The position numbers were made by a program, and so were the translations under genes. 64,000 bases of DNA from Patescibacteria group bacterium (GTDB lineage Bacteria; Patescibacteriota; Patescibacteriia; Magasanikbacterales; GWA2-37-8). A model generated the notes under the pieces. That model had not been told where the DNA came from. It was given only the letters and a program-made list of their open reading frames with translations, and did not search any database. The stretch spans positions 6,163 through 70,162 of the forward strand of contig JBAZKA010000002.1 of the NCBI GenBank assembly GCA_041651015.1, in the 5' to 3' direction. Positions 1 through 64,000 of the stretch are shown here, piece by piece (the first letter of the stretch is position 1; every line of letters begins with the position of its first letter).

Positions 1-167
1 ACCGCGTCCGCGACCTCGACCCGCCGTATGCATTCTGGTCGTGCTTGGACCAGATACCCAACGACAACGTCGCTCTTATGCCAAATCCTTTCTAGTTGGG
101 CGTGCAACACGCTCAACTGGCTTCAGACCTTTCGGGGCGTTTACCCGCAAGGTCTTTTTATTTACAT

Positions 168-197
168 TTGCATAAAACGCATAAAAAACTGTATAAT
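168..197 (+). promoter_or_regulatory. sigma70-like promoter (TTGCAT-18bp-TATAAT) upstream of rpiB
   Basis: TTGCAT at 168-173, TATAAT at 192-197, about 25 bp before the rpiB ATG. Confidence 0.4.
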
Positions 198-222
198 AGA
201 ACAATCAAATTAACCTTTTGCT

Positions 223-666
223 ATGATTTACATTGCTTCCGACCATCGCGGTTATCAGCTCAAAAAAGAGCTGGTTGATTTTATCAAAACCAAACTGGAC
301 AAAGAAATAATTGACTTAGGCCCGGATAAATACGATGAAGATGATGACTTTGTGGACTTCGCCATTCCTCTCGCCAAAAAAGTCTCGGCCGACAAAAATT
401 TATTTGGCATTTTGATTTGTGGCACGGGCCATGGTATGTGCATCGCGGCCAACAAGATAAACGGCGCGCGCGCCATCGTCGGCTATTCAATTTCCGGCGC
501 CGAACTGGGCCGTCAGGATAATGATGCCAACATACTGTGCTTAGCCGGACGGGTTTTGTCCAAAGACCATGCCGAAGCGATCGTGCGAAAATTTTTGGAA
601 ACCCCTTACAAAAATCTGGAAAGATATAATCGCCGTATTGAAAAAATTTCCGCGTTGGAAAAATAA
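223..666 (+). CDS. rpiB: ribose-5-phosphate isomerase B (RpiB/LacAB family)
   Basis: 147 aa; characteristic RpiB motifs (ICGTGHGMCIAANK, LCLAGRV). Confidence 0.85.
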   Translation: MIYIASDHRGYQLKKELVDFIKTKLDKEIIDLGPDKYDEDDDFVDFAIPLAKKVSADKNLFGILICGTGHGMCIAANKINGARAIVGYSISGAELGRQDNDANILCLAGRVLSKDHAEAIVRKFLETPYKNLERYNRRIEKISALEK

Positions 667-710
667 TGCGATGCCAATATACGAATGCATACGAATTATA
701 CGAATATGCC
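665..710 (+). repeat. iteron-like repeat copy A ((A/G)CGAAT x3 at ~10-11 bp spacing)
   Basis: tACGAATgcatACGAATtatACGAATatg; related copies at 33573-33616 (reverse), 34326-34372 and 34378-34420 (reverse). Confidence 0.6.
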
Positions 711-1344
711 AATAATTGTCCCTGCGGTTCTCACAAATTCATTTGACGAGTTCAAAAAGCTAATTACACGTTTGTCGCCAGTGTTTGGTTTGGTTCAAAT
801 AGACATCATGGACGGAGAATTTGTGGACAATAAATCATTTGATGAAATAGATAAAATAAATGAAATTGAAAATTTGCCGGATTTGGAACTGCACTTGATG
901 GTCCGGCATCCGCTCGCGGAAATGGAAAAATGGGCCAAGGTAAAAAATATAAAAAAAATAATCTTCCATCTTGAATCTTTAGACGACCCGCTTGAGGTAA
1001 TCAATACGATTCATGGGCGATGCGCCCAAACCGGCATTGCTATAAATCCGGAAACACCGCTAGAAAATGTTTTACCTTATTTGGACCGCATTAATGAAGT
1101 ATTATTCATGACAGTGCATCCGGGACACCAAGGCGCGCCATTTGTGCCGAAAGTCAAAAATAAAATTTTGGAATTTACTAATCTGGAAAATCGTCCACTC
1201 TGCGCCGTGGATGGTGGTATCAACGAAACCAACATCGCGGAAGTGAAAAGTTGGGGCGTGGAAGTGTTCTGCGTGGGAAGCGCGTTGACGAGAGCGGATA
1301 ATATCAATGAAATACACAAAAAACTAACTAAACTACTCAAATAA
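685..1344 (+). CDS. rpe: ribulose-phosphate 3-epimerase
   Basis: 219 aa; Rpe-like TIM-barrel motifs (VQIDIMDGEFV, MTVHPGHQG, AVDGGIN). First ATG lies inside the repeat; the real start may be ATG 706. Confidence 0.8.
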   Translation: MHTNYTNMPIIVPAVLTNSFDEFKKLITRLSPVFGLVQIDIMDGEFVDNKSFDEIDKINEIENLPDLELHLMVRHPLAEMEKWAKVKNIKKIIFHLESLDDPLEVINTIHGRCAQTGIAINPETPLENVLPYLDRINEVLFMTVHPGHQGAPFVPKVKNKILEFTNLENRPLCAVDGGINETNIAEVKSWGVEVFCVGSALTRADNINEIHKKLTKLLK

Positions 1345-1348
1345 TTTT

Positions 1349-2293
1349 ATGTTGGATTTACTGATCATCGGAGGCGCGGCCGCCGGTTCCAGCGCGGCGA
1401 TTTATGCAGCCAGGCGCAAACTAAATTTCAAAATCGTTACCGACAATATCGGCGGAGAAGTGGCTTTGGCCGGTGAAGTAAATAATTGGCCGGGCACCCA
1501 AAACATTCAAGGCTTTGAATTGGCGCAAAAATTCAATGAGCATGTTAAATCATACGGCGTGGAAGTTGACGAGGGTTGGCGCGTGGAATCCGTAGCGCGC
1601 GCCGAGGGATTTTTCATCGTCACGGCCAAAAATGCCAAAGGCGAAGAAAATAAATACGAAACCAAATCCGTTATTGTCGCGACCGGTATTCATCCGCGCC
1701 ATTTACGCATCCCGGGCGAAGAAGAATTTGCGCGCAAGGGTGTCACCTACTGCACTGTTTGCGACGGCCCGTTTTTCCGGGGCAAAACCACGGTCTCCAT
1801 CGGCGGAGGCAACAGCGTTTTGGAGTCGGTTATTATGATGTCAGGCATCGCGCAAAAAGTTTATTTGCTCACCATTGAACCAAACACGGCCGAGAAAAAA
1901 TTCGGCTTCCCGACCGGCGACGATGTTTTGATTGATAAAGTCAAATCACTGCCCAATGTGGAAATTGTTTACGACGCGAACACTTACGAAATTTTTGGCG
2001 ACACCAAAGTACGCGGTTTAAAATATCGCGACCTCACGGGCGAACACGATCTCGTCACTGACGGCATTATGATTCACGTCGGTATGATTCCCAACGCGCA
2101 ATTTTTGGATGTGGAAAAAGACCCAATCGGACAAATCATCGTGGACCAGAAATGCCGTACGTCTATACCGGGAATCTTTGCCGCCGGCGACGTCACCAAC
2201 ATCCCCTACAAACAAATCGGGGTATCAGCCGGCCAAGGCATTGTCGCGGCGCTCGCGGCCATTGAATATCTCAATAAAATTCCGTCCGTTTAA
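1349..2293 (+). CDS. trxB: thioredoxin reductase-like FAD/NAD(P)-dependent disulfide oxidoreductase
   Basis: GGAAAGSSAAIYAARR FAD motif, redox CTVCDG motif, GGGNS NAD motif, AAGD C-terminal motif. Confidence 0.8.
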   Translation: MLDLLIIGGAAAGSSAAIYAARRKLNFKIVTDNIGGEVALAGEVNNWPGTQNIQGFELAQKFNEHVKSYGVEVDEGWRVESVARAEGFFIVTAKNAKGEENKYETKSVIVATGIHPRHLRIPGEEEFARKGVTYCTVCDGPFFRGKTTVSIGGGNSVLESVIMMSGIAQKVYLLTIEPNTAEKKFGFPTGDDVLIDKVKSLPNVEIVYDANTYEIFGDTKVRGLKYRDLTGEHDLVTDGIMIHVGMIPNAQFLDVEKDPIGQIIVDQKCRTSIPGIFAAGDVTNIPYKQIGVSAGQGIVAALAAIEYLNKIPSV

Positions 2294-2334
2294 GCGGACG
2301 GTCCGCCTTGGGCGGAAAATAACCTTTATTATAT

Positions 2335-2649
2335 ATGGAACCACTCGCCTCATTTTTACCCACCTTGCCGTGGAGTTGGTGGGAAATTTATCTCAACATT
2401 ATTGCCATTGTCGGTACAATCATGCTTGTCTATGGAATTTTTTTAGAATCGGAAAAAAAGCAAGACACGATTTTTTTCATTGGCGCGTTTTGTCTGTTCA
2501 TCTACGCCTTTTGGCTTGGCAACACAATTTTTTGCGTGGCCATGGGCGGTTTTGCCGTGGCCTCGTTTATTGAAGTGCTTGAAATTGTGCTCGGCCGGCA
2601 TATTCACAGCCAAGAATTAATTGAAAAATATAAACATCCGGAAAAATAG
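2335..2649 (+). CDS. small hydrophobic membrane protein, unknown function
   Basis: 104 aa, 3 predicted TM segments, sits between trxB and the kinase. Confidence 0.4.
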   Translation: MEPLASFLPTLPWSWWEIYLNIIAIVGTIMLVYGIFLESEKKQDTIFFIGAFCLFIYAFWLGNTIFCVAMGGFAVASFIEVLEIVLGRHIHSQELIEKYKHPEK

Positions 2650-2672
2650 CTTTACTAACTTTATAACTTTGT

Positions 2673-3659
2673 ATGTACGATTTAATCACCGTCGGCGACG
2701 CGGTTGTTGATACTCATGTGAATATAGACAACGCCAGCGTGGAATGCGACGTGGATACGCGCGCCTGTCGTTTATGTTTGGATTACGCCAGCAAAATTCC
2801 CATTACCGGCAGTTTTCAATCTCTTGGCGGCAACGCGGCCAATGTCGCTTGTGGCGCGACCAAACTCGGGATGAATTCAGCCATCGTCACTTCTATCGGC
2901 GCGGATTCCAACGGCCGAATAATTTTGGAAGAATTAAAAAAATCCAAAGTGGATACTTCGCTCGTTTATCGGGACAAACAAACTCAAACGCGTTATTCCG
3001 TGGTTTTAAATTTTCGCGCCGAGCGCACGATTTTATCCTATCACGAAAAACGTAATTACAAATTGCCGAAAAAAATGCCGGCTACCGAGTGGATTTATTA
3101 CACCAGCATGAGCGGTGGATTTGAAAATTTGCAAAACGCGCTTCTACAGTATCTTGACGATCATCCGAGCGTTAAACTCGCTTACAATCCCGGATCATTT
3201 CAGTTAAAATCCGCCATGAATGAAGTCAAAGAAATTTTACCGCGCGCCGATCTGCTCATCGTGAATTTACAGGAGGCGGAATTAATCGCCGACACAACTT
3301 TAAAAAAAGAAAAAACGATCACCTCGTTGGTTCACAAACTATTGTCGCTCGGCGCGAAAGAAGTGGTTATTACCGATGCTGAACACGGCGCTATTGCCGG
3401 CAACACTGATGAAATTTGGTCAATGGATACATATAAAATTGAGGTAGTGTCCAAAACCGGCGCCGGCGATGCCTTTTCTGCGGCTTATCTCGCGGCTCGC
3501 AATTATGAACACGACATTCGCCTGGCCCTGACTTGGGGCGCGGCCATGAGCGCGGCCGTCATTGCCGAACACGGCCCGCAAAAAGGTCTGATCGGACAAA
3601 AGGCTCTGCAAAAAATGATTGACCGTTTTCCAAATATCAAACCAAAAAAGATATTTTAA
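2673..3659 (+). CDS. PfkB-family carbohydrate kinase (ribokinase-like)
   Basis: 328 aa; GGNAANVA and GAGDAF PfkB signature motifs. Confidence 0.75.
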   Translation: MYDLITVGDAVVDTHVNIDNASVECDVDTRACRLCLDYASKIPITGSFQSLGGNAANVACGATKLGMNSAIVTSIGADSNGRIILEELKKSKVDTSLVYRDKQTQTRYSVVLNFRAERTILSYHEKRNYKLPKKMPATEWIYYTSMSGGFENLQNALLQYLDDHPSVKLAYNPGSFQLKSAMNEVKEILPRADLLIVNLQEAELIADTTLKKEKTITSLVHKLLSLGAKEVVITDAEHGAIAGNTDEIWSMDTYKIEVVSKTGAGDAFSAAYLAARNYEHDIRLALTWGAAMSAAVIAEHGPQKGLIGQKALQKMIDRFPNIKPKKIF

Positions 3660-3671
3660 CAACTTTTTACA

Positions 3672-3708
3672 AAAAAACACCCCGCATGATGCGGAGTGTT
3701 TTTTATTC
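3672..3708. terminator. bidirectional intrinsic terminator
   Basis: A-run, stem caccccgcat/atgcggagtg, T-run; between convergent genes. Confidence 0.6.
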
Positions 3709-3711
3709 TAA

Positions 3712-4440
3712 TTATTTTATCCCGTAAAAATCCACTTGAATCGGTTTATCTATGCCGCGCATCATGTTCAAGTGGTTTTTTCTTTCCTCAAAAAATTCTT
3801 GCGCCAATTCGGCTTCGTCCAAACTTGGCGACGGCGCCAAATCCACCAAACCTAACTCAAAATAACGAGCCTTGGCGCGCATTTCACCGGCCAATGACGG
3901 ATGATATGACTCACGATCGGCCGCTAATTTTAATTTAGCGATCGCGTTTTTAATCTTATCCAAAATAGTTTTGTGTTCTTGAACTCGCGCCAAATACTTA
4001 TCTTTGTTCACACTGACAATTTCTTGCGCGGTAAACTTGGACAAATCATTTCTGGTTTTAATCAGCACTTGCGCGACCGCCAAACGATCATTGTTAGAAA
4101 AATAATTTATTGCCCGGCCAGAATAGACATCCCGCCAATTTAATCCGTAATCACGATATTTAACAAAATTTTCACCCAGCTCAGCCGGCAGATGAGACAA
4201 GAAAAAATGCTCGCCCAGCCGTTCCTCGGCGTCAGACAAAAACTCGCGATGAGCCGTTTGCCACGGCCAAAGTTCATAGCCAAATTTTATCATCAGGTTT
4301 TCAATTTTTTCCAAGGACGTTTCTTTGTTTCTTTCCCATTCATCACGCGCGCTTTGCATTCTAACAACAATTTCCGATGGTAAAAGCGGCGGGAGATTGT
4401 CCAGCGTCATTTGAAAAATGGAAATGGTATGTTGGGACAT
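3712..4440 (-). CDS. hypothetical protein
   Basis: 242 aa ORF with no recognisable motif; convergent with kinase gene. Confidence 0.5.
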   Translation of the reverse strand: MSQHTISIFQMTLDNLPPLLPSEIVVRMQSARDEWERNKETSLEKIENLMIKFGYELWPWQTAHREFLSDAEERLGEHFFLSHLPAELGENFVKYRDYGLNWRDVYSGRAINYFSNNDRLAVAQVLIKTRNDLSKFTAQEIVSVNKDKYLARVQEHKTILDKIKNAIAKLKLAADRESYHPSLAGEMRAKARYFELGLVDLAPSPSLDEAELAQEFFEERKNHLNMMRGIDKPIQVDFYGIK

Positions 4441-4443
4441 AAT

Positions 4444-4896
4444 TTAACGCCCTTTGATAATATACATGGCCACGCCCGCGGCCACCGACACATTCAAACT
4501 GTTTTTGATCCCGCGCATGGGCAATTCCACGCTCGCGTCGCAATATTTTAGCAAAGATTTGGTCACGCCGGTCTTTTCATTGCCGACCACAAGGGCAAGC
4601 GGAAACTTTGGTGTCCAATCAAAAATATTTATACTGGTTTTGGTTTGTTCCAAAGCGATTATATTATACCCCTTTTCACGCAAATCCCCAAGCAAGCGCC
4701 ATGTTTGTTTCACATACTCCCAAGGCACGGATTTTTCCGCGCCCAAAGACACTTTGTCCAATTGCGTATGCGGAGGACGGGCCGTATATCCGCAAAGATA
4801 GATTTTATCCACGCCCGCGCCATCCGCGGTCCGAAACATAGCGCCGACATTGTGGGCGCTGCGGATATCGGGCAAAATTAAAACAAATTTTTCCAT
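4444..4896 (-). CDS. SpoU/TrmH-family RNA 2'-O-methyltransferase (TrmL-like)
   Basis: 150 aa; SpoU motifs (PDIRSAHNVGAMFRTADGAG, ALVVGNEKTGV, LPMRGIKNSLNVSVAAGV). Confidence 0.8.
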   Translation of the reverse strand: MEKFVLILPDIRSAHNVGAMFRTADGAGVDKIYLCGYTARPPHTQLDKVSLGAEKSVPWEYVKQTWRLLGDLREKGYNIIALEQTKTSINIFDWTPKFPLALVVGNEKTGVTKSLLKYCDASVELPMRGIKNSLNVSVAAGVAMYIIKGR

Positions 4897-5299
4897 ATTA
4901 TTTAATCAAATATTATCACAACAAACCAGATAAATCAAAAACCACCCTATTTTGTAAAAAACCCGAGAAATTTATCTCGGGCTTTCAGGGTTCAATGGAA
5001 TCCGTACTCGACAAATATATTTTGTCGAAAATTCACGCTTTTGTCAACATAACCGTGAATAGATGTGATTTTTTCGGAATTATTCACGGTTATCAAGCTA
5101 CAACAAATAGCCATAATTACGTATCCGAAGCTCGCGCGCGAGATTTTCAAACGTATTGCCCTCCTCCATAATATCTGATATATTTAATTCATTATACCCC
5201 TCGGGGTATAACCCAAATTCATTAAAAATTTTATCATATTTTAGCGGTTTTTACCACTAGTTATGATAAAGGTAGTTCAGCGACATCGCTTCGCTCGTC

Positions 5300-5560
5300 G
5301 CTGAATGAGCCGCGCTTACAGCGTTGTCGTCTCGTCGCTTCGCGACGTCGCCGAACAACGCTTATACAAAATGTCCGTCGCCCGCTTGCGCGGCTCCGGC
5401 CACATTGTATAAGCGCGGCTCGTTATATGAAATACATGTTTTCCTTTTGGGCTTCGCCCAGCTCTTAAAAAGAATTCAATTTTGTTTTTTTATTAATTAA
5501 TGAGGGGGAATAAGGTGTTTTTTCCGCTGTCGCTACAAAAACGATTTATTTATAAGGGGA
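5300..5560 (+). repeat. island repeat copy 1 (long hairpin gagccgcgcttaca...tgtataagcgcggctc + conserved core gttatatgaNatacatgttttcc...gctcttaaaaagaat...)
   Basis: core about 70-80% identical to 13197-13320 and to the reverse complement of 15955-16090. Confidence 0.7.
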
Positions 5561-5599
5561 AAACGAATACAATAACTTTGCCTAACACGAAAATAGTTT

Positions 5600-7408
5600 A
5601 TGCCAAAAATTAAGGATATACCAAAAATTGATCGCCCAAGAGAAAGGTTTCTGAAAAAAGGAGCTGACGCACTTTCAAAAAGTGATCTTTTGGCAATTCT
5701 TTTAGGTAGTGGAATTAAGGGGAAAAATGTTAGACAACTTTCTGAAAGTATTATTAAAAAATTTGGTAAAAACTTTTTGAACATAACCGTTGATGATCTT
5801 TTAGAAATTTCAGGGATTGGACAAGCAAAAGCCCTCCAAATAGCGTCCGCAATATCATTAGTAAAAAGATTTTACGACGAAAACAAAACTAATGAAATCG
5901 TTATAAAAAATTCTCAAGATGTTTTATCCCTTACTTACGATTTAAGAGATAAGAAAAAAGAACATTTAGTTTGCCTTTATTTAAACGCACGAAATACTTT
6001 ACTAAAAAAAGAAATTGTCAGTATCGGTCTTTTAGATAAGGCATTACTGCATCCGAGAGAAATTTTTTATCCTGCAACCGAATTAAACGCCGCCAGCGTT
6101 ATTTTGGTTCACAATCACCCTTCGGGCGATTCTTCACCAAGCGAAAAAGACAACCAAATCATTGAAAAAATCGTACAAGCTGGTGAAATAATGGGAATAC
6201 CAGTTGTTGATTTCATTATCATTTCTGAAAATAATCATTACAGTTTCTACGAAAAATTAAATAAGCAAAAAGCAAGCGTTGATTATGTTGCAGACGGAAT
6301 ACAAGGCACACTTTTTGCCGTACTTGAAGTTGAAAAACCCGCCTACGAGGTAACGGCTATACAAAAAATTGATAAACCCTATTTCCACTTTTCAAAAACT
6401 CAAAATGATACCTTCCAATTGCAGAATAGAAGATATTTGGGCAATAAATACAAACTGCTCGGATTTATTGAAGATATTGTTGCTGAAAAATGCAACGGAA
6501 TAAAATCATTTTGTGATATTTTTGCGGGTACAGGTGTTGTCGGAGAAAGATTTAATAAGCCAGAAATAAAAATTATTTCGAATGACTTCCTTTTTACAAA
6601 TTATGTTTGCCTAAAAGCGTTCCTTGGTACAAATTCACCTATTCAGAAAATTGCAGATAAAATTGATATTCTCAATAGTTTAAAAACTGATCGAGATAAT
6701 TATTTTTCAAAATACTTTGGTAATACCTATTTTTCGCTAGAAAATGCTAGAAAGATTGGAGCAATCCGTGAAGAAATAGAAAAAATGGCCGAAACGGAAG
6801 AAGAAAAAAAAATTCTCATTTGTTCCTTAATTTATGCAGTTGATAAGGTTGCAAATACAGTCGGACATTATGACGCTTTTCGTAAAGATTTAGATATGCT
6901 ACAGCCATTAAAACTTTTGGCTCCCGATATTGACTACTTAAATAATGGAAATAACGAAATTTACAAAGAAGACGCAAACATCTTGATTAGAAAAATTGCT
7001 TGCGACGTTTTGTACATAGATCCGCCCTATAACTCGCGCCAATATTCAGATGCCTATCATTTACTGGAAAATTTAGCTGAATGGAAAAAACCTAATGTTG
7101 AAGGAATGGCAAAAAAAATGGACCGCTCTCACATAAAAAGTTCCTATTGTCTTAAAAATGCTACACAAGCATTTGAGGACTTGATTAAAAATGCTAATTG
7201 TAAACATATATTATTGTCTTATAATAACACTAGGGATTCAAAGGATGGACGTTCAAATGCCAGAATAAACGATAATGATATTTTACGGATATTAAAAAAT
7301 AAAGGTGAAGTAGAAATTTTTGAAAGAGATTACAAGGCCTTCACTGCTGGAAAAAGCAACGGCGACGGAAACGTCGAAAGAATTTTTTATTGTAATATAA
7401 CAAAATAA
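5600..7408 (+). CDS. fusion protein: N-terminal RadC-like JAB/MPN domain + C-terminal Dam-like (D12, alpha-class) N6-adenine DNA methyltransferase
   Basis: 602 aa. N-terminal half has helix-hairpin-helix and the RadC HNHPSG(x)SPS(x)D motif. C-terminal half has RYLGNKYKLL, FxGxG (DIFAGTGVVG) and DPPYNSRQY in Dam-family order. Confidence 0.75.
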   Translation: MPKIKDIPKIDRPRERFLKKGADALSKSDLLAILLGSGIKGKNVRQLSESIIKKFGKNFLNITVDDLLEISGIGQAKALQIASAISLVKRFYDENKTNEIVIKNSQDVLSLTYDLRDKKKEHLVCLYLNARNTLLKKEIVSIGLLDKALLHPREIFYPATELNAASVILVHNHPSGDSSPSEKDNQIIEKIVQAGEIMGIPVVDFIIISENNHYSFYEKLNKQKASVDYVADGIQGTLFAVLEVEKPAYEVTAIQKIDKPYFHFSKTQNDTFQLQNRRYLGNKYKLLGFIEDIVAEKCNGIKSFCDIFAGTGVVGERFNKPEIKIISNDFLFTNYVCLKAFLGTNSPIQKIADKIDILNSLKTDRDNYFSKYFGNTYFSLENARKIGAIREEIEKMAETEEEKKILICSLIYAVDKVANTVGHYDAFRKDLDMLQPLKLLAPDIDYLNNGNNEIYKEDANILIRKIACDVLYIDPPYNSRQYSDAYHLLENLAEWKKPNVEGMAKKMDRSHIKSSYCLKNATQAFEDLIKNANCKHILLSYNNTRDSKDGRSNARINDNDILRILKNKGEVEIFERDYKAFTAGKSNGDGNVERIFYCNITK

Positions 7409-7410
7409 CT

Positions 7411-9228
7411 ATGAAAAAACCTTGGTCAATTACTACAACACTAAGAAATCCCGAAAGATTGAGAGATTTTTTAATTGTTTTAAGACAACTTGAAAATTGC
7501 AAGTGGGATTTAGAAAGTCAGAAAAAATATCAAATTCTTTTGATAAAAGAGAGGGTTTACGGCTATGGAAGCAATCAATTTTACAATGGATTATCTCAAA
7601 AACAAATTGATTTAATTGACGATCAAACAAAAACAATTACCTTTGAACAAGCCGAAACGATTTTTAATGCTAAAAACTACGAAGATCCTTCAACGAGAGG
7701 GCGGCAATCAATAAATCCTCTTAAAAAATTCGGACTCGCTGTTATTAAAGACGAAAAAATCTGTATAACCAGCTTAGGAAAACTATTTTTAAAAGACGAT
7801 TTTGATCTTGGTGAAATATTTTTTAGAAGTTTTATTAAGTGGCAAATCCCAAATCCTGATAGCGATGACTATAAACTTGAAGATGGATACAATATAGAAC
7901 CATTTGTCGGCGTGCTTCATCTTATTCGGGAAGTAAATGAAAAATCTAGAAAATCAGGAGAAAAAGAAAAAGGAATAAGCAAGGAAGAATTTTCCTTATT
8001 TTGTCCAACCCTTGTTGATTATGAAGATATAGAGCTTTATTCTGAAAAAATTATTGCCCTACGGAAAAAACTTAAAGACAAAACGAAGCAAGAACAAAAA
8101 ACAATCCGCGACAAATATAAAAAAACTTTCGCACGGGAATTTCTTGGAAAATCAAATACTACAGAAATTCAAAAACTCTTAAAAAATCTCAAAGACTACG
8201 GAGATAACGCTATCAGATACTTCCGCCTAACTCGCTATATTTATATACGGGGTGGTGGTTTTTATATTGATCTGGAGCCGAGAAGATCAGTTGAAATCAA
8301 TGCTTTGTTGGATTTTGATAATGCTAAGTCGAAGACCTTTGAGACAAAAGAAAAATACTTAGACTATATTTCTGACATCTCGGAGCCAAAACTACCGTGG
8401 GAAACTAAAGAAAAGCTTACTGAAATTGCCATAAAATTACTTGAAGAAATAAAGTTGTTTGAACGAGAAACAAGGGTAACACCAAAAGTATTTTTGGATT
8501 ATCAAAAATTGGATGGAGATGGATTAAAAAAATTTATCAATGAACTGCGAAACTACCGAAGAGAGCTGCAGGACAAACAAAATCACCAAAAATCACAAGA
8601 TACGGAACAAATTAAATCCTACATTCAAGAACTTGAAAATATTTTTGAATCTGAAGATCGGCCAATACTGCTTGAAAAGTTGTCATCGCTAGGTCTGAAT
8701 GCCCTAAACGATGCATTAAAAATACAACCAAACTATCCAGTTGGTGATGATAACGAGCCAACATTTACGGCACCGGCAAACACGCCAGATATAGAGTGTT
8801 TTTATCAAGGTTTTAATGCTATCTGTGAGGTAACAATGCTAACGGGAAGAGATCAATGGTACAACGAGGGGCAACCAGTGATGAGACATTTAAGAGATTT
8901 TGAGAATAAACATAGCGATAAAACTACATATTGCTTGTTTATTGCTCCCCAAATGCACAGAGATACTATAAACACCTTTTGGACAGCCATAAAATACGAA
9001 TACGAGGGCAACAAACAAAGAATAATCCCTTTATCAATAAACAATTTCGTGTCTCTTTTAAAAATACTCGTACAAATAAAAACCGAGAATAAATTTTTAA
9101 AGCACAGCGAAATTGCTCGCCTATACGATGAAATAATTAATTCATCAAATTCTTTTAGCGATTCCGATGGTTGGCTTAGAAATATTCCCACCGCCATTTC
9201 GTCATGGCAAGAAAGCCTAAATTTTTAA
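7411..9228 (+). CDS. putative Type IIS restriction endonuclease, AlwI-family-like
   Basis: 605 aa. N-terminal W-x-I-T-T-x-R-N-P-E-R pattern recalled from RE_AlwI-family proteins. Located 2 bp after one methyltransferase and overlapping the next. Family assignment is from memory, not a search. Confidence 0.5.
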   Translation: MKKPWSITTTLRNPERLRDFLIVLRQLENCKWDLESQKKYQILLIKERVYGYGSNQFYNGLSQKQIDLIDDQTKTITFEQAETIFNAKNYEDPSTRGRQSINPLKKFGLAVIKDEKICITSLGKLFLKDDFDLGEIFFRSFIKWQIPNPDSDDYKLEDGYNIEPFVGVLHLIREVNEKSRKSGEKEKGISKEEFSLFCPTLVDYEDIELYSEKIIALRKKLKDKTKQEQKTIRDKYKKTFAREFLGKSNTTEIQKLLKNLKDYGDNAIRYFRLTRYIYIRGGGFYIDLEPRRSVEINALLDFDNAKSKTFETKEKYLDYISDISEPKLPWETKEKLTEIAIKLLEEIKLFERETRVTPKVFLDYQKLDGDGLKKFINELRNYRRELQDKQNHQKSQDTEQIKSYIQELENIFESEDRPILLEKLSSLGLNALNDALKIQPNYPVGDDNEPTFTAPANTPDIECFYQGFNAICEVTMLTGRDQWYNEGQPVMRHLRDFENKHSDKTTYCLFIAPQMHRDTINTFWTAIKYEYEGNKQRIIPLSINNFVSLLKILVQIKTENKFLKHSEIARLYDEIINSSNSFSDSDGWLRNIPTAISSWQESLNF

Positions 9229-9230
9229 AT

Positions 9231-10007
9231 ATGGGTATGAAAAAAAATATTATCTACAACGACGATTGCATAAACATACTTAACACGAAGATTGATAAGA
9301 GTTCTATTGATCTTGTCTTTGCCGACCCTCCGTACAATTTATCTGGCAATGGTCTAAAATGGCAGGGCAGCAAAACTGGTGGAGATTGGTATATGGTGAA
9401 TGAGCATTGGGACAAAATGACTGCCCCTGAATATCTACAATTTACCAGAAAATGGATCGGGGCTTGCCATAAAATTTTAAAAGACACAGGATCAATTTAT
9501 ATTGCATGTAGTTACCACAATATCGGTGAGGTAATGATTGTTTTGAAACAATTAGATTTCAAGATAAATAATATTATTACTTGGTACAAAACAAACGCCA
9601 TGCCGAATATGACAAGGAGGGTGTTTACTCACGCAACAGAATTTGTAATTTGGGCTGTTAAAGGTAGTGGATGGACTTTTAATTATAAAGATCTTAAAGA
9701 AATAAACCCTGAAAAACAAAAAGACGGAACCGAAAAACAAATGCGTGATTTTTGGGAATTACCCTTAGTTCAAGGCAAGGAAAGAATACGCGGAAAAGAC
9801 GGCAAAGCGTTACATCCAACTCAAAAACCAGAAGAAATGTTAAAAAGAATCATTTTAGCCAGTTCCAATGAAGGCGATACTGTTTTAGATCCATTTTTAG
9901 GAAGCGGGACAACTGCCGTTGTGGCTAAAAAATATGGTCGCAAGTGGATTGGGATTGAAAAAGAAAAGCAATATTTTAAGATTGCTGAAGAGCGAATAAA
10001 AAAATAA
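9231..10007 (+). CDS. beta-class N4-cytosine/N6-adenine DNA methyltransferase
   Basis: DPPY (FADPPYN) N-terminal and FxGxG (DPFLGSGTT) C-terminal, which is the beta-class order; ATG 9231 chosen to avoid overlap with upstream stop at 9228. Confidence 0.8.
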   Translation: MGMKKNIIYNDDCINILNTKIDKSSIDLVFADPPYNLSGNGLKWQGSKTGGDWYMVNEHWDKMTAPEYLQFTRKWIGACHKILKDTGSIYIACSYHNIGEVMIVLKQLDFKINNIITWYKTNAMPNMTRRVFTHATEFVIWAVKGSGWTFNYKDLKEINPEKQKDGTEKQMRDFWELPLVQGKERIRGKDGKALHPTQKPEEMLKRIILASSNEGDTVLDPFLGSGTTAVVAKKYGRKWIGIEKEKQYFKIAEERIKK

Positions 10008-10011
10008 ATTC

Positions 10012-11154
10012 ATGACCAGCACAAGAGAACAAAATGGCGGTTACTATGCAATTAAGGGTTTTACCTATCAATTTGATAAGTCTCTTTTAGAAATCCTTAA
10101 GAACCAAACGCAGGATGTCGAACTTGAACAAATTCAAGACATTGGGCTAAGCGATTACTATATTCAAGTTAAATACAAAGAAACTCAAAATTACGCCGAT
10201 TCAAAAATCAAACCAGCAGTGTTGCAATTATTAAAATGTTTTCTGGATGATAAAAATAAAAAATTCAAACTATATTGTTATTTTAAAGACAAATCGTCAC
10301 AGACAATCGCTTTAACCGATACCAAGCTTGATGAAATATTAGGTTCAGATAGTAGTGCTTACACGCAAAGTGATAAACAAGCTTTTGTGGGAAATTTCAC
10401 TTTGGAATTTTCAAGTAATTTTGAGAAGCAGTTTAGTGATCTTATAAAACTTATAAAAACCTGTTTTAGTTTAAAGACAGAGGAAGAGGCAACAACATAT
10501 CATGCAATATTTAAAGCAAATTTATTTGGTATAGCCATTAAAAAGAATCCAAAACAAAGAACAATAAATTATAAAAAACTAAAAGAAGTCGCTAACAGCA
10601 ACGAAAAAATAATATTTGATATAGCTTATTGTAAATATCTAAAGATGGAACGATATTTGAAGTATGTAAAAAAAGAGTATTTCACTTTCAAAAAAGTAAA
10701 TACTCCGAGCAAAGAAAGACTTTTTGTTGTTGAGATGGATAATTCAACAAGGGATGGAGATGCCATTCAAATCATAACAAATATAAAAAATCGATACTTC
10801 AAAAAGGATACATCCCCAGCTCCTTATGTTTGTTTATTTGGGATAGACAACGAAAGGATTGCTAATCTCAAACAAAAACTTTGGGACAAGGGGTTGATAT
10901 TTTCTGACGGCACACATTTTGATAGGGATAAATTTAGAATGACTGATCTTATTGCAGACACACATAATAACAATTGTGGTATAACATTTAAGCTTTTGTC
11001 ACTTGAACAATTACCTCTCTTTTTCAAAAAGAAACGACCCGATGAGACTTTTGTATTTTTAACATCTGGCGATGGAGAATGGCGAACAAAAGTTAAAGAA
11101 TTCAAAGAGTTTTATATTGGTCGCACAAAAAATATTACTAAAATAATTCAATAA
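10012..11154 (+). CDS. DUF4297-like (Cap4-type PD-(D/E)xK-like) putative nuclease, partner of HerA ATPase
   Basis: 380 aa. N-terminal GFTYQ motif and D...(I)QVK motif resemble REase-fold QxK variants. Immediately precedes HerA-like gene (4 bp gap). Confidence 0.45.
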   Translation: MTSTREQNGGYYAIKGFTYQFDKSLLEILKNQTQDVELEQIQDIGLSDYYIQVKYKETQNYADSKIKPAVLQLLKCFLDDKNKKFKLYCYFKDKSSQTIALTDTKLDEILGSDSSAYTQSDKQAFVGNFTLEFSSNFEKQFSDLIKLIKTCFSLKTEEEATTYHAIFKANLFGIAIKKNPKQRTINYKKLKEVANSNEKIIFDIAYCKYLKMERYLKYVKKEYFTFKKVNTPSKERLFVVEMDNSTRDGDAIQIITNIKNRYFKKDTSPAPYVCLFGIDNERIANLKQKLWDKGLIFSDGTHFDRDKFRMTDLIADTHNNNCGITFKLLSLEQLPLFFKKKRPDETFVFLTSGDGEWRTKVKEFKEFYIGRTKNITKIIQ

Positions 11155-11158
11155 ATTT

Positions 11159-12892
11159 ATGCCGGAAGTAAAAATTTCAGCTGAAGTTATCTCTGTCTTT
11201 CCAAACAAGGTTAGAATAGCAGTAAGCGATATTGAATCGTTTAAAATAGCTGGGGAACTCTTGGCGGTCGGCTCATATCTCAAAATTTTTGACAACAACG
11301 ACTGTTTTATTGTTGCAATAATAGAAAATTTCTCTATCGTGATGTCTGATCCAGATAAGGAAGGAAAAAGAGATAAGTCCTATATAGTCGAGGCTGTGCC
11401 TCTCGGATTTATCAATTCGAGTGGCGAATTTATTCGAGGTGGCAATAATATTGCAATTCCTCCAAAAACAGTCGAACCAGCTAAAAAAGAAGACATACAA
11501 AAAATATATGACGACATCAAAGATAAAGATCGATTTTGTTTCTCAAAATTAGCTCAAGACACCTCGATAACTGTTCCTGTTGATGGAAATAAATTTTTCA
11601 ATAAACACATCGCCATAGTTGGGTCTACAGGATCCGGTAAATCACATGCTTTGGCAAAAATAATTCAAGAGGCTATAAAAGAAAAAAATATTGGTTATAA
11701 TGGTTTAAATAATTCTCATATAATTATTTTCGACATTCACGATGAATATAAAACTGCGTTTTCTTCAGCCTCATACATTAACGTCGACCAATTAGTGCTC
11801 CCATATTGGCTTATGAACTCGGACGAACTCGAAGAATTGTTTTTAGAATCAGGTGATTTTAATAATTATAATCAAAGCTCAATCCTAAATAGGCTCGTCA
11901 CCGAGAATAAAAAATTAAATAACCCTGGCCAAAAAATCGAGTACGGTAGTCCAGTTGTATTCAAAATAAATGAAATTTTAAACTGTCTAGTTAACTTAAG
12001 CAAAGAGACAAAAAATTATAAAAATCAAGACGAAATTTCTATAAAGGGGGCCTCTAAAACTTTTAGTGGGGATAGTGAAAAATATAAATGTTATTTTGAA
12101 AAAATATTAGAATTTGAAGAACCGAAAGCGCAAAACTTTTCAAAAGGTAGTTTTGCGGATGGAAGTTTGGATAAATTTATCTCTAGATTAAAAAATAAAT
12201 ATTCTGACGCAAGGCTAAAATTTTTATTTGATCCTGCTGTAGAAAGTTTAAAATTTGAAGAAATTCTTCGTCAATTTATTTCTTACAAAACTGGCAAAGA
12301 ATCCAATGTCACAATAATTGATTTAAGTGGTGTCCCCTTTGAAGTATTAAGCATTACAGTATCCCTTATTTCAAGAATTTTGTTTGATTATGCTTATTTT
12401 TATAAAAAAACAAATACTTCATCAATTAACGAAACTCCATTATTGGTGGTATACGAAGAGGCGCATAAATATGTTCCAAAAAATCACTTGGCAAAATTCA
12501 ACGCATCGAGGTTTGCAATAGAGAGAATTGCAAAAGAAGGTAGAAAATATGGAATAACGTCTATAATTGTAAGCCAGAGGCCATCTGAAGTATCTGAAAC
12601 TATATTTTCACAGTGTAGCAATTTCATAGCGATGAGACTAACCAACCCAGAAGATCAAAATTATGTTCGTCGTCTTTTACCAGATACTCTTGGACCACTA
12701 ACAGAATCTTTACCAATACTCCAAGCTGGGGAGGCTCTATTAATTGGCGATTCTGTAGTTATGCCATCACTTGTAAAAATTGACCCATGCACAAATTCAC
12801 CATCATCAAATGATATTAAATATCTTGAAGAGTGGAAGAAAGAATGGAAAGATGTCGCGTTTGATCCAATAATTAAGAAGTGGCAAAAGTAA
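11159..12892 (+). CDS. HerA/FtsK-like (DUF87) ATPase
   Basis: 577 aa. Walker A IAIVGSTGSGKSH, Walker B LLVVYEEAHKY, SIIVSQRPSEV motif; N-terminal HAS-barrel-like region. Confidence 0.75.
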   Translation: MPEVKISAEVISVFPNKVRIAVSDIESFKIAGELLAVGSYLKIFDNNDCFIVAIIENFSIVMSDPDKEGKRDKSYIVEAVPLGFINSSGEFIRGGNNIAIPPKTVEPAKKEDIQKIYDDIKDKDRFCFSKLAQDTSITVPVDGNKFFNKHIAIVGSTGSGKSHALAKIIQEAIKEKNIGYNGLNNSHIIIFDIHDEYKTAFSSASYINVDQLVLPYWLMNSDELEELFLESGDFNNYNQSSILNRLVTENKKLNNPGQKIEYGSPVVFKINEILNCLVNLSKETKNYKNQDEISIKGASKTFSGDSEKYKCYFEKILEFEEPKAQNFSKGSFADGSLDKFISRLKNKYSDARLKFLFDPAVESLKFEEILRQFISYKTGKESNVTIIDLSGVPFEVLSITVSLISRILFDYAYFYKKTNTSSINETPLLVVYEEAHKYVPKNHLAKFNASRFAIERIAKEGRKYGITSIIVSQRPSEVSETIFSQCSNFIAMRLTNPEDQNYVRRLLPDTLGPLTESLPILQAGEALLIGDSVVMPSLVKIDPCTNSPSSNDIKYLEEWKKEWKDVAFDPIIKKWQK

Positions 12893-12959
12893 ATAAAACA
12901 AACAGACAAAAATTCCCTCCCCTTAAACCCCTTCCTTTTTGACTGTTTGTTTGAGAAGA

Positions 12960-13330
12960 AAGAAATAAGGAGTTTTGAATTTTGGGCATTCACCCCTGAC
13001 CCCTCTGCCCAAAATCCAAAACGGAAAAAGAAATTTTAAAATTTTTTAAAACAATTCCGACTGCTGTCGGAAAAAAGAAAAGGAATACATCAGCTAACAA
13101 CGAGTATCCGGTTACGGCTTTCCCCGAAAGCCTCCACCCAAATTTTTCTTTCGCTTCGCTTCAGAAAAACTTCGGATACTCGTAACGTTATATGACATAC
13201 ATGTTTTCCGTTGGGGCTGCCGCCCCGCTCTTAAAAAGAATCCGATTTCGTTTTTTGGTGATTGAGCGAGGGGAAATATAGTGTTTTCTTCGCTACGCTA
13301 CGAAAACCGAATTATTTAATAAAAAATATT
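12960..13330 (+). repeat. island repeat copy 2 (inverted partial core 12960-13030, hairpin aacgagtatccg...cggatactcgt 13088-13197, direct core 13197-13320)
   Basis: aligned by eye to copies 1 and 3. Confidence 0.7.
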
Positions 13331-14137
13331 ATGGCTGACAACTACTACGTTTACGTCTACATTGATCCTCGGAATTACGAGGAATTTTACTATGGAAAAG
13401 GCAAGGGCAACAGAAAAGTAGCGCACCTATATGATGAAAAAGACACAGAAAAAACTAAAATTATAAAAGCCATTCAAAAAGAGGGGCTTGAACCTATAAT
13501 TAAAGTGGTTGCAAAAGGATTATCAGAAAGTGATGCATTTTTAATCGAAAAAACTTTAATTTGGAAACTTGGAAAAAATTTATCAAATATTTCATCGGGT
13601 CATTTTTCAGATAAATTCAGGCCACATAATAGTTACCACCTTAATCTGAATAGTTTTGATTTTGCAAACGGAATTTTTTATGTAAATGTTGGCGAAGGCG
13701 AAACTCGGGCATGGAGAGATTGCCAAAATTTTGGCTTCTTGGCGGCTGGGCAAGGCACAAAGTGGAGCGAACCACTAAAAACATTGAATATCGGTGATAT
13801 TGTCGTGGCATACTTAAAACGAAAGGGATATGTCGGAATTGGTAGGGTAGTCGAAAAAGCCAAGCGGGTACTGGATTTTAAATTTGACGGAAAATCGCTA
13901 AAAACCCAAACTTTAGACAGCACCGATCTCTTTAAAAATTCAGATAATGAGAATACAGAATTTTTGGTCAAAATCGATTGGATTAAAAGCGTGCCGACAA
14001 ATGAAGCGAAGTGGAAAAATAATTCGGGACTATTTACAACACAATTAATTAAGGCATCACTTGAAAACCAGGTAAAAACAATTAATTTTTTAGAAAAAGA
14101 ATTCCATGTTAATTTTACGGACATAATGAACGATTGA
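13331..14137 (+). CDS. GIY-YIG nuclease fused to PUA-like (EVE-type) domain; putative modification-dependent endonuclease
   Basis: N-terminal YVYVYIDP...FYYGKGKGNRK is a GIY-YIG-type motif. C-terminal W-RDCQNFGFL...IGDIVVAYL...GYVGIGRVV resembles the EVE/PUA beta-barrel pattern. Start moved from 13262 to ATG 13331. Confidence 0.55.
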   Translation: MADNYYVYVYIDPRNYEEFYYGKGKGNRKVAHLYDEKDTEKTKIIKAIQKEGLEPIIKVVAKGLSESDAFLIEKTLIWKLGKNLSNISSGHFSDKFRPHNSYHLNLNSFDFANGIFYVNVGEGETRAWRDCQNFGFLAAGQGTKWSEPLKTLNIGDIVVAYLKRKGYVGIGRVVEKAKRVLDFKFDGKSLKTQTLDSTDLFKNSDNENTEFLVKIDWIKSVPTNEAKWKNNSGLFTTQLIKASLENQVKTINFLEKEFHVNFTDIMND

Positions 14138-14265
14138 TATATTTTATAAAATTATTAATTCCGCTAATTTTCAATTCATACTCAAATATACATATTAGTA
14201 AATTTGATTATTGGATTAATTGAAGCCCTTGTTGATAACTTTTTGTTAATAGTATAAAAATGGCT

Positions 14266-14290
14266 AATTTTAGCCATTTTTATAACTACT
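14266..14290. promoter_or_regulatory. palindromic operator-like site AAAAATGGCTAAttttTTAGCCATTTT
   Basis: near-perfect inverted repeat directly upstream of the -35; related GGCTAA..TTAGCC motifs at 15894-15917, 27680-27695 and 27807-27829. Confidence 0.45.
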
Positions 14291-14299
14291 TGACATAAT

Positions 14300-14329
14300 C
14301 AAAAAAATCATTTATAATATCATTATTCC
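14300..14329 (+). promoter_or_regulatory. near-consensus sigma70 promoter (TTGACA-18-TATAAT)
   Basis: TTGACA 14300-14305, TATAAT 14324-14329, about 40 bp upstream of ATG 14371. Confidence 0.6.
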
Positions 14330-14370
14330 TACACAAGTAGTACTTCACACTAAATTAATTAATTTTTCTT

Positions 14371-15096
14371 ATGAATCAAGAAAATAAACAAATAACTCCA
14401 CCATATTTGAGCATGGCAAAACTTGCCAAATTAGTTGAAATCGTGAAATCAAGAAACATGACCCAGGTTAATCCTACTCATTTTATCACTCAAGGATTCA
14501 GTCAGGCAGATGCATACGTTGCAATAAACTCATTGCGCTTCCTGGGTCTAGTAGATGACAACAATAATACCACCGATTTATTTCGTAAATTTCAATTAGT
14601 AGGAGAACAGGGCAAAAAAGGCATGGAGGAAGTAATAAAATCTGCATACTCTAAATTATTTGAATCATTCGCTAATGGGAATCCATACGATGAAGGAAAT
14701 GAAGATAATTTAATAAATGATTTCATGATTCAATATGCTATATCAAAAAGAATCGCGGGACCAGCATCAAAAGCATTTGTTTGGTTGTGCGAACAAGCTG
14801 GACTCAGAGAACAATCCATAAAAATACAAGAAAGAAAAATCCGTGTTACATCAACAAAAAAATTGGCAGATAAAAGTAACAACAAAAACAAACCGCAAGC
14901 TGACACAAAAAATGAAAATCCTACTGGAGTAGCTCTCACTCTTAATGGTGGTATTATCATATCAATACCAACAACGGACATAAGAACATCACAAGCAATT
15001 GCATTGGGCGAACTTAAAAGCGCCGTCGAGGAACTTAATAAGTTTGCATTAAAATATATTGTGGAAACCGAAACTAAAAATAATGATGCTGTATAG
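14371..15096 (+). CDS. hypothetical protein (helical N-terminal domain, Lys/Asn-rich linker, small C-terminal domain)
   Basis: 241 aa with no catalytic motif recognised; first gene of promoter-driven pair. Confidence 0.55.
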   Translation: MNQENKQITPPYLSMAKLAKLVEIVKSRNMTQVNPTHFITQGFSQADAYVAINSLRFLGLVDDNNNTTDLFRKFQLVGEQGKKGMEEVIKSAYSKLFESFANGNPYDEGNEDNLINDFMIQYAISKRIAGPASKAFVWLCEQAGLREQSIKIQERKIRVTSTKKLADKSNNKNKPQADTKNENPTGVALTLNGGIIISIPTTDIRTSQAIALGELKSAVEELNKFALKYIVETETKNNDAV

Positions 15097-15111
15097 CAAA
15101 CTTACCATACT

Positions 15112-15732
15112 ATGAATATCTATCTTGACGAATCATACAATCTCCAAAAAAATAAAGGGAAAATGTTTATAAGCATCAACGGGTTTGCTGTCCTTGATGA
15201 TAAAGTACTCCGCAAACGCTGGAAAATCGTTCGAAAGGATTATTTAAAAATGAAACGACGTATTCACGCGACTGATTCACGCTTTGAGGATCTCCGTGGA
15301 AAAAGTATAAAAATGCTTGGACGTCACGATGTAAATATTCTTTCGATATTCCAACTGACGCAAGAAATATCTCATGACTACTTTGATACAAATGGCATAA
15401 GATTTGATACCGTGTACACTTCTCTTCTTAAAAAACTATTCACTGATTTATCTCTTGGTGAATACAAGCAAGCACGCATAGTTATGGACGCGAGAAAGCA
15501 TAAAGGCGGGATACTTGGGGAAATCATTTTCCAAAAAACTATCGAGGGATTTCTTTCTGATAAATTCCCTTCAACACGCTGTGTGTTAAAACTTACGCCA
15601 TCCTACGCAGACATTCTGATTGAACTTGCAGACTTTGTGTCCAACACATTTTACAAAGAATATCAGCAAGATTCGGAACACATATTCAAGAAACTTGGAT
15701 TTCGGTTGATACAAATCAAAAACCCGCTATAA
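15112..15732 (+). CDS. DUF3800-like protein
   Basis: 206 aa. N-terminal MNIYLDESYN matches the conserved N-terminal D-E motif recalled for DUF3800; sits 15 bp after the upstream gene. Confidence 0.55.
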   Translation: MNIYLDESYNLQKNKGKMFISINGFAVLDDKVLRKRWKIVRKDYLKMKRRIHATDSRFEDLRGKSIKMLGRHDVNILSIFQLTQEISHDYFDTNGIRFDTVYTSLLKKLFTDLSLGEYKQARIVMDARKHKGGILGEIIFQKTIEGFLSDKFPSTRCVLKLTPSYADILIELADFVSNTFYKEYQQDSEHIFKKLGFRLIQIKNPL

Positions 15733-15871
15733 AAGCGGATTTCCGTAAGAGCCTTTTGGGAATGTCTTTGCTTCAACGAGATGTTCCTGAAAGAGAACGC
15801 CCTCCACAAAGCTTTACCCTAAGGACTTATCTTCTAAATACATTATAACATGAATAGCCGGTTTAGTCAAT
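15720..15871 (-). ncRNA. candidate small antisense/convergent transcript (promoter TTGACT-17-TATAAT at 15871-15843 on minus strand; terminator hairpin ccgct-tttat-agcgg + T-run at about 15745-15720)
   Basis: promoter and intrinsic terminator read directly on the minus strand; no ORF; transcript ends at the stop codon of the DUF3800-like gene. Confidence 0.3.
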
Positions 15872-15949
15872 GTACTGTGGATAATTATTAACATTTTGGC
15901 TAATTCAAGCCAAAATTATAGTACACTGGAGACAAAAATTAATGTTTTT

Positions 15950-16165
15950 GGCCGCCGGGCATTCACCCCTTTTGTTCCCCTCTGCCCTGCGCCCAAAAGC
16001 GACAAAAAACGAAATCGGATTCTTTTTAAGAGCCATTTGAATTGACGAAATAACGGAAAACATGTACATCATATAACAGCGTGTATGCGGCTACGGTTCC
16101 CCTATCGGCGAACCTCCGCCCATATCGCTAAGGCGACATCGCATACACGCGAACGTTGTACGAAA
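15950..16165 (-). repeat. island repeat copy 3 (inverted orientation; core 15955-16090, hairpin cgcgtgtatgcg...cgcatacacgc 16090-16160)
   Basis: reverse complement aligns with copies 1 and 2 (gttatatgatgtacatgttttccgtt...gctcttaaaaagaatccgatttcgtttttt). Confidence 0.7.
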
Positions 16166-16715
16166 TAAATTATTTACTAGCCCCACCAGCATTGAAGGGA
16201 GGTAACAATGAAATGGTGGCGAAAAGTGGTAGAAATCTATCACAACATGTTCAATGTGAAGTTCGCTGTCCTTTCGGCCGCCTTTAATGGTCTGGTCGCA
16301 ATGATGGTGAACATGGCACACAGCCCCGAGCAGTACCTGATGGCAGGACTTGCACAGGCGGCCTCAAGCTTCCTGTCAACCGGAGTCACGGCAAGAGTGG
16401 TTCAACACTTTTCGCCCATTCGGTCCGCGCCAGTCTCGTACTTCTTCGGAAGCTTGGTGCCTGCAACCATGACGTTTGTGATGAGCTTGGCAGTTCACCT
16501 TTGGAACAACACTCCAGAGGTTCTGGCAAGTTGTGTGGCTCCGACGGTCATCAGCTACACGACCAGCTACATCACAAACTACATCACCCGGCGTGGCTAC
16601 ATGCTGCCCGGAAACTACAAGGAGGTGCAAAAATGATCCCGCGTCAGCCTCCGAACAGGACTGACGCGGGACACTCACTCAATGAATGTGGGGCTAGTAA
16701 ATAATTTAGCCGATA
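16166..16715 (+). mobile_element. 550-bp unit bounded by perfect 19-bp inverted repeats (AAATTATTTACTAGCCCCA / TGGGGCTAGTAAATAATTT) carrying one GC-rich ORF
   Basis: IRs at 16166-16184 and 16697-16715; interior GC content clearly higher than flanks; 11-bp-stem hairpin after the ORF. Confidence 0.5.
16208..16636 (+). CDS. hypothetical hydrophobic protein (GC-rich, probably foreign)
   Basis: 142 aa; strong SD GGGAGGT 6 nt upstream of ATG; several hydrophobic segments. Confidence 0.5.
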   Translation: MKWWRKVVEIYHNMFNVKFAVLSAAFNGLVAMMVNMAHSPEQYLMAGLAQAASSFLSTGVTARVVQHFSPIRSAPVSYFFGSLVPATMTFVMSLAVHLWNNTPEVLASCVAPTVISYTTSYITNYITRRGYMLPGNYKEVQK

Positions 16716-16864
16716 TGCGGTTCAAGAAAAAAGTATAAATATTTTCAGCGGATATTTTTTTCTCTCACCCATATTTCGCACACATCTAAATAATATGGAA
16801 TGTGCGAAACATCGCATATCGGCATACGTTATCTGAAATTAAATTTCTGGACTATAATAAAATT

Positions 16865-17443
16865 ATGGATTTACGCATTTACAACGAGGCTAAGCAATTT
16901 GTTTTTGACTCTTTCAATAAAGCCGAAAAACCTTCGCAGATAAAACATTTTGTCAAAACAGTGCATTGGTTAAAAATTCTGTCGCCTAATGCCGATGAGG
17001 CGTTGCTCGTAGCGGCGATTGCTCACGATATCGAAAGGGCTTTTCGACAAAAAGATGTTTTAGAAAAAAAGACTTCAGCGGGTTTTACAAGTATAGAATT
17101 TTATCGTCTGCATGAAGAGCGTGGCGCTGAAATTATTGCTGAATTTCTAAAACATAAAAACGTGGATGACGGCTTTGTTGAAAGAGTTAAAAAGTTGGTT
17201 TCTCGACATGAAGAAGGCGGTGATGATGATCAAAACCTACTAAAAGATGCTGATAGCGTTAGCTTCTTTGAAACCAACGTTCCATTTTTTCTCGATAAAA
17301 AATCATTGGAAATTGGCAAGGAAAAAGTTAGACTGAAATTTGATTGGATGTATAATAGAATAACATCCGAAAAAGCGAAACAAATTGCTCAGCCTATGTA
17401 TGAAAAAGCAATTAGTGATTTAAACAAGGGTCCGGAAATTTAA
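16865..17443 (+). CDS. HD-domain phosphohydrolase
   Basis: H...HD motif (AAIAHDIER) and downstream D (LLKDAD); start placed at ATG 16865 (MDLRIYN). Confidence 0.6.
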   Translation: MDLRIYNEAKQFVFDSFNKAEKPSQIKHFVKTVHWLKILSPNADEALLVAAIAHDIERAFRQKDVLEKKTSAGFTSIEFYRLHEERGAEIIAEFLKHKNVDDGFVERVKKLVSRHEEGGDDDQNLLKDADSVSFFETNVPFFLDKKSLEIGKEKVRLKFDWMYNRITSEKAKQIAQPMYEKAISDLNKGPEI

Positions 17444-17543
17444 CATCAGATAACACGCGATATCCAAAATTCGCCTTCGCTTCGCTACGGAAAACATCGC
17501 ATACACGCGTACGTTATTGTAAAATTAGTTTAATTCAAACCAT

Positions 17544-17885
17544 ATGAAAAAAATAAACTGGACTCGCGTTATTTTCATCGTCGGTGTTATCGCCCTTTTA
17601 ATTGGCGCCATTGACCCCTTGGAGGGTTCGGTGATAATTGTAGCCGGTAGTGCGCTCATCGCGCTCGCGACATATTTAGCGCGCGACCGATACTGGAAAA
17701 TATTTTTCGCGTCTTTTGTATTGATTATAATGGGCGTGGCTCTTATGTTTTATATGTCGTCTCTCGGCGGTTTTGGCGGAGAATCTACTCTGTCTTGGGG
17801 GTGGGCCGCGCTTATGATTCCCTATCCGATCGGATGGCTGATGACCATAATTACGTTAATCGTCAAAGCTGTTAAAAAACAGTAA
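17544..17885 (+). CDS. small integral membrane protein, unknown function
   Basis: 113 aa, 3-4 TM helices. Confidence 0.45.
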   Translation: MKKINWTRVIFIVGVIALLIGAIDPLEGSVIIVAGSALIALATYLARDRYWKIFFASFVLIIMGVALMFYMSSLGGFGGESTLSWGWAALMIPYPIGWLMTIITLIVKAVKKQ

Positions 17886-17956
17886 GTAATAAATAAAATT
17901 GCCAACTGATAAAATATCCGATACACTTAATTAACATTAAACATTAACTTAAAAAT

Positions 17957-18532
17957 ATGCCAACACTCAAGGGGACCAAAACCGAGCAAAATTTGCTCAA
18001 ATCATTTGCCGGGGAGTGCCAAGCCCGCACGCGCTATGATTTTTTCGCCAGCGTGGCCAAAAAAGAAGGCTTGGAACAAATCAGCGCCATGTTTGCCGAA
18101 ACCGCGCTTAATGAAAAAGAACACGCCAAAAGATTTTTTAAATTTTTGGAAGGCGGAGCCGTGGAAATTACGGCCGGATATCCGGCGGGAAAAATCGGCG
18201 ATACTTTGAACAATCTCAAAGCCTCGGCTGATGGCGAAAATGAAGAATGGACAAAATTATATCCGGAGTTTGCTCAAGTCGCCGAAGAAGAAGGTTTCGC
18301 GGAAATTGCCTTAGCCTATCGCGCCATTGCCAAAGTGGAACAGGCGCACGAAAATCGTTACCGAAAATTATACGAGAGCTTAGAAGCGGGTAAAGTATTT
18401 GTGAAAGACGGCAAGATGATTTGGAAATGCCGGAACTGCGGATATTTACACGAAGGCGATAAAGCGCCGGATGTGTGTCCGTCGTGTCTCCACCCGCAAG
18501 CTTACTTTGAACTTTGGTGCGAGAATTACTAA
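17957..18532 (+). CDS. rbr: rubrerythrin
   Basis: ferritin-like ExxH motifs plus C-terminal rubredoxin-like CxxC...CxxC (CRNCGY...CPSC). Confidence 0.85.
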
Positions 18533-18542
18533 ATCTCAAATA

Positions 18543-18574
18543 AAAAATACTCCGCGCAAGCGGAGTATTTTTCA
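18543..18574. terminator. bidirectional intrinsic terminator
   Basis: AAAAAATACTCCGCGCAAGCGGAGTATTTTT between convergent rbr and ruvC. Confidence 0.7.
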
Positions 18575-19078
18575 TTTCTTTATCCGTTTTTTCCACAAAC
18601 TTTGTCCGGCGCAGAGCGCGACCGCGAGCGCGTCAGCCGCGTCATCGGATTTAATTTTTTTCGGCAAGCGCAAAATTGTCGCCACCACTTTTTGCATCTG
18701 ACCCTTTTCGGCTCGGCCATAACCGGTGATGGCTTGTTTAATTTGTAAAGGAGTAAATTCGTCCACCGGAATATTATTTTTAACGGCCGAGAGAAGTATC
18801 ACTCCCCTCGCCTGCCCGACCTTAATCGCGGTAGTCACATTGCGGAAGAAAAATAAATCCTCCACCGCCATGCGTGTGGGTTTGTATTTTTTGATAATGC
18901 GCGCCAGCTCGGAATCAATCTCGGCCAGGCGTTTCACAAACTCGCCTTTTACCGGCGTCTCAATGCACCCGCAAGCGATCGGTCGCCAATCACATTTGGC
19001 GCTTTTTGCAATCACGCCCCAGCCCACCCGACCGAAGCCCGGGTCAATTCCGAGAATTATTTCATTATTCATAATCAA
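18572..19078 (-). CDS. ruvC: Holliday junction resolvase RuvC
   Basis: N-terminal ILGIDPGFGRVGWGV and RuvC-length protein. Confidence 0.85.
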   Translation of the reverse strand: MIMNNEIILGIDPGFGRVGWGVIAKSAKCDWRPIACGCIETPVKGEFVKRLAEIDSELARIIKKYKPTRMAVEDLFFFRNVTTAIKVGQARGVILLSAVKNNIPVDEFTPLQIKQAITGYGRAEKGQMQKVVATILRLPKKIKSDDAADALAVALCAGQSLWKKRIKK

Positions 19079-19117
19079 GATATGCCACGATTTTAAGTAT
19101 TAGCAAGCGGAGAAAAT

Positions 19118-19843
19118 TTATTCCGCGTTGGTATACCAATCTTCAATGTCATCATTGTCTTCAAACTCACCAAATAAATTTTCCAATTTATGACTCAATT
19201 CCGGACTGGCCGTAATTTTATCTTTGGCCTCCCAAATCAAACCGGAATCCTTCGGCTCAATCCCTAGTTCTTTTAATTTATCCAAAACTTTTTTTAAGTT
19301 CTCCACCTTTGATTTAATTTCAATCAAACCATCGTCGCCATTTTGAATATCCTCGGCACCCGCATCCATCATCATGAGTTCAAATTCATCTCTATTCGTC
19401 AGCTGTTCATTGCTTATTACGGCAAATCCATATTGATTAAACATCCACATGACCGAGCCGGCGTTGCCCAGCGTACCGCCGTTGTCGGACAAAATATGTT
19501 TTAATTCTTGGACGGTTCTGTTTTTATTTTCCGTGACGGTTTTGATAATCACAGCCGTGCCGGACGGGCCATAACCCTCATAAATAATTTCTTCCATTTT
19601 ATTGCCGTCACCGCCTTCGCCCGTGCCTTTTTTGATAGAGCGTTCAATGTTGTCTTTGGGCATGCCCGCGGCTTTGGCTTTATCAATCGCCAGACGCAAA
19701 GAAAAATTCATCATCGGATCACCGCCGCCCTTGCCGGCCGCGACCGCGATAATTTTCGCCAATTTCGTAAAAGCATTACTGCGCAAAGCGTCCTGTTTGC
19801 CTTTTCTCCCTTGTATGTTGTGCCATTTACTGTGTCCCGACAT
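19118..19843 (-). CDS. yebC: YebC/PmpR-family transcriptional regulator
   Basis: MSGHSKWHNIQGRKGKQD N-terminus; start trimmed from 19999 to internal ATG. Confidence 0.8.
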   Translation of the reverse strand: MSGHSKWHNIQGRKGKQDALRSNAFTKLAKIIAVAAGKGGGDPMMNFSLRLAIDKAKAAGMPKDNIERSIKKGTGEGGDGNKMEEIIYEGYGPSGTAVIIKTVTENKNRTVQELKHILSDNGGTLGNAGSVMWMFNQYGFAVISNEQLTNRDEFELMMMDAGAEDIQNGDDGLIEIKSKVENLKKVLDKLKELGIEPKDSGLIWEAKDKITASPELSHKLENLFGEFEDNDDIEDWYTNAE

Positions 19844-20033
19844 ATTTATTTTATTATATATTATGGATATTGCCCGCCCCGCATAGAACGAGCGCAGCGA
19901 GTTATTGTGCGGGGTGCCATTTACTGTGACCGGACATAATGATAAAAATGATGGAAATGATAAAACTGATGAAAATGATATGACGCGTATTGATTTCATC
20001 TTATACTATATTTGTAGGATTTTCAAGGCAAAC

Positions 20034-20148
20034 AAAAAAACCTCCCGGGCTTCGTTTCACTACGCCCGGCAAGCTATGTTATCTTTCGAGCATTTTAAGA
20101 TAATCAAGCTTGCCCGGCATAACGTAGTGAAGCCGGGAGGTTTTTTGT
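20034..20148. terminator. unusually long (about 115 nt) nested hairpin flanked by A-run and T-run, downstream of rpoC
   Basis: arms cctcccgggcttc/gaagccgggagg, cactacg/cgtagtg, gcccggcaagc/gcttgcccggc, inner ttatctt/aagataa. Confidence 0.55.
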
Positions 20149-20160
20149 TTTATAATCTTT

Positions 20161-23100
20161 TTATCCTCGGAAACCGGTACCTGACGGAATCAAACGGCCG
20201 ATGATGACGTTTTCTTTCAAACCTTCCAAATAGTCAATCTTGCCGGTGATAGCCGTGTTGATAAGCACGCGAGCCGTCTCTTGGAACGAAGCGGCCGAGA
20301 GGAAACTCTGGGTAGAAAGTGAAACACGGGACACGCCGAGGAGTAATTCGCGGGCAGTCGCTTCTTTGACTCCGTCTTTGCGCGCCATGCGGTTGGAAAA
20401 TTCCAATTGGGCTTTTTCCACCACTTCGCCCGGGAGTAAATCCGTATCGCCGGCATCTTCCACATACACACGGCTGAACATCTGGCGGATGACGAGCTCC
20501 ATGTGCTTATCGTTCACTTTCTGGCCTTGCGAAGAATAAATGTTTTGCACTTCTTCCAGCACATAGCGTTGCACCGCGGCGCGTCCTTTGAGGTCAAAGA
20601 GTTCGTGCAAATTCACAGAACCATCAGTCAAACGAGAACCCTTTTCCACCATATCGCTATCCTTGACATACAACTTATAACCCAGCGGTATGATGTACTC
20701 GCGGACTTTCGGACCCGTGTAATTCAAAGTCATGGTATTCTTGCCGACTTTCACTTGGCTGGAATACTTGGCCTTGACTTCATCGCCGGATGAACCGCGC
20801 ACGAGCAAAATAGTTTCCGCTTCCACCATTTCACCGTCTTTAACCATCAGCTCGTCCTCGGCCGCAAATTTAATTTTGGTTTCATCCATTCCTTCAAAAT
20901 GGATTTTAATAATTTTTTGTCCACGGCGTCCTTCAAAAATTTTCTTGCCGGTCGGCGAAGTAATAATTTTACCATCCGCGTCTTCAATTTCAATCTTACC
21001 ATCCACATCGGCGAGGAAAGCCTGGTGTTTCGGATTACGGCATTCAAACAATTCTTCCACGCGAGGCAAACCTTGGGTGATATCCGAGCCGGCCACACCA
21101 CCGGTATGGAAAGTGCGGAGCGTGAGCTGGGTACCAGGTTCACCAATGGACTGAGCGGCGATGACGCCGACAGCCGTGCCCATTTCCGCCGGCTTGTTGT
21201 AAGACAAGTCAAAGCCATAACATTTCTGGCAGACGCCCTTGGGCAATTTACATTGCAACACCGAACGCACATGCACGGACTCAATCTTGGCTTCTTCAAT
21301 CGCGCGGGCGGCTTTCTCGTCAATAATTTCACCCTCTTTAACCAGAACTTTATTGCCCACCTTTACATCCGCCAGGGTATAACGCCCCCACACGCGGTCA
21401 GCTAATTTCTCGCCCATTTCTTGGGATTGAGCAGCGGTAAAGACTTCGCCGATGGTATCACCGCAATCATTATCCAAGACTACCACATCCTGCGAGACAT
21501 CCACGAGACGGCGAGTGAGATAGCCGGCGCCGGAAGTACGCAGAGCGGTATCAGACAAACCTTTGCGAGTACCATGCGAGGAGATAAAGTATTCCAAAGA
21601 GTTAAAACCTTCTTTGAAGTTGCCTTTGACCGGCAATTCCATAATATCTCCGGACGGAGAAGCAACCAAACCTTTCATACCGATTACCTGTCCGAGTTGA
21701 CCCCAAGTACCGCGGGCGCCCGAATCAATCATAGCGTAAACCGGACCGTTTTTATCCACGGCTTCTTGGTTGCCGGCCGCGACTTTGTCTTTGGTCTCGG
21801 TCCAGACTTCAATAATTTTTTGATGGCGCTCGGCTTGAGTGAGCAAACCTTCTTGATATTGCTCTTCCACCAAACGGATCAAGCCGTCTGCGTCTTTGAT
21901 AATCGCGTCCTTGGCGACAATCTTCGGGAAGTCGGCCATGCCGAGCGAATAGCCGGATTTAGTGGCATAACGGAAACCCAAATTTTTCAAATCATCCAAA
22001 AACTGGGCGGTCTTTTCCTGACCATAAAATTCCAAATGCAAAGAAATAATTTTGCTTAATTTCTTTTTACCGATGCCTTCATTGTAATATTGCATTTTGT
22101 CCGGCAGAACGGAATTGAAAATCATCCGGCCAATGGAAGTTTCCACGATCGTGCTTTGATCTTTCGGGAATTTGGTCATGTCCGTGAAACGTACTTTAAT
22201 TTTTTGGCCCAGAGTGATGACACGGCTCTTGTAAGCAAACATCGCGTCTTTTTCATTGGAGAAAGCTTTGACCGGTTTGTCTTCCACATCCATGCGAGTC
22301 AAATAGAAACAACCGAGGACGATGTCTTGAGACGGGGTAATGACCGGTTGGCCGGTAGCCGGTTTCAAAATATTTTTCTCGGCGGCCAACAAATTGTCCG
22401 CTTCCCAACGCGCTTCTTTGGATAATGGCAGGTGCACGGCCATCTGATCGCCGTCAAAGTCAGCGTTGAACGCGGTACAAACCAACGGATGCAATTGAAT
22501 GGCGTTGCCTTCAATCAAACGCGGGTGAAAAGCCTGGATACCGAGACGATGCAAGGTCGGAGCGCGGTTAAGCATGACGCGAGTAGTCTTGGTTAATTCT
22601 TCCAAGATATCCCAGACCTCATCGCGTTCGGATTCAATAAACCGTCCGGCACTGCGCACATTGTGCGCCAATTCGCGTTTGATAATCTCGGCCATGATAA
22701 ACGGTTTGAATAATTCCAAAGCCATGCGCTTGGGTAAACCGCATTCATCAATATTCAAATTCGGGCCGACCACGATTACCGAACGGCCGGAATAGTCCAC
22801 GCGTTTGCCGAGCAAGTTCTGGCGGAAACGTCCCTGCTTGCCTTTCAAAATATCGGCGAGCGAACGAAGCTGGCGTTTCTGGCCGGTAGAGGCGGTGACA
22901 GTCTTGGCATGGCGCGCGTTGTTGTCGATCAAAGCGTCAACCGCTTCTTGCAACATGCGTTTTTCATTTCGGCAAATTACTTCCGGCGCGTTGAGTTCAA
23001 TCAAACGCATCAAACGATTGTTGCGATTAATCACACGGCGGTACAAATCATTCAAATCAGAGGTGGCAAAACGTCCGCCATCCAAAGCGACCATCGGGCG

Positions 23101-24027
23101 TAAATCCGGCGGGATGACCGGCACGCATTTCATAATCATCCATTCCGGTCGGATTTTATTCATGAACAAACTTTTCAAAAGTTTGCGCCGGCGGATGATG
23201 CGTTCTAATTTCGCGCCTTTCGTGGTTTGTTGCTCTTCGGTCAAATGTTTTATCGTTTCTTCCAAATTCACCCGGCACAAAAGTTCGTGCACGCCTTCGG
23301 CGCCAATGGACGCCTCAAACAAATGTCCGTAGCGTAAAGATAATTCCTGATATTTATTTTCCGAAATAATGTGGAGCAGAGCGATCTCGCGTAATTCTTT
23401 ATCCGCGGCTTGGAAGTCTTCTTCCAAGGCTTTAATTTTGCGATTGGATTCGTCTTGAATTTTTTCCAAATCTTTGGCGCCAAGCTTCTTGTCATTGGCT
23501 TGTTTAATTTGTTGCGTCAATTCGTTTTCAATTTGTTTTTTCTTGCTCTTGAATTCCTGGCGCAAAAGTTCAAAGGTTTGCTTTTTACCGGCTTCGTCAA
23601 CTTTGGTGATAATAAATGAAGCAAAGTAAATAACTTTTTCCAGAGCTTGAGCCGACAAATCCAAAACCAAACCGACTTTGCTCGGCACCGAGCGTAAGAA
23701 CCAGATGTGCGCGACCGGCGTGGCCAATTCAATGTGGCCCATGCGTTCACGGCGGACCAATGAGGTGGTGACTTCCACTCCGCATTTGTCGCAGGTAATG
23801 CCTTTGTAGCGAATTTTCTTGTACTTTCCGCAGTAGCATTCCCAATCTTTGGTTGGACCAAAAATTTCTTCAGCAAACAAACCGCCCTTCTCGGGTTTTT
23901 GCGTGCGATAGTTGATCGTTTCCGGTTTTCGGACTTCTCCGAACGACCAGGCGCGAATGACTTCAGGCGATGCGATTTTGAGGCGGATGGCGTCAAAATC
24001 CAAAGTGTTTTGAGTGTCGCGATACAT
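20161..24027 (-). CDS. rpoC: DNA-directed RNA polymerase subunit beta'
   Basis: 1288 aa; NADFDGDQMAVH catalytic motif and zinc-finger CxxC pattern. Confidence 0.95.
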   Translation of the reverse strand: MYRDTQNTLDFDAIRLKIASPEVIRAWSFGEVRKPETINYRTQKPEKGGLFAEEIFGPTKDWECYCGKYKKIRYKGITCDKCGVEVTTSLVRRERMGHIELATPVAHIWFLRSVPSKVGLVLDLSAQALEKVIYFASFIITKVDEAGKKQTFELLRQEFKSKKKQIENELTQQIKQANDKKLGAKDLEKIQDESNRKIKALEEDFQAADKELREIALLHIISENKYQELSLRYGHLFEASIGAEGVHELLCRVNLEETIKHLTEEQQTTKGAKLERIIRRRKLLKSLFMNKIRPEWMIMKCVPVIPPDLRPMVALDGGRFATSDLNDLYRRVINRNNRLMRLIELNAPEVICRNEKRMLQEAVDALIDNNARHAKTVTASTGQKRQLRSLADILKGKQGRFRQNLLGKRVDYSGRSVIVVGPNLNIDECGLPKRMALELFKPFIMAEIIKRELAHNVRSAGRFIESERDEVWDILEELTKTTRVMLNRAPTLHRLGIQAFHPRLIEGNAIQLHPLVCTAFNADFDGDQMAVHLPLSKEARWEADNLLAAEKNILKPATGQPVITPSQDIVLGCFYLTRMDVEDKPVKAFSNEKDAMFAYKSRVITLGQKIKVRFTDMTKFPKDQSTIVETSIGRMIFNSVLPDKMQYYNEGIGKKKLSKIISLHLEFYGQEKTAQFLDDLKNLGFRYATKSGYSLGMADFPKIVAKDAIIKDADGLIRLVEEQYQEGLLTQAERHQKIIEVWTETKDKVAAGNQEAVDKNGPVYAMIDSGARGTWGQLGQVIGMKGLVASPSGDIMELPVKGNFKEGFNSLEYFISSHGTRKGLSDTALRTSGAGYLTRRLVDVSQDVVVLDNDCGDTIGEVFTAAQSQEMGEKLADRVWGRYTLADVKVGNKVLVKEGEIIDEKAARAIEEAKIESVHVRSVLQCKLPKGVCQKCYGFDLSYNKPAEMGTAVGVIAAQSIGEPGTQLTLRTFHTGGVAGSDITQGLPRVEELFECRNPKHQAFLADVDGKIEIEDADGKIITSPTGKKIFEGRRGQKIIKIHFEGMDETKIKFAAEDELMVKDGEMVEAETILLVRGSSGDEVKAKYSSQVKVGKNTMTLNYTGPKVREYIIPLGYKLYVKDSDMVEKGSRLTDGSVNLHELFDLKGRAAVQRYVLEEVQNIYSSQGQKVNDKHMELVIRQMFSRVYVEDAGDTDLLPGEVVEKAQLEFSNRMARKDGVKEATARELLLGVSRVSLSTQSFLSAASFQETARVLINTAITGKIDYLEGLKENVIIGRLIPSGTGFRG

Positions 24028-24054
24028 ATATTTGGTAGTCGTTAGAGAAGTGAA

Positions 24055-27000
24055 TTATTCAAAATCTTCTTTCTTGAGCATGGGAGGAGGCGGCAAATCG
24101 TCTTTTTTTGGATTCTCATCAACCGGTTCCAATTTTGCCACGTTATAATTACCCTGCTCATCGCGTTTCAGAAGTTCCACATCCAAAGCCAAGCCTTTCA
24201 ATTCTCTGACCAAGACATTAAATGATTCCGGCACATTCACTACTTTAATATCCTCGCCTTTGATAATGGCTTCATAGGCTTTAGAGCGTCCCGGCACATC
24301 ATCAGACTTGATGGTCAAAATTTCTTGCAGGATGTGAGCGGCGCCATAGGCCTCAATGGCCCAGACTTCCATTTCTCCGAAACGCTGACCACCGGATTGC
24401 GCGCGGCCGCCGAGCGGTTGCTGAGTAATGAGAGAATACGGACCAATGGAGCGTTGGTGAATCTTGTCTTCAACCATGTGGTTGAGTTTGAGCATGTAGT
24501 TGTAGCCGACCGTGACTTTGTGGTCAAACGGCTCGCCGGTGCGTCCATCAAAAAGATTTGATTGGCCGGTGACCGGAAAACCGGCACGGGTCAATTCATT
24601 TTTGATTTCTTCTTCGGTCACGCCATTGAAAGCCGGAGTCGCCACTTTATAATTTAATTCATTCGCGGCCAAACCCAAATGATTTTCCAAAATTTGGCCG
24701 AGGTTCATACGAGAGATAACGCCGAGCGGTGACAAAATAATATCTACCGGCGTGCCGTCCTCAAGGAAAGGCATGTCTTCCACCGGCACGACTTTGGAGA
24801 TAACACCTTTGTTGCCATGACGGCCGGACATTTTGTCGCCGACTTGAACTTTGCGCATATCAGCCACGCGAACGCGGACTTGCTTGATCACGCCCGGTTC
24901 CAATTTGTCGCCGTTCTCGGCCGAGAAAACCTGCACGTCAATCACTTTGCCGTGTTCGCCGTGTTCCAAATACAAAGATGAGTCGCGCACATCGCGAGCT
25001 TTTTCACCAAAGATGGCGCGCAATAATTTTTCTTCAGCGCTAAGTTCGGTCTCGCCCTTGGGCGTAATTTTACCCACCAAAATATCGCCGGATTTTACTT
25101 CGGCGCCAATGCGGACAATACCCTCGGCATCAAGATTTTTTAATTTTTCTTCAGACACGTTCGGTATATCCGAAGTGACGAGTTCGGGGCCGAGTTTGGT
25201 TTCGCGCACATCCACGGTGTAGTCTTCAATGTTGATGGAGGTATAGCGGTCGCGTTTCATGATTCTATCAGATACAATGACCGCGTCTTCATAGTTGAAA
25301 CCGTCCCAAATAAGGTAAGCGACCAATATATTCTGGCCAAGCGCCAATTCGCCGTCTTTGATACACGGACCATCAGACATAGCATCGCCCTTTTTCATTT
25401 TTTGTCCGATATTAACGGTCGGATGCTGATTGACGCAGGTGGCGGCATTGGAACGTAAGAATTTTTTCAAACTAAATTTGTGTTCCATGCCTTTTTTATC
25501 AGTCAAGACAATTTTACTGCCGTTGACTTCGGTGATTTCACCGTCAGCCGGGGCTTTGATGATATAGCCGGAATTGTCCGCGGCCGCTTTTTCCACACCG
25601 GTGCCGACCAGCGGAGGTTCTGGTTTGATACACGGCACGGCCTGGCGTTGCATGTTCGTACCCATGAGCGCGCGAGTGGCGTCGTCATGTTCCAAGAAAG
25701 GAATACAGGCAGTGGCCACGGAAATAATTTGCGTGGACGAGACATCCACAAAATCAATTGAAGCAGATTCAACCGTACCCGGTTTGCCGTAAATACGAGC
25801 CGCAACAATTTCATCCAAGAAGTAGCCTTTGTCGTCAACGCGGACCGTGGCCGGCGCCGTGACCATTTTTTCTTCGCGGAAAGAATTCAAATAAATAATC
25901 TCGCCGGTGAGACGCGGTTTAACCGAAATGGTTTTTAATTTTTTATCCGCCTCCAATTTTTTGGCTACGTCTTTGGTGATTTGCGTGCCATCTTTGAATC
26001 CGCCAACCGAGCCATTCAAAATTTCTCCTTCGGTGAGCGTGGCGTCGTTGTTAATCTCCTTCAAAACTTTTCGGTAAGGAGTTTCAATAAAACCAAATTC
26101 ATTGACGCGGGCAAAACTGGAAAGGTGGTTGACCAAACCAATGTTCGGACCTTCCGGCGTGGCAATCGGACAAATACGTCCGTAATGAGTATTATGGACA
26201 TCGCGCACTTCAAAGCCGGCACGATCGCGGGACAAACCGCCCGGACCGAGCGCGGACAAACGGCGCTTGTGTTCCAATTCAGAGAGCACGTTGATTTGAT
26301 CCATGAACTGCGAAAGCTGTGAGCTCATGAAAAATTCTTTGATGGCCGAGATGACCGGACGCGCGTTGATCAATTTGTTCGGCGTCAAATCATTCGGATC
26401 ATAAGTACTCATACGGTCTTTGACCACGCGTTCCATGCGGGCCAAACCAATGCGGAAACGATTTTGCACCAATTCCCCGACCGCGCGAATACGGCGGTTG
26501 CCGAGGTGATCAATATCATCCGGGTCTTCTTGGGTGGAATTCAAACGAATAACTTCTTTCACTACCAGCAATAATTTTTCCGCCGAAAAAACACGGTTAT
26601 CTTTTTTCTGATAATCCTCGGGTAAAAGTCCGAGGTCAAATTTTGTATCAAATTTATAAACGCCGACCGGAGATAAATCATAGCGGTCAAAATTGAAAAA
26701 CATGGCGTAAATCAAACTCTTGGCATTGTCGGCCGTGGCCAAATCACCCGGACGAATTTTTTTGTAAACTTCAATCAAACCTTCATCTGTGCTCTTGGCT
26801 AAATCCTTGGCAATAGTCGCTTCCACATAATCCACATGCGGATTCACATTCACGTCTTTCAAGGCTTCGCGCAATTTATCATCATCACCATAACCAAAAG
26901 CGCGGAGGAGCGAAGTCACCGCCACTTTGCGTTTGCGGTCAATCTTCACCCAGAGGACATTATTTTGATCAGTTTCAATTTCCAGCCAAGCACCGCGATT

Positions 27001-27492
27001 CGGAATAATCTTCGCGCCATAGTAACGACGGCCGCGAACATTTTCACCGGTAAAGAATACACCAGCCGAACGGATGAGCTGGGACACGACCACGCGCTCA
27101 ATACCATTCACGATAAATGTGCCTCGTTCAGTCATGACCGGCAAATCGCCCAAATAAATTTCTTGCGTTTTTGTCTGTCCGGTTTTTTTGTTGGACAATC
27201 TGGCGTTGACGCGGAGCGGGGCCTCGTAAGTCATGTTGCGGTCCCGGCAAACCATTTCGTCAAATTTCGGTTCGTCCAAATAATATTCTTCAAAAAATAA
27301 TTCCAAGTCGCGTTCGGAAAAATCCGTCATCGGCGATACTTCCTCAAAAAGTTCTTTAATGCCGAACTTTACAAAATTATCATAAGAATTTTTTTGCAAT
27401 TCTATCAAATCCGGAAACGCCATCGCATCTTTGATCGGGGTAAAGAAGCGGCGCGGTTCAGCGGTAATGCCACGGTATTTATATGAAGGCAT
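24055..27492 (-). CDS. rpoB: DNA-directed RNA polymerase subunit beta
   Basis: 1145 aa with conserved RpoB blocks. Confidence 0.95.
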   Translation of the reverse strand: MPSYKYRGITAEPRRFFTPIKDAMAFPDLIELQKNSYDNFVKFGIKELFEEVSPMTDFSERDLELFFEEYYLDEPKFDEMVCRDRNMTYEAPLRVNARLSNKKTGQTKTQEIYLGDLPVMTERGTFIVNGIERVVVSQLIRSAGVFFTGENVRGRRYYGAKIIPNRGAWLEIETDQNNVLWVKIDRKRKVAVTSLLRAFGYGDDDKLREALKDVNVNPHVDYVEATIAKDLAKSTDEGLIEVYKKIRPGDLATADNAKSLIYAMFFNFDRYDLSPVGVYKFDTKFDLGLLPEDYQKKDNRVFSAEKLLLVVKEVIRLNSTQEDPDDIDHLGNRRIRAVGELVQNRFRIGLARMERVVKDRMSTYDPNDLTPNKLINARPVISAIKEFFMSSQLSQFMDQINVLSELEHKRRLSALGPGGLSRDRAGFEVRDVHNTHYGRICPIATPEGPNIGLVNHLSSFARVNEFGFIETPYRKVLKEINNDATLTEGEILNGSVGGFKDGTQITKDVAKKLEADKKLKTISVKPRLTGEIIYLNSFREEKMVTAPATVRVDDKGYFLDEIVAARIYGKPGTVESASIDFVDVSSTQIISVATACIPFLEHDDATRALMGTNMQRQAVPCIKPEPPLVGTGVEKAAADNSGYIIKAPADGEITEVNGSKIVLTDKKGMEHKFSLKKFLRSNAATCVNQHPTVNIGQKMKKGDAMSDGPCIKDGELALGQNILVAYLIWDGFNYEDAVIVSDRIMKRDRYTSINIEDYTVDVRETKLGPELVTSDIPNVSEEKLKNLDAEGIVRIGAEVKSGDILVGKITPKGETELSAEEKLLRAIFGEKARDVRDSSLYLEHGEHGKVIDVQVFSAENGDKLEPGVIKQVRVRVADMRKVQVGDKMSGRHGNKGVISKVVPVEDMPFLEDGTPVDIILSPLGVISRMNLGQILENHLGLAANELNYKVATPAFNGVTEEEIKNELTRAGFPVTGQSNLFDGRTGEPFDHKVTVGYNYMLKLNHMVEDKIHQRSIGPYSLITQQPLGGRAQSGGQRFGEMEVWAIEAYGAAHILQEILTIKSDDVPGRSKAYEAIIKGEDIKVVNVPESFNVLVRELKGLALDVELLKRDEQGNYNVAKLEPVDENPKKDDLPPPPMLKKEDFE

Positions 27493-27858
27493 AAACTTTT
27501 TCTATAAATTATTTATTATTTATAAATTTAGTTGAAGAAAGTTTTGGAGGCGAACACAAAAAACTACCCTATTTGCGGGGTTTTTTGGAAAATCGTAAAA
27601 TTTAGTTTGATAGCAAGGTTGACATGAGTTTTGTTTTACCTTGCGCGGAGCTCAATTTTTAGGAAAAATTGGCCACGCTTAGCCAAAAATGGCTATGGTT
27701 GGATCGTGTTCGCACGACCCGAAGTTCAAAGTAGCTTGATTTTACCTGAAATCAATGATTTTGTCAACAGAAACGGCATTTGACCGGTTTGTCAAGTGTT
27801 TGCCAATTTTAGGCTAATCTTAGCCAAAAGATAATTATCCCGAAAAACTATATAATTG

Positions 27859-27920
27859 AGTTATCCACAGTTGGTGCACACAAACCCCTAATACATCTAT
27901 ATATAGGACAAAAAAACTGA
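27859..27920 (+). repeat. 62-bp direct repeat copy A flanking RM cassette
   Basis: gagttatccacagttgGTGcacacaaacccctaatacatctatatataggacaaaaaaac; about 57/62 identical to 30034-30095. Confidence 0.8.
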
Positions 27921-27992
27921 CACACTCAAGTGCAGGCCGTTTGGATATCTAGAATCGCGTCGCGGGTATCACCCACGCACCAGAAACTGCAT

Positions 27993-28970
27993 TTATTTTA
28001 GTTCGCCCAAAAATTTATTAAACCCGGCAGTATTGATAAAAAAGTTTTGCTTATTGCGCCGTAAATTTTGTTCAATGTTATCCAGCTGGTTAAGTATTTT
28101 CCCTTTGTTCATGCTCTTCCTGTCGGCGAATAAATTAAAGTACAAGCCATCCAAAAATGACATGTAGTGTATTCTTGGATTCGTTTCACTGAAACTAATG
28201 AATGCAATCACCTCGTTGATTTGTTTATCTTGACCGCCACCGCCTTCTTTCATGTGTTTGTGCTCAATGATAAATATATCTTTTTTGTTTCGTATCAAGA
28301 AATCCGGCATTTTTTGTTCTTTCTTTGCACTCCAAGAAAATTTTATTTTATAACTACTCAACAGACCTTGAAATAGCTTTTTCCCTTTTTTATCCGCCTC
28401 AACATACTTCTTATCACCCCGCGAAACAAAGTCGGCCAACGACTCTCCGTTGCATTTTTTGTATCCCGCTTTATCAAGAATCTTTGATACCTTGTAAATC
28501 CCCAAGTTGCCGCTTTCCTTGTGCGCCTTGGCATCTTTTCCTACCTGTAGCGTCGTCGGAGAATATCCATAAGATGCGTAAATACCGTGCCTCAATTCAA
28601 TATATTTGCCCACTACATTTTTTATTATGTTTAACTTTTCTTTGTCGCTCATTTTGTTGTAGAGACTATAGGAAATATCAACTACCGGCCAAAATGAAAC
28701 AAACTCGGAATAATTAATATTTTTGCATTTAACAATTTGCAATATCTTTTCTATTGCTTGTTTTTCGGTCACCTTATTTTTATTTTTTCTTGCAAAATTA
28801 TAGGCAGATATGCTTTCCAATAACTCGGAATTTTTTCTCATTAGGTCCGTTGGGTTGCTGGCATCTTTGGAGATAATCAGATTCCCATGTTTCAAATATA
28901 ATTCATCAATAATCGGTTCGGGATTTCTCAATGAAAATTGAAAAAGTTTTATGTTATCAATTTTTTTCAT
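27993..28970 (-). CDS. putative Type II restriction endonuclease (cognate of adjacent methyltransferase)
   Basis: 325 aa with no family recognised; possible (D/E)xK-like segment IIEHKH; overlaps methyltransferase gene by 14 bp in the same orientation. Confidence 0.4.
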   Translation of the reverse strand: MKKIDNIKLFQFSLRNPEPIIDELYLKHGNLIISKDASNPTDLMRKNSELLESISAYNFARKNKNKVTEKQAIEKILQIVKCKNINYSEFVSFWPVVDISYSLYNKMSDKEKLNIIKNVVGKYIELRHGIYASYGYSPTTLQVGKDAKAHKESGNLGIYKVSKILDKAGYKKCNGESLADFVSRGDKKYVEADKKGKKLFQGLLSSYKIKFSWSAKKEQKMPDFLIRNKKDIFIIEHKHMKEGGGGQDKQINEVIAFISFSETNPRIHYMSFLDGLYFNLFADRKSMNKGKILNQLDNIEQNLRRNKQNFFINTAGFNKFLGELK

Positions 28971-29976
28971 AAGTATATAAATTTAAACAGGAGTTCGGGC
29001 ACGCCAATGCATGGGCGTCCTCTAAAAACGCTCTGGCCGTCATATAATCCAGCCGGCGTCTCCGCTCGCCGTTCTTTTTATTTCCCTTGAACGGCGAAAG
29101 AAGCACATCTTTCGTCTTTTTCCTAAAATCATATAACATTTGGTTGCTGTATTCAATAATTTTATCAATCAGTTCACCGCGAGCGTCAACCTCTATTACC
29201 GTTATCAATCTTGAGCTTTGTTTTATATCTGACAAATCATAGTCTATCTCGTCGGGCCGCATAAATGAAATCGGTTTTTTCGGATTTGTTGTATCCACGG
29301 CGCGTAACGCAATCTGGCCGGTAGGCACGTTGAATTTCATACAAAAATTTCTTTGCGGTATGCGACGCATCCTTTCAAAATAACCCAATTTGCCAAGAAA
29401 TTCATCATTTTTATAAACGTTAATTTCATCGTATGTCTTATTTCTCCGATCAAAACAAATCACGCAAATAGGATTCTCGGTGTCGTTAAATAATTGATCT
29501 TCAATAATTGTAATACTGACGAGTCGATGTTTCGGAAAACTCGAATTGATAAAAGTTTCCGGTATTATCATTACACCGAAATCGCTTGATAAACATTTCT
29601 CAATAGCCAATTGATAAATATCATCAAACTTACAGACTTCAAAATATTTTTTTACATTTTCATATATTCCTTTTCTTTTGGCGCTATAATTCGTCAAATA
29701 TGGAGGGTTGGTAATAATGACCGATTTATCAATCCTTGGAATATCCAAAAGACTATCGTTAATTTTCCAATTCAAACTTCTATCAATATCTAATCCTTTT
29801 GTTTTTTTAAAGCCAATCTTTTTAGCAACATCCAATAAATCTCCGCCTCCGGCAAAAGGATCGTACGCGACTTCCGCGCCGGTGGACTTTATAAAATCCA
29901 AAACATGGTCAGTCAGCCAAAAATTATTTATAGTAAAAAATTGCCCAAGACTTTGTTTTTTGATAATGGCATTCAT
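28957..29976 (-). CDS. gamma-class N6-adenine DNA methyltransferase
   Basis: LGQFFT (motif X), DPFAGGGDLL (motif I), ITNPPY (motif IV), C-terminal target-recognition region. Confidence 0.8.
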   Translation of the reverse strand: MNAIIKKQSLGQFFTINNFWLTDHVLDFIKSTGAEVAYDPFAGGGDLLDVAKKIGFKKTKGLDIDRSLNWKINDSLLDIPRIDKSVIITNPPYLTNYSAKRKGIYENVKKYFEVCKFDDIYQLAIEKCLSSDFGVMIIPETFINSSFPKHRLVSITIIEDQLFNDTENPICVICFDRRNKTYDEINVYKNDEFLGKLGYFERMRRIPQRNFCMKFNVPTGQIALRAVDTTNPKKPISFMRPDEIDYDLSDIKQSSRLITVIEVDARGELIDKIIEYSNQMLYDFRKKTKDVLLSPFKGNKKNGERRRRLDYMTARAFLEDAHALACPNSCLNLYTYEKN

Positions 29977-30033
29977 AAATACATTATAGCCGATGTGGAA
30001 TAAAAAATACAGTTTACAAAAACTTCAAAAAGG

Positions 30034-30095
30034 AGTTATCCACAGTTGATACACACAAACCCCCTATTACATCTATATATAGGACAAAAAAACGG
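30034..30095 (+). repeat. 62-bp direct repeat copy B flanking RM cassette
   Basis: gagttatccacagttgATAcacacaaaccccctattacatctatatataggacaaaaaaac. Confidence 0.8.
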
Positions 30096-30133
30096 GCGGC
30101 CTATAACAGGCGGCCCGCTGAGGTACTACTTGC

Positions 30134-30763
30134 TCACGAAGAGAAAGGCGCGGGGTAATCCCCGCCAGCCAAGCTGCGAGGCGCTTCCAAAGACGTTTCT
30201 GCGTCATCTTCATCGTCGGACTGGCGCATCAATTCCTGTACCCTCTGATAAAAGACCTCTTCATCGGGGATTTTGTCCGAGAAATTTTCCCTCAAAGAAT
30301 CGACGATTTCGTGCAATGCTTTGCGAGTGGCAAGACGAGTCATGTGGGTGTATGTCAACCCAACACGCTCATCCGACCCGGGCGCAGTCGTTCTAAGTTG
30401 TTCAAACAGCTCTTGCAACTCGGCAAACGATGTATGGTGTTCATTTTCCCACCACTTGAAAATGAGGTCTTTGGCCCTGATGATTTGCACGCTTGATGCG
30501 AAGGATACACCAAAAGGAAACAGAAGACTGATACCAAGCACAACGGAAAACGACAATAAAATCCACTTAGTGATAATATTTGAAAAAATGTAATGGATAC
30601 CGAACGCTATCAATGCCAATAAAAATATCACCCCCAGCACGGAGATGAATTTGTTTAATACGGGCTTCGGCCACGCTCCGGCGCGGTCGATCTTTTCATC
30701 GGCTTCAGCTTTTTTCGCGGCCAATTGATGGTAGGCTACCATCTCGCGCATTTTTTCACTCAT
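30134..30763 (-). CDS. hypothetical membrane protein (two TM helices, acidic C-terminus)
   Basis: 209 aa; GC content higher than surroundings; intrinsic terminator on minus strand at about 30095-30125. Confidence 0.5.
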   Translation of the reverse strand: MSEKMREMVAYHQLAAKKAEADEKIDRAGAWPKPVLNKFISVLGVIFLLALIAFGIHYIFSNIITKWILLSFSVVLGISLLFPFGVSFASSVQIIRAKDLIFKWWENEHHTSFAELQELFEQLRTTAPGSDERVGLTYTHMTRLATRKALHEIVDSLRENFSDKIPDEEVFYQRVQELMRQSDDEDDAETSLEAPRSLAGGDYPAPFSS

Positions 30764-30892
30764 TTTTCCCCTCGTTTTTCTATGCCGTCAAACGGCATTT
30801 TGTTTTGAATGTGCGAACTCTCCAAATAACATAGCATAATTTTCCGCTCCGGTCAATAACGCATCCGTTGCGTACCAACTTAACTTGTCCAC

Positions 30893-31145
30893 ACCTTGAC
30901 ACAATCACGATACACAATTAAAATGTTTGTTAAGTAAACGAAAAATATTTTTCTCCAGCAAGCTGCGGTGGAGCTGATGTCTTAAGCCATTCAATTCTTG
31001 GAGACATCTCTCTCCTCCCTTCAACAATTTCTTTTAATTGTTATTGGGAGTCGTCCTCAAAATAGGATCGGACCTTAAATCATGCAGCTGCACTCGCAGC
31101 TTTTTGGAGAAAAGCCACCCGCCTCGCGCGGGTGTTTTTTGTTCA
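30893..31145 (+). ncRNA. candidate small RNA (promoter TTGACA-17-TAAAAT at 30893-30922; tandem intrinsic terminators at about 31080-31105 and 31110-31145)
   Basis: no ORF; contains CU-rich stretch atctctctcctccc (anti-SD-like). Terminators are agctgcactcgcagct+T5 and cacccgcctcgcgcgggtg+T6. Confidence 0.25.
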
Positions 31146-31217
31146 CAGTGCTTGGTTTGTTGCTTACCAAATAAAATGGTAAAATACAGCCGAACCTAAC
31201 CGGTGTAATTTTATATT

Positions 31218-33572
31218 ATGACCAGAACTTACAAACAAAGAAGCGCGCCGCATGACGAAGGAGGATTGGGCCCGAAAATTAGTCACGGCCTTTTATCCAT
31301 TTTACTTTTTGTCGTGGCCGGGCTCTCCACTTTGAGTTTTTTTGAAATGGCCGGCGTGGCGGGCAAATTCATTGATTCGTTACTCGCCATCACTTTTGGA
31401 CAAGTGCGCTATGTTTTTCCGGTAATACTTATTGTCATCGCCATACTCCTTATCAAGGACATGGAATATCATTACCGCTCCACACACATTTTGGGGGCAG
31501 TGATGTTTTTCTTGTCCTTTAATGGCATTGTCCACATTTATCAACCAGCCACGGAAATGGTTGACCAAGCCCTGCAAGGATACGGTGGCGGTTTAGTCGG
31601 GTTAATTCTCGGCTGGCCATTGGGAAATTACGTGGGCTTTTGGGGCGGGCTGATTATTTTAATCGGCGTACTTTTAATTTCTATAATATTTTTGTTTAAC
31701 ACTTCCCTCGCCGAACTGGTGGAGCTCAACAAAAAAGTTTTACTCGCCTTCGGTTGGATTGGCAAAAAAATTATTGACTTCTTTGGCACGTTCAAAACCG
31801 AAGAAAAATTACAGATGCGCATAGAGGGCGACTATGAGCCGGTCAAAAAATCCCAACCCGAGCCCGAAGAGGAAGAAGAGATTGAAGAAGAGCCGGAAGT
31901 CAAACCCGTGTTTGCCAAAAAAATTATTAAGGAGACAAAACCGACGGAAAAAGATGAACCCGAAGAAGAAACTATTGCTCGACCCACCACTTTGGACATC
32001 AATTACAAATGGCCGCCTTTGGAAATTTTATACAGTTCCAAAACCAAGCCGACTTCGGGCGACATCAACAGCAACGCCGCCATGATTCATGACACGCTAG
32101 CCAATTTTGGCATTGAGACCGAGATGGGCGAAATTCGCGTCGGCCCGACCGTCACGCAATATTCCCTCAAACCGGCCAAAGGCATCAAATTAACGCGTAT
32201 CACCGGCCTCTCTAATGACTTGGCGTTGGCTTTGGCCGCGCATCCGATCCGCATTGAAGCGCCTATTCCGGGCAAATCCCTCGTTGGCATTGAAGTGCCA
32301 AATGAAAAAGTGGCCATGGTGACACTGCGCGAACTTTTGGAATCACAAGAATACAAAACCAGAAAAAATAACGCCGCTATCGCGCTCGGCAAAGACGTGG
32401 CCGGCAAAGTTTGGTTTGCGGATTTACCAAAGATGCCACATTTACTTATCGCCGGTACGACCGGTTCGGGAAAAACTGTTTGTATCAACACAATTATTTT
32501 AAGTTTGCTTTATCAAAATTCTCCGGAGACTTTGCGCTTTATTATGGTAGACCCCAAGCGCGTAGAACTGACTTTGTACAACGGCATCCCGCATTTACTT
32601 ACGCCGGTTATCACTGACCCGGCCAAAACCGTGGCCGCGCTTAAATGGTGTATCAATGAAATGGAACGTCGCTTTGACACACTCGCTGCTATCGGTTGCC
32701 GCGACATACTTTCTTACAACGAAAAATCCAAAGACAAACTTCCTTACATTGTTTTCGTGATTGATGAACTCGCCGACCTCATGGCCATGGCCGCCTCAGA
32801 AGTGGAAGCGGGCATCATCCGCATCGCGCAAATGGCGCGCGCCGTGGGCATCCATCTGGTCGTCGCCACTCAGCGTCCGAGCGTGGAAGTTATCACCGGT
32901 CTGATGAAAGCCAACATTCCGGCGCGCATTGCTTTTTCCGTGGCTTCAATCATTGACTCGCGCACAATTTTGGATTGTCCGGGCGCGGAAAAATTACTCG
33001 GACGAGGCGACATGCTTTTCCTCACTTCTGACATGTCCAAACCCAAACGCATCCAGGGCGCTTTTGTGTCCGAAGAAGAAATGAAACGCGTAGTGGATTG
33101 CATCAAGGGCGACGAACCGCCGGTTTATGATGAGACGATAGTTTCCAAAACATCTTCAGCCGGAGGCACAATGAATATGTTTGGCGGTCCGAGCGATGAT
33201 CGCGATCAGCTTTTTGACGAGGCTAAAGCCACAGTTATTGAGTCGGGCAAGGCTTCTGCCTCACTCCTTCAACGCCGTATGAAAGTAGGCTATGCACGAG
33301 CTGCCCGATTGCTTGACGAATTAGAGGAAGCTGGTATAGTAGGACCGGCGGATGGAGCCAAACCGCGCGAGGTTTTCACCGAACATTTTATGGCTGATGC
33401 CGAGGAAGAAATGCCGGTTGAAGAAACCACTATGGACGCCGGCGGCACGGTGTTTGACGATAAAAATGATGAAGTTGATAAAGTTGATGAAAGTGATGAA
33501 CTTGATAAAAATCCGGACGAAAAAAATCCTGAAGAAATAACCAAAACGGATGAGCCGGAGCAGTACGCTTGA
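31218..33572 (+). CDS. ftsK: DNA translocase FtsK/SpoIIIE
   Basis: N-terminal TM segments, Pro/Glu-rich linker, Walker A GTTGSGKT, C-terminal gamma-domain-like winged helix. Confidence 0.9.
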   Translation: MTRTYKQRSAPHDEGGLGPKISHGLLSILLFVVAGLSTLSFFEMAGVAGKFIDSLLAITFGQVRYVFPVILIVIAILLIKDMEYHYRSTHILGAVMFFLSFNGIVHIYQPATEMVDQALQGYGGGLVGLILGWPLGNYVGFWGGLIILIGVLLISIIFLFNTSLAELVELNKKVLLAFGWIGKKIIDFFGTFKTEEKLQMRIEGDYEPVKKSQPEPEEEEEIEEEPEVKPVFAKKIIKETKPTEKDEPEEETIARPTTLDINYKWPPLEILYSSKTKPTSGDINSNAAMIHDTLANFGIETEMGEIRVGPTVTQYSLKPAKGIKLTRITGLSNDLALALAAHPIRIEAPIPGKSLVGIEVPNEKVAMVTLRELLESQEYKTRKNNAAIALGKDVAGKVWFADLPKMPHLLIAGTTGSGKTVCINTIILSLLYQNSPETLRFIMVDPKRVELTLYNGIPHLLTPVITDPAKTVAALKWCINEMERRFDTLAAIGCRDILSYNEKSKDKLPYIVFVIDELADLMAMAASEVEAGIIRIAQMARAVGIHLVVATQRPSVEVITGLMKANIPARIAFSVASIIDSRTILDCPGAEKLLGRGDMLFLTSDMSKPKRIQGAFVSEEEMKRVVDCIKGDEPPVYDETIVSKTSSAGGTMNMFGGPSDDRDQLFDEAKATVIESGKASASLLQRRMKVGYARAARLLDELEEAGIVGPADGAKPREVFTEHFMADAEEEMPVEETTMDAGGTVFDDKNDEVDKVDESDELDKNPDEKNPEEITKTDEPEQYA

Positions 33573-33616
33573 CGTATTCGTATAATTCGCATGCATTCGC
33601 ATATTTGTATCGCCTT
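33573..33616 (-). repeat. iteron-like repeat copy B (reverse orientation)
   Basis: reverse complement reads GCGAATgcatGCGAATtatACGAATa. Confidence 0.55.
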
Positions 33617-34324
33617 ATGTCTGTTTTTAGTTCCAAAAAACTTTCAGACACAGAACCGCGTTTCGGCGCAAAATTGAGACAAGCGCGCGAAGTTTTTGGC
33701 GTTGATATGGCTACTGCCGGACGCGCGGTTGGAATTCCGGAAAAATATTTGTCCGCTCTGGAAAAAAATCGTTTCGCCGATTTGCCCAAAGCTAAAGTTT
33801 ATCGCTTAAGTTATGTCCGCGAATACGCGAAATTTTTACACCTGGATGAAAATCTAATGGCCGAACAATTTCTCAAAGAAAACGGTTTGAAGGGCGTGGG
33901 CGTGATTCACCCGAAAAAATTTCTACGCAATACTCCCCTGTTCTCCATTTCTATTTTTGCTAGAAATTTGTTGGTCGCGAGTTTTATCTTGCTTTTTGCC
34001 GGTTACCTATCATTCCAAGTCAAAAGAGTACTTGAACCGCCTAAGTTAACCGTGTATAATCCGGCCGAGGGTATTACGGTCACCGAGCAAAGTATTACCG
34101 TGCAGGGCGAGACTGAAAAAGAATGCCAGTTGGCTATCAATGGCCAGGAAATAATGCCTGATGAAAAAGGTAATTTCAATTTGACGATTGATTTGGCAAA
34201 CGGGCTCAATACCATTACTGTCACCGCAACCAAAAAACACGGCAAAATTTCCACAGTCACGCGCCATATTGTGGTCAAAAGCATTGGCAAAGGCGCGGGC
34301 AAAATCCTTACTTATTCAAATTAA
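33617..34324 (+). CDS. RodZ-like protein (XRE-type HTH, TM segment, C-terminal Ig-like domain)
   Basis: HTH region RFGAKLRQAREVFGVDMATAGRAVGIPEKYLSALE; one TM; start moved to ATG 33617. Confidence 0.55.
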   Translation: MSVFSSKKLSDTEPRFGAKLRQAREVFGVDMATAGRAVGIPEKYLSALEKNRFADLPKAKVYRLSYVREYAKFLHLDENLMAEQFLKENGLKGVGVIHPKKFLRNTPLFSISIFARNLLVASFILLFAGYLSFQVKRVLEPPKLTVYNPAEGITVTEQSITVQGETEKECQLAINGQEIMPDEKGNFNLTIDLANGLNTITVTATKKHGKISTVTRHIVVKSIGKGAGKILTYSN

Positions 34325-34325
34325 T

Positions 34326-34420
34326 TACGCGATGCAAATATACAAATGCATTCGAATAATACTAATGTCGCGACAATGATTCGTATAATTAGTATGCATT
34401 CGTATATTGGCATCGCATTT
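34326..34420. repeat. inverted pair of iteron-like repeats (copies C 34326-34372 and D 34378-34420) forming an imperfect palindrome of about 95 bp upstream of recA
   Basis: copy C ACAAATgcatTCGAATaatACTAAT; reverse complement of copy D ACGAATgcatACTAATtatACGAAT. Confidence 0.6.
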
Positions 34421-34430
34421 ATATTCGTAT

Positions 34431-35504
34431 ATGGCAAAACAAATCAGCGACGAAGTAAAGGAAAAATTAAAAGCGGCCGAAAGCGCGATTGAGCAAATCA
34501 AATCCCGTTTTGGCGAAGGTGCAATTATGAAATTGGGTGAAGCGAGAAAAATGCAAGTTGATGCGGTGCCAACAGGTTGTTTATCACTGGACATCGCTCT
34601 CGGTGTTGGCGGAGTACCGCGCGGACGCGTAATTGAAATTTATGGACCGGAAGCGTCTGGAAAAACCACTCTGGCCCAACACATCGTGGCCGAAGTGCAA
34701 AAACTCGGTGGCATTGCCGCGTTTGTTGATGCCGAGCACGCGCTAGACCCTGACTATGCCAAAAAAATCGGCGTGAAAGTTGACGAAATGTTAATTTCCC
34801 AACCTGATACCGGTGAACAAGCTTTGGAAATCGTAGACACGCTCGTGCGTTCCAATGCCGTGGATGTGGTAGTTGTGGACTCGGTGGCCGCGCTCGTGCC
34901 CAAAGCCGAAATTGAAGGTGACATGGGCGATTCTCACATGGGTTTGCAAGCGCGCCTGATGTCTCAAGCATTGCGCAAATTGACCGGCATAATTTCCAAA
35001 TCCAAAACTGTGGTCATTTTCATCAACCAAACCCGCATGAAAATCGGTGTGGTCTTTGGCAACCCGGAAACGACCACCGGTGGTATGGCTCTCAAATTTT
35101 ACTCTTCAGTCCGCATTGAAGTGCGCCGTTCAGCCCAAATTAAACAGGGCGATAAAATTATTGGCAACCGCGTCAAAGTTAAAATCGTCAAAAACAAAGT
35201 GGCCCCGCCGTTTACCACCACTGAATTTGATATTATGTACAACGAAGGCATCTCGGTTTCGGGCGATGCCTTGGATACGGCCGTCACCTATCATGTGGTG
35301 GACAAACGAGGTAACAGTTATATGTTTGGTGAAGAAAAATTAGGCGTGGGCCGTGAAACCGCCAAAGCATATTTGCGCGCCAATCCGAAATTGATTGATA
35401 AAATCAAAGCTCTGACTTTCAAAAAAGCCGAGGAAGGCGAACCAGAAGAGGGCGTGGGCGTGCAATCGGCAGACAACGAAGTTCCCCCGCCGAGTGAGGA
35501 ATAG
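34431..35504 (+). CDS. recA: recombinase RecA
   Basis: Walker [11 protein letters not shown]1/L2 regions; ATG 34431 preferred over the TTG 34407 given in the ORF track. Confidence 0.95.
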
Positions 35505-35653
35505 GCCAGACAACGGTAAACAAAACAAATACCCCGAATAGTTCGGGGTATTTGTTTTGGGCTTTTTATTATTTTAATGTTTTGTGCTATAATACATCCG
35601 GATAAAAATATACTGGGCGCCGACTCGGTGTCCTTTTGCGCTAATCATAATAT

Positions 35654-37381
35654 ATGCTTCCAATTAAACTCTTGGAGGAGGTAGTGGAAAAATACGAATT
35701 GATAAAGGACGAAAAAAAATGGGCGGAAATTAAAAAGGAGGCGCAAACCAATAACAAAAACGTTGAGGAATTACTATTCGCGAATAATCTCGTGGATGAA
35801 ACGACCCTTTTTACCAAAGTGGCCGAACATTTAAATTTGCCATTTGTCACCTTAAAGGGACGCGAAATCAAGCACGAAGTCTTAAATCTAGTGCCCAACC
35901 CGCTCGCTCTCACCCACAACTTAGTCGCCTACGACAAAGACGAACAATATATTCGTTTGGCTATGACTGATCCGACCGATATTGAGTCGGCGGAATTTAT
36001 TCGGCGCAAAACAGGACTGGAGCCGACCATCGCCGTCACCTCGCCCACGGAAATGCGCGATGCTTTACATTTTTACAGTTCCAGTTTGGAAGAAGAATTC
36101 AAAGTTATCCAAGAGAGAACCGCCGAAGCCACATCAGGCGGCGACTTGAAAAAAGTAGCCGAAGAACTGCCGATTGTCAATGTGGTCAACAGTATTTTGG
36201 AACACGCCATTTACGAAGGCGCCTCGGACATTCATATTGAACCCAATGAACTGGATGTAAGCATCCGTTACCGTGTGGATGGAATTTTACGCGCCACCAT
36301 GTCATTGCCAAAAGCCTTGCAGAGCGGCATCACGGCCAGAATAAAAATCCTGGCCAATTTGCGCTTGGATGAACACATGATCCCGCAGGACGGCCGTTTT
36401 AAAATTGAAATTCAAAATGACAAAATCGCTTTTCGTGTTTCCATTATGCCGGTATATGATGGTGAAAAAATCGTGATGCGTTTGTTACCCGAAGGAGTGA
36501 AGTCCCTTACTTTGGACGAACTGGGATTTTCCGATCATGACAAAGAAATTATTTTACGCTCCATCAAAAAACCAAACGGCATGATTCTGGTCACTGGTCC
36601 GACCGGTTCGGGTAAAACCACTACCTTGTATTCGGTTTTAACTTTGCTCAACCAGCCGGGCGTAAACATCGGTACAATTGAAGATCCGATTGAGTACCGC
36701 GTCAAAGGCATCAACCAAAGCCAAATCAATCCCAAAGTCGGATTTACTTTTGCCTCGGGCTTGCGCGCTTTTTTGCGCCAAGATCCGAACATCATTATGG
36801 TAGGAGAAATCCGCGATGGCGAGACAGCTGAAATAGCTGTACACGCGGCCATGACCGGACACTTGGTACTATCTACTCTGCACACCAATGATGCGCCGAC
36901 AACCCTACCCCGTTTAATTGACATGAACGTGCCGGCATTCCTCGTCGCTTATACCGCCAATGTGATTGTCGCTCAGCGTCTCCTGCGCCGTATCTGCAAA
37001 AATTGCAAAAAAGAATACACAATTGACAAAGAATCGGTCAAAGAGTTGGGCAAGGCCTTTGGTGTGGAAAAAATTGTTTCATTGTTTGAAAATAACGGCG
37101 CCTTGAAAAAAGGCGAGAAAACACTTGAGGGCATGACTTTTTATAAGGGCGAGGGTTGCTCCAAGTGCAACCAAACCGGTTATAAAGGCCGTCTCGGTAT
37201 TTATGAGGTAATGGATATCAACGAACCAATTATTAAAGCGATCAACGAGCATGCCACGGCCGCGGATATCAAAGCGGCTGCCCAGAAAAACGGCATGATA
37301 TGTATGAGTGAAGATGGTTTGATAAAAGCAAAAAACGGTTTTACCACCATCAGTGAAGTTCTCCGCGTCACCAAAGAATAA
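35654..37381 (+). CDS. pilB: type IV pilus assembly ATPase PilB/GspE
   Basis: Walker A GPTGSGKTTT, Asp box, His box, tetracysteine motif CKNC...CSKC. Confidence 0.85.
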   Translation: MLPIKLLEEVVEKYELIKDEKKWAEIKKEAQTNNKNVEELLFANNLVDETTLFTKVAEHLNLPFVTLKGREIKHEVLNLVPNPLALTHNLVAYDKDEQYIRLAMTDPTDIESAEFIRRKTGLEPTIAVTSPTEMRDALHFYSSSLEEEFKVIQERTAEATSGGDLKKVAEELPIVNVVNSILEHAIYEGASDIHIEPNELDVSIRYRVDGILRATMSLPKALQSGITARIKILANLRLDEHMIPQDGRFKIEIQNDKIAFRVSIMPVYDGEKIVMRLLPEGVKSLTLDELGFSDHDKEIILRSIKKPNGMILVTGPTGSGKTTTLYSVLTLLNQPGVNIGTIEDPIEYRVKGINQSQINPKVGFTFASGLRAFLRQDPNIIMVGEIRDGETAEIAVHAAMTGHLVLSTLHTNDAPTTLPRLIDMNVPAFLVAYTANVIVAQRLLRRICKNCKKEYTIDKESVKELGKAFGVEKIVSLFENNGALKKGEKTLEGMTFYKGEGCSKCNQTGYKGRLGIYEVMDINEPIIKAINEHATAADIKAAAQKNGMICMSEDGLIKAKNGFTTISEVLRVTKE

Positions 37382-37383
37382 AT

Positions 37384-38487
37384 ATGCCGGAAAAAGAATC
37401 CCCACAAACACTTGCGGCGCGCGCAAACGCCTGGGTTGAACGCCATCTCGGGCGAGTTCCTTTTGTCCAAAAATTCATGTTCATCCACCACTTGGAAATC
37501 ATGTCCAAGGCCGGATTGTCCATTATTAACAGTTTGCAAGTTCTGGCGGCGGAAATTGAAAATAAAAAATTGAAACACATAGTCGGTGAAATTAAAGCTG
37601 AAGTGGAAACCGGCAAGCAACTTTCCGAGGTGCTAGCAAAATATCCCAATGTTTTCCCGCATATTTATGTCAACATGGTGGCGGCCGGTGAAATATCCGG
37701 AAAATTAGATGACGCCTTGGGGCAAATCAGCGACCAAATGCAAAAATCCCAACGCCTAAACGCTAAAGTTCGCGGCGCCATGATTTACCCGTGCGTAATT
37801 ATGGTGGCCATGGTTGGCATCGCTCTATTCGTAGTTTTTTATATCATGCCGAAAATCTTAGTCATGTTCACCGAGATGGACGCCAAGTTGCCGCTTGCCA
37901 CCAGAATTTTAATCGCCATCACTCACTTTGGCCAAAATTATTGGTGGGCGATCTTTATTGCAATTGCAGCCGCGATTTTTGGCTATTCAAGGGCATTGCG
38001 AATCCCCAAATTTAAACACACAATACACAATCTAATATTATCTTTACCTATTTTTGGCATTATTGTTATCAAAGTAAATTTGGCGCGATTTACCCTTACT
38101 CTCTCGTCTTTACTTTCCTCCACCATCCCGATCGTGGACGCGGTCCGAATTTCATCCGAGGTTTTAAATAATGTAGTTTACCGCGAGCAGTTGGCCGTTG
38201 CCACCGAGGGTCTGAAGCAGGGGCAGGCGCTTTCGCAAATTTTAAGTGCTTACAAAAAAACTTTTCCGCCCATGGTGACGGAAATGGTCATGGTCGGCGA
38301 GCAAACCGGACGTATTGAAAAAATGTTAAAGGAACTTTCCGAATATTACAATAATGAAGTGGAAGAAACAATGAACAATTTTACTGCCATCATTGAACCG
38401 GTAATTATTCTGATGCTCGGCGTGGGCACGGCCGGCATCGCCATTGCTGTAATCATGCCAATGTATTCATTGGCTCAAAGCGTTTAA
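37384..38487 (+). CDS. pilC: type IV pilus platform protein PilC/GspF
   Basis: 367 aa; two GspF repeats with 3 TM segments. Confidence 0.85.
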   Translation: MPEKESPQTLAARANAWVERHLGRVPFVQKFMFIHHLEIMSKAGLSIINSLQVLAAEIENKKLKHIVGEIKAEVETGKQLSEVLAKYPNVFPHIYVNMVAAGEISGKLDDALGQISDQMQKSQRLNAKVRGAMIYPCVIMVAMVGIALFVVFYIMPKILVMFTEMDAKLPLATRILIAITHFGQNYWWAIFIAIAAAIFGYSRALRIPKFKHTIHNLILSLPIFGIIVIKVNLARFTLTLSSLLSSTIPIVDAVRISSEVLNNVVYREQLAVATEGLKQGQALSQILSAYKKTFPPMVTEMVMVGEQTGRIEKMLKELSEYYNNEVEETMNNFTAIIEPVIILMLGVGTAGIAIAVIMPMYSLAQSV

Positions 38488-38492
38488 TCGTT

Positions 38493-39593
38493 ATGTTGAT
38501 CAACAACCCATTCAACGGCGCGTTCGGACTGGACATCGGCGATACAACGGTGAAACTTTTGCGTCTAAAAAAATACTGGCGTCCGAAACATGGAATATAT
38601 TTTGACATCAAAGATATTCGGCAAATCAATTTACCGGCCGGCTGTATTGAATCCGGTGAGATTTTGCAACCGGAACTGGTAAAGGAAAAATTAAAAGTAT
38701 TGCTTGGCAAACATGGTCGTTCACCGGCCGTCAAGGCCCCCTGGGTGGTGGTAAATTTACCCGTAGCCAAATCGTTTTTAAAGCTAATCCGCATCAACGC
38801 GTCAGAAGAGGAAATCAATGACCAAGCGGTCCGATTTGAAGCCTCCAAACATTTGCCCATGGATATGAAAGACATGGACGTCGACTGGCAAATTATCAAA
38901 AACGGCGACAACGCTGCCGGAGTCACTTCCATTTTAGTTGGGGCCGCGCCCAAGGCCATAACCAATTCATATTGCGAACTACTTGAATCAATCGGGTTGG
39001 CTCCGCTAGCGCTGGAAGTGGAAGATTTATCGGTCGCTCGTTCCCTTATCACTGCCAATAAGACATACGAAAACGAAGCCAGAGCCATTTTAGATCTCGG
39101 CGGCTCGCAATCCAGCATGATTATATATGATAAGGGCAGTATTCAATTTAGCGCGCTTATTCCTTTTTCCGGCGATTTGATTGACACGGCTCTAACACAA
39201 AGATTAAACATAGAACGCGTCAAAGCAACTCAGCTTAAAAATGACAATGGTTTAAACTTCGTTAACGAGTATCCGGACTATTTAAAAGTCATGACCGAGA
39301 TGTCGGAAAAATTAGTGGAAAATATTTATCAAAAAATTCTTTTCTATCGCGACCATTTTTACAAACCAAACCCCATTACGCATATCACTATGTCCGGCGG
39401 TTTGTCATCCATGACAAATCTGGATAAATTTTTGACTGATAAACTGCAAACCGAAACCCGTCCGGGCAATGTTTGGAAAAATCTTTTTAATGACAACCTT
39501 GGGGAGGACCGCAACTCGGGGTTATCGCTCGCCGCGGCAATAGGCCTGGCGATTCGCGCCGCCTCTTGGCCGATTGAAAAACAAAAATTATGA
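38493..39593 (+). CDS. pilM: type IV pilus assembly protein PilM (actin-like ATPase)
   Basis: GLDIGDTTVKLL N-terminal phosphate-1 motif; 366 aa. Confidence 0.8.
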   Translation: MLINNPFNGAFGLDIGDTTVKLLRLKKYWRPKHGIYFDIKDIRQINLPAGCIESGEILQPELVKEKLKVLLGKHGRSPAVKAPWVVVNLPVAKSFLKLIRINASEEEINDQAVRFEASKHLPMDMKDMDVDWQIIKNGDNAAGVTSILVGAAPKAITNSYCELLESIGLAPLALEVEDLSVARSLITANKTYENEARAILDLGGSQSSMIIYDKGSIQFSALIPFSGDLIDTALTQRLNIERVKATQLKNDNGLNFVNEYPDYLKVMTEMSEKLVENIYQKILFYRDHFYKPNPITHITMSGGLSSMTNLDKFLTDKLQTETRPGNVWKNLFNDNLGEDRNSGLSLAAAIGLAIRAASWPIEKQKL

Positions 39594-40138
39594 TGAATTT
39601 AAATTTGAATTTTTTGCCGCAAAAAAATCGCCGTGATATTATCACTGTCTCTTGGCTGGGTTTGGCTTTAAATGTAATTCGTTCTACTGTTTTCGCGCTT
39701 ATTATATTTGATGCATTTCTCGTTTTGCTTTGGTATGCGATTGATGAACAAAATGCCGTCCTCACCCGCCAATCAAACGAATCCGTCGGCAATAGTGCTT
39801 TCTACGGTCAAGAAATAGCTTATATCAACAAAAAAATCAGTGCCTTATCACAAGCCGGCAGCAGTTTTGGCATGCTCACACCCAGATTTTATACCATTAT
39901 TGATAATCTACCAGCCGACATTAAATTAAGGAATTTAAATGTCGGTCTTGACCAATCCGCTTCCATGATGCTCGCCGGCACGGCTAAAACGCGCGACTCC
40001 ATGATTGCTTACGCCGAAGAATTACAGAAAATCTCTTGGATTGAGTCTGTAGTTTTGCCAAAAAGTTTACTCTTGCAAAAAGAAAACATAGATTTTAATT
40101 TAGAGATTACATTAAAACCGATTTCTACCGATCTATGA
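39590..40138 (+). CDS. pilN: PilN-like fimbrial assembly protein
   Basis: N-terminal LNFLPQKNRR motif followed by TM; 4-bp overlap with pilM. Confidence 0.6.
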   Translation: MMNLNLNFLPQKNRRDIITVSWLGLALNVIRSTVFALIIFDAFLVLLWYAIDEQNAVLTRQSNESVGNSAFYGQEIAYINKKISALSQAGSSFGMLTPRFYTIIDNLPADIKLRNLNVGLDQSASMMLAGTAKTRDSMIAYAEELQKISWIESVVLPKSLLLQKENIDFNLEITLKPISTDL

Positions 40139-40680
40139 AAATGTCACCATTAAAATCAATTATTGTCTTTACGGTAATACTCGCGACGGTCGTTGTCGCA
40201 CTGATAGTCGGCGCCTTTATTGTTCAAAATAAAATTGTCGCCGGCAGTATGGCGGTAAACGAACAAATTGAACGGTTAAATAAAAAACGTCTTACCGCGG
40301 AAAATTTGCGCAGTAATTTAGCATTGGCGAAAGACGTCAAAACGCAGATTGCCAATTATGACAGCTTGCTTTTGCCTCAAAGCGCCGAATTGGAACTAAT
40401 CACCGATTTGGAAAATATCGCCGCAAAAAATAAAGTAAATCAAAGAATCGACGCTTCAAATCTTGATAATTACACAAACGGAAAAATAGAAATCACCCTA
40501 AATGTCTCCGGCACTTATACTGATGTTCTAAAATACATTTCCAGTTTGGAACAATACAAATATTTAATCACCATTGAACGCATAGATTTCTCTCCCGGCG
40601 CCTCCAACCCGACTGACGGCAACTCTCAACCGCGCGCGTCTTCGCAGATAAAAATTTCCTTATATGCAAATCCTGAATAA
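40135..40680 (+). CDS. PilO-like protein
   Basis: single N-terminal TM then coiled coil; position after pilN. Confidence 0.45.
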   Translation: MKMSPLKSIIVFTVILATVVVALIVGAFIVQNKIVAGSMAVNEQIERLNKKRLTAENLRSNLALAKDVKTQIANYDSLLLPQSAELELITDLENIAAKNKVNQRIDASNLDNYTNGKIEITLNVSGTYTDVLKYISSLEQYKYLITIERIDFSPGASNPTDGNSQPRASSQIKISLYANPE

Positions 40681-41068
40681 ATCAGCCAACCTAACGCGCC
40701 CGGCGCACACTTCGGCGCAAAGCCGAAAAAATTATTCTATCTGGTTGAGTGTACAATTCTCTTTAATTTTTATTATTGCCGTTGCACTGACTATTGAGGG
40801 TTTTCTTGTTTACCGAAATACGTTAAAACTTTTGAACAGTTCCAATCAGTACATGATGGACAAAGCCGGTATTGAAGCCTCCACTGAAATAAACCAAAAC
40901 GGATTAAAACAAACCGAACTGATCATGGACAAAAAACAAAAACCACCGACTCCTCCGGAAAAACTCAGGAATATTTTTCAATTTGACTCTTACGCAATTA
41001 TATATACCGGCGGTATTGTTGCCCCCGCCACCTCATCAACTACGGCCACAACTTCAATCTCGGAATAA
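40664..41068 (+). CDS. hypothetical membrane protein in pilus operon
   Basis: 134 aa, one TM, no motif recognised. Confidence 0.35.
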   Translation: MQILNKSANLTRPAHTSAQSRKNYSIWLSVQFSLIFIIAVALTIEGFLVYRNTLKLLNSSNQYMMDKAGIEASTEINQNGLKQTELIMDKKQKPPTPPEKLRNIFQFDSYAIIYTGGIVAPATSSTTATTSISE

Positions 41069-41074
41069 TATATT

Positions 41075-42280
41075 ATGGACGAACCGGCCATTAACTCACA
41101 CTGCTTTACCTTGGGAAATTTTCCTGAACTATCTTCGGCTGAAATTGTTTCTCTGCTAAAACTCACGGCGAATGATTATAATTATTCGCCTCCTTTTTTA
41201 TTTGTGGACAAAAAAATTGATGATCCCGCCGCGCTTGCCGTTGCTCTTGGCGGCACTATCAAAATCGGCCGGGTAATCGGCCGTTGCCAAAACGAAGACG
41301 AGCTGGTGGAAATTATTTCCGATGAATTGTCGGAAATACAAACAAAAAAAATATTCGGTTTGAGCTATTATTCAGACGAGGAAAACGATGAGCGAGTTGA
41401 TTTCGTGGAACAACTGGGCAAGGCCGTAAAAAAACATTTAACCGAAACAGGCGCCGGCGCGCGCTACGTATATAATCGCGAGGCTGTTTTATCTTCAGTT
41501 ACGGTTACAAAAAATAATTTGACCAAAAAAGGCCGCGAGTTTATCATCATCAACAATAAAAATAATTATCTGGTAGTACTGACTCTGGCTGTCCAGCCGT
41601 TTGAGGACTGGGGCGCACGGGATTTTGGCCGTCCCGGACGCGACGATTTGAGCGGGATGTTGCCGCCAAAATTGGCGCGTATGATGTTAAATCTGGCCGG
41701 CTTATCACCCGAAAAGACAATTTTGGACCCCTTTTGCGGCTCCGGCACCATACTGTCCGAGGCCCTGGCCTGCGGATACCGCCATCTCATTGGCGCGGAC
41801 ATTTCCGAACGAGCCGTTAACGATACGGCCAAAAATATTGAATGGCTGCAAAATTGCAAACCGGAACTACACGCGGAAATACAAATTTTCGCCGCCGACG
41901 CCGCTGAAATAAACAAAAAAATTCCGTCAAAATCAGTGGATGGAATTATCGCTGAACCTTATTTGGGCAAACCGCTGAGAGGACACGAACCAAAAGAAAT
42001 TTTAAATCAGCAGGCGGATGAATTGAAACAAATATATTTACGCGCCTTTGCCGAGTTTAAAAAAATATTAAAACCTAACGGTAAAATTATATTTATTATC
42101 CCGCGTTTTCGCACCGGAGATGAATGGGTAAAAATTAACTGTCTCAAAGAAATTGAGGCAATGGGTTTTACAGCCGAACCACTCTTTTCTTTTAAAGACA
42201 AAAAACTTTTCTCTCTTCTATATTGGAGAAACAATCAACATGTTGGCCGTGAAATTTGGAAATTTACTTTACAACCGTAG
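41075..42280 (+). CDS. class I SAM-dependent methyltransferase (Trm11/RlmL-like, UPF0020-type)
   Basis: DPFCGSGT SAM motif and AEPYLG (NPPY-like) motif. Confidence 0.55.
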   Translation: MDEPAINSHCFTLGNFPELSSAEIVSLLKLTANDYNYSPPFLFVDKKIDDPAALAVALGGTIKIGRVIGRCQNEDELVEIISDELSEIQTKKIFGLSYYSDEENDERVDFVEQLGKAVKKHLTETGAGARYVYNREAVLSSVTVTKNNLTKKGREFIIINNKNNYLVVLTLAVQPFEDWGARDFGRPGRDDLSGMLPPKLARMMLNLAGLSPEKTILDPFCGSGTILSEALACGYRHLIGADISERAVNDTAKNIEWLQNCKPELHAEIQIFAADAAEINKKIPSKSVDGIIAEPYLGKPLRGHEPKEILNQQADELKQIYLRAFAEFKKILKPNGKIIFIIPRFRTGDEWVKINCLKEIEAMGFTAEPLFSFKDKKLFSLLYWRNNQHVGREIWKFTLQP

Positions 42281-43391
42281 CGGCCGTAGCTGAAGAAGAC
42301 GATGATAACGTCGTTAGTGTCCGAGCGGATACTGTGGTTAGAGGCTTCACTGTGATGGTGGAAGTCGCTATGTTGGTTGTACCGGTTGACGAAGCAGTTG
42401 TAGCATGGGTCGCGGAAGAACTTGTATCGGTTGACGCGCCAGATGCGTCAACCGCGTTAGTCGCGGATACAGTCGTAGTTGCGGCCGTATCTTGAGTAGT
42501 GGTTACAGTATTAGTATTCTGGGAACTATTTTTTTCTTCATTAATAGTTTCAACGTATAATTCTTGCGATTGCACTTCGGTTAAGCCCAGAGACTCGGCT
42601 GATTTCAGCTGATTAGTAATCTTCAAATCTGCTTCAATCGCGCGTATAATCCACGCTTGTTCAAGTAATTTCTTCGGAGATACCCTGACCCAATCCGCGA
42701 GCTTCGCGGTTTTTTTGGTTAAAGCTTCAATATCGGCCGCGGCCACAACTACATATTTACCTTCGCCGACAACGGCTTCTTGCCCGATAATCGCTTCACC
42801 GGTGGCCGGATTTAAAGCGCGAACCGTCACCTGATGTTCCGAACCAATGATGGTTGTAGCATCTTTCGCAAAACTAACACCAAACGCGGTACCGCGGACG
42901 GCAGCCACGGCATTTGATGTCTGTACTTCCCAAAACGATTCGGGTGTGGCCAACTTTATTATTTTTGACCACATATTCCCCGCCGCTAATTTGAGCCTAA
43001 CGCTTAAAGTTTTATTTGTTTCGTTATACGAGCCAACGGAAATTACAACGCGCGTGTTTGAATCCAATCGTGCCACCGAACCGTCCGGAAAAACAATGTT
43101 GGCCAAACCAGTTTCATTGGTTTCAACTTGAGCTCCCTCGTTTAATTCATCACCGGTCAGTAAAGTTGTGCTTGGCGTATTGGTCGCGGTTAAATAAACT
43201 CCACCGGCAATAACTTGGATCCACGGTTTGCTAATTTGCGGTTCTTCAACTGTCGGCGTGGTCGTGACGGTTTCAGTCATTTGAACAGGCTGGGGCTGTT
43301 CAACAACTTTTTTGTTGCCACAACCTGTAAGCAGCATGGCGCCGGCGACAAACATCACAAATGCAATAATAACTCCAATGGTGCGTTTCAT
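42264..43391 (-). CDS. lipoprotein with FecR-like domain and Thr/Ser/Ala-rich C-terminal region
   Basis: lipobox LLTGC; low-complexity C-terminus. Confidence 0.5.
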   Translation of the reverse strand: MKRTIGVIIAFVMFVAGAMLLTGCGNKKVVEQPQPVQMTETVTTTPTVEEPQISKPWIQVIAGGVYLTATNTPSTTLLTGDELNEGAQVETNETGLANIVFPDGSVARLDSNTRVVISVGSYNETNKTLSVRLKLAAGNMWSKIIKLATPESFWEVQTSNAVAAVRGTAFGVSFAKDATTIIGSEHQVTVRALNPATGEAIIGQEAVVGEGKYVVVAAADIEALTKKTAKLADWVRVSPKKLLEQAWIIRAIEADLKITNQLKSAESLGLTEVQSQELYVETINEEKNSSQNTNTVTTTQDTAATTTVSATNAVDASGASTDTSSSATHATTASSTGTTNIATSTITVKPLTTVSARTLTTLSSSSSATAATVVK

Positions 43392-43411
43392 AAAAAAATT
43401 GATTATTATAA

Positions 43412-44488
43412 TTACGCGTTAATGTGAAAATATATTACATCCCCGTCTTTAACAATATAATCTTTCCCTTCCAAACGCATCTTACCGGTTTCTTTTATTT
43501 TACTCCACCCGCCAAATTTTACAAAATCCTGCCAGTCAACCACATCGGCCTTAATAAATCCTTTTATAAAATCCGTATGAATCACTCCGGCCGCCTCGGG
43601 CGCTTTGGCTCCAATACGCACAGTCCAAGCGCGGGTTTCAGGCTCGCCACTGGTCAAAAATGTGGCTAAATTTAGCAGTTTATAGCTAGCTTTAATCAGT
43701 CTATCCAAACCTGTCTCAGCCAAGCCCACACTTATTAAGTATTCAGCGGCTTCTTCCGGGCTTAAATCCGCCAATTCAGCCTCCATCTTTGCGCAGATGG
43801 AAATTTGTCCGGTTAACTCATTGGTTAATTTAATTGCATCATCCTTGGCAATTTCATCAGTGTTCAAGACATAAAGCATGGGTTTCATTGTCAGCAGACA
43901 CAATTCCTTCATCTCAACTTTTTCTTCATCCGAATAATCCAACTCGCGCGCCGAGCCGCCGTTTTCCAGATGTTTATAAACTCGTTCCAATAACTCAATG
44001 GATTTTTGAAAATCCTTGGCTGCCGCGCCTTTGGCATTTTTCTTGGTTGTGTCTAAACGCTTGCCCACGGTTTGTAAATCCGCCAGTGCGAGCTCCATAT
44101 TAATTACCTCGGCGTCATCAATCGGACTGATTTTATTGTTCACGTGAATCACGTTGGGGTCGGAAAACCCGCGCACCACTTGCGCAATAGCGTCCACCTC
44201 GCGGATGTGCGATAAAAATTTATTGCCCAAACCCTCACCCTTGGATGCGCCTGCCACCAAACCGGCAATGTCCACAAATTCAATCACGGTCGGGACAATT
44301 TTTTGCGATTTTGATATCTCGGCTAATTTAGCCAAACGTTCATCGGGAACTTCAACCACACCGACGTTAGGGTCAATGGTACAAAAAGGGTAATTTTGAG
44401 CGTTGGCTTGTTTACTGCGGGTCAAAGCGTTAAACAATGTTGATTTTCCCACATTGGGCAGACCGACAATTCCAACAGAAAGGGACAT
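43412..44488 (-). CDS. ychF: ribosome-binding ATPase YchF
   Basis: GIVGLPNVGKSTLFNALT G1 motif; TGS-like C-terminus. Confidence 0.9.
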   Translation of the reverse strand: MSLSVGIVGLPNVGKSTLFNALTRSKQANAQNYPFCTIDPNVGVVEVPDERLAKLAEISKSQKIVPTVIEFVDIAGLVAGASKGEGLGNKFLSHIREVDAIAQVVRGFSDPNVIHVNNKISPIDDAEVINMELALADLQTVGKRLDTTKKNAKGAAAKDFQKSIELLERVYKHLENGGSARELDYSDEEKVEMKELCLLTMKPMLYVLNTDEIAKDDAIKLTNELTGQISICAKMEAELADLSPEEAAEYLISVGLAETGLDRLIKASYKLLNLATFLTSGEPETRAWTVRIGAKAPEAAGVIHTDFIKGFIKADVVDWQDFVKFGGWSKIKETGKMRLEGKDYIVKDGDVIYFHINA

Positions 44489-44553
44489 AGGTGATTTATT
44501 ATATAATAGTGGTGATATTATCGCTTAAAATACTAAATAATGCAAGATGTTTC

Positions 44554-44581
44554 TTGACAATTTATATATCTAATGTATAAT
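44554..44581 (+). promoter_or_regulatory. sigma70-like promoter of tRNA-Ala (TTGACA-16-TATAAT)
   Basis: TTGACA 44554-44559, TATAAT 44576-44581; tRNA starts about 12 nt downstream. Confidence 0.55.
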
Positions 44582-44593
44582 ATTGTGCATTAT

Positions 44594-44670
44594 GGGCCTT
44601 TAGCTCAGCTGGCTAGAGCGCTTCCATGGCATGGAAGAGGTCAAGGGTTCAAATCCCTTAAGGTCCACCA
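44594..44670 (+). tRNA. tRNA-Ala (anticodon GGC), CCA encoded
   Basis: cloverleaf folded by hand: acceptor GGGCCTT/AAGGTCC with G3:U70, anticodon loop AUGGCAU, T-loop TTCAAAT. Confidence 0.85.
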
Positions 44671-44671
44671 A

Positions 44672-44706
44672 AAAAATCAGCCCGCTTGTTCGGACTGATT
44701 TTTTTA
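44672..44706. terminator. bidirectional intrinsic terminator
   Basis: AAAAAAATCAGCCCGCTTGTTCGGACTGATTTTTTT. Confidence 0.6.
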
Positions 44707-44708
44707 CA

Positions 44709-47603
44709 TCATAATTCAATTTTTGGCTCTACTGACTTGTCTGCAGAAGCCGGCGGTTTTGTCTCTAACACCGGAGGCACACTGGGCGCTGGAGGCTCAA
44801 CCTTGCCCGCGAACATTGGCACATCAATCTTTACCACTTCGTTTTTCTCTTTAATCTTAATATCCGGACTGGTGGCTTTTTCATAGCCCGCCTTTTCAAA
44901 GGTCACATAATAATCGTTCGGACCAACCATAAAGGAATATCGTCCTTTGCCATCCGTGATTTCCGTGGCAATAAGTTTGTTGAACTGTTTACTAAAGAGA
45001 CGAGCCACTACGTGATTAATCGGTTTCTTGTCTGACTTGTCATAAACAATACCCCAGTTCTTAGGCTTTTTTGGTATGGCCAAGCGTCGGAACATAATAT
45101 AAAGCAAAACTTGGAAAACCAGGAATCCAATCGTCCAGGCATTTGGTAAGATAATAACTGCAAGCAAACCGGCGGCAATGGAAAGCGAGGCAATAAACTT
45201 TTGCGCCTCGCGCAACCACTTATCAATAATAATACGACGCGGGGTTTTATCTTTGACGCCAATCGGATCAAGCGGAATATTGGCTGTGATGGTGGCATAT
45301 TTATCATCAACATGTAATGGTTCGCCGTGATACAGATCCAGATAACCGGTATCTTCTTTTAAGTCTTGCAAAATTTTTGTTGGGAAAGTAAAACCGTCTT
45401 TGGTCACCTCAATCCTATATAATCCGGGATCAATAAAGAATGAGTATCGTCCCTCGCCGTCAGTGACGCGAGATTGAACAATGCGTCCGGTCTTCGCATC
45501 CAGCAAGCGAACCACGGCCAGATCAACGGGAATTTTTGTGAGCGAATTGTATACCACGCCCCATTTTTTGCGTCGTCTATAGCCAAGCAAGAATATCGGT
45601 TGGAAGAATATATAGCGTAAATACGCGATGATATTTGAAAGTACAGCCGGAATTGTGGCAATGGCGGCTGCAGCCAAGGCAATAGGCGCCACCTGATTCT
45701 CAGCCGCTTTTTCCACCACCGGGTCATTGCGGCTTTCAATTATTTTTGACGTTTGCTCGCCGACCACATCGGCCACATAAGCGGCCTTTTCCGAGACCGG
45801 CACTGTTGTATCCAATAAGTCCATGGCCGCGACCAAATTTATTGAACGATTGATAATATGGTCTGTCACCTGAAAACCACTTGTCTGTATTCGACGATAA
45901 CCATTGGCTTCAGCAATTAGGCGATAAGATCCGTTAGGCACCGTGAAGCCCCAAGTGCCATATTCATCAGAATTAGCATTGGCCACTGTCACGTAATTAT
46001 TTCCGGAAAGTTGTTGTAATTGAATATACGCGCCGATAAGCGACGAGGTTCCACCATCAGCATCTTTGCCAATGACTTTACCACGGCTCGCGACCGAAAC
46101 GCTAAACGGTACCACAGCTTGTTCGTCTGTGCCATATTGCACAGTCAGCGCCGCATGTGTCGTACCAACGGCGGATAAACCGGGCACGTCCACCGCGTAC
46201 ATTCTCAAACCATTGTCATAATATAAGCGATATGATTTTTCTCCGATGAGCAATTCCACGGACGAAACTTGTTCTTTTATCCCGCTAATATCGGCCGCAA
46301 CAGTAAAGGGCGAGGCAGCTAACACATGTACGGTACGTGAGGAATCTGGCGTTGTCTCCACAGTTCTATTGGCTAAATAAAATTTCAAATTGGAAGCCGT
46401 GAAATATTGATCAACCACTTCCTCAATGACACCCGTCACTTCGGTGGAAGTGGTAATGGTCGGACAAATAAAATCCCCAAAGACGAATTCATTATTGTCA
46501 TTCTCGCTGACACAACCCGTGTCGGCCATATCAATCAAACCGTCACTGTCATTATCAGCACCATCACTACACTGTGGCGTAGTACTGGCTGTGGTCGGAC
46601 ATTCGGCCGAAGTACCACCACCGGCTACTGGCGTGCCGGTCGCGCAAACAAAATCACCAGACAAAAGTTCATTATTATCGGTGACGTCGCTGCAACCGGT
46701 ATCGCTCGGAAAATCAATCTCACCATCGCCATCATTGTCCATACCATCATTGCACTGAGCTGTAATAGCGCTGGCTGAACAACCGAGTGCGGCGCAAGTC
46801 AAATCATTAAACTCATAAGTGCGCGTCATGCTGTTGCCGGCTTTGTCTGATACATTTACCGTCACTTCAACTTTTAGTTCCGGAGTTAAATTATTTACCG
46901 GATCAATAATAATTGAATACCACTTATCATCCGTACCATGGGCGGTCTGGGAAATATTGGCATCCAGCGTAATTCCATTTTGAACTACTGTCGAGCTGAA
47001 CGTGCTCATATTTAAACCCGAACCATCATCGCGCAAATCAAATATAATATTCTGTCCGACCGGATGATTTGGTTTGCCCGCGACCGGATTTAAATTGGAC
47101 ATATACGGCGGCGCCGTCTCACAATACCCATCAATCACGGTAAACGACGCTGACCCAACATCGGTCAAAATATTTACACTGGTCGGATAATCGGCAATTT
47201 TACTGGTGACATCATCAGTTGTATTTAAAATTCCCAAATTTAACGAGCCGTTCGCGCTGGGCGTAATAGAAATCGTAGCAAAATCCAAACCACCGCCTGT
47301 CACATTACCGCTATATCCATATAAACCCAAGTAGCCTGATGGCGTACCGGGCGGTGTGCCATAGGCGGAAAATGATCCGGCCCCGCTAATTCCATAAGCC
47401 CCGGTTCCCGTATGACTCACATAAATCTGCGCGCCGTTTGACGTAGCGCTACCGGTATCCATCTTAACATGGACAGTCGCCGCGCATCCTTTTATCAAAG
47501 TGCCGGAACTGGGTTCAAAATAAAAACCGGCGGCCAGCGCATTGGTATGAAGCAGACAAAATCCAAACGCGGTAAATAATATAAATAGCAGGAATTTTTT
47601 CAT
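44709..47603 (-). CDS. large secreted cell-surface protein (calcium-binding DxDxDG-like repeats, Ig-like domains, C-terminal TM segments)
   Basis: signal peptide; repeated C-x-DG-x-DND-x-DG-x-ID motifs. Confidence 0.6.
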   Translation of the reverse strand: MKKFLLFILFTAFGFCLLHTNALAAGFYFEPSSGTLIKGCAATVHVKMDTGSATSNGAQIYVSHTGTGAYGISGAGSFSAYGTPPGTPSGYLGLYGYSGNVTGGGLDFATISITPSANGSLNLGILNTTDDVTSKIADYPTSVNILTDVGSASFTVIDGYCETAPPYMSNLNPVAGKPNHPVGQNIIFDLRDDGSGLNMSTFSSTVVQNGITLDANISQTAHGTDDKWYSIIIDPVNNLTPELKVEVTVNVSDKAGNSMTRTYEFNDLTCAALGCSASAITAQCNDGMDNDGDGEIDFPSDTGCSDVTDNNELLSGDFVCATGTPVAGGGTSAECPTTASTTPQCSDGADNDSDGLIDMADTGCVSENDNNEFVFGDFICPTITTSTEVTGVIEEVVDQYFTASNLKFYLANRTVETTPDSSRTVHVLAASPFTVAADISGIKEQVSSVELLIGEKSYRLYYDNGLRMYAVDVPGLSAVGTTHAALTVQYGTDEQAVVPFSVSVASRGKVIGKDADGGTSSLIGAYIQLQQLSGNNYVTVANANSDEYGTWGFTVPNGSYRLIAEANGYRRIQTSGFQVTDHIINRSINLVAAMDLLDTTVPVSEKAAYVADVVGEQTSKIIESRNDPVVEKAAENQVAPIALAAAAIATIPAVLSNIIAYLRYIFFQPIFLLGYRRRKKWGVVYNSLTKIPVDLAVVRLLDAKTGRIVQSRVTDGEGRYSFFIDPGLYRIEVTKDGFTFPTKILQDLKEDTGYLDLYHGEPLHVDDKYATITANIPLDPIGVKDKTPRRIIIDKWLREAQKFIASLSIAAGLLAVIILPNAWTIGFLVFQVLLYIMFRRLAIPKKPKNWGIVYDKSDKKPINHVVARLFSKQFNKLIATEITDGKGRYSFMVGPNDYYVTFEKAGYEKATSPDIKIKEKNEVVKIDVPMFAGKVEPPAPSVPPVLETKPPASADKSVEPKIEL

Positions 47604-47608
47604 ATAAA

Positions 47609-48592
47609 TTATACGGCGTCGCCGCGCATGTTAAAGTTGGTCAACACAGCGCTGATGTCCAAGACATCAACCGCGCCGTCACGATTTAAATCAAAAATTT
47701 TTTGGCTGGAATTAAACTCTATGTCTTCTTTAGACACATCCAGAATATCCACAAAGTTATCTTTTAACCCAGTCCCCTGCACATCTCCGGTATAAAGATA
47801 AAATGTATTGGCTTGAGTAAAATCCAAAGTTGTATTTGAACCATTGACGATATTCACATTTATTATACGTTTAGCCAGATGCGCTTCGCCCTTCAGCATG
47901 GCGTCATAAGTCCCAACCGGAATTCCATTGCCGGAAATAGTGGTGGAACCGGTGGCGCCAAAAGATAAGTCCGTGGAATATGCCAACGCTTTGGTCGTGG
48001 AATCATACAGACGCAAAGTCGCGCCCATATCATAGTTCCCACCGGTCTTGGGCACGCGTTTTTCCGGTTTTGCCAATATTATTAAATTATTTTTGAACTC
48101 AGACGCGAGCGTGGAAAACATTCCGGTAGCCGTGCCGGGATTGCCATAAGTATCCAGACAGGAAATCAAAAAATAATAATCTGTGCCCATGAGTAAACCG
48201 GATAAATCAGCATAAAAAGACGAGCCCGAACCCGCTACTGTTGCCGAATGGCCATAAGCGGTTGACTCGCCATAATAAAAAGTACAATTCAAAATTGCAT
48301 TGTCATCCACCGCGGTCCACGAAACAGTGCTGGTCGTAAAATTAACAGTTGAAGACACGTTGGAAATAACCGGCGGGTTGGTATCAGTAGGACCGCCACC
48401 CGGAGGTTCTTCCGGTTCTTCTTCAGTACTGGATGTCACGCGCAAAGACACGTCAATATCTTGACTGGCAGAATATAATAAATCTTTGGCCCGCGCCACA
48501 AAACACCCCCCAATTAAGATTGCGGTGACTAATAATATTTTTATTTTAAATTTTAAACTCATACTACATTTTTTTCTTTTGGTTTTTTGCAA
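47609..48592 (-). CDS. secreted protein with fibronectin-III-like and C-terminal dockerin-like repeats
   Basis: signal peptide; DLNRDGAVDVLD dockerin-type Ca-binding loop. Confidence 0.5.
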   Translation of the reverse strand: MQKTKRKKCSMSLKFKIKILLVTAILIGGCFVARAKDLLYSASQDIDVSLRVTSSTEEEPEEPPGGGPTDTNPPVISNVSSTVNFTTSTVSWTAVDDNAILNCTFYYGESTAYGHSATVAGSGSSFYADLSGLLMGTDYYFLISCLDTYGNPGTATGMFSTLASEFKNNLIILAKPEKRVPKTGGNYDMGATLRLYDSTTKALAYSTDLSFGATGSTTISGNGIPVGTYDAMLKGEAHLAKRIINVNIVNGSNTTLDFTQANTFYLYTGDVQGTGLKDNFVDILDVSKEDIEFNSSQKIFDLNRDGAVDVLDISAVLTNFNMRGDAV

Positions 48593-49433
48593 CCCCTACT
48601 ATCGCGATAATTATGATAAGTATCAAAAAAATAGAGCATGGCGGAAAATACCAAACAGTTTTAGTCGCCACCGCTGTTTGACCGGTCAATCCGTATTTGA
48701 TTTTGTATTGAAATTCATATGGCCCGGGCAAATTAAAATTTTTCACTTTAATTTCACCGCCATATTTACGCGCCGCGCCCGGAAGGAGCATGGCTTCACT
48801 TATCACTTTTTGATCCACTACAATATGACCGAGCCAATTTCGCGCGCTTATATTCACGTCTACCGGTACTGACGCCGCGCCATTATTAAGGATGGAAAAT
48901 GTGAACGGCCATTTATTACCAACAATGGATCGCGGAACCGTTGTCTCCGTAATAATCAGCGACTCCTGCACCATGCCGGCGACCTGCAAAACCAAAACAG
49001 ATATAATTTGCCCGCCCACCCCAATACTTTTTTCAGATTTGAGCGATGTTTGCTCCGCAGTCAGACCCAGGTAGTAAGACCCGGCTTTAGCGTCATTTGG
49101 CACGTTTATTTCAAAGACCACTTCTTTGGCTTGGCCGGGCGCCAACTCCACATATTTGTCTTTCGCCACCACCCAGCTCTCGGCGATATTCATCCCTGAT
49201 CCATAAATGATTGCGCCATCAGCCGACTGTTTCGCCCCCAATACCTTCAAGGCGTATTTTCTCTTGGTATTACTTGAATTAACAATAGATACAATCGCCG
49301 TCTGATCGGCCGAACCGGGCGCTACGGAAATCTGCTGTTTGAGCGGCCCCACTTGAAAACCCGCCGAACACTCGGAAGTAAATAATACATTGATCAGCGC
49401 AGCGGCAAATATTGTTATTAATATTTTTTTCAC
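48564..49433 (-). CDS. cell-surface protein (DUF916-like, C-terminal TM anchor)
   Basis: signal peptide and C-terminal hydrophobic anchor followed by KNQKKK. Confidence 0.45.
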   Translation of the reverse strand: MKKILITIFAAALINVLFTSECSAGFQVGPLKQQISVAPGSADQTAIVSIVNSSNTKRKYALKVLGAKQSADGAIIYGSGMNIAESWVVAKDKYVELAPGQAKEVVFEINVPNDAKAGSYYLGLTAEQTSLKSEKSIGVGGQIISVLVLQVAGMVQESLIITETTVPRSIVGNKWPFTFSILNNGAASVPVDVNISARNWLGHIVVDQKVISEAMLLPGAARKYGGEIKVKNFNLPGPYEFQYKIKYGLTGQTAVATKTVWYFPPCSIFLILIIIIAIVGVAKNQKKKM

Positions 49434-49442
49434 ATTATAAAA

Positions 49443-50084
49443 CTAAATATTGGCCGCGGCGGCAAATGAAATTGATTGCGCGTAATCACCGACAGCAGTT
49501 GACGCGCTTTTTGATGCTTTAAAACCCAATTCAATATTACTCGCGTTAGTTTCTCCATCATAAGAAGCTATGATCGTTCCCGTAGCCACAGCCGTATCGC
49601 CAATTATTAAACTGTCCGAACCAAGGGCGGCATAACCATATTCTTCCTGACCGGCTGTCACCGCACCATCTGCTACGTCGGTGATAGACGACCCGGAGAC
49701 TCCGGTGACGGAAAGCGAATAACCGGTGGAACTGTCAGTCCCAATAGTAATTGTGGTTGAAGCAATATTTACACTTGAAGTGCTTAACGTACCAAGGTCT
49801 AATGATTCATCGCTAATATCAAACGACAAATAACCGCGTTCCATATATTGATAACCGGCGCGGATTTCATAAATACTTGAAGAAGAATAGCCTGATGACA
49901 ATTCGCCGGAAGTGTCCTGCAAAATAAACGACCCTGCCGCCTGATAACCACCGCCGTTTTGCACACTATCGGCATAAATCTGATAATTAGCCGACGACAT
50001 TTCCGAAGCAACCGGATGTGGCATTCCGATTAAAATCAAACCGATCGCAATAAACGCCACCATTGACTTCATACGTAAATTCAT
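49443..50084 (-). CDS. secreted Ser/Gly/Thr-rich protein
   Basis: signal peptide; low-complexity beta-rich sequence. Confidence 0.45.
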   Translation of the reverse strand: MNLRMKSMVAFIAIGLILIGMPHPVASEMSSANYQIYADSVQNGGGYQAAGSFILQDTSGELSSGYSSSSIYEIRAGYQYMERGYLSFDISDESLDLGTLSTSSVNIASTTITIGTDSSTGYSLSVTGVSGSSITDVADGAVTAGQEEYGYAALGSDSLIIGDTAVATGTIIASYDGETNASNIELGFKASKSASTAVGDYAQSISFAAAANI

Positions 50085-50089
50085 TCTTA

Positions 50090-52384
50090 TTATTCAGCAA
50101 CTGTTCCGCCGCCAACCAATGTTCTAATCTTTGCCACAATGTCTTTATTATCGGGATTCAACTCTTTAACTTTATAATAATATTGTAAAGCTTGTGTTTT
50201 GTCCCCTTTGGCTTCATACAACAAACCCAAACTATAAAGCGCGTTTGAATATCCTGGTTGTAATCTTATCGCCTCTTTCCAAAGAGATTCAGCATCATCA
50301 CGGTCTTTGTCTTTATTACGATTATACAGAATACGTCCAAAATCGTAGAGAATGGATGCCTCGGATGACCCGCCATTATTTAAGGCCTTCTTGTAAGCGT
50401 CAACCGCCTCATCCATTTTACTTTGTTGTTCGTATGTCCCGGCCAGAGCCACATACGCATCCAGATAATCGGCTTTTAACTCAGTCGCCTCTTTATAACT
50501 CTTTACCGCGTTATCATAATCTTTTGACAAATAATAATTGTTACCGAGACGCAAAGCGAGCAATGGATTGGTCGGTTCCAAATCTTTGGCCGTTTGCCAT
50601 GACTTGAGCGCCCAAGTTCGCGCCTCGGGCACAAGCACGGCCGCGTTCTCATACATCACCGCCAGGTTCTCCCAAATTGCCACTGACTTTGGTGATAAAT
50701 CCGTGGCTGTCCTAGCTTCGTTCACGGCCAATGCCACATTTGAACTTACGTTTTGCAAATCAGCTGAACTGGTACTATTCACCAATTTTACCGCTTGCGC
50801 CAAATACACTTGGGCTAAAGCTGAATGATACAAATCAGAACCATTGCGCAAAGACAGCGCATTTTGCAAATCCGCCTGTGCCTTGTCATAATCCGTTTCC
50901 ACGGTCGCTTTGGCGTAATTCACTTCCGCCATATACAATCTGGCACCCCACACACCAACCATGATCAAACCGGCGAGCACAACAATCATTATAAAAGAAA
51001 AGGTTAAACTATATTGTGGTGTATCTTCCATTTCCCATTGTTTCAATTTTACCACCTCGGAATTGGCAAACGACAAACCAGAAATAACCAAACCGAGAAG
51101 CATCCACCACAACCACCACAACACCGGACCAAAAAATATTATGGACATTGAGCCGGTGAGCACAAGCCACGCCGCCGCTGATGCAAAAATATCAATGCGA
51201 ATATCCGAGTCATCAGAAATATCAGCATTACGCTGAGATAATTGTGACACTCTTTTGAACCATACATTAAAGACATGCCCAACCGCGTACAAAACGACAA
51301 ATAAAATTACCAAGACAAACAAAACCCCGCTTTCAGACATCAAGGCAAAAAATGTTGAGTAGGGCTGACTAAATCTAAGCGACCACACCCATGAATCAGT
51401 ATTAAATTCCACGGCGCGATATTTGGAAAAATCCACATTAAATGTGCCGGGACCGCTACCGATAATAAAGTCCTTTGCGCCGCTCGTAATTGTCTTCAGC
51501 CCGATTGTCCACGAAGGCGATGAGCCCAAAGAAATTTCCGCCGGCACCGATGTCTGCATGGCACGCGGTGTTCCGAAAGCAATAAATACCACGGTCAAAA
51601 CCAGCATGGCAAAAAGCGCCGAGACCCATCCTAGCCGGACTTCTTTCATAAAACTGACGCCAATCAACAAAAGAATGATCAACCCGGCTATTACCACCCA
51701 CCAGAGCACGCTAAAACTTAATAAAATTAAACTAACAAAAGATAAAACCGTAACGGAAAAATACACTAATGTTTTTACTAGTGACAAATTACGCTTCAAC
51801 ATATTGCCGGCCGCGAGAATAAATACGACTGCCATCCATAAACCAAACGGCGTGTTTAACTTATCCACGGTATTCAAGGCGCCGGGAAACATTAAGCCAA
51901 TCAAATCAAAATTAAAAATTGCCTTGATCGCAAATATAAGCGACGTAAATCCGCCCACATAAATTATCACCTCTATCATTTTGTTCCAACGAGACCGCGA
52001 GTTGATGATATTTACAATCAAAAAATAAAATACCGCCAAAAAAATCAAATAGGTATAATTAAAGATAAAATATTCGTTTCGCCCCAAAAATGAATCATAG
52101 CGATTAGCGGAAAAAATTGAGGAAAACAAGGCGACCAGCAAAAGCCCCAATATTGGCAAATCCATGATTGAACGCCGGAACGACAATGACTTGGAAATAA
52201 CCATCTTGGCCACAAATAATATCACATTAACCAAGAGCAGGCATATAAACACATACTGTTTTGGTATGATATAGAAATTCGCCAAATTTTTGTCCATGAA
52301 AAGCGGAATCACCACTGCATTCACCAAAAGAAAAACATAGGACAATGTGTCCAGCACCTTCAACAATTTTTGGTTTGCCAACAT
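50090..52384 (-). CDS. polytopic membrane protein (O-antigen-ligase/glycosyltransferase-like TM core) with C-terminal TPR repeats
   Basis: more than 10 TM helices followed by several TPR-like repeats. Confidence 0.6.
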   Translation of the reverse strand: MLANQKLLKVLDTLSYVFLLVNAVVIPLFMDKNLANFYIIPKQYVFICLLLVNVILFVAKMVISKSLSFRRSIMDLPILGLLLVALFSSIFSANRYDSFLGRNEYFIFNYTYLIFLAVFYFLIVNIINSRSRWNKMIEVIIYVGGFTSLIFAIKAIFNFDLIGLMFPGALNTVDKLNTPFGLWMAVVFILAAGNMLKRNLSLVKTLVYFSVTVLSFVSLILLSFSVLWWVVIAGLIILLLIGVSFMKEVRLGWVSALFAMLVLTVVFIAFGTPRAMQTSVPAEISLGSSPSWTIGLKTITSGAKDFIIGSGPGTFNVDFSKYRAVEFNTDSWVWSLRFSQPYSTFFALMSESGVLFVLVILFVVLYAVGHVFNVWFKRVSQLSQRNADISDDSDIRIDIFASAAAWLVLTGSMSIIFFGPVLWWLWWMLLGLVISGLSFANSEVVKLKQWEMEDTPQYSLTFSFIMIVVLAGLIMVGVWGARLYMAEVNYAKATVETDYDKAQADLQNALSLRNGSDLYHSALAQVYLAQAVKLVNSTSSADLQNVSSNVALAVNEARTATDLSPKSVAIWENLAVMYENAAVLVPEARTWALKSWQTAKDLEPTNPLLALRLGNNYYLSKDYDNAVKSYKEATELKADYLDAYVALAGTYEQQSKMDEAVDAYKKALNNGGSSEASILYDFGRILYNRNKDKDRDDAESLWKEAIRLQPGYSNALYSLGLLYEAKGDKTQALQYYYKVKELNPDNKDIVAKIRTLVGGGTVAE

Positions 52385-52633
52385 AATTATGAATTAATTA
52401 ATAATTATTTATATAGATTTCACGCATTTATTTATTGAATGCGTCTTTACATAATTATATCATATATATAGACCTATGTTAACTGTGCATAAGATAATTT
52501 TCGCGTAGCATCGTTTACCTCGCAACAACAGTAAATATATTTTCTCCGGCAGTCGGTTGCGCACGCGGCACACAAGATTGATAAAATTTATTTATCGCCG
52601 TTAATGTTTTATCAACACACCTGACTACCTTCA

Positions 52634-52659
52634 GTTTGTATACACTAGTGTATACAAAC
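52634..52659. promoter_or_regulatory. perfect 26-bp palindrome GTTTGTATACACTAGTGTATACAAAC, copy 1 of 3
   Basis: identical copies at 53385-53410 and 53644-53669. Confidence 0.8.
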
Positions 52660-52720
52660 ATCCACTTTATGAGCAGGTTATGCACAGACTTATCCACAAT
52701 GCTTTGCGTTGTGTAGGTGG

Positions 52721-52792
52721 GTTCGATTCCTTGTTTTATATATAATAAAAAGCGCATAAATGCGCTTTTTATTATGTGGACCTGGGGGGAAT
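52721..52792. repeat. 72-bp direct repeat copy 1 (contains terminator hairpin AAAAAGCGCATAAATGCGCTTTTT and a copy of the last about 17 nt of tRNA-Ala)
   Basis: identical to 52925-52996. Confidence 0.8.
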
Positions 52793-52924
52793 TCCGCATC
52801 GTCTCGTCCGCCCTAGGCGGACTCGACTCTTTGTCCTGGGCAGCGGCGGACTTCCACCGGAAGTCCGCCGACACTCGTCAGCTCGTTTTTGCTTCCGCAA
52901 AAACTTCGCGCCTCGTTCCTGCCC

Positions 52925-52996
52925 GTTCGATTCCTTGTTTTATATATAATAAAAAGCGCATAAATGCGCTTTTTATTATGTGGACCTGGGGGGAAT
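52925..52996. repeat. 72-bp direct repeat copy 2 (overlaps true 3' end of tRNA-Ala(CGC) and its terminator)
   Basis: identical to 52721-52792. Confidence 0.8.
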
Positions 52997-53051
52997 CGAA
53001 CCCCCGCCTCAGCAATGCGAATGCCGCATAATACCACTTTACTACAGGCCC
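52981..53051 (-). tRNA. tRNA-Ala (anticodon CGC)
   Basis: hand-folded: acceptor GGGCCUG/CAGGUCC with G3:U70, anticodon loop UUCGCAU, T-arm GGGGGTTCGATTCCCCC, discriminator A, CCA not encoded. Confidence 0.8.
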
Positions 53052-53128
53052 TGATGTTGTTTTGCTGGATTATATCACAATAAAAAAATAAATCAAGACT
53101 TCATCTGTTCCCCGCCTGCCATCGCCTG

Positions 53129-53200
53129 TGCCCCCAGTATGAATCGAACACACATCCACCCCTTAGGACGGGGTTGTTCTATCCATTGAACTATGGGGGC
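53129..53200 (-). tRNA. tRNA-Arg (anticodon CCU)
   Basis: hand-folded: acceptor GCCCCCA/TGGGGGC, D-arm GTTC-AATGGATA-GAAC, anticodon stem ACCCC/GGGGT with loop GUCCUAA, T-loop TTCGATT. Confidence 0.75.
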
Positions 53201-53300
53201 TCAGGCAAGGGCGGGCAGGTATCCGCACCGACGCCTATTCGGGGTCGGTGCCCCGACTTTACGTCGGGGTTGAACTACGGGGACGACTATACTTTATTTA
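53201..53300 (-). other. degenerate 5'-part copy of tRNA-Arg with GC-rich hairpin insertions (pseudo-tRNA fragment)
   Basis: minus strand reads ...CCCCGTAGTTCAACCCCGACGTAAAGTCGGGG CACCGACCCCGAATAGGCGTCGGTG..., aligning to the 5' half of the real tRNA-Arg. Confidence 0.4.
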
Positions 53301-53384
53301 TTGTGGCTAGGGGTTGTTCCACACCAGACATGCCTTTCGCGTATCCGAGGCGGGCAGGTCGAAGTTAGACTTCGTGGCCTTTAC

Positions 53385-53410
53385 GTTTGTATACACTAGT
53401 GTATACAAAC
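53385..53410. promoter_or_regulatory. 26-bp palindrome copy 2
   Basis: GTTTGTATACACTAGTGTATACAAAC. Confidence 0.8.
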
Positions 53411-53643
53411 AGACTGATTGTAGCAAAATCCTTACTCATGTGAAACAATCATACCAAACTTTGAAACAAAAATCAAGTAATACAGTTTTCGCCGAAATTA
53501 GCCAAATTCCTAATGTTCCACATGAAACAACGCGTATTCGTGAAAATTGTGGAAAAACCATGCCTGAATTCTGCATATAAATCATGCCTATCAGCACGTA
53601 TTATTGACTAACCAAAATATCTTAACCCCCTATAAATGTACCA

Positions 53644-53669
53644 GTTTGTATACACTAGTGTATACAAAC
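53644..53669. promoter_or_regulatory. 26-bp palindrome copy 3
   Basis: GTTTGTATACACTAGTGTATACAAAC. Confidence 0.8.
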
Positions 53670-53730
53670 TCATGCGCATTACTAAGAATTAATCGCGCCC
53701 AAGCAACAAATGACAGCCTAGAGATCTGTA

Positions 53731-53750
53731 TTTGTTCCACGTGGAACAAA
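53731..53750. promoter_or_regulatory. perfect 20-bp palindrome TTTGTTCCACGTGGAACAAA upstream of rmuC
   Basis: GTTCC-ACGT-GGAAC core; about 150 bp upstream of rmuC ATG. Confidence 0.6.
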
Positions 53751-53898
53751 TAGCAACCCTAGATGACAACATGACTAATAAGTGGTACAATTACAAAAAT
53801 GACGACTATTACCTCATATGATATTAATAATAGCGCTAATCGTGATTGCCCTAACCGCGATCATCATATATACTAGTATCAAAGATAAAATATAATCT

Positions 53899-54978
53899 AT
53901 GAATACCTTTTCAATTCTCGCGTTCTCCGCATTAATTGTCATAACTGCCGCCTTGGTGACAATCATCGTCCGTCTGACCAAAAAACAGGCCACTCCAACC
54001 GACCAAGGCCCCTATCTTTTGATACAAAACCAGATTCAGGAACTGGCCCGGCTGGTAGACTCCAAAATTTCCGAGACAAACAAAGCCATGAACGACACGC
54101 AATCCTCTTTACACAAAACGATTCAAACCCAATTTGGCCAAAATATCAAAGTCATCACCGATATCACCGAGCGTTTAACTAAACTGGATGAAACAAATAA
54201 ACAAATTATTGGTTTTGCCGATCAACTGCAAAGTTTGGAAGATGTTTTGCAAAATCCCAAACAACGAGGTATTCTCGGCGAATACTTTTTGGAAAACGTC
54301 TTGAAAAATGTTTTACCGCCCGGCAGTTTCCAGATGCAATATAAATTTCCCGATGGCGATATTGTGGACGCGGTGGTGTTTGTAAAAGACAAACTCATAC
54401 CAATTGACTCCAAGTTTAGCTTGGAAAACTATAATAAAATCGTGGCAGAAAAGGATCCCGAACGCCGGACTGAGCTGGAAAAACTTTTTAAAAATGATTT
54501 GAAAAACCGTATTGATGAAACAAGCAAATACATCAAACCTAAAGAGGGGACTATGGATTTCGCGTTTATGTTTATCCCGGCCGAAGGAATATATTATGAT
54601 TTACTGATCAACCAGGTCGGGGCAATGAAAATCAACACTCATGATTTGATTGAATACGCTTTTAAGGAAAAACGCGTGATTATTGTCTCGCCAACATCTT
54701 TTCTCGCTTATTTGCAAACCGTCATGCAAGGGTTGCGCGCTTTACAAATTGAAGAAACAGCCAAAGAAATCCGCCAGAGGGTGGAGGATTTGGGCAAGCA
54801 TTTGCTGGCTTATGATGAATATTTAAAAAAATTAGGCAATAATTTGTCCACAACCGTAAACGCCTATAATATTTCTTATAAAGAATTTAATAAGATTGAT
54901 AAGGATGTGATAAAAATCGCCGGCGGTGAAAAAATCATTGAGCCGTTGGTGTTGGATAAACCGAGAATTGATGAGTAA
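53899..54978 (+). CDS. rmuC: DNA recombination protein RmuC
   Basis: N-terminal TM, long coiled coil, RmuC motifs QRGILGEYFLENVL and MFIPAEGIYY. Confidence 0.85.
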   Translation: MNTFSILAFSALIVITAALVTIIVRLTKKQATPTDQGPYLLIQNQIQELARLVDSKISETNKAMNDTQSSLHKTIQTQFGQNIKVITDITERLTKLDETNKQIIGFADQLQSLEDVLQNPKQRGILGEYFLENVLKNVLPPGSFQMQYKFPDGDIVDAVVFVKDKLIPIDSKFSLENYNKIVAEKDPERRTELEKLFKNDLKNRIDETSKYIKPKEGTMDFAFMFIPAEGIYYDLLINQVGAMKINTHDLIEYAFKEKRVIIVSPTSFLAYLQTVMQGLRALQIEETAKEIRQRVEDLGKHLLAYDEYLKKLGNNLSTTVNAYNISYKEFNKIDKDVIKIAGGEKIIEPLVLDKPRIDE

Positions 54979-54982
54979 GCAT

Positions 54983-55010
54983 TGACAAAAATGAAAATTT
55001 GGTGTATAAT
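54983..55010 (+). promoter_or_regulatory. near-consensus sigma70 promoter (TTGACA-16-TATAAT)
   Basis: drives the small ORF at 55068. Confidence 0.55.
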
Positions 55011-55067
55011 CCAAACAAATTCGTTCATTCATCGCGCCTCGGCGAAATCTGAGGCAAGGAGGAAATC

Positions 55068-55259
55068 ATGGCAAAACAACACTGGAATAATCGTCCGTCA
55101 GTCGTGCTGTGGTGGAACGGCAATGAATATATTCCCTGTCAAGTTATCTCGACATCCAAAGGTACTATTCGCATTCGTATCGCCGAGGGAAATTTTGTCG
55201 GACGCACAATCGAGATCGCAAATTCCTCATTGAATCCTGCAAATATGGTTTTGATGTGA
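55068..55259 (+). CDS. small hypothetical protein (63 aa)
   Basis: strong SD AAGGAGG 7 nt upstream of ATG; consensus promoter upstream; terminator-like hairpin at about 55296-55320. Confidence 0.5.
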   Translation: MAKQHWNNRPSVVLWWNGNEYIPCQVISTSKGTIRIRIAEGNFVGRTIEIANSSLNPANMVLM

Positions 55260-55401
55260 TGAAACAGCTCTTTCTTTCCGCAAAACCCCGCCACGTGGCT
55301 CCGTTCTCGGAGTCTTCTTTTTTACTTAGTGAGGGGTTTGACAAAAAATCATTTTTGCGTTATCATTACAACGCTCTCATTTAGAAATCAAATTTATATT
55401 T

Positions 55402-55653
55402 ATGCCAAATAAGCAAAATGCTAAAAAGGCTTTGCGACAAAACGCCAAGCGACGCGCTCGCAACATGGTGCGCAAAGACGCTTTCCGTGATGCTATCAGA
55501 AACGCAAACAAGGCGACAAGTAAAGAAGAAGCTCTGAAAATCGCCCGCGCGGCGCAAAAGGCCTTGGACAAAGCATCCAAAACTCGAGCCATCCGAAAAA
55601 AAACCGCTGCTCGCAAATTGTCCCGCTTGATGAAGAAGGTCAACGCGAAATAA
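55402..55653 (+). CDS. rpsT: 30S ribosomal protein S20
   Basis: 83 aa; Lys/Arg/Ala-rich with typical S20 N-terminus NAKKALRQNAKRRARN. Confidence 0.9.
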   Translation: MPNKQNAKKALRQNAKRRARNMVRKDAFRDAIRNANKATSKEEALKIARAAQKALDKASKTRAIRKKTAARKLSRLMKKVNAK

Positions 55654-55659
55654 TAAATT

Positions 55660-55690
55660 AAAACATCAGCCCCGGGCTGATGTTTTTTTA
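55660..55690. terminator. bidirectional intrinsic terminator
   Basis: AAAACATCAGCCCCGGGCTGATGTTTTTTT. Confidence 0.7.
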
Positions 55691-55707
55691 TTACGCGCAG
55701 CTCGAAT

Positions 55708-56382
55708 CTATTTTTTCTTGGCCGCCATGTCCATGTCCCAAATCATTTTTTGTGTTTTATATACCACCAAACACAGGCCGACAAATGAAAAAGCCAAAAT
55801 AAACGGCAGGACCCGGCCCATATAGGTCTTGCCAAAATATATTATCAATGTGTTGATGATAATAAACAACAAGCGAATTTCCGTCGGGCCGATATACAAG
55901 AAAAATTGCTTAAATTTATTAGTGACCGCGAAATCCAAATATGAATTCACCATGAACGCACCGAGTATGGCCATTACGAAAAAAATTGTGTAATCATAAC
56001 GATCGGGCATAATCAAGGCATAACCAATTAGAACCGAAAACAAGAACATATAATCCAAAAAGTGGTCCATGTAATAGCCCCACTTAATCGTTCCCGTATC
56101 ACGATAACGACCCAAAGCGCCGTCCAGCAAATCCGTGACATACTGCAAAAAAATTGCCAATGAAACCAACCACAACCAATGGACATTGGACTTCGCCATG
56201 TAACTGGCTCCAACTATTATTAGACACCATGGAATTGTCATTAAGGTCAAATGATAGCCTTCCAGCCATAAAGGGATCTTCGGCACGACATAATCGCGAA
56301 ATTTCACATCCCAGGCATAAAAAATAGACGTTCCGAATTTTTTATCACCGGCGAACGAAGTGTTGTCGTCTTTTTCTGGCAT
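55708..56382 (-). CDS. CDP-alcohol phosphatidyltransferase-family membrane protein
   Basis: D-x2-DG-x2-GR...G-x3-D-x3-D pattern (VTDLLDGALGRY...MDHFLDYMF); multiple TM helices. Confidence 0.65.
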   Translation of the reverse strand: MPEKDDNTSFAGDKKFGTSIFYAWDVKFRDYVVPKIPLWLEGYHLTLMTIPWCLIIVGASYMAKSNVHWLWLVSLAIFLQYVTDLLDGALGRYRDTGTIKWGYYMDHFLDYMFLFSVLIGYALIMPDRYDYTIFFVMAILGAFMVNSYLDFAVTNKFKQFFLYIGPTEIRLLFIIINTLIIYFGKTYMGRVLPFILAFSFVGLCLVVYKTQKMIWDMDMAAKKK

Positions 56383-56405
56383 ATTTTATAAAACAATATT
56401 TAATC

Positions 56406-57386
56406 CTATAATTTTCCCACAAACAAATCAACGAGGAAATCATGTTTGGCCACGCCGGTTTTCACGCCGACATCAATATTTAGAAGTTCATCGTAAATAC
56501 GTCGTAAATCTGGCAAACTAAAACGACGGACTTGGGCCAAAGATTTTTTGGCCACGAATGGATGAATACCGAGGGCTTTGGCAATCTGGTCGCTGGTTAA
56601 GTTATCTTCACGCTCCCACAAATCCCGCATCTGCACGAGAATCTTAAACTGCCGGAGCATCATAGCAAAAATATAGCCGTCGTCTTGCCCGAGTTTTCGT
56701 TCATCGGTCAAAAGTTTGTAAGCCAGCTTTTTATTGTCCGCGGCAATGGCATCAATTAAATTAAAAATATTATCTTCAAGTTTTTCCTCGGCAAACAACG
56801 CCACGTCGGCCGAAAGAATTTCGCCGCCTTTTTTGTAGGCGATCAATTGATCAATGACAGAATTAACAAGCCACATGTCTTTGCCAATATCATCGGCAAT
56901 TTTTTGCGCCGCCATTCTATCTATGGACGCGCCGCGCGCCGTGACTTCTTTGACAATCCAATTTACCAGTTCATTGCGGTCCATGGCTGGAAACTCATAA
57001 GCGTATTTTTGTTTTTTCAAAATCTCGGCGAGTTTCTTGGCTTCATTGGTTTTACCGATTGCTTCAGCTTGCCAGATAATCGCTACATTGGCCTCAGGCA
57101 ATTTGTTTTCATTAATTATCTCGGATAATTTATCCAAAAAATCTTTATTGCTGGAAGATAGGGGATTTTTCAAAACAATCATTCGCTTTTCGGCGAGAAA
57201 CGGCAAAGCCAAAAGCTCGCCGACCATTTTATTCGGTTCGTCTTTTTGCGCGTCAAACGAGAGGGTGTTGAAGCCCTGCGGGTCGCGCTTAGCCTTGAAT
57301 TCATTGACGCTTTGGCGCAAAAAGTTGTGGCTGCGCCAATCGTCTTCACCGTAAATATATAGAAGCATAACGGTATCATCATACAA
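56406..57386 (-). CDS. holA: DNA polymerase III delta subunit (HolA-like)
   Basis: 326 aa; clamp-loader-like three-domain architecture; located next to polA. Confidence 0.6.
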   Translation of the reverse strand: MYDDTVMLLYIYGEDDWRSHNFLRQSVNEFKAKRDPQGFNTLSFDAQKDEPNKMVGELLALPFLAEKRMIVLKNPLSSSNKDFLDKLSEIINENKLPEANVAIIWQAEAIGKTNEAKKLAEILKKQKYAYEFPAMDRNELVNWIVKEVTARGASIDRMAAQKIADDIGKDMWLVNSVIDQLIAYKKGGEILSADVALFAEEKLEDNIFNLIDAIAADNKKLAYKLLTDERKLGQDDGYIFAMMLRQFKILVQMRDLWEREDNLTSDQIAKALGIHPFVAKKSLAQVRRFSLPDLRRIYDELLNIDVGVKTGVAKHDFLVDLFVGKL

Positions 57387-57527
57387 TGTTAGAGGCGGGT
57401 TGGCAAATTATAGTGATACTTTTGCCTTTTTAGTTGTTAACTTGTTGACAACTTTTTACCCATTATCAAAAACAAAAGTTGTCAACTGAATGACAATTAA
57501 ATAGACGACTTACCCGATAACACCGGC

Positions 57528-60197
57528 CTATTTCACCTCGCCCCAATTATCCGCCGCGTTCACCTCGGCCACGACCGGCACGCGCAATTTAACCACGTTT
57601 TCCATGGCTTCTTTTATTATTTTGGAAACGTCATCAATCAAATTTTCTTTCACTTCAAAAATCAACTCGTCATGAACCTGCAACAACATCCTCGCGTCTT
57701 CAGACGAATATTTATTTAGTGCGCTGTTCACCGCCACCATCGCCATTTTCATGAGGTCGGCAGCCGTGCCTTGCACCGGATGGTTGATGGCCATGCGCTC
57801 GGCGCCGGAACGGATCTGATAATTACTCACATTAATTTCCGGAATATAACGCCGGCGTCCAAAAAGAGTTTCCACATAACCGGACTGGCGCGCGAACTCC
57901 AGCGTGGAATCTAAATATTTTTTCACCCCGCTGAATTGTTCAAAATATTTATCAATAAATTGTTTGGCTTCGTATTGAGTCAAGTCCACTCGCGCGCTGA
58001 GCCCGTACGAGCCCATACCATAAAGCACGCCAAAGTTTACCTGCTTGGCGGCGCTGCGCATTTCCTTGGTGACCTCGTCCAACGGGACGTTGTTCACAAT
58101 CGCGGCCGTGGCTCTATGAATATCCTCGCCCTTCTCAAAAATCTCAATCATTTTTTTGTCTTCGGCGAGCGAGGCGACAATGCGAAGTTCAATCTGTGAA
58201 TAATCAGCGCTGATTAATTTATTACCGGATTCAGCGATAAAACATTTACGAATTTCATTGCCCAATTCCCCGCGGATGGGAATGTTTTGCAAATTCGGGT
58301 CCGAGCTGGACAGGCGTCCGGTGGCGGTAATGGCTTGGTTGTAAGTGGTGTGCACGCGCCCGGTTTTGGGATTTACTAATTTTGGCAACACGTCCACATA
58401 AGTATTTTGCAATTTGGTCAGCTCGCGCCATTTTTCTATTTCATCAATAATCGGATGAAGTCCGCGCATTTTTTCCAATTCGGCTTGCGCCGTGGACAAA
58501 CCGGTTTTGCCTTTTTTGATGCCAAGCGCGGGAATGTCCATTTTTTCAAACAACACTTCGCGTAACTGGTTAGGCGAACCAATGTTGAATTCTCCGCCGG
58601 CATGCTCGTAAATCTTCTCCGTAATTTGCTTAACTTCGCACATCAGATGTTCGGACAAACGCTGTAATTCTTTCAAATCAATTTTCACGCCGTTTAACTC
58701 CATCCGGGCAAGTATCAAAGCCACTGGGATTTCCAATTTGACAAGCAAGTCTAAATTGTTGGCCGTGGATAATTCATTTTCTAAAATTAATTTTACCGAG
58801 GAAATCCGGCACCAATCTTCGGCCTCGGCGCGTTTATCAATGCCGAACAAACCGGCCTGACCGGCGCCGACTTTTCTTTCCGAACCCAAATATTTCAAAG
58901 CCAAACTATTTTCGTCATGCGCCCGCGTGCCCGGGTTCAACAAGTACGAAGCGAGCATCAAATCAAAAAGTTTGCATTTGACGTTCACGTTGCGCAAAAA
59001 TAATATTTTTACGAATTTCTTTATATCATGAACACATACTTCAATTGACTCGTCAGAAAAAATTTCCGTCAAATTATCAAATAAATTTTCCGGAATAAAA
59101 TACGCGTTATTATCAATTGCCGCGACAAAACCTTCTGGTTTGAAACTATAAACATCGGCATTAACGCCAATGACTTTGAACGCCACCGAACCAATATCTT
59201 TTATTTTTTTAATCAAATCTTTGGCGCCGGCCTTGTCCGCAATTTCATAATACTCAATATTCTTGGCGGTAATTTTTTTGTTAGTCTTTTTTTCCATTTT
59301 CGGCATTTCAGATTCCTCGCCCGGCAAACGACGCACCAATGAATAAAATTCCAACTCACGAAAAATATTAATAACTTTTTCCCGGTCAAAATCCTTGGCT
59401 CGGCATTGTTCCAAATTAAAATCCACATCCGGCACGTCCTGATCAATCGTCGCCAAATCATAACTCATTCGCGCGCTGGCCTCGCCATCAACCAATTTTT
59501 TTATCACGCCGGGTTTAATTTTTTCTTCAATTCCCGCTATTTTTATTTGTTTATATATTTCTTCCAGATTACCAAACTTCTGCAAAAGATCCACTGCGGT
59601 TTTTTCACCAATGCCGGGCACGCCCGGAATATTGTCTGACGCATCGCCGCGCAAAGCTTTATAATCTATCATTTGGTCGGGTGAAAAACCAAAAGTGTTT
59701 TTTACTTCTTTCGCGTCATACACCACGGTGTCGCTCATGCCTTTGCGCAAAGTAAAAACTTTTGTATTTCCACCCACAAGCTGCAGAGTGTCTTTGTCGC
59801 CGGTGACGATCATGATTTCCAAATCAGAATTATTTTTGTTTTTCTTTACCACGGTGCCGATGACATCATCAGCCTCATAACCGGATTTTTCGTAAATCGG
59901 GATATTAAACGCCTGCACTAAATCATGCACCAGAGGAATCTGATCATATAATTCTTGGTCGGCTTTAACGCGGGTGGCTTTGTATTTATCAAATTTTTCG
60001 TGGCGGAAAGTCGGGCCCTTCACATCAAAAGTCACCGCGATATATTCAGGTTTCAAATCATGCCAAGCCTTGAGAAGCATGGAAGCAAAGCCGTAAACCG
60101 CATTGACCATACGCCCATCTTTGGTGGTCATCGGAGGTAGGGCGTGGTAGGCCCTGTGTATTATTGCATTACCGTCAATAATAATTAATCTTTTCAT
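57528..60197 (-). CDS. polA: DNA polymerase I
   Basis: 5'-3' exonuclease N-terminus, polymerase motifs A (DYSQIELR), B (RRxAKxxNFGxxYG) and C (QVHDELIFE). Confidence 0.95.
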   Translation of the reverse strand: MKRLIIIDGNAIIHRAYHALPPMTTKDGRMVNAVYGFASMLLKAWHDLKPEYIAVTFDVKGPTFRHEKFDKYKATRVKADQELYDQIPLVHDLVQAFNIPIYEKSGYEADDVIGTVVKKNKNNSDLEIMIVTGDKDTLQLVGGNTKVFTLRKGMSDTVVYDAKEVKNTFGFSPDQMIDYKALRGDASDNIPGVPGIGEKTAVDLLQKFGNLEEIYKQIKIAGIEEKIKPGVIKKLVDGEASARMSYDLATIDQDVPDVDFNLEQCRAKDFDREKVINIFRELEFYSLVRRLPGEESEMPKMEKKTNKKITAKNIEYYEIADKAGAKDLIKKIKDIGSVAFKVIGVNADVYSFKPEGFVAAIDNNAYFIPENLFDNLTEIFSDESIEVCVHDIKKFVKILFLRNVNVKCKLFDLMLASYLLNPGTRAHDENSLALKYLGSERKVGAGQAGLFGIDKRAEAEDWCRISSVKLILENELSTANNLDLLVKLEIPVALILARMELNGVKIDLKELQRLSEHLMCEVKQITEKIYEHAGGEFNIGSPNQLREVLFEKMDIPALGIKKGKTGLSTAQAELEKMRGLHPIIDEIEKWRELTKLQNTYVDVLPKLVNPKTGRVHTTYNQAITATGRLSSSDPNLQNIPIRGELGNEIRKCFIAESGNKLISADYSQIELRIVASLAEDKKMIEIFEKGEDIHRATAAIVNNVPLDEVTKEMRSAAKQVNFGVLYGMGSYGLSARVDLTQYEAKQFIDKYFEQFSGVKKYLDSTLEFARQSGYVETLFGRRRYIPEINVSNYQIRSGAERMAINHPVQGTAADLMKMAMVAVNSALNKYSSEDARMLLQVHDELIFEVKENLIDDVSKIIKEAMENVVKLRVPVVAEVNAADNWGEVK

Positions 60198-60516
60198 ATC
60201 AAATTAAGCCACTTGCCCCGTAGCGGTCGCGGAGCGACCTGCTACTGGGGTCTATAATGATAAGTCTTTTCATACCCCGTAGAAGAATTTTGAATTAATC
60301 ATATTTCGTTAATAAACAGGGTCGCTCTTTATTTGCTAGCAATCCCAATTAATCCCGTGGCCGATAAATTGATTTTGCCCTATGGGCAAAATCGTTCAAA
60401 ATTTCTCTACGGGGCATATTTACATCCATTTTACGCTATTCTACGTCCGCTGGCAAACCTTGACGATATCGGCATATCGTGATAATATATGTTTCCACTA
60501 CGAACAGGAGGAAACG

Positions 60517-60651
60517 ATGTTATACATAAAAGAAGAATCATATTTTCGCCTTTTTTTATGTGGTCTCGGCACTTACTTCGCCGTAACCGTCGGGGGAGCT
60601 TGCCTCGGCCTGCTCATTTCAAAGATCTTCGGCCTCACCCTGCCTTTTTAA
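60517..60651 (+). CDS. 44-aa hydrophobic peptide (MLYIKEESYFRLFLCGLGTYFAVTVGGACLGLLISKIFGLTLPF)
   Basis: SD AGGAGG 6 nt upstream; TTGACG-17-GATAAT promoter about 40 bp upstream; intrinsic terminator at about 60672-60705. Confidence 0.4.
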   Translation: MLYIKEESYFRLFLCGLGTYFAVTVGGACLGLLISKIFGLTLPF

Positions 60652-60746
60652 CTCACCGGCTCAAAACCCGCAGATGTCCGTCGCGAACTCGCCTCGGACT
60701 TTTTTATTTAAAAAAAATAACCCCAACAAATCTGGGATTATTTTTG

Positions 60747-60818
60747 AGGTACCGGTGGGAATTGCACCCACGCATAGAGGTTTTGCAGACCTCTGCCTTA
60801 CTGCTTGGCTACGGTACC
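60747..60818 (-). tRNA. tRNA-Cys (anticodon GCA)
   Basis: hand-folded: acceptor GGTACCG/CGGTACC, 3-bp D-stem, anticodon stem GAGGT/ACCTC with loop CUGCAAA, discriminator U73. Confidence 0.75.
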
Positions 60819-60845
60819 AAAATAAATTGTGTTTAATACTTAATA

Positions 60846-60935
60846 CGTTGTGGAGTTTTGTCTCCCTGCGGGAGACCTTACTGCCCCGCCCAAGGCGGGC
60901 GCGCCTAGGGCGCGTTGGCCACGGTACCAAATTTC
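60846..60935 (-). other. pseudo-tRNA: duplicate of tRNA-Cys 5' part interrupted by GC-rich hairpins
   Basis: minus strand GGTACCGTGGCCAACGCGCCCTAGGCGCGCCCGCCTTGGGCGGGGCAGTAAGGTCTCCCGCAGGGAGAC; no T-arm or 3' acceptor strand. Confidence 0.45.
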
Positions 60936-60977
60936 GTGTTAAAAATATAACACGAAAATGATTTTATTTCAAGACGC

Positions 60978-62306
60978 CTACTTTACGTATTTGAGTGGGT
61001 TAACCCGAGCGCCGTTTACTCTCACTTCAAAATGTAAATGAATACCGGTGACGCCGCGCACATTTCCCGTGTTACCCATAAGACCGATTGTCTGCCCGGC
61101 TTTAACATAATCACCGACACTCACTAATAATTTATTGTTGTGACCATATAACGTGATCACGCCATTGCCATGGTCAATTATAATAACACAGCCATAACCA
61201 CTATTCCAACCACACTGGGATTTAGTGACAGTGCCGGCTCGGGCGGCGTAGTTCGGCGTATTTAATTTGCTGGCCAAATCCAAACCTAAATGACGCCAAC
61301 TATAATACTGGGTGATGGTCCTGGCCGCGCTCGGCCAAACATAACCGGACACCGAAGCGGATTGACCGGATGATGCCGGCACAGTACCGGTATATTTTCC
61401 TTGTGAGGTTGTGTAAGTTGATTTTGGACGAACCGCCACTTGCACAGCAGTGCCATTTGGAATCATGATTCTTTTACCAATAACCAGATCAGTGCCGTCT
61501 TCGCTCAGTCCATTGAAAATAACTATGTCCTCGGCTTTTGCGCCATAGGTGGAAGCAATTTTTTTCAAAGTGTCGCCTTTCTTGATTGTGTGCATCACAC
61601 CCGTGGTCGGCGGTATGTGCAATTTATCTCCCGGACGAAGCAAGGTTGTATAACTAATGCCGTTTTCCCACATTAGCGTGGAAATGCTCACGCCATAACG
61701 ATAAGCAATACTGGAAAGAGAGTCTCCGGGCTGTATTGTATAGTCCATCACTTCCTTGCGGCTGACGTTAACGATGGCAGCCCCGCTCATAATTACTGGT
61801 TTACCAACAGCTCCGGACAAAGCAAAAGTCCCCAACTCTATATTCAAATTATTTTCTTCGGTGACCGCGCCAAGTGTAGGCTCGCTTTGAACCACTCCGC
61901 TTTTCCAAGCGGGCGCTTCGGTGGTCTGGGCGGTAGTTGCCTCGGCGGAAATTTCTTCGTAATCATAGCTTTCACCCGGACCAAATAATTTGTAAGCCAT
62001 GGTCTTTTGACCGGGATGAACACCTAATTCCTGAGATAGTATCTTGGTTTGAGGCAAGGCTGAGACAAATAAAACGACTAAAAGTATAATTTGCAAATTA
62101 CTTCTTTTTAACCACCAAATTTTGTCAGTTCCCAGGCCTATCTTTTTTAGAAAATATTCCAACTTATAATTCCAAAACGCAAAAAAACGCCAAATAAAAA
62201 CGAAAAATTTGGCTATGTGCAGGTAAATATTCTTTCCAGACCACCAAAGGAATTTTTTTATTCCCACCAAGAGATACAGAATTTTCAACAGCAGTTTGTA
62301 TTTCAT
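60978..62306 (-). CDS. M23-family peptidase with LysM domains
   Basis: two LysM-like segments plus C-terminal M23 motifs HxxxD and LHFEV. Confidence 0.85.
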   Translation of the reverse strand: MKYKLLLKILYLLVGIKKFLWWSGKNIYLHIAKFFVFIWRFFAFWNYKLEYFLKKIGLGTDKIWWLKRSNLQIILLVVLFVSALPQTKILSQELGVHPGQKTMAYKLFGPGESYDYEEISAEATTAQTTEAPAWKSGVVQSEPTLGAVTEENNLNIELGTFALSGAVGKPVIMSGAAIVNVSRKEVMDYTIQPGDSLSSIAYRYGVSISTLMWENGISYTTLLRPGDKLHIPPTTGVMHTIKKGDTLKKIASTYGAKAEDIVIFNGLSEDGTDLVIGKRIMIPNGTAVQVAVRPKSTYTTSQGKYTGTVPASSGQSASVSGYVWPSAARTITQYYSWRHLGLDLASKLNTPNYAARAGTVTKSQCGWNSGYGCVIIIDHGNGVITLYGHNNKLLVSVGDYVKAGQTIGLMGNTGNVRGVTGIHLHFEVRVNGARVNPLKYVK

Positions 62307-62401
62307 AACTTGACTTTTGGTGCCATAATAGCATATTATATTTATCGCATAAAAGCAAGATGAGAGAGATTGCTATATTATTAATTAATTTAACCATTCT
62401 C

Positions 62402-64000
62402 TATGACACAAAGTGTCATCATAGTGGCTCTGGGGGCGATTCTGCCCGCCCTGATCGCCGTAGCATACGGCATTGTCTTGATCCGTTGGATCAACAAGCA
62501 GCCGGCCGGCGATGATCGCATGCAAGCGATCGCCCGCGCCATCCAAGATGGCGCCAAAGCCTACTTGGGCCGACAATACAAAACCATCGCCATTGTCGCG
62601 GCCGTAATGTTCATAGTCATTGGCCTCGTAACAGATTGGATTACCGGTTTTGGCTTTTTGGTCGGTGCTTTTCTATCCGGCGCGACCGGTATTATTGGCA
62701 TGAACATTTCTGTCCGCGCCAATGTACGCACGGCTGAAGCGGCTAAAAAGGGTTTTAAACAAGCTATGAACATGGCGGTGCGCGGCGGTTCCATCACCGG
62801 TTTGCTGGTGGCCGGTCTGGCTTTGCTTGGTGTCTCCGGATTTTATCTTTTAACCAATGATATTAGCGCCTTGATCGGTCTCGGATTTGGCGCTTCTCTT
62901 ATTTCTATTTTTGCTCGTATCGGCGGAGGTATCTTTACCAAAGCAGCTGATGTTGGCGCCGACTTGGTCGGTAAAGTGGAAAAAGGAATTCCTGAAGATG
63001 ACCCGCGCAACCCGGCTGTTATTGCCGATAACGTTGGCGATAATGTCGGCGATTGCGCCGGCATGGCCGCGGATTTGTTTGAAACATACGCTGTCACTGT
63101 CGTGGCCGCCATGGTACTCGCATCATTACTTTTCCCGGGCAACAATAAAATTTTAGTTCTCCCGCTTTTACTCGGCGGTGTTTCTATTATTGCTTCCATC
63201 CTCGGAACATTCTTTATCCGCGTGGGTGAAGATAAAAAAGTGATGAAAGCGCTCTACAAGGGTTTGATTGCATCTGGAATTTTTGCTCTTATCGGTTTTT
63301 ATCCCCTGACAAAATGGTTGGCAATCGGGTTGGATGGAATAACCTCCCTGCATCTTTATTTTACAGCAATTATCGGTTTAATTTTGACTGGTGTGATGGT
63401 GTTTGTCACCGAATATTACACTTCACAAAATTATAAACCAGTGCAAGATATTGCCAAAGCTTCCACCACCGGCCACGGCACAAATATAATTTCCGGTTTA
63501 GCTGTCTCTATGAAAGCCACGGCACTGCCCGTGCTCGCGATTGTGGCTGCCATCCTTCTTTCTTATTGGCTCGCTGGAATTTTTGGCGTGGCCATTGCCG
63601 CTGTCGCCATGTTGTCGCTGACTGGTATCATTGTTACTATTGATGCTTATGGTCCAATCACGGATAATGCCGGCGGTATTGCCGAAATGGCAAATCTGCC
63701 AAAAGAAGTCCGAGATATTACCGATCCGTTAGATGCAGTCGGCAACACAACCAAGGCTGTGACCAAAGGTTATGCGATTGCTTCAGCCGGACTCGCCGCG
63801 CTCGTCTTGTTCGCTGACTTCACTCACAAACTTCCGGAATCAACTGTATTTTTAATTAATGACCCGAAAGTTCTCGCCGGTTTATTCATCGGTGGTTTGC
63901 TCCCGTATTTGTTTGGCGCCATGCTTATGGAATCTGTGGGCAAGGTCGCGGGCAAAGTGGTAGAGGAAGTCCGCAGACAATTCAAAGAAATTGTCGGCAT
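62402..64000 (+). CDS. hppA: membrane-bound proton-translocating pyrophosphatase (partial, continues past window end)
   Basis: H+-PPase motifs [21 protein letters not shown] and GGG(I/A)[14 protein letters not shown]; no stop before position 64000. Confidence 0.85.

Follow-up and report, generated by a model that had tools for sequence, protein, structure and literature searches.

A probable restriction-modification module inserted between long direct repeats upstream of rpoBC in an uncultured member of the Patescibacteria

The window analyzed here, by which we mean the whole 64-kb stretch of DNA, comes from an uncultured member of the Patescibacteria and carries two minus-strand genes between rpoB and its upstream neighbor. 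The downstream gene, rpoB (24055-27492, minus strand), encodes a protein with six RNA polymerase beta-subunit (Rpb2) Pfam domains. The upstream gene (30134-30763, minus strand) encodes a lineage-specific protein of 209 amino acids, and it served as the anchor for finding orthologous loci. This protein matched no Pfam family and had only 3 homologues among 5.8 billion proteins; the source lists it as a Patescibacteria MAG protein. Genes within ~8 kb encode rubrerythrin, RuvC, YebC, RpoC, RpoB, FtsK, an HTH_25 protein, RecA and a T2SSE-family (type II/IV secretion) ATPase. Judging from Pfam domains, there was no integrase or transposase in the insert described below or within ~8 kb of it, and no tRNA was found at the insertion site.

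The inserted DNA (27918-30017, minus strand) is 2,100 bp long and consists of its own promoter region, a methyltransferase (M) gene, a putative endonuclease (R) gene and a 75-nt 3' tail. Its only open reading frames are those of M (28957-29976) and R (27993-28970), which confirms that the flanking repeats bracket exactly two minus-strand genes, as an earlier note on this DNA had stated. The insert's GC content, 0.36, compares with 0.474 for rpoB, 0.476 for the gene of the 209-aa protein and 0.425 for the window.

The M protein (339 aa) has the motif order of the gamma class, with motif I (DPFAGGGD, residues 39 to 46) ahead of motif IV (TNPPY, residues 89 to 93), and is predicted to methylate adenine at N6. 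In Pfam it matched the Eco57I methylase domain (PF07669, 4.7e-6), in which motif I likewise precedes motif IV (NPPY), and N6_Mtase (8e-4). Residues P40, F41 and A42 of motif I were invariant in 20 of 20 homologues, and TNPPYL was identical in all 19 homologues that reach motif IV; the reading frame of locus L033 is interrupted earlier by TGA. M thus has both of the motifs, I (FxGxG) and the catalytic IV ((D/N)PPY), that are expected of the SAM-dependent DNA methyltransferase of a Type II restriction-modification (RM) system.

The R gene overlaps the M gene by 14 nt and encodes a probable Type II restriction endonuclease of 325 aa. Its PD-(D/E)XK signature, P222-D223 ... E236-H237-K238, was invariant in 32 homologues. 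The Pfam family Tsp45I was matched at E <= 0.01 by 18 of 32 R family members (best E, 1.7e-6) and DpnII, rather than Tsp45I, by 3; the window protein itself scored E 1e-3 and 19.2 bits against Tsp45I, below the cutoff of 25. The Tsp45I alignment covers profile positions 168 to 247 of 260, around the PD...EXK signature. In the AlphaFold model (pLDDT, 77.7), D223 precedes a strand at residues 224 to 228, while E236 and K238 lie in a strand at residues 231 to 238; the 170 residues at the N terminus are helical and gave no matches. A Foldseek comparison of the model with the PDB gave nothing significant, the best match (E 0.011) being to a GPCR, and PD-(D/E)XK proteins (N.BspD6I, McrC, Can2 and Hjc) appeared only at E values of 0.2 or worse. 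A profile search of PDB sequences with the R protein found no match. Tsp45I has been placed in the PD-(D/E)XK superfamily (PMC3424549). Motif conservation and the subthreshold Pfam matches indicate that the 325-aa protein, presumed earlier to be the endonuclease, is probably a PD-(D/E)XK Type II enzyme; at the level of sequence it has the hallmarks of one. The arrangement also resembles that of the Tsp45I family (PF06300) paired with a gamma-class N6-adenine methyltransferase (PF07669), which likewise forms a two-gene operon, M then R, with the PD...EXK catalytic signature in the C-terminal half of R. The similarity of the window protein to this family is remote, and the recognition sequence of Tsp45I, GTSAC, is therefore not transferable to it. 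A palindrome-avoidance scan of ~300 kb of cassette-bearing DNA revealed no clear recognition target; the lowest observed-to-expected ratio was 0.61, for GTWAC.

The M gene is preceded by a -10 box, TATAAT (29983-29988, minus strand), 6 nt ahead of its ATG, a position which suggests that the M-gene mRNA may be leaderless or nearly so. A simple promoter scan did not call this box. Of the 21 other cassette loci listed, about half have a TATAAT-like hexamer ~5 to 8 nt ahead of the start codon, which indicates that the -10 box travels with the cassette. DNA similarity to other cassettes extended at most from 30009 to 27991. The 41-nt promoter region of the cassette matched nothing else in the window and nothing in any locus. 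The tail (27918-27992, minus strand), which separates the stop codon of R from the left repeat, is 75 nt long, has a GC content of 0.53 and resembled neither the target nor any other cassette locus nor anything else in the window; it may be filler or DNA from the donor flank.

The insert is flanked by direct repeats, neither assigned to a strand, at 27843-27917 (75 nt; left, downstream copy) and 30018-30093 (76 nt; right, upstream copy). In a global alignment, 67 of 76 columns were identical, and in the core (27858-27917 versus 30033-30093) 57 of 61 columns were; the earlier estimate was ~57 of 62 bp, and its coordinates were correct to within 2 to 3 nt, with positions 27918-27920 and 30094-30095 falling outside the repeat. 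In the repeat search the pair came out as two in-register blocks, shifted relative to each other by a 1-nt indel, and the match had a BLAST E value of 5e-19. Each repeat half-pattern occurred exactly twice in the 64-kb window, a result equaled in 0 of 100 dinucleotide shuffles. The ends of the repeat are sharp, with similarity stopping beyond both of them, and on the inner side it includes another 15 nt, of lower identity, that the earlier note had not counted. Divergence between the copies is 6.6% in the core and 12% overall; of the nine differences, four fall in the outer 61 nt and five in the inner 15 nt. The right copy comprises a G and seven Ts, a variable stretch, CAACTGTGGATAACTC and then TTTTTGAAGTTTTT; a DnaA-box-like 9-mer lies within CAACTGTGGATAACTC at 30036-30044, and its counterpart in the left copy, which continues into the native upstream region of rpoB, lies at 27861-27869. 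Both junctions of the filled site were resolved to the nucleotide. An independent Logan assembly was 100% identical over 2,551 nt covering both repeats, so the filled site is not an assembly artifact.

The possibility that the original duplication was longer was considered and rejected, since neither end of the insert resembles the sequence outside the opposite repeat. The tail showed no resemblance to the sequence upstream of the right copy (1,815 of 2,000 shuffles scored equally well), nor was the beginning of the insert similar to what follows the left copy (238 of 2,000 shuffles).

The segment present in two copies runs from the last stem base and the T-run of a terminator to 18 nt beyond a conserved TGTGGATAA box. 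The terminator hairpin belongs to the gene of the 209-aa protein (30093-30118, minus strand; -19.6 kcal/mol, z -2.5), and its T-run (30086-30092) forms the first part of the duplicated segment. An equivalent hairpin and T-run were found in the relative L002 (z -3.3) and, by sequence, in L010. The earlier note had placed the A-run of a minus-strand terminator at the end of each repeat. This holds for the right copy, where the hairpin is genuine; in the left copy the A-run simply came along with the duplication, and nothing more than a weak stem precedes it (z -0.66 for the 91-nt fold). On the other side, the native rpoB-side promoter (27739-27767, minus strand; TTGACA-17-TAAAAT, 11 of 12 matches in the promoter scan) has remained intact, 76 nt past the left copy; both L002 and L010 have it conserved. 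Between this promoter and rpoB, and outside the insertion, there is a conserved structured leader with a terminator (27556-27733, minus strand), the fold of which has an MFE of -55.1 kcal/mol (z -6.5) and 53 consensus pairs, of which 4 show compensatory changes. A search of the repeat and the upstream region of rpoB against Rfam found no match.

Orthologous loci that lack the cassette were found in two lineages. One is represented by six contigs from six samples, all identical (L002 to L007), and the other by one further contig (L010). The spacer between the gene of the 209-aa protein and rpoB is 485 nt long in the former and 484 nt in the latter; each locus has a single copy of the repeat segment, with collinear flanks on both sides, and tblastn detected no trace of M or R in any of them. 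When the insert is taken out of the window together with one of the repeat copies, 465 nt are left, which align end to end with the empty spacers at 79 to 81% identity. The empty-site junction was modeled as …GGCCGCCC-GTTTTTTT…AGTTTTT-CGGGATAA…. A single repeat copy in relatives without the cassette is what the earlier note had predicted, and it shows the repeats to be duplicated target sequence. Exact-pattern scans of metagenome contigs, with the window-specific repeat half and then with the conserved box pattern, returned no matches.

The window and L002 share 96.9% amino acid identity in RpoB, 95.7% in RpoC and 93.6% in FtsK; rpoB is 88% identical at the nucleotide level, and the neighboring DNA differs by ~12%. 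The inner 38 nt of the right copy (30055-30018) are 94.7% identical to the single copy of L002, and the left copy is collinear with L002 from 27880 downstream (85% over 184 nt). At its inner end the right copy is like the L002 allele (13 of 14 positions), whereas the left copy has a different version. In the variable middle stretch, both window copies carry a window-specific version that is strongly unlike L002 and L010. Barring gene conversion, the duplication therefore took place after the split from the L002 and L010 lineages. The low GC content of the insert and the lack of the cassette in these two outgroup lineages point the same way.

The cassette is mobile among Patescibacteria genomes. 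There were 286 homologues in all, and the M and R genes are kept together as a unit, with different neighbors, in 22 other Patescibacteria loci, where identity is 48 to 76% for the endonuclease and 60 to 78% for the methyltransferase. The closest cassettes (80% identical) lie between tRNA synthetase genes. None of the 22 loci had flanking direct repeats at E <= 0.01, save for one 18-nt match at chance level, so duplication is not a regular signature of the cassette. Nor did these loci have any common sequence outside the coding region and ~30 nt upstream of it, or any shared att-like ends.

We consider it probable, at roughly 80%, that an RM module with its own promoter arrived by horizontal transfer and was inserted upstream of rpoBC with duplication of ~75 bp of the target. 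Besides the promoter, the module would comprise a gamma-class N6-adenine methyltransferase and, translationally coupled to it, an endonuclease of the PD-(D/E)XK type that is a distant relative of Tsp45I; the point of entry is a spacer with the terminator of the 209-aa protein gene on one side and the region upstream of the rpoBC promoter on the other. The data show the insertion itself, the duplication, the empty site with its single copy, the lack of a recombinase and the movement of the cassette between genomes. The earlier note had likewise read the locus as an RM module inserted between direct repeats ahead of rpoB, and the empty sites bear out this core of its reading. It had also held the repeats to be too long for target-site duplications, a view contradicted by the single-copy empty sites and by documented target duplications of >30 bp (PMC2853133).

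Insertion of RM units with target duplications of this length has been described (PMC2853133; Furuta, Abe & Kobayashi 2010, NAR 38:2428), earlier cases being those of Nobusato et al. 2000, as cited in PMC2853133, which extended them. The window shares the features used to define such cases by Furuta et al. in 2010. Homologues of R and M, the former assigned by sequence only, lie within an insert of less than 20 kb (2,100 bp); the target duplication exceeds 30 bp (75/76 nt, with a 61-nt core at 93%) and is unique in the available sequence, with two copies in 64 kb; no mobility gene, multicopy repeat or tRNA is present; and related genomes similar on both sides of the insert (L002 to L007 and L010) have a single copy and no insert. 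The cases in Haemophilus influenzae, with 46-bp repeats identical at 44 of 46 positions and an insert of 32% GC in a genome of 38% GC (PMC2853133), are very similar, including the lower GC content of the insert relative to the host. The window differs from the published cases in several respects. The Patescibacteria (CPR) are not listed among the taxa of that survey, the comparison is between related species (rpoB, 88% nucleotide identity) rather than strains, and the repeat copies are more diverged (88 to 93% identity). In addition, the upstream breakpoint coincides exactly with the foot of a terminator hairpin, and a DnaA-box-like motif lies in the segment, beside rpoBC. The insertion is thus a clean new example of a documented mode, and the kind of element is already known. 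Transposons also leave target duplications around inserted DNA, but they have terminal inverted repeats and a transposase, both of which this insert lacks, and classical transposon target-site duplications range from a few base pairs to about 14 bp.

A circular cassette carrying one 75-bp copy could instead have entered by a single RecA-dependent crossover at the resident copy (Campbell-type integration), which would also leave two repeats. RecA and RuvC are encoded close by, 75 bp suffices for RecA recombination, and the circle could have been excised through flanking repeats in a related donor strain, with a junction modeled as …GTGTGTCA-[one repeat copy]-GTAAACTG…; excision and reentry via repeats are part of the life cycle proposed for RM units (PMC2853133). 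Copies of different ancestry would fit the uneven distribution of differences (four in the outer 61 nt, five in the inner 15 nt), as well as the likeness of the inner end of the right copy, at 13 of 14 positions, to the L002 allele while the left copy has a different version. However, the spacer that contains the inner 15 nt is also variable between L002 and L010, and faster neutral drift explains the pattern equally well. A donor with such an arrangement was not found, the nearest cassettes being 80% identical and in other contexts. Moreover, this route only moves the problem back, since the first association of cassette and segment still requires a primary insertion with duplication. We regard it as unlikely. 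Of the homology-mediated insertion suggested in the earlier note, Campbell-type entry thus survives, but only as a secondary route.

The same note had also raised site-specific insertion, which would make the 60- to 75-bp repeats the attL and attR of an integrase acting in trans. Many integrated elements are flanked by direct repeats of tens of base pairs, and integrase-mediated islets with att repeats (PMC2853133, Figure 3d) share with the window both such repeats and a single-copy empty site; the repeat also holds the conserved, protein-binding-like motif TGTGGATAA, found 44 to 74 nt upstream of M in 4 of the 22 other loci. Yet the integrase islets, for example RM units in tRNA genes, have what the window lacks, namely an integrase, a tRNA target and an element end conserved among copies. 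With neither an integrase nor a transposase inside the insert or within ~8 kb of it, no common attP-derived end at the 22 other loci, and hence neither the recombinase gene nor the conserved att core required of a site-specific integrative element, this route appears highly improbable, and the suggestion is not upheld. Empty sites alone give no direction, and deletion between direct repeats leaves exactly one copy; the cassette and both repeats could accordingly be ancestral, recombination between the repeats having removed the unit from the lineages of L002 and L010. This would require two separate losses, or one loss plus recombination, and it is at odds with the lineage-specific middle stretch that both window copies share and that is very different in L002 and L010. 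The foreign composition of the insert (GC 0.36 versus 0.47) and the patchy distribution of the cassette, with identities of up to 80% (amino acid) that appear too high for vertical descent among lineages so far apart, also speak against ancestral presence, and we give loss next to no weight.

The TGTGGATAA box lies 44 to 74 nt upstream of the M start in the window, as it does in the four other cassette loci mentioned above, and it was found near 3 of 19 cassettes versus 6 of 211 genes (one-sided p = 0.03). This comparison was chosen post hoc and the enrichment is weak; the motif was noncoding in 9 of 12 matches and is a general intergenic motif in these genomes, which also lessens its value as a sign of site-specific entry. 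Enrichment of DnaA boxes beside cassettes was therefore dropped as a candidate. It is very doubtful that insertion is nonrandom, with a preference for sites a few tens of nucleotides downstream of TGTGGATAA and one breakpoint at the foot of a hairpin. Under that reading, a host DNA-protein complex or a secondary structure would direct long staggered breaks, and the preference, if true, would be the first target determinant for the mechanism of long target duplication.

Insertion of a horizontally acquired module with target duplication could have proceeded by two routes, and in either the joining, we infer, was illegitimate rather than site specific. The ends of an incoming linear fragment may have been ligated, with fill-in, to breaks ~75 nt apart, or the breaks to which they were joined may have been on two sister copies, at positions that did not coincide. 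How long target duplications form at the molecular level is unexplained in the literature (PMC2853133). The present case adds a data point on the origin of such duplications; it is a well-controlled example of RM-unit mobility without a recombinase, in which the filled site, the empty site and both junctions are resolved to single nucleotides. After the duplication, the gene of the 209-aa protein would have retained its hairpin and T-run, and rpoBC its full upstream region, promoter and leader. Because the duplicated target leaves the signals of both neighbors intact, insertion beside essential genes would be tolerated, and a single 2-kb M-plus-R cassette family that circulates widely in CPR lineages is thereby able to settle beside rpoBC. 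According to a passage in PMC6509639, this phylum rarely encodes CRISPR-Cas systems.

The resident module presumably methylates the DNA of its host and cuts incoming DNA that is unmethylated, and it may resist loss through postsegregational killing. The flanking repeats would allow its excision or amplification by RecA. Set against the ~12% difference between the window and L002, the divergence of the repeat copies (6.6% in the core, 12% overall) means that the event is not very recent or that the two copies differ in history.

The direct repeats upstream of rpoB align as two in-register blocks with a 1-nt indel between them. In a global alignment, 57 of the 61 columns of the repeat core (27858-27917 versus 30033-30093) were identical, and extending the copies 15 nt inward, to 27843 and 30018, gave 67 identities in 76 columns (BLAST E = 5e-19 for the pair). 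Each repeat half occurs exactly twice in the 64-kb window, a result matched by none of 100 dinucleotide shuffles. Since no residual similarity was found outward or inward of the copies, the boundaries are sharp. The 2,100 bp between them (27918-30017) contain exactly two ORFs of notable size, both on the minus strand and overlapping by 14 nt. The repeats proposed in the earlier note are thus confirmed, as is the pair of overlapping genes said to lie between them. The note had also placed a terminator at each repeat; one is present at the right copy (30018-30093), whereas the T-run of the left copy (27843-27917, on the rpoB side) is preceded by only a weak stem. The insert's GC content is 0.36, as opposed to 0.474 in rpoB and 0.476 in the 209-aa gene on the other side. 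An independent Logan assembly of the locus (run SRR8542065) was 100% identical over 2,551 nt covering both repeats, and the structure is therefore not the artefact of one assembler.

The upstream gene of the pair (28957-29976, minus strand) encodes a 339-aa methyltransferase in which motif I, DPFAGGGD (aa 39-46), precedes motif IV, TNPPY (aa 89-93). Judged from its sequence, this is the gamma-class order with a catalytic motif of the N6-adenine type. The protein matched the Eco57I-type methylase (4.7e-6) and N6_Mtase (8e-4) domains. Residues P40, F41 and A42 of motif I were invariant across 20 homologues, and TNPPYL was identical in all 19 that were long enough to reach motif IV.

The downstream gene (27993-28970, minus strand) encodes a 325-aa protein with 286 homologues, all unnamed and nearly all from Patescibacteria. 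In an alignment of 32 of these, P222, D223, E236, H237 and K238 were invariant, and the arrangement P222-D223...E236-H237-K238 reads as the classical PD...(D/E)XK signature. Tsp45I, a Type II restriction enzyme family within the PD-(D/E)XK superfamily (PMC3424549), was matched in Pfam by 18 of the 32 homologues (best E 1.7e-6); the match of the window protein covers the catalytic region and falls below the 25-bit cutoff (E 1e-3, 19.2 bits). In the AlphaFold model (pLDDT 77.7), D223 immediately precedes a strand at 224-228, and E236 and K238 lie in the following strand (231-238). Because of the invariant signature, the Tsp45I matches and the modeled placement, we regard the protein as a probable restriction endonuclease. 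Palindrome avoidance gave no clear recognition site, and nothing useful was gained from NCBIfam, PADLOC and plasmid collection searches.

The two genes were found together, in constant order, at 22 other loci in Patescibacteria, the host labels of which include Giovannonibacteria, Paceibacterota, Gracilibacteria, Doudnabacteria, Saccharibacteria and others. Identities were 48-76% for the endonuclease and 60-78% for the methyltransferase. The neighbors of the cassette vary, and its closest relatives (80%) are placed between tRNA synthetase genes. DNA similarity between cassettes ends within approximately 30 nt upstream of the methyltransferase start and at the endonuclease stop, so the entity that moves spans 2 kb and brings its own promoter. 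A TATAAT-like -10 box (29983-29988 in the window) lies some 5 to 8 nt before the methyltransferase ATG here and in roughly half of the remaining cassette loci listed, which suggests that a leaderless transcript has been conserved. In one member, from a MAG labeled Peribacteria (L033), the conserved glycine of DPFA-G-xGD is a TGA codon (approximately 5111-5113); either the gene is a pseudogene or the host reads UGA as glycine (code 25). A DnaA-box-like 9-mer was found 44-74 nt upstream of the methyltransferase gene in 4 of the 22 other loci. As a target signal for the cassette this lead is weak: the motif is generally located in noncoding DNA in these genomes, and a fairer test, chosen post hoc, gave only 3/19 versus 6/211 (p = 0.03).

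Two metagenome scans with exact repeat and box patterns returned no match. Orthologous loci were located via two homologues of the 209-aa protein (30134-30763), a lineage-specific protein whose source record is a Patescibacteria MAG. Six contigs, each from a different ENA sample (L002-L007), have nothing but 485 nt, identical in all six, between the 209-aa gene and rpoB; the spacer in a JGI contig (L010) is 484 nt. Orthology to the window was clear from amino acid identities of 96.9% for rpoB (87.9% in nucleotides), 95.7% for rpoC and 93.6% for FtsK. The spacers contain, in order, a terminator hairpin with its T-run, a single copy of the segment, which ends in CAACTGTGGATAACTC followed by some 15 nt, and then a TTGACA-17-TAAAAT promoter and a leader, both conserved, before rpoB. 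No trace of either cassette gene was detected there by tblastn. Without the insert and one repeat copy, the window spacer measures 465 nt and aligns over its full length with either empty site (79-81% identity). Relatives lacking the cassette thus carry a single repeat copy, as the earlier note had expected, and its proposal of an inserted restriction-modification cassette is supported. The single copy also means that the flanking repeats represent duplicated target DNA, an origin that the note had wrongly excluded for repeats of such length.

Both window copies share a middle stretch, GTCCTATATATAGATGTA.TAGGGG.TTTGTGTG, that is strongly unlike the version in L002 and L010, and the duplication therefore postdates the split of the lineages. 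An ancestral cassette lost from the relatives is disfavored by this lineage-specific sequence, as well as by the foreign composition and the distribution of the cassette. Together with the boundaries of cassette DNA, these observations indicate that the window lineage gained the cassette. Divergence between the copies is 6.6% in the core and 12% over the whole repeat, compared with about 12% between the window and L002 in adjacent DNA. This means that the insertion did not occur very recently, provided that the two copies share one history.

The locus is an instance of a published class, "insertion with long target duplication," first described in Helicobacter pylori and then in many bacteria for all restriction-modification types (Furuta et al., PMC2853133). 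In that class, both enzyme genes lie inside an insert of <20 kb, the duplication exceeds 30 bp, no other mobile element is present, and the compared genome has a single copy; all of these hold in the window. A close parallel is a Type II case in H. influenzae, with 46-bp repeats (44/46 identical) and an insert with 32% GC, compared with 38% for the genome (PMC2853133). The mechanism was called unknown, with double-strand breakage suspected (PMC2853133). In the favored reading, an incoming linear fragment was joined illegitimately to breaks approximately 75 nt apart, which would have lain either in one duplex, with subsequent fill-in, or on two sister copies, each cut at a different position. 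Of the two breakpoints, one coincides exactly with the foot of the terminator hairpin (30093), and the other is 18 nt beyond the TGTGGATAA box (30018). After insertion, the 209-aa gene retains its hairpin and T-run, and rpoBC retains its whole upstream region, promoter (27767-27739) and leader; preservation of both control regions plausibly explains how an insertion beside essential genes survived. The locus offers a nucleotide-resolved example in Patescibacteria.

The site-specific insertion suggested in the earlier note is unsupported. No recombinase gene was found in the insert, which holds only the two enzyme genes, or within about 8 kb, where the genes encode rubrerythrin, RuvC, YebC, RpoC, RpoB, the 209-aa protein, FtsK, an HTH_25 protein, RecA and a T2SSE-family (type II/IV secretion) ATPase. 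Neither terminal inverted repeats nor a tRNA was found at the site. As far as is visible, a recombinase was not involved, and an integrase supplied in trans is disfavored because the 22 other cassettes revealed no common end sequence; they also had no flanking repeats. Alternatively, though less probably, a circle in which one copy of the segment was already present could have integrated through a single, Campbell-type crossover; the host encodes RecA and RuvC, and the differences between the repeat copies are spread unevenly. However, this route would require a primary event before it, and the unevenly spread differences lie in a spacer that is itself variable between L002 and L010.

The conserved leader RNA between the near-consensus promoter and rpoB (27556-27733, minus strand; 10873-11052 in L002 and 3565-3743 in L010) has no relation to the cassette. 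Its fold is a closed four-hairpin junction, after which an intrinsic terminator lies approximately 65 nt before the rpoB ATG, with an MFE of -55.1 kcal/mol versus -32.1 ± 3.6 for shuffled sequences (z -6.5). Of the 53 consensus pairs, 4 show compensatory double changes, and no Rfam family matched at E <= 1. We regard the element as a candidate for a new attenuator/leader, or a small RNA, that would control rpoBC in this lineage. Two unrelated intergenic sites contain a TGTGGATAA box with a palindrome, TTTTGGCTAA-N3-6-TTAGCC(A/T)AAA, 25-35 nt downstream of it (palindrome at 27812-27829 and approximately 15895-15915), and the palindrome is kept in relatives (L002, approximately 10780-10800). The palindrome looks like an operator, and box and palindrome together may form a regulatory module; a similar sequence at 27671-27688 forms a hairpin within the leader RNA.

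Elsewhere in the window, a perfect 72-nt direct repeat (52721-52792 and 52925-52996, 204 nt start to start) contains the 3' end of tRNA-Ala(cgc) (52980-53051, minus strand), a hairpin terminator and a T-loop-like string, GTTCGATTCC. The pair resembles a second target duplication or an att-like scar and encloses just ~130 nt. Some 600 nt of AT-rich, gene-poor DNA at 52385-52980 contain clustered DnaA-box-like 9-mers (TGTGCATAA at 52484, TTATGCACA at 52678 and TTATCCACA at 52690) and may be an oriC-like region. L002 (8779-10004, versus 30764-31217 in the window) has two extra small genes between FtsK and the 209-aa gene; they encode 184 and 174 aa, have no Pfam domain and are missing from the window and L010. 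The 3' end of the L010 209-aa gene is nearly identical to that of L002, and the whole protein is 51% identical to that of the window; this locus is mosaic and recombinogenic.

Follow-up and report, generated by a model that had tools for sequence, protein, structure and literature searches.

RacA of Bacillus subtilis, a MerR-like winged-helix protein with a long coiled coil, acts at ram, a 14-bp GC-rich palindrome in the origin-proximal domain. The small MerR-type regulators BldC (Streptomyces) and GlnR/TnrA and the Xis-type excisionases also belong among the comparisons made here; BldC and Xis bind direct repeats in head-to-tail fashion. In a second group of systems, which includes Fis, IHF, Spo0A, CtrA, MtrA and the HP1021-type factors (oriC, datA, DARS), the site of a second protein lies at a fixed distance from DnaA boxes, and in a third, where small dimeric HTH repressors restrain their own genes through several operators, as in lambda CI/Cro and Fis autoregulation, a weak site at -10/+1 of a promoter is accompanied by stronger sites upstream. 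Patescibacteria (CPR) encode few regulators in their tiny genomes, hardly any of them have been cultured, and almost nothing is known about their transcriptional or cell-cycle control. Literature searches for DnaA boxes or transcription-factor motifs in Patescibacteria, and for the motif described below (TGTATACA with palindrome; GTGTATACAA), gave nothing relevant.

The window, by which we mean the whole 64-kb stretch of DNA analysed, part of a 241-kb contig, contains the 26-bp palindrome GTTTGTATACACTAGTGTATACAAAC in three exact copies, at 52634–52659 (copy 1), 53385–53410 (copy 2) and 53644–53669 (copy 3), as found by direct reading and by pattern search. There was no fourth copy in the window with up to three mismatches allowed, and no match in 100 dinucleotide-preserving shuffles. 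The repeat unit is the palindrome alone; outside it, the three copies have no more than 1–2 flanking bases in common. All three copies lie in a 1.5-kb intergenic region between the minus-strand gene for a multi-pass membrane protein of 764 aa that carries TPR repeats at its C terminus (50090–52384; Pfam TPR families) and rmuC on the plus strand (53899–54978; Pfam RmuC, E=1.7e-52). Within this non-coding region, copies 1 and 2 bracket a cluster of two minus-strand tRNA genes, tRNA-Arg(cct) (53128–53200), which is the conserved companion of the region in relatives, and tRNA-Ala(cgc) (52980–53051), beyond whose 3´ end a module of palindrome and DnaA boxes is found, likewise in relatives. An Rfam search of 52350–53950, even at E ≤ 1, detected no RNA family besides the two tRNAs. 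A second palindrome of 20 bp, TTTGTTCCACGTGGAACAAA, occurs once in the window, at 53731–53750, and not in the shuffles; the 26-bp and 20-bp palindromes are two different elements. An earlier note on this DNA had recorded the three identical copies, the 20-bp palindrome and their setting in non-coding DNA at the tRNA locus upstream of rmuC, all of which we could confirm. The 26 bp can also be read as 12-bp arms with a 2-bp centre.

The core TGTATACACNNGTGTATACA was present in more than 118 stretches from approximately 77 MAGs among GTDB representative genomes, nearly all of them Patescibacteria. Motif statistics were based on 145 sites at 118 loci. Positions left free by the search pattern were also kept, with T at -11 in 98%, T at -12 in 84% and R at -13 in 81% of sites, and the motif is thus a dyad of 24–26 bp. 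The centre dinucleotide was TA in 67% and AA/TT in 26% of sites, the variants being TA, AA, TT, TG, AT and CT. In contrast to the motif, the DNA around the palindromes has diverged past recognition and the flanks do not align; for relatives whose RmuC is 81–85% identical, all that was left of the intergenic alignment was the palindrome, the DnaA-box module and the tRNAs. The palindrome sites are syntenic over genomes with RmuC 35–85% identical. We rejected a local oddity or chance as the explanation, given the more than 118 stretches in other genomes and the conserved unconstrained positions; the earlier note, too, had judged the repeats to be beyond chance. Phage or mobile origin was likewise rejected, since IMG/VR gave 0 matches to the palindrome and the flanks are not conserved. 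Among the matches listed, there were a few palindrome loci per genome, all in regulatory-type contexts, which argues against a common genome-wide repeat unrelated to regulation, the outcome that the earlier note had named as contrary to its reading.

The commonest context of the palindrome, at 48 loci, is the promoter of a gene for an HTH_17/excisionase-type protein, referred to here as HTH118, divergent from an ECF sigma gene. The small HTH protein (37) and the divergent ECF sigma (36) were the top neighbour clusters; by tblastn, the HTH gene was found at 48/118 loci and both genes at 47/118. Among the matches listed, the HTH locus was present in 20 of the 24 assemblies with at least two loci. 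The HTH gene has a sigma-70-type promoter with an extended -10 (TTGACA-N17-TGnTATAtT). A degenerate palindrome follows straight after the -10 and overlaps -10/+1. Upstream of it, at approximately 80 and 160 bp, there are one or two perfect copies with a mutual spacing of ~82 bp. Four further loci, seeded with the protein and unmatchable by the strict pattern, carry two to three near-palindromes within 200 bp upstream (shuffles 0) and share the layout of the 48 pattern-found loci. This weak site at -10/+1 with stronger sites upstream is the arrangement of lambda CI/Cro and of Fis autoregulation, and the upstream copies at the HTH118 promoter also show helical-repeat spacing at ~82 bp.

Given this promoter architecture and the conservation of the motif, we consider it likely that the 26-bp palindrome is a high-affinity operator of a dimeric, sequence-specific DNA-binding protein, HTH118 being the likeliest one, conserved in Magasanikbacteria-like Patescibacteria. 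Each HTH118 monomer would read one TTTGTATACAC half-site, with the WW centre probably not contacted. The protein is predicted to repress its own strong promoter through the weakened copy on -10/+1, and the perfect copies ~82 bp apart upstream may aid this repression by cooperative binding. A dimeric-repressor operator was one of the options offered in the earlier note, and the only one of them that comparison backs, through the 48 pattern-found and four protein-found HTH promoters overlapped at -10/+1; the tie to rmuC that accompanied it found no support. The result would be a candidate regulator-operator pair made up of a 24–26-bp motif of near-maximal information content and a nearly invariant ~110-aa protein, which would be accessible to experiments in E. 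coli or in vitro with no need for culturing, and the motif can serve to mark palindrome loci in fragmented MAGs. The small candidate regulon takes in the HTH gene itself together with the ECF sigma operon; tRNA genes and an unknown RNA also belong to it, as do rmuC and a dksA-like gene.

HTH118, the most likely binder, is a small protein of ~105–135 aa that hardly varies (~50 invariant columns in 32 sequences) and has a predicted winged-helix fold of the HTH_17/excisionase/MerR-like type. In an AF2 monomer model, residues 20–79 are confident and the C-terminal third has low confidence. Fold searches retrieved the DNA-binding domains of Xis, BldC, RacA and MerR/GlnR, whereas a PDB sequence search with the HTH family found no relatives, such that these matches come from the fold search only; Pfam HTH_17 and TIGR01764 'excise' matched HTH118 just below the cut-off. 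The best structural matches, to BldC, GlnR/TnrA and Xis, cover HTH118 residues ~20–70 (TM to target 0.65–0.76), but the site predicted here is a perfect dyad, in contrast to the sites of BldC and Xis, and no integrase or mobile element is nearby. HTH118 likewise differs from the lambda repressor fold in being an excisionase/MerR-like winged helix. The RacA-DNA complex was among the fold matches, and RacA and ram resemble the pair proposed here in combining a MerR-like winged helix with a palindrome in an origin-proximal domain, although the tail of HTH118 is short, basic and conserved, its promoter has a clear autoregulatory layout, and no RacA-HTH118 sequence similarity was detectable. By tblastn, there was no HTH118 homologue in the 64-kb window. 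A homologue from the same sequencing run belongs to another MAG (963-kb contig), not to that of the window, and of ten further homologues identified by accession none is from the MAG of the window.

If occupied, the three copies in the window would control the flanking transcription units. The promoters named for this region are candidates from a consensus scan. A TG-extended candidate on the minus strand (TTCACA-16-TACAAT, 53417–53444; 10/12) reads into the tRNA cluster and into copy 2, 6 bp beyond its -10; copy 2 may thus sit just past the promoter of a tRNA-Arg/tRNA-Ala unit. Copy 3 is ~94 bp upstream of the -35 of a plus-strand rmuC candidate (ATGACA-17-TACAAT, 53763–53791; 10/12) and lies upstream of both the parS site described below and this promoter candidate, which is 13 bp past the parS site. 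An RmuC homologue was encoded inside the fetched 8-kb block at 21 palindrome loci. Relatives differ in where the palindrome stands with respect to rmuC, tRNA-Arg and the candidate promoters of both, and we found no fixed promoter-operator geometry at tRNA-Arg/rmuC among them; such variable placement speaks more for a site tied to the region than for an operator specific to a promoter. The suggestion in the earlier note that damage or competence control of rmuC might be involved is not supported, since the position varies among relatives, LexA genes are missing from the recurrent neighbours and the commonest target is not rmuC.

Copy 1 adjoins an array of DnaA boxes. Two tandem boxes on the plus strand at 52678–52698 (TTATGCACA at 52678 and TTATCCACA at 52690) begin +31 and +43 from the centre of copy 1. 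The same register, at +29/41, +31/43 or +33/45, is common to 11 other loci with both boxes. A degenerate third DnaA-like box on the plus strand (ACATCCACT, 52658–52666) overlaps the palindrome edge and, with three mismatches, is weak; in other loci this position holds aTATCCACw or ATACACA. Additional boxes with one mismatch are found at 52609–52617 (plus strand, TTATCAACA), at 52484–52492 (minus strand, TGTGCATAA) and, between copies 2 and 3, at 53548–53556 (minus strand, TGTGGAAAA). Overall, four boxes with at most one mismatch lie within 52484–52698, whereas elsewhere in the window their density is ~0.5 per kb. Over all loci, there were 0.8–1.24 DnaA boxes within 45 bp of a palindrome at non-HTH loci versus 0.04 at HTH loci, a 16–25-fold enrichment by the non-HTH-locus palindromes over a background of ~0.05 per 100 bp. 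At five loci (L041, L011, L046, L074 and L088), the boxes are sandwiched between two palindromes. At copy 1, HTH118 might compete or cooperate with DnaA at the two tandem boxes. The sites of Fis, IHF, Spo0A, CtrA, MtrA and the HP1021-type factors also stand at a fixed DnaA-box distance, and the palindrome binder may interplay with DnaA; no homology of HTH118 to these factors was found. Like sites of the Fis/IHF-type factors, the palindromes also occur near stable-RNA genes. Fis sites carry far less information than the 26-bp motif, and the window locus, with no skew switch and no dnaA in the window, does not look like oriC.

The 20-bp palindrome is an ordinary predicted parS site (ParB-binding). 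Its 16-bp core TGTTCCACGTGGAACA (53733–53748) differs at one position from the parS consensus TGTTNCACGTGAAACA, as printed in PMC7022226. A second parS-like site, TGTTCCACATGAAACA at 53514–53529, also has one mismatch to the consensus, and the two sites are 219 bp apart. In the rmuC/tRNA-Arg intergenic region of relatives (L098, L086, L040, L058, L070, L082 and L084), there are two to four perfect TGTTTCACGTGAAACA, and at the rmuC/tRNA-Arg loci the palindrome sits among parS sites. The 26-bp palindrome itself resembles parS less: its half-sites are longer (TGTATACAC versus TGTTCCAC), 2 bp form its centre, and canonical parS is present alongside it, not replaced by it. A Pfam scan identified no ParB among the genes at 41–63 kb of the window. 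The parS identity of the 20-bp palindrome and the DnaA-box cluster by copy 1 had both escaped the earlier note.

Unexpectedly, the palindromes thus keep a fixed spatial relation to both DnaA boxes and parS sites. Since perfect copies accompany the DnaA boxes and parS, and the copy at the HTH gene's own promoter is often imperfect, the main role of the binder could be other than transcription control. One possibility is an architectural or cell-cycle function of the palindromes in an origin-proximal chromosome domain, with the protein modulating DnaA assembly at the box arrays, in the manner of Fis, IHF, Spo0A, CtrA or MtrA at oriC, datA or DARS, or marking or organising the centromere region like RacA at ram, and self-regulation a side function. 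This possibility overlaps with the operator explanation, as the binder would be the same with a different main role. The tandem-box register of the window and 11 other loci, the sandwiches, the 16–25-fold enrichment and the perfect parS sites in the same intergenic region of relatives are all consistent with it, as are the placement of the palindrome at the rmuC/tRNA locus, which varies with respect to promoters, the RacA DNA-binding domain among the fold matches, and the presence of dnaA at a distance of 3–5 kb from the palindrome locus in L041, L045 and L113. However, the classical dnaA-dnaN spacer of L041 contains DnaA boxes of its own and no palindromes, at the dksA-like loci the palindrome is just upstream of the promoter, and the clearest conserved architecture is that of promoter and operator. 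On balance, we regard the architectural role as possible but rather unlikely. We hold with similarly low confidence the more specific proposal of a lineage-specific, DnaA-coupled cell-cycle or chromosome-organisation system composed of the HTH_17 protein and the 24–26-bp palindrome. In such a system, the protein would dock in a fixed register beside tandem DnaA boxes, often sandwiched, and inside a parS centromere region, and might gate DnaA access or assembly or ParB loading; stable-RNA and growth genes, namely tRNA-Arg(CCT), an unknown ~325-nt RNA, a dksA/traR-like gene and ychF, would be tied to replication status, making the protein a functional analogue of Fis, CtrA or RacA on an excisionase fold. 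If functional, the coupling to DnaA would suggest how reduced genomes might tie gene expression to replication; otherwise, the palindromes would constitute a well-defined but ordinary repressor-operator system.

Despite the DnaA boxes and an AT-rich stretch at 52385–52475, which doubles as a promoter region, we rejected oriC as an identity for this locus. There is no GC-skew switch at 52–54 kb, with the cumulative skew falling on either side, and tblastn detected no dnaA in the 64-kb window; reading of the window and related loci showed neither DnaA-trio periodicity nor a clear unwinding element downstream of the boxes, all of which also weighs against the architectural role. Given that skew switch and dnaA are both missing, we refer to the locus as a DnaA-box cluster in a parS region and not as an origin.

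Returning to the operator explanation, we considered whether another protein might be the binder, with the HTH gene as one target: DnaA (reading two inverted GTATACACw boxes), a ParB/Noc-like paralogue or a TrmB-like regulator. The half-site GTATACACA is one position off TTATNCACA, a TGT..CAC frame is common to the halves of parS (TGTTCCAC) and of the palindrome (TGTATACAC), and a TrmB-family gene adjoins eight copies. Yet canonical TTATCCACA boxes and canonical parS are kept in the same regions, from which DnaA and ParB of these organisms probably read their usual sites, and the palindromes of the HTH/ECF loci have no DnaA boxes or parS nearby. In addition, the palindrome lies downstream, not upstream, of the TrmB-like gene, and it is the HTH gene that most consistently has the motif in its own promoter, leaving another binder very improbable.

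A function in RNA, as a terminator or as a signal that governs how the tRNA transcripts are processed or stabilised, or alternatively as a LexA/SOS box for rmuC, has some appeal in that the tRNA cluster has copies on its flanks, rmuC belongs to the DNA-recombination genes, and a stem of 11 bp is predicted for the 26-mer (-10.8 kcal/mol, z=-3.5). Against these readings, no T-run follows the stem, a terminator scan did not report the palindrome, and many copies are upstream of promoters, in untranscribed DNA. The sequence also stays invariant across wide distances and shows no covariation, a pattern indicative of protein-DNA recognition. The recurrent neighbour clusters contain no LexA gene, and, to our knowledge, the 26-bp motif resembles no described LexA box. 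We find both readings scarcely plausible. Least probable of all, to the point of being negligible, are recombination sites (12+2+12, hix/res-like) or the hairpin or inverted-repeat ends of a small mobile element carrying the tRNA cluster, the earlier note having raised recombination sites and hairpin ends of a non-autonomous element: despite the 12-bp arms round a 2-bp centre and a 72-nt direct repeat, including a tRNA-Ala 3´ end, between the bracketing copies 1 and 2, the recurrent neighbours include no recombinase, integrase or transposase, the flanks are unrelated with no target duplications, the centre dinucleotide varies freely with no conserved crossover centre, and the synteny, the few loci per genome among the matches listed and the lack of an IMG/VR match all speak against a mobile element, REP/MITE included.

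Synteny of the left-hand flanking gene, which encodes the 764-aa TPR protein, is kept in L040, L098, L086 and others. In the window, its minus-strand promoter candidate (TTAACA-17-TATAAT, 52454–52482; 11/12 in the consensus scan) has the DnaA box at 52484–52492 by its -35, and in L040, L098 and L086 a DnaA box of the same orientation is found ~95–145 bp upstream of the orthologue.

Direct reading of the window and a pattern search placed exact copies of the 26-bp palindrome GTTTGTATACACTAGTGTATACAAAC at 52634-52659, 53385-53410 and 53644-53669 (copies 1, 2 and 3), and the 20-bp palindrome TTTGTTCCACGTGGAACAAA, which occurs once in the window, at 53731-53750; the sequences, copy numbers and positions in the earlier note were all as read here. 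No fourth copy of the 26-bp palindrome was found in the 64-kb window with up to three mismatches allowed, and none arose in 100 dinucleotide-preserving shuffles of the window. The 1.5-kb intergenic region concerned is non-coding and contains tRNA-Ala(cgc) and tRNA-Arg(cct), both on the minus strand. It is flanked on the left by a minus-strand gene for a 764-aa TPR membrane protein (50090-52384, Pfam) and on the right by plus-strand rmuC (53899-54978; MFA5127687.1, on a contig of 241,451 bp). Similarity among the three copies stops one or two bases outside the palindrome, and their flanks are otherwise unrelated.

When one genome per GTDB species was scanned for the core TGTATACACNNGTGTATACA, at least 118 stretches with at least 145 sites, including the three in the window, were found in about 77 assemblies. 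The matches listed came from nearly exclusively Patescibacteria MAGs (Magasanikbacteria, Uhrbacteria, Falkowbacteria, Kuenenbacteria and others), with the strict core at up to at least three loci and up to at least about seven sites per assembly. Positions left free in the pattern are also conserved (T at -11, 98%; T at -12, 84%; purine at -13, 81%), and the central dinucleotide is TA in 67% and either AA or TT in 26%. The full motif is rTTTGTATACAC-WW-GTGTATACAAAy, of which the window copies are perfect instances. Against the closest relatives (RmuC 81-85% identical), the intergenic region of the window still aligns only at the palindromes, the tRNAs and the neighbouring DnaA boxes, which is a phylogenetic footprint. 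Many matching records bear the title 'uncultured Gammaproteobacteria', and single ones 'Neisseria' and 'Syntrophomonas'; since the RmuC and TPR proteins of the former are 60-85% identical to those of the window and of Magasanikbacteria-labelled MAGs, these titles seem to be placeholders or mis-binnings. Matches from Porphyromonas (five), Nitrotoga (one) and Bacteroidota (one) were set aside as a different repeat or chance. The Porphyromonas repeat, TGTATACACGCGTGTATACA(A/G)TTGTGTACACGTGG, lies near contig ends in two MAGs (L007, L008, L027, L069 and L081) and has only the core in common with the Patescibacteria motif, being otherwise unrelated. An IMG/VR search for the palindrome gave no match.

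We consider it probable, from these comparisons and the gene neighbourhoods, that a conserved, autoregulated HTH protein has the 26-bp palindrome as its operator, which would make the palindrome a conventional element, if an undescribed one. Flanking ORFs were clustered and the clusters named by Pfam. The largest comprised a small ~118-aa protein with an HTH_17/excisionase-type helix-turn-helix (HTH118; 37 copies, E=1.7e-5, just under the Pfam cut-off) and a divergent ECF-type sigma factor (36 copies), alongside RmuC (12), a dksA/traR-type zinc-finger protein (10), a TrmB-like regulator (8, with the palindrome downstream of the gene) and the TPR membrane protein (5). By tblastn, 48 of the 118 loci listed carry the HTH gene, 47 of them with the sigma gene as well, and 21 of those listed carry an RmuC homologue; the HTH/sigma locus was among the captured loci in 20 of the 24 assemblies with at least two. 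Locus after locus, the HTH gene has a strong sigma-70-type promoter (TTGACA, 17 bp, TG-extended TATAtT) whose -10 directly abuts a slightly degenerate palindrome copy, typically TTTGTaTAgACTAaTCTATACAAA; farther upstream, at about 80 and about 160 bp, come one or two perfect copies, and paired perfect copies are 81-84 bp apart, about eight helical turns. The arrangement is the classic one for a self-repressing dimeric regulator with auxiliary operators. Loci found by pattern are biased toward presence of the motif, and we therefore ran a reverse test from protein homologues. Four loci fetched through HTH-protein homologues (L120, L124, L125 and L126) have no site that fits the strict pattern, and each carries two or three near-palindromes (1-3 mismatches) less than 200 bp upstream of the HTH gene; shuffles gave none. 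The operator of a dimeric repressor proposed in the earlier note is thus supported in substance, on conservation and HTH-gene promoter layout, without its tie to damage control of rmuC.

The HTH118 family comprises at least 1263 clusters at 90% identity, and an alignment of 32 diverse members has about 50 invariant columns, the C-terminal WKIKNPLYSP segment among them. Sequence searches linked it to no protein of solved structure. In an AlphaFold model, residues 20-79 (strand-helix-helix-hairpin-helix-helix) are confidently predicted, and the model's closest folds are mycobacteriophage Xis, BldC, RacA and the DNA-binding domains of MerR/GlnR proteins. A near-invariant protein and a near-invariant palindrome would fit a cognate pair. 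The 64-kb window contains no HTH118 gene, and a homologue from the same sequencing run belongs to another MAG. The literature searched yielded no publication on the motif or on HTH118, though one may exist. A conserved divergent cluster surrounds the gene (L120:1833-12241 and about 47 other loci): on the sigma side are the ECF sigma factor (top NCBIfam match BldN, under the cut-off), a DUF5667 protein and an about 1255-aa protein, and on the opposite side are the small HTH_17 protein and an about 580-aa protein without a family. The HTH118/ECF pair is also among the loci of dozens of oddly titled GTDB-representative TPA assemblies.

Consensus scans of the window gave three promoter candidates. 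The first, a TG-extended TTCACA-16-TACAAT on the minus strand (53444..53417), has a -10 that ends 6 bp before copy 2 and would drive tRNA-Arg and tRNA-Ala behind a GC-rich leader. A second, plus-strand ATGACA-17-TACAAT (53763-53791), lies 13 bp past the parS site and about 94 bp past copy 3, and a minus-strand TTAACA-17-TATAAT (52482..52454), about 150 bp away from copy 1, is the candidate for the TPR-protein gene. Copy 2 could directly block its candidate promoter, with copies 1 and 3 in upstream positions. Across relatives, no fixed palindrome position relative to tRNA-Arg and rmuC was found; because this position varies, what the locus conserves is the palindrome's company (DnaA boxes, parS, tRNA-Arg(CCT)) and not promoter geometry. 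At dksA-like loci, by contrast, a conserved promoter has the palindrome 0-65 bp upstream of its -35. This TTGACA-N17-TATAAT promoter lies between the palindrome/DnaA boxes and the dksA/traR-like gene, and it leads into ~325-400 nt of conserved non-coding DNA with an intrinsic terminator at its end (L002:~3880-4240, with equivalent regions in L026, L043, L046, L089, L092, L093, L112 and L117). No Rfam family matched this stretch, whether at gathering score or with E<5, and it is a candidate unannotated structured RNA of these Patescibacteria.

The 16-bp core of the 20-bp palindrome, TGTTCCACGTGGAACA, has one mismatch to the ParB-binding consensus TGTTNCACGTGAAACA (PMC7022226), and orthologous rmuC/tRNA-Arg intergenic regions of related genomes have two to four perfect TGTTTCACGTGAAACA sites. 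The 20-bp palindrome is best read as a parS site, an element of established type that is separate from the 26-bp palindrome. A consensus search gave a second near-copy, TGTTCCACATGAAACA, at 53514. Around this imperfect site, in 53437-53530 between copies 2 and 3, several repeats resemble parS half-sites (TGAAACAA, near 53441, 53461 and 53522) and may be decayed parS copies.

Counted up to 45 bp from the palindrome, DnaA boxes (TTATCCACA, one mismatch allowed) number 0.8-1.24 per palindrome outside HTH/sigma loci and 0.04 at HTH/sigma loci, against a background of about 0.05 per 100 bp. Measured from the centre of the palindrome, box starts peak sharply at 31 and 43 bp, with the boxes oriented away from it; 12 oriented sites have both boxes (+29/41, +31/43 or +33/45) and 16 more have one, with ~0.8 expected from background. 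Copy 1 belongs to this group, with TTATGCACA at 52678 (+31), a perfect box at 52690 (+43), a degenerate third box overlapping the palindrome edge, and further boxes at 52609 and 52484. Several genomes have a palindrome-boxes-palindrome sandwich, 67-125 bp across. We do not assign an origin to the window region: there is no GC-skew switch, cumulative skew falling steadily on both sides, dnaA is absent from the 64-kb window, and L041, from a more distant lineage, has its own boxes in the dnaA-dnaN spacer, with the sandwich 3 kb off, upstream of ychF. Since parS sites are present and the palindrome/rmuC locus is 3-5 kb from dnaA in L041 and in L113, the latter also from a more distant lineage, the region is plausibly origin-proximal. 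The fixed DnaA-box coupling inside a parS-bearing region is one unusual feature, and leaves room for a cell-cycle or chromosome-organisation role.

Binding of the 26-bp palindrome by DnaA, a ParB paralogue or a TrmB-like protein instead is less favoured, since the palindrome occurs together with canonical DnaA boxes and parS and the gene with the motif in its own promoter is the HTH gene. As an RNA hairpin the 26-mer is foldable, but it has no T-run, is not called as a terminator, shows invariance and not covariation, and is often upstream of promoters. The recombination sites or hairpin ends of a mobile element also suggested in the earlier note are not supported, given the unrelated flanks, synteny, variable centre dinucleotide and lack of recombinase neighbours. 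Neighbour analysis gave no support for a LexA box.

The tRNA region has an exact 72-nt direct repeat (52721-52792 and 52925-52996) made up of the 3´-terminal 17 nt of tRNA-Ala(cgc), a bidirectional terminator hairpin and the sequence 'ggaatcgaac'. Between the repeats is a unique GC-rich 132-nt insert (52793-52924) of very stable predicted fold (-66 kcal/mol, z=-5.25), with no Rfam match and no second copy in the window or in 127 loci; insert and repeats look like a small insertion/duplication at the tRNA 3´ end. The GC-rich stretch from copy 2 to tRNA-Arg (53201-53384) has several hairpins, unexceptional folding (z=-1.4), a partial duplicate of the tRNA-Arg 5´ end (53259-53282 vs 53163-53198), and nothing in related loci matches it. 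For run SRR8542065, an independent Logan assembly (L119) agrees with window 53164-60412 at 100% identity and stops within tRNA-Arg; assemblies from short reads probably break at the repeat-rich tRNA region. Elsewhere, window 5000-15700 has low GC (0.30-0.37 vs about 0.44), large ORFs all on the plus strand and positive GC skew, and may be an acquired island.
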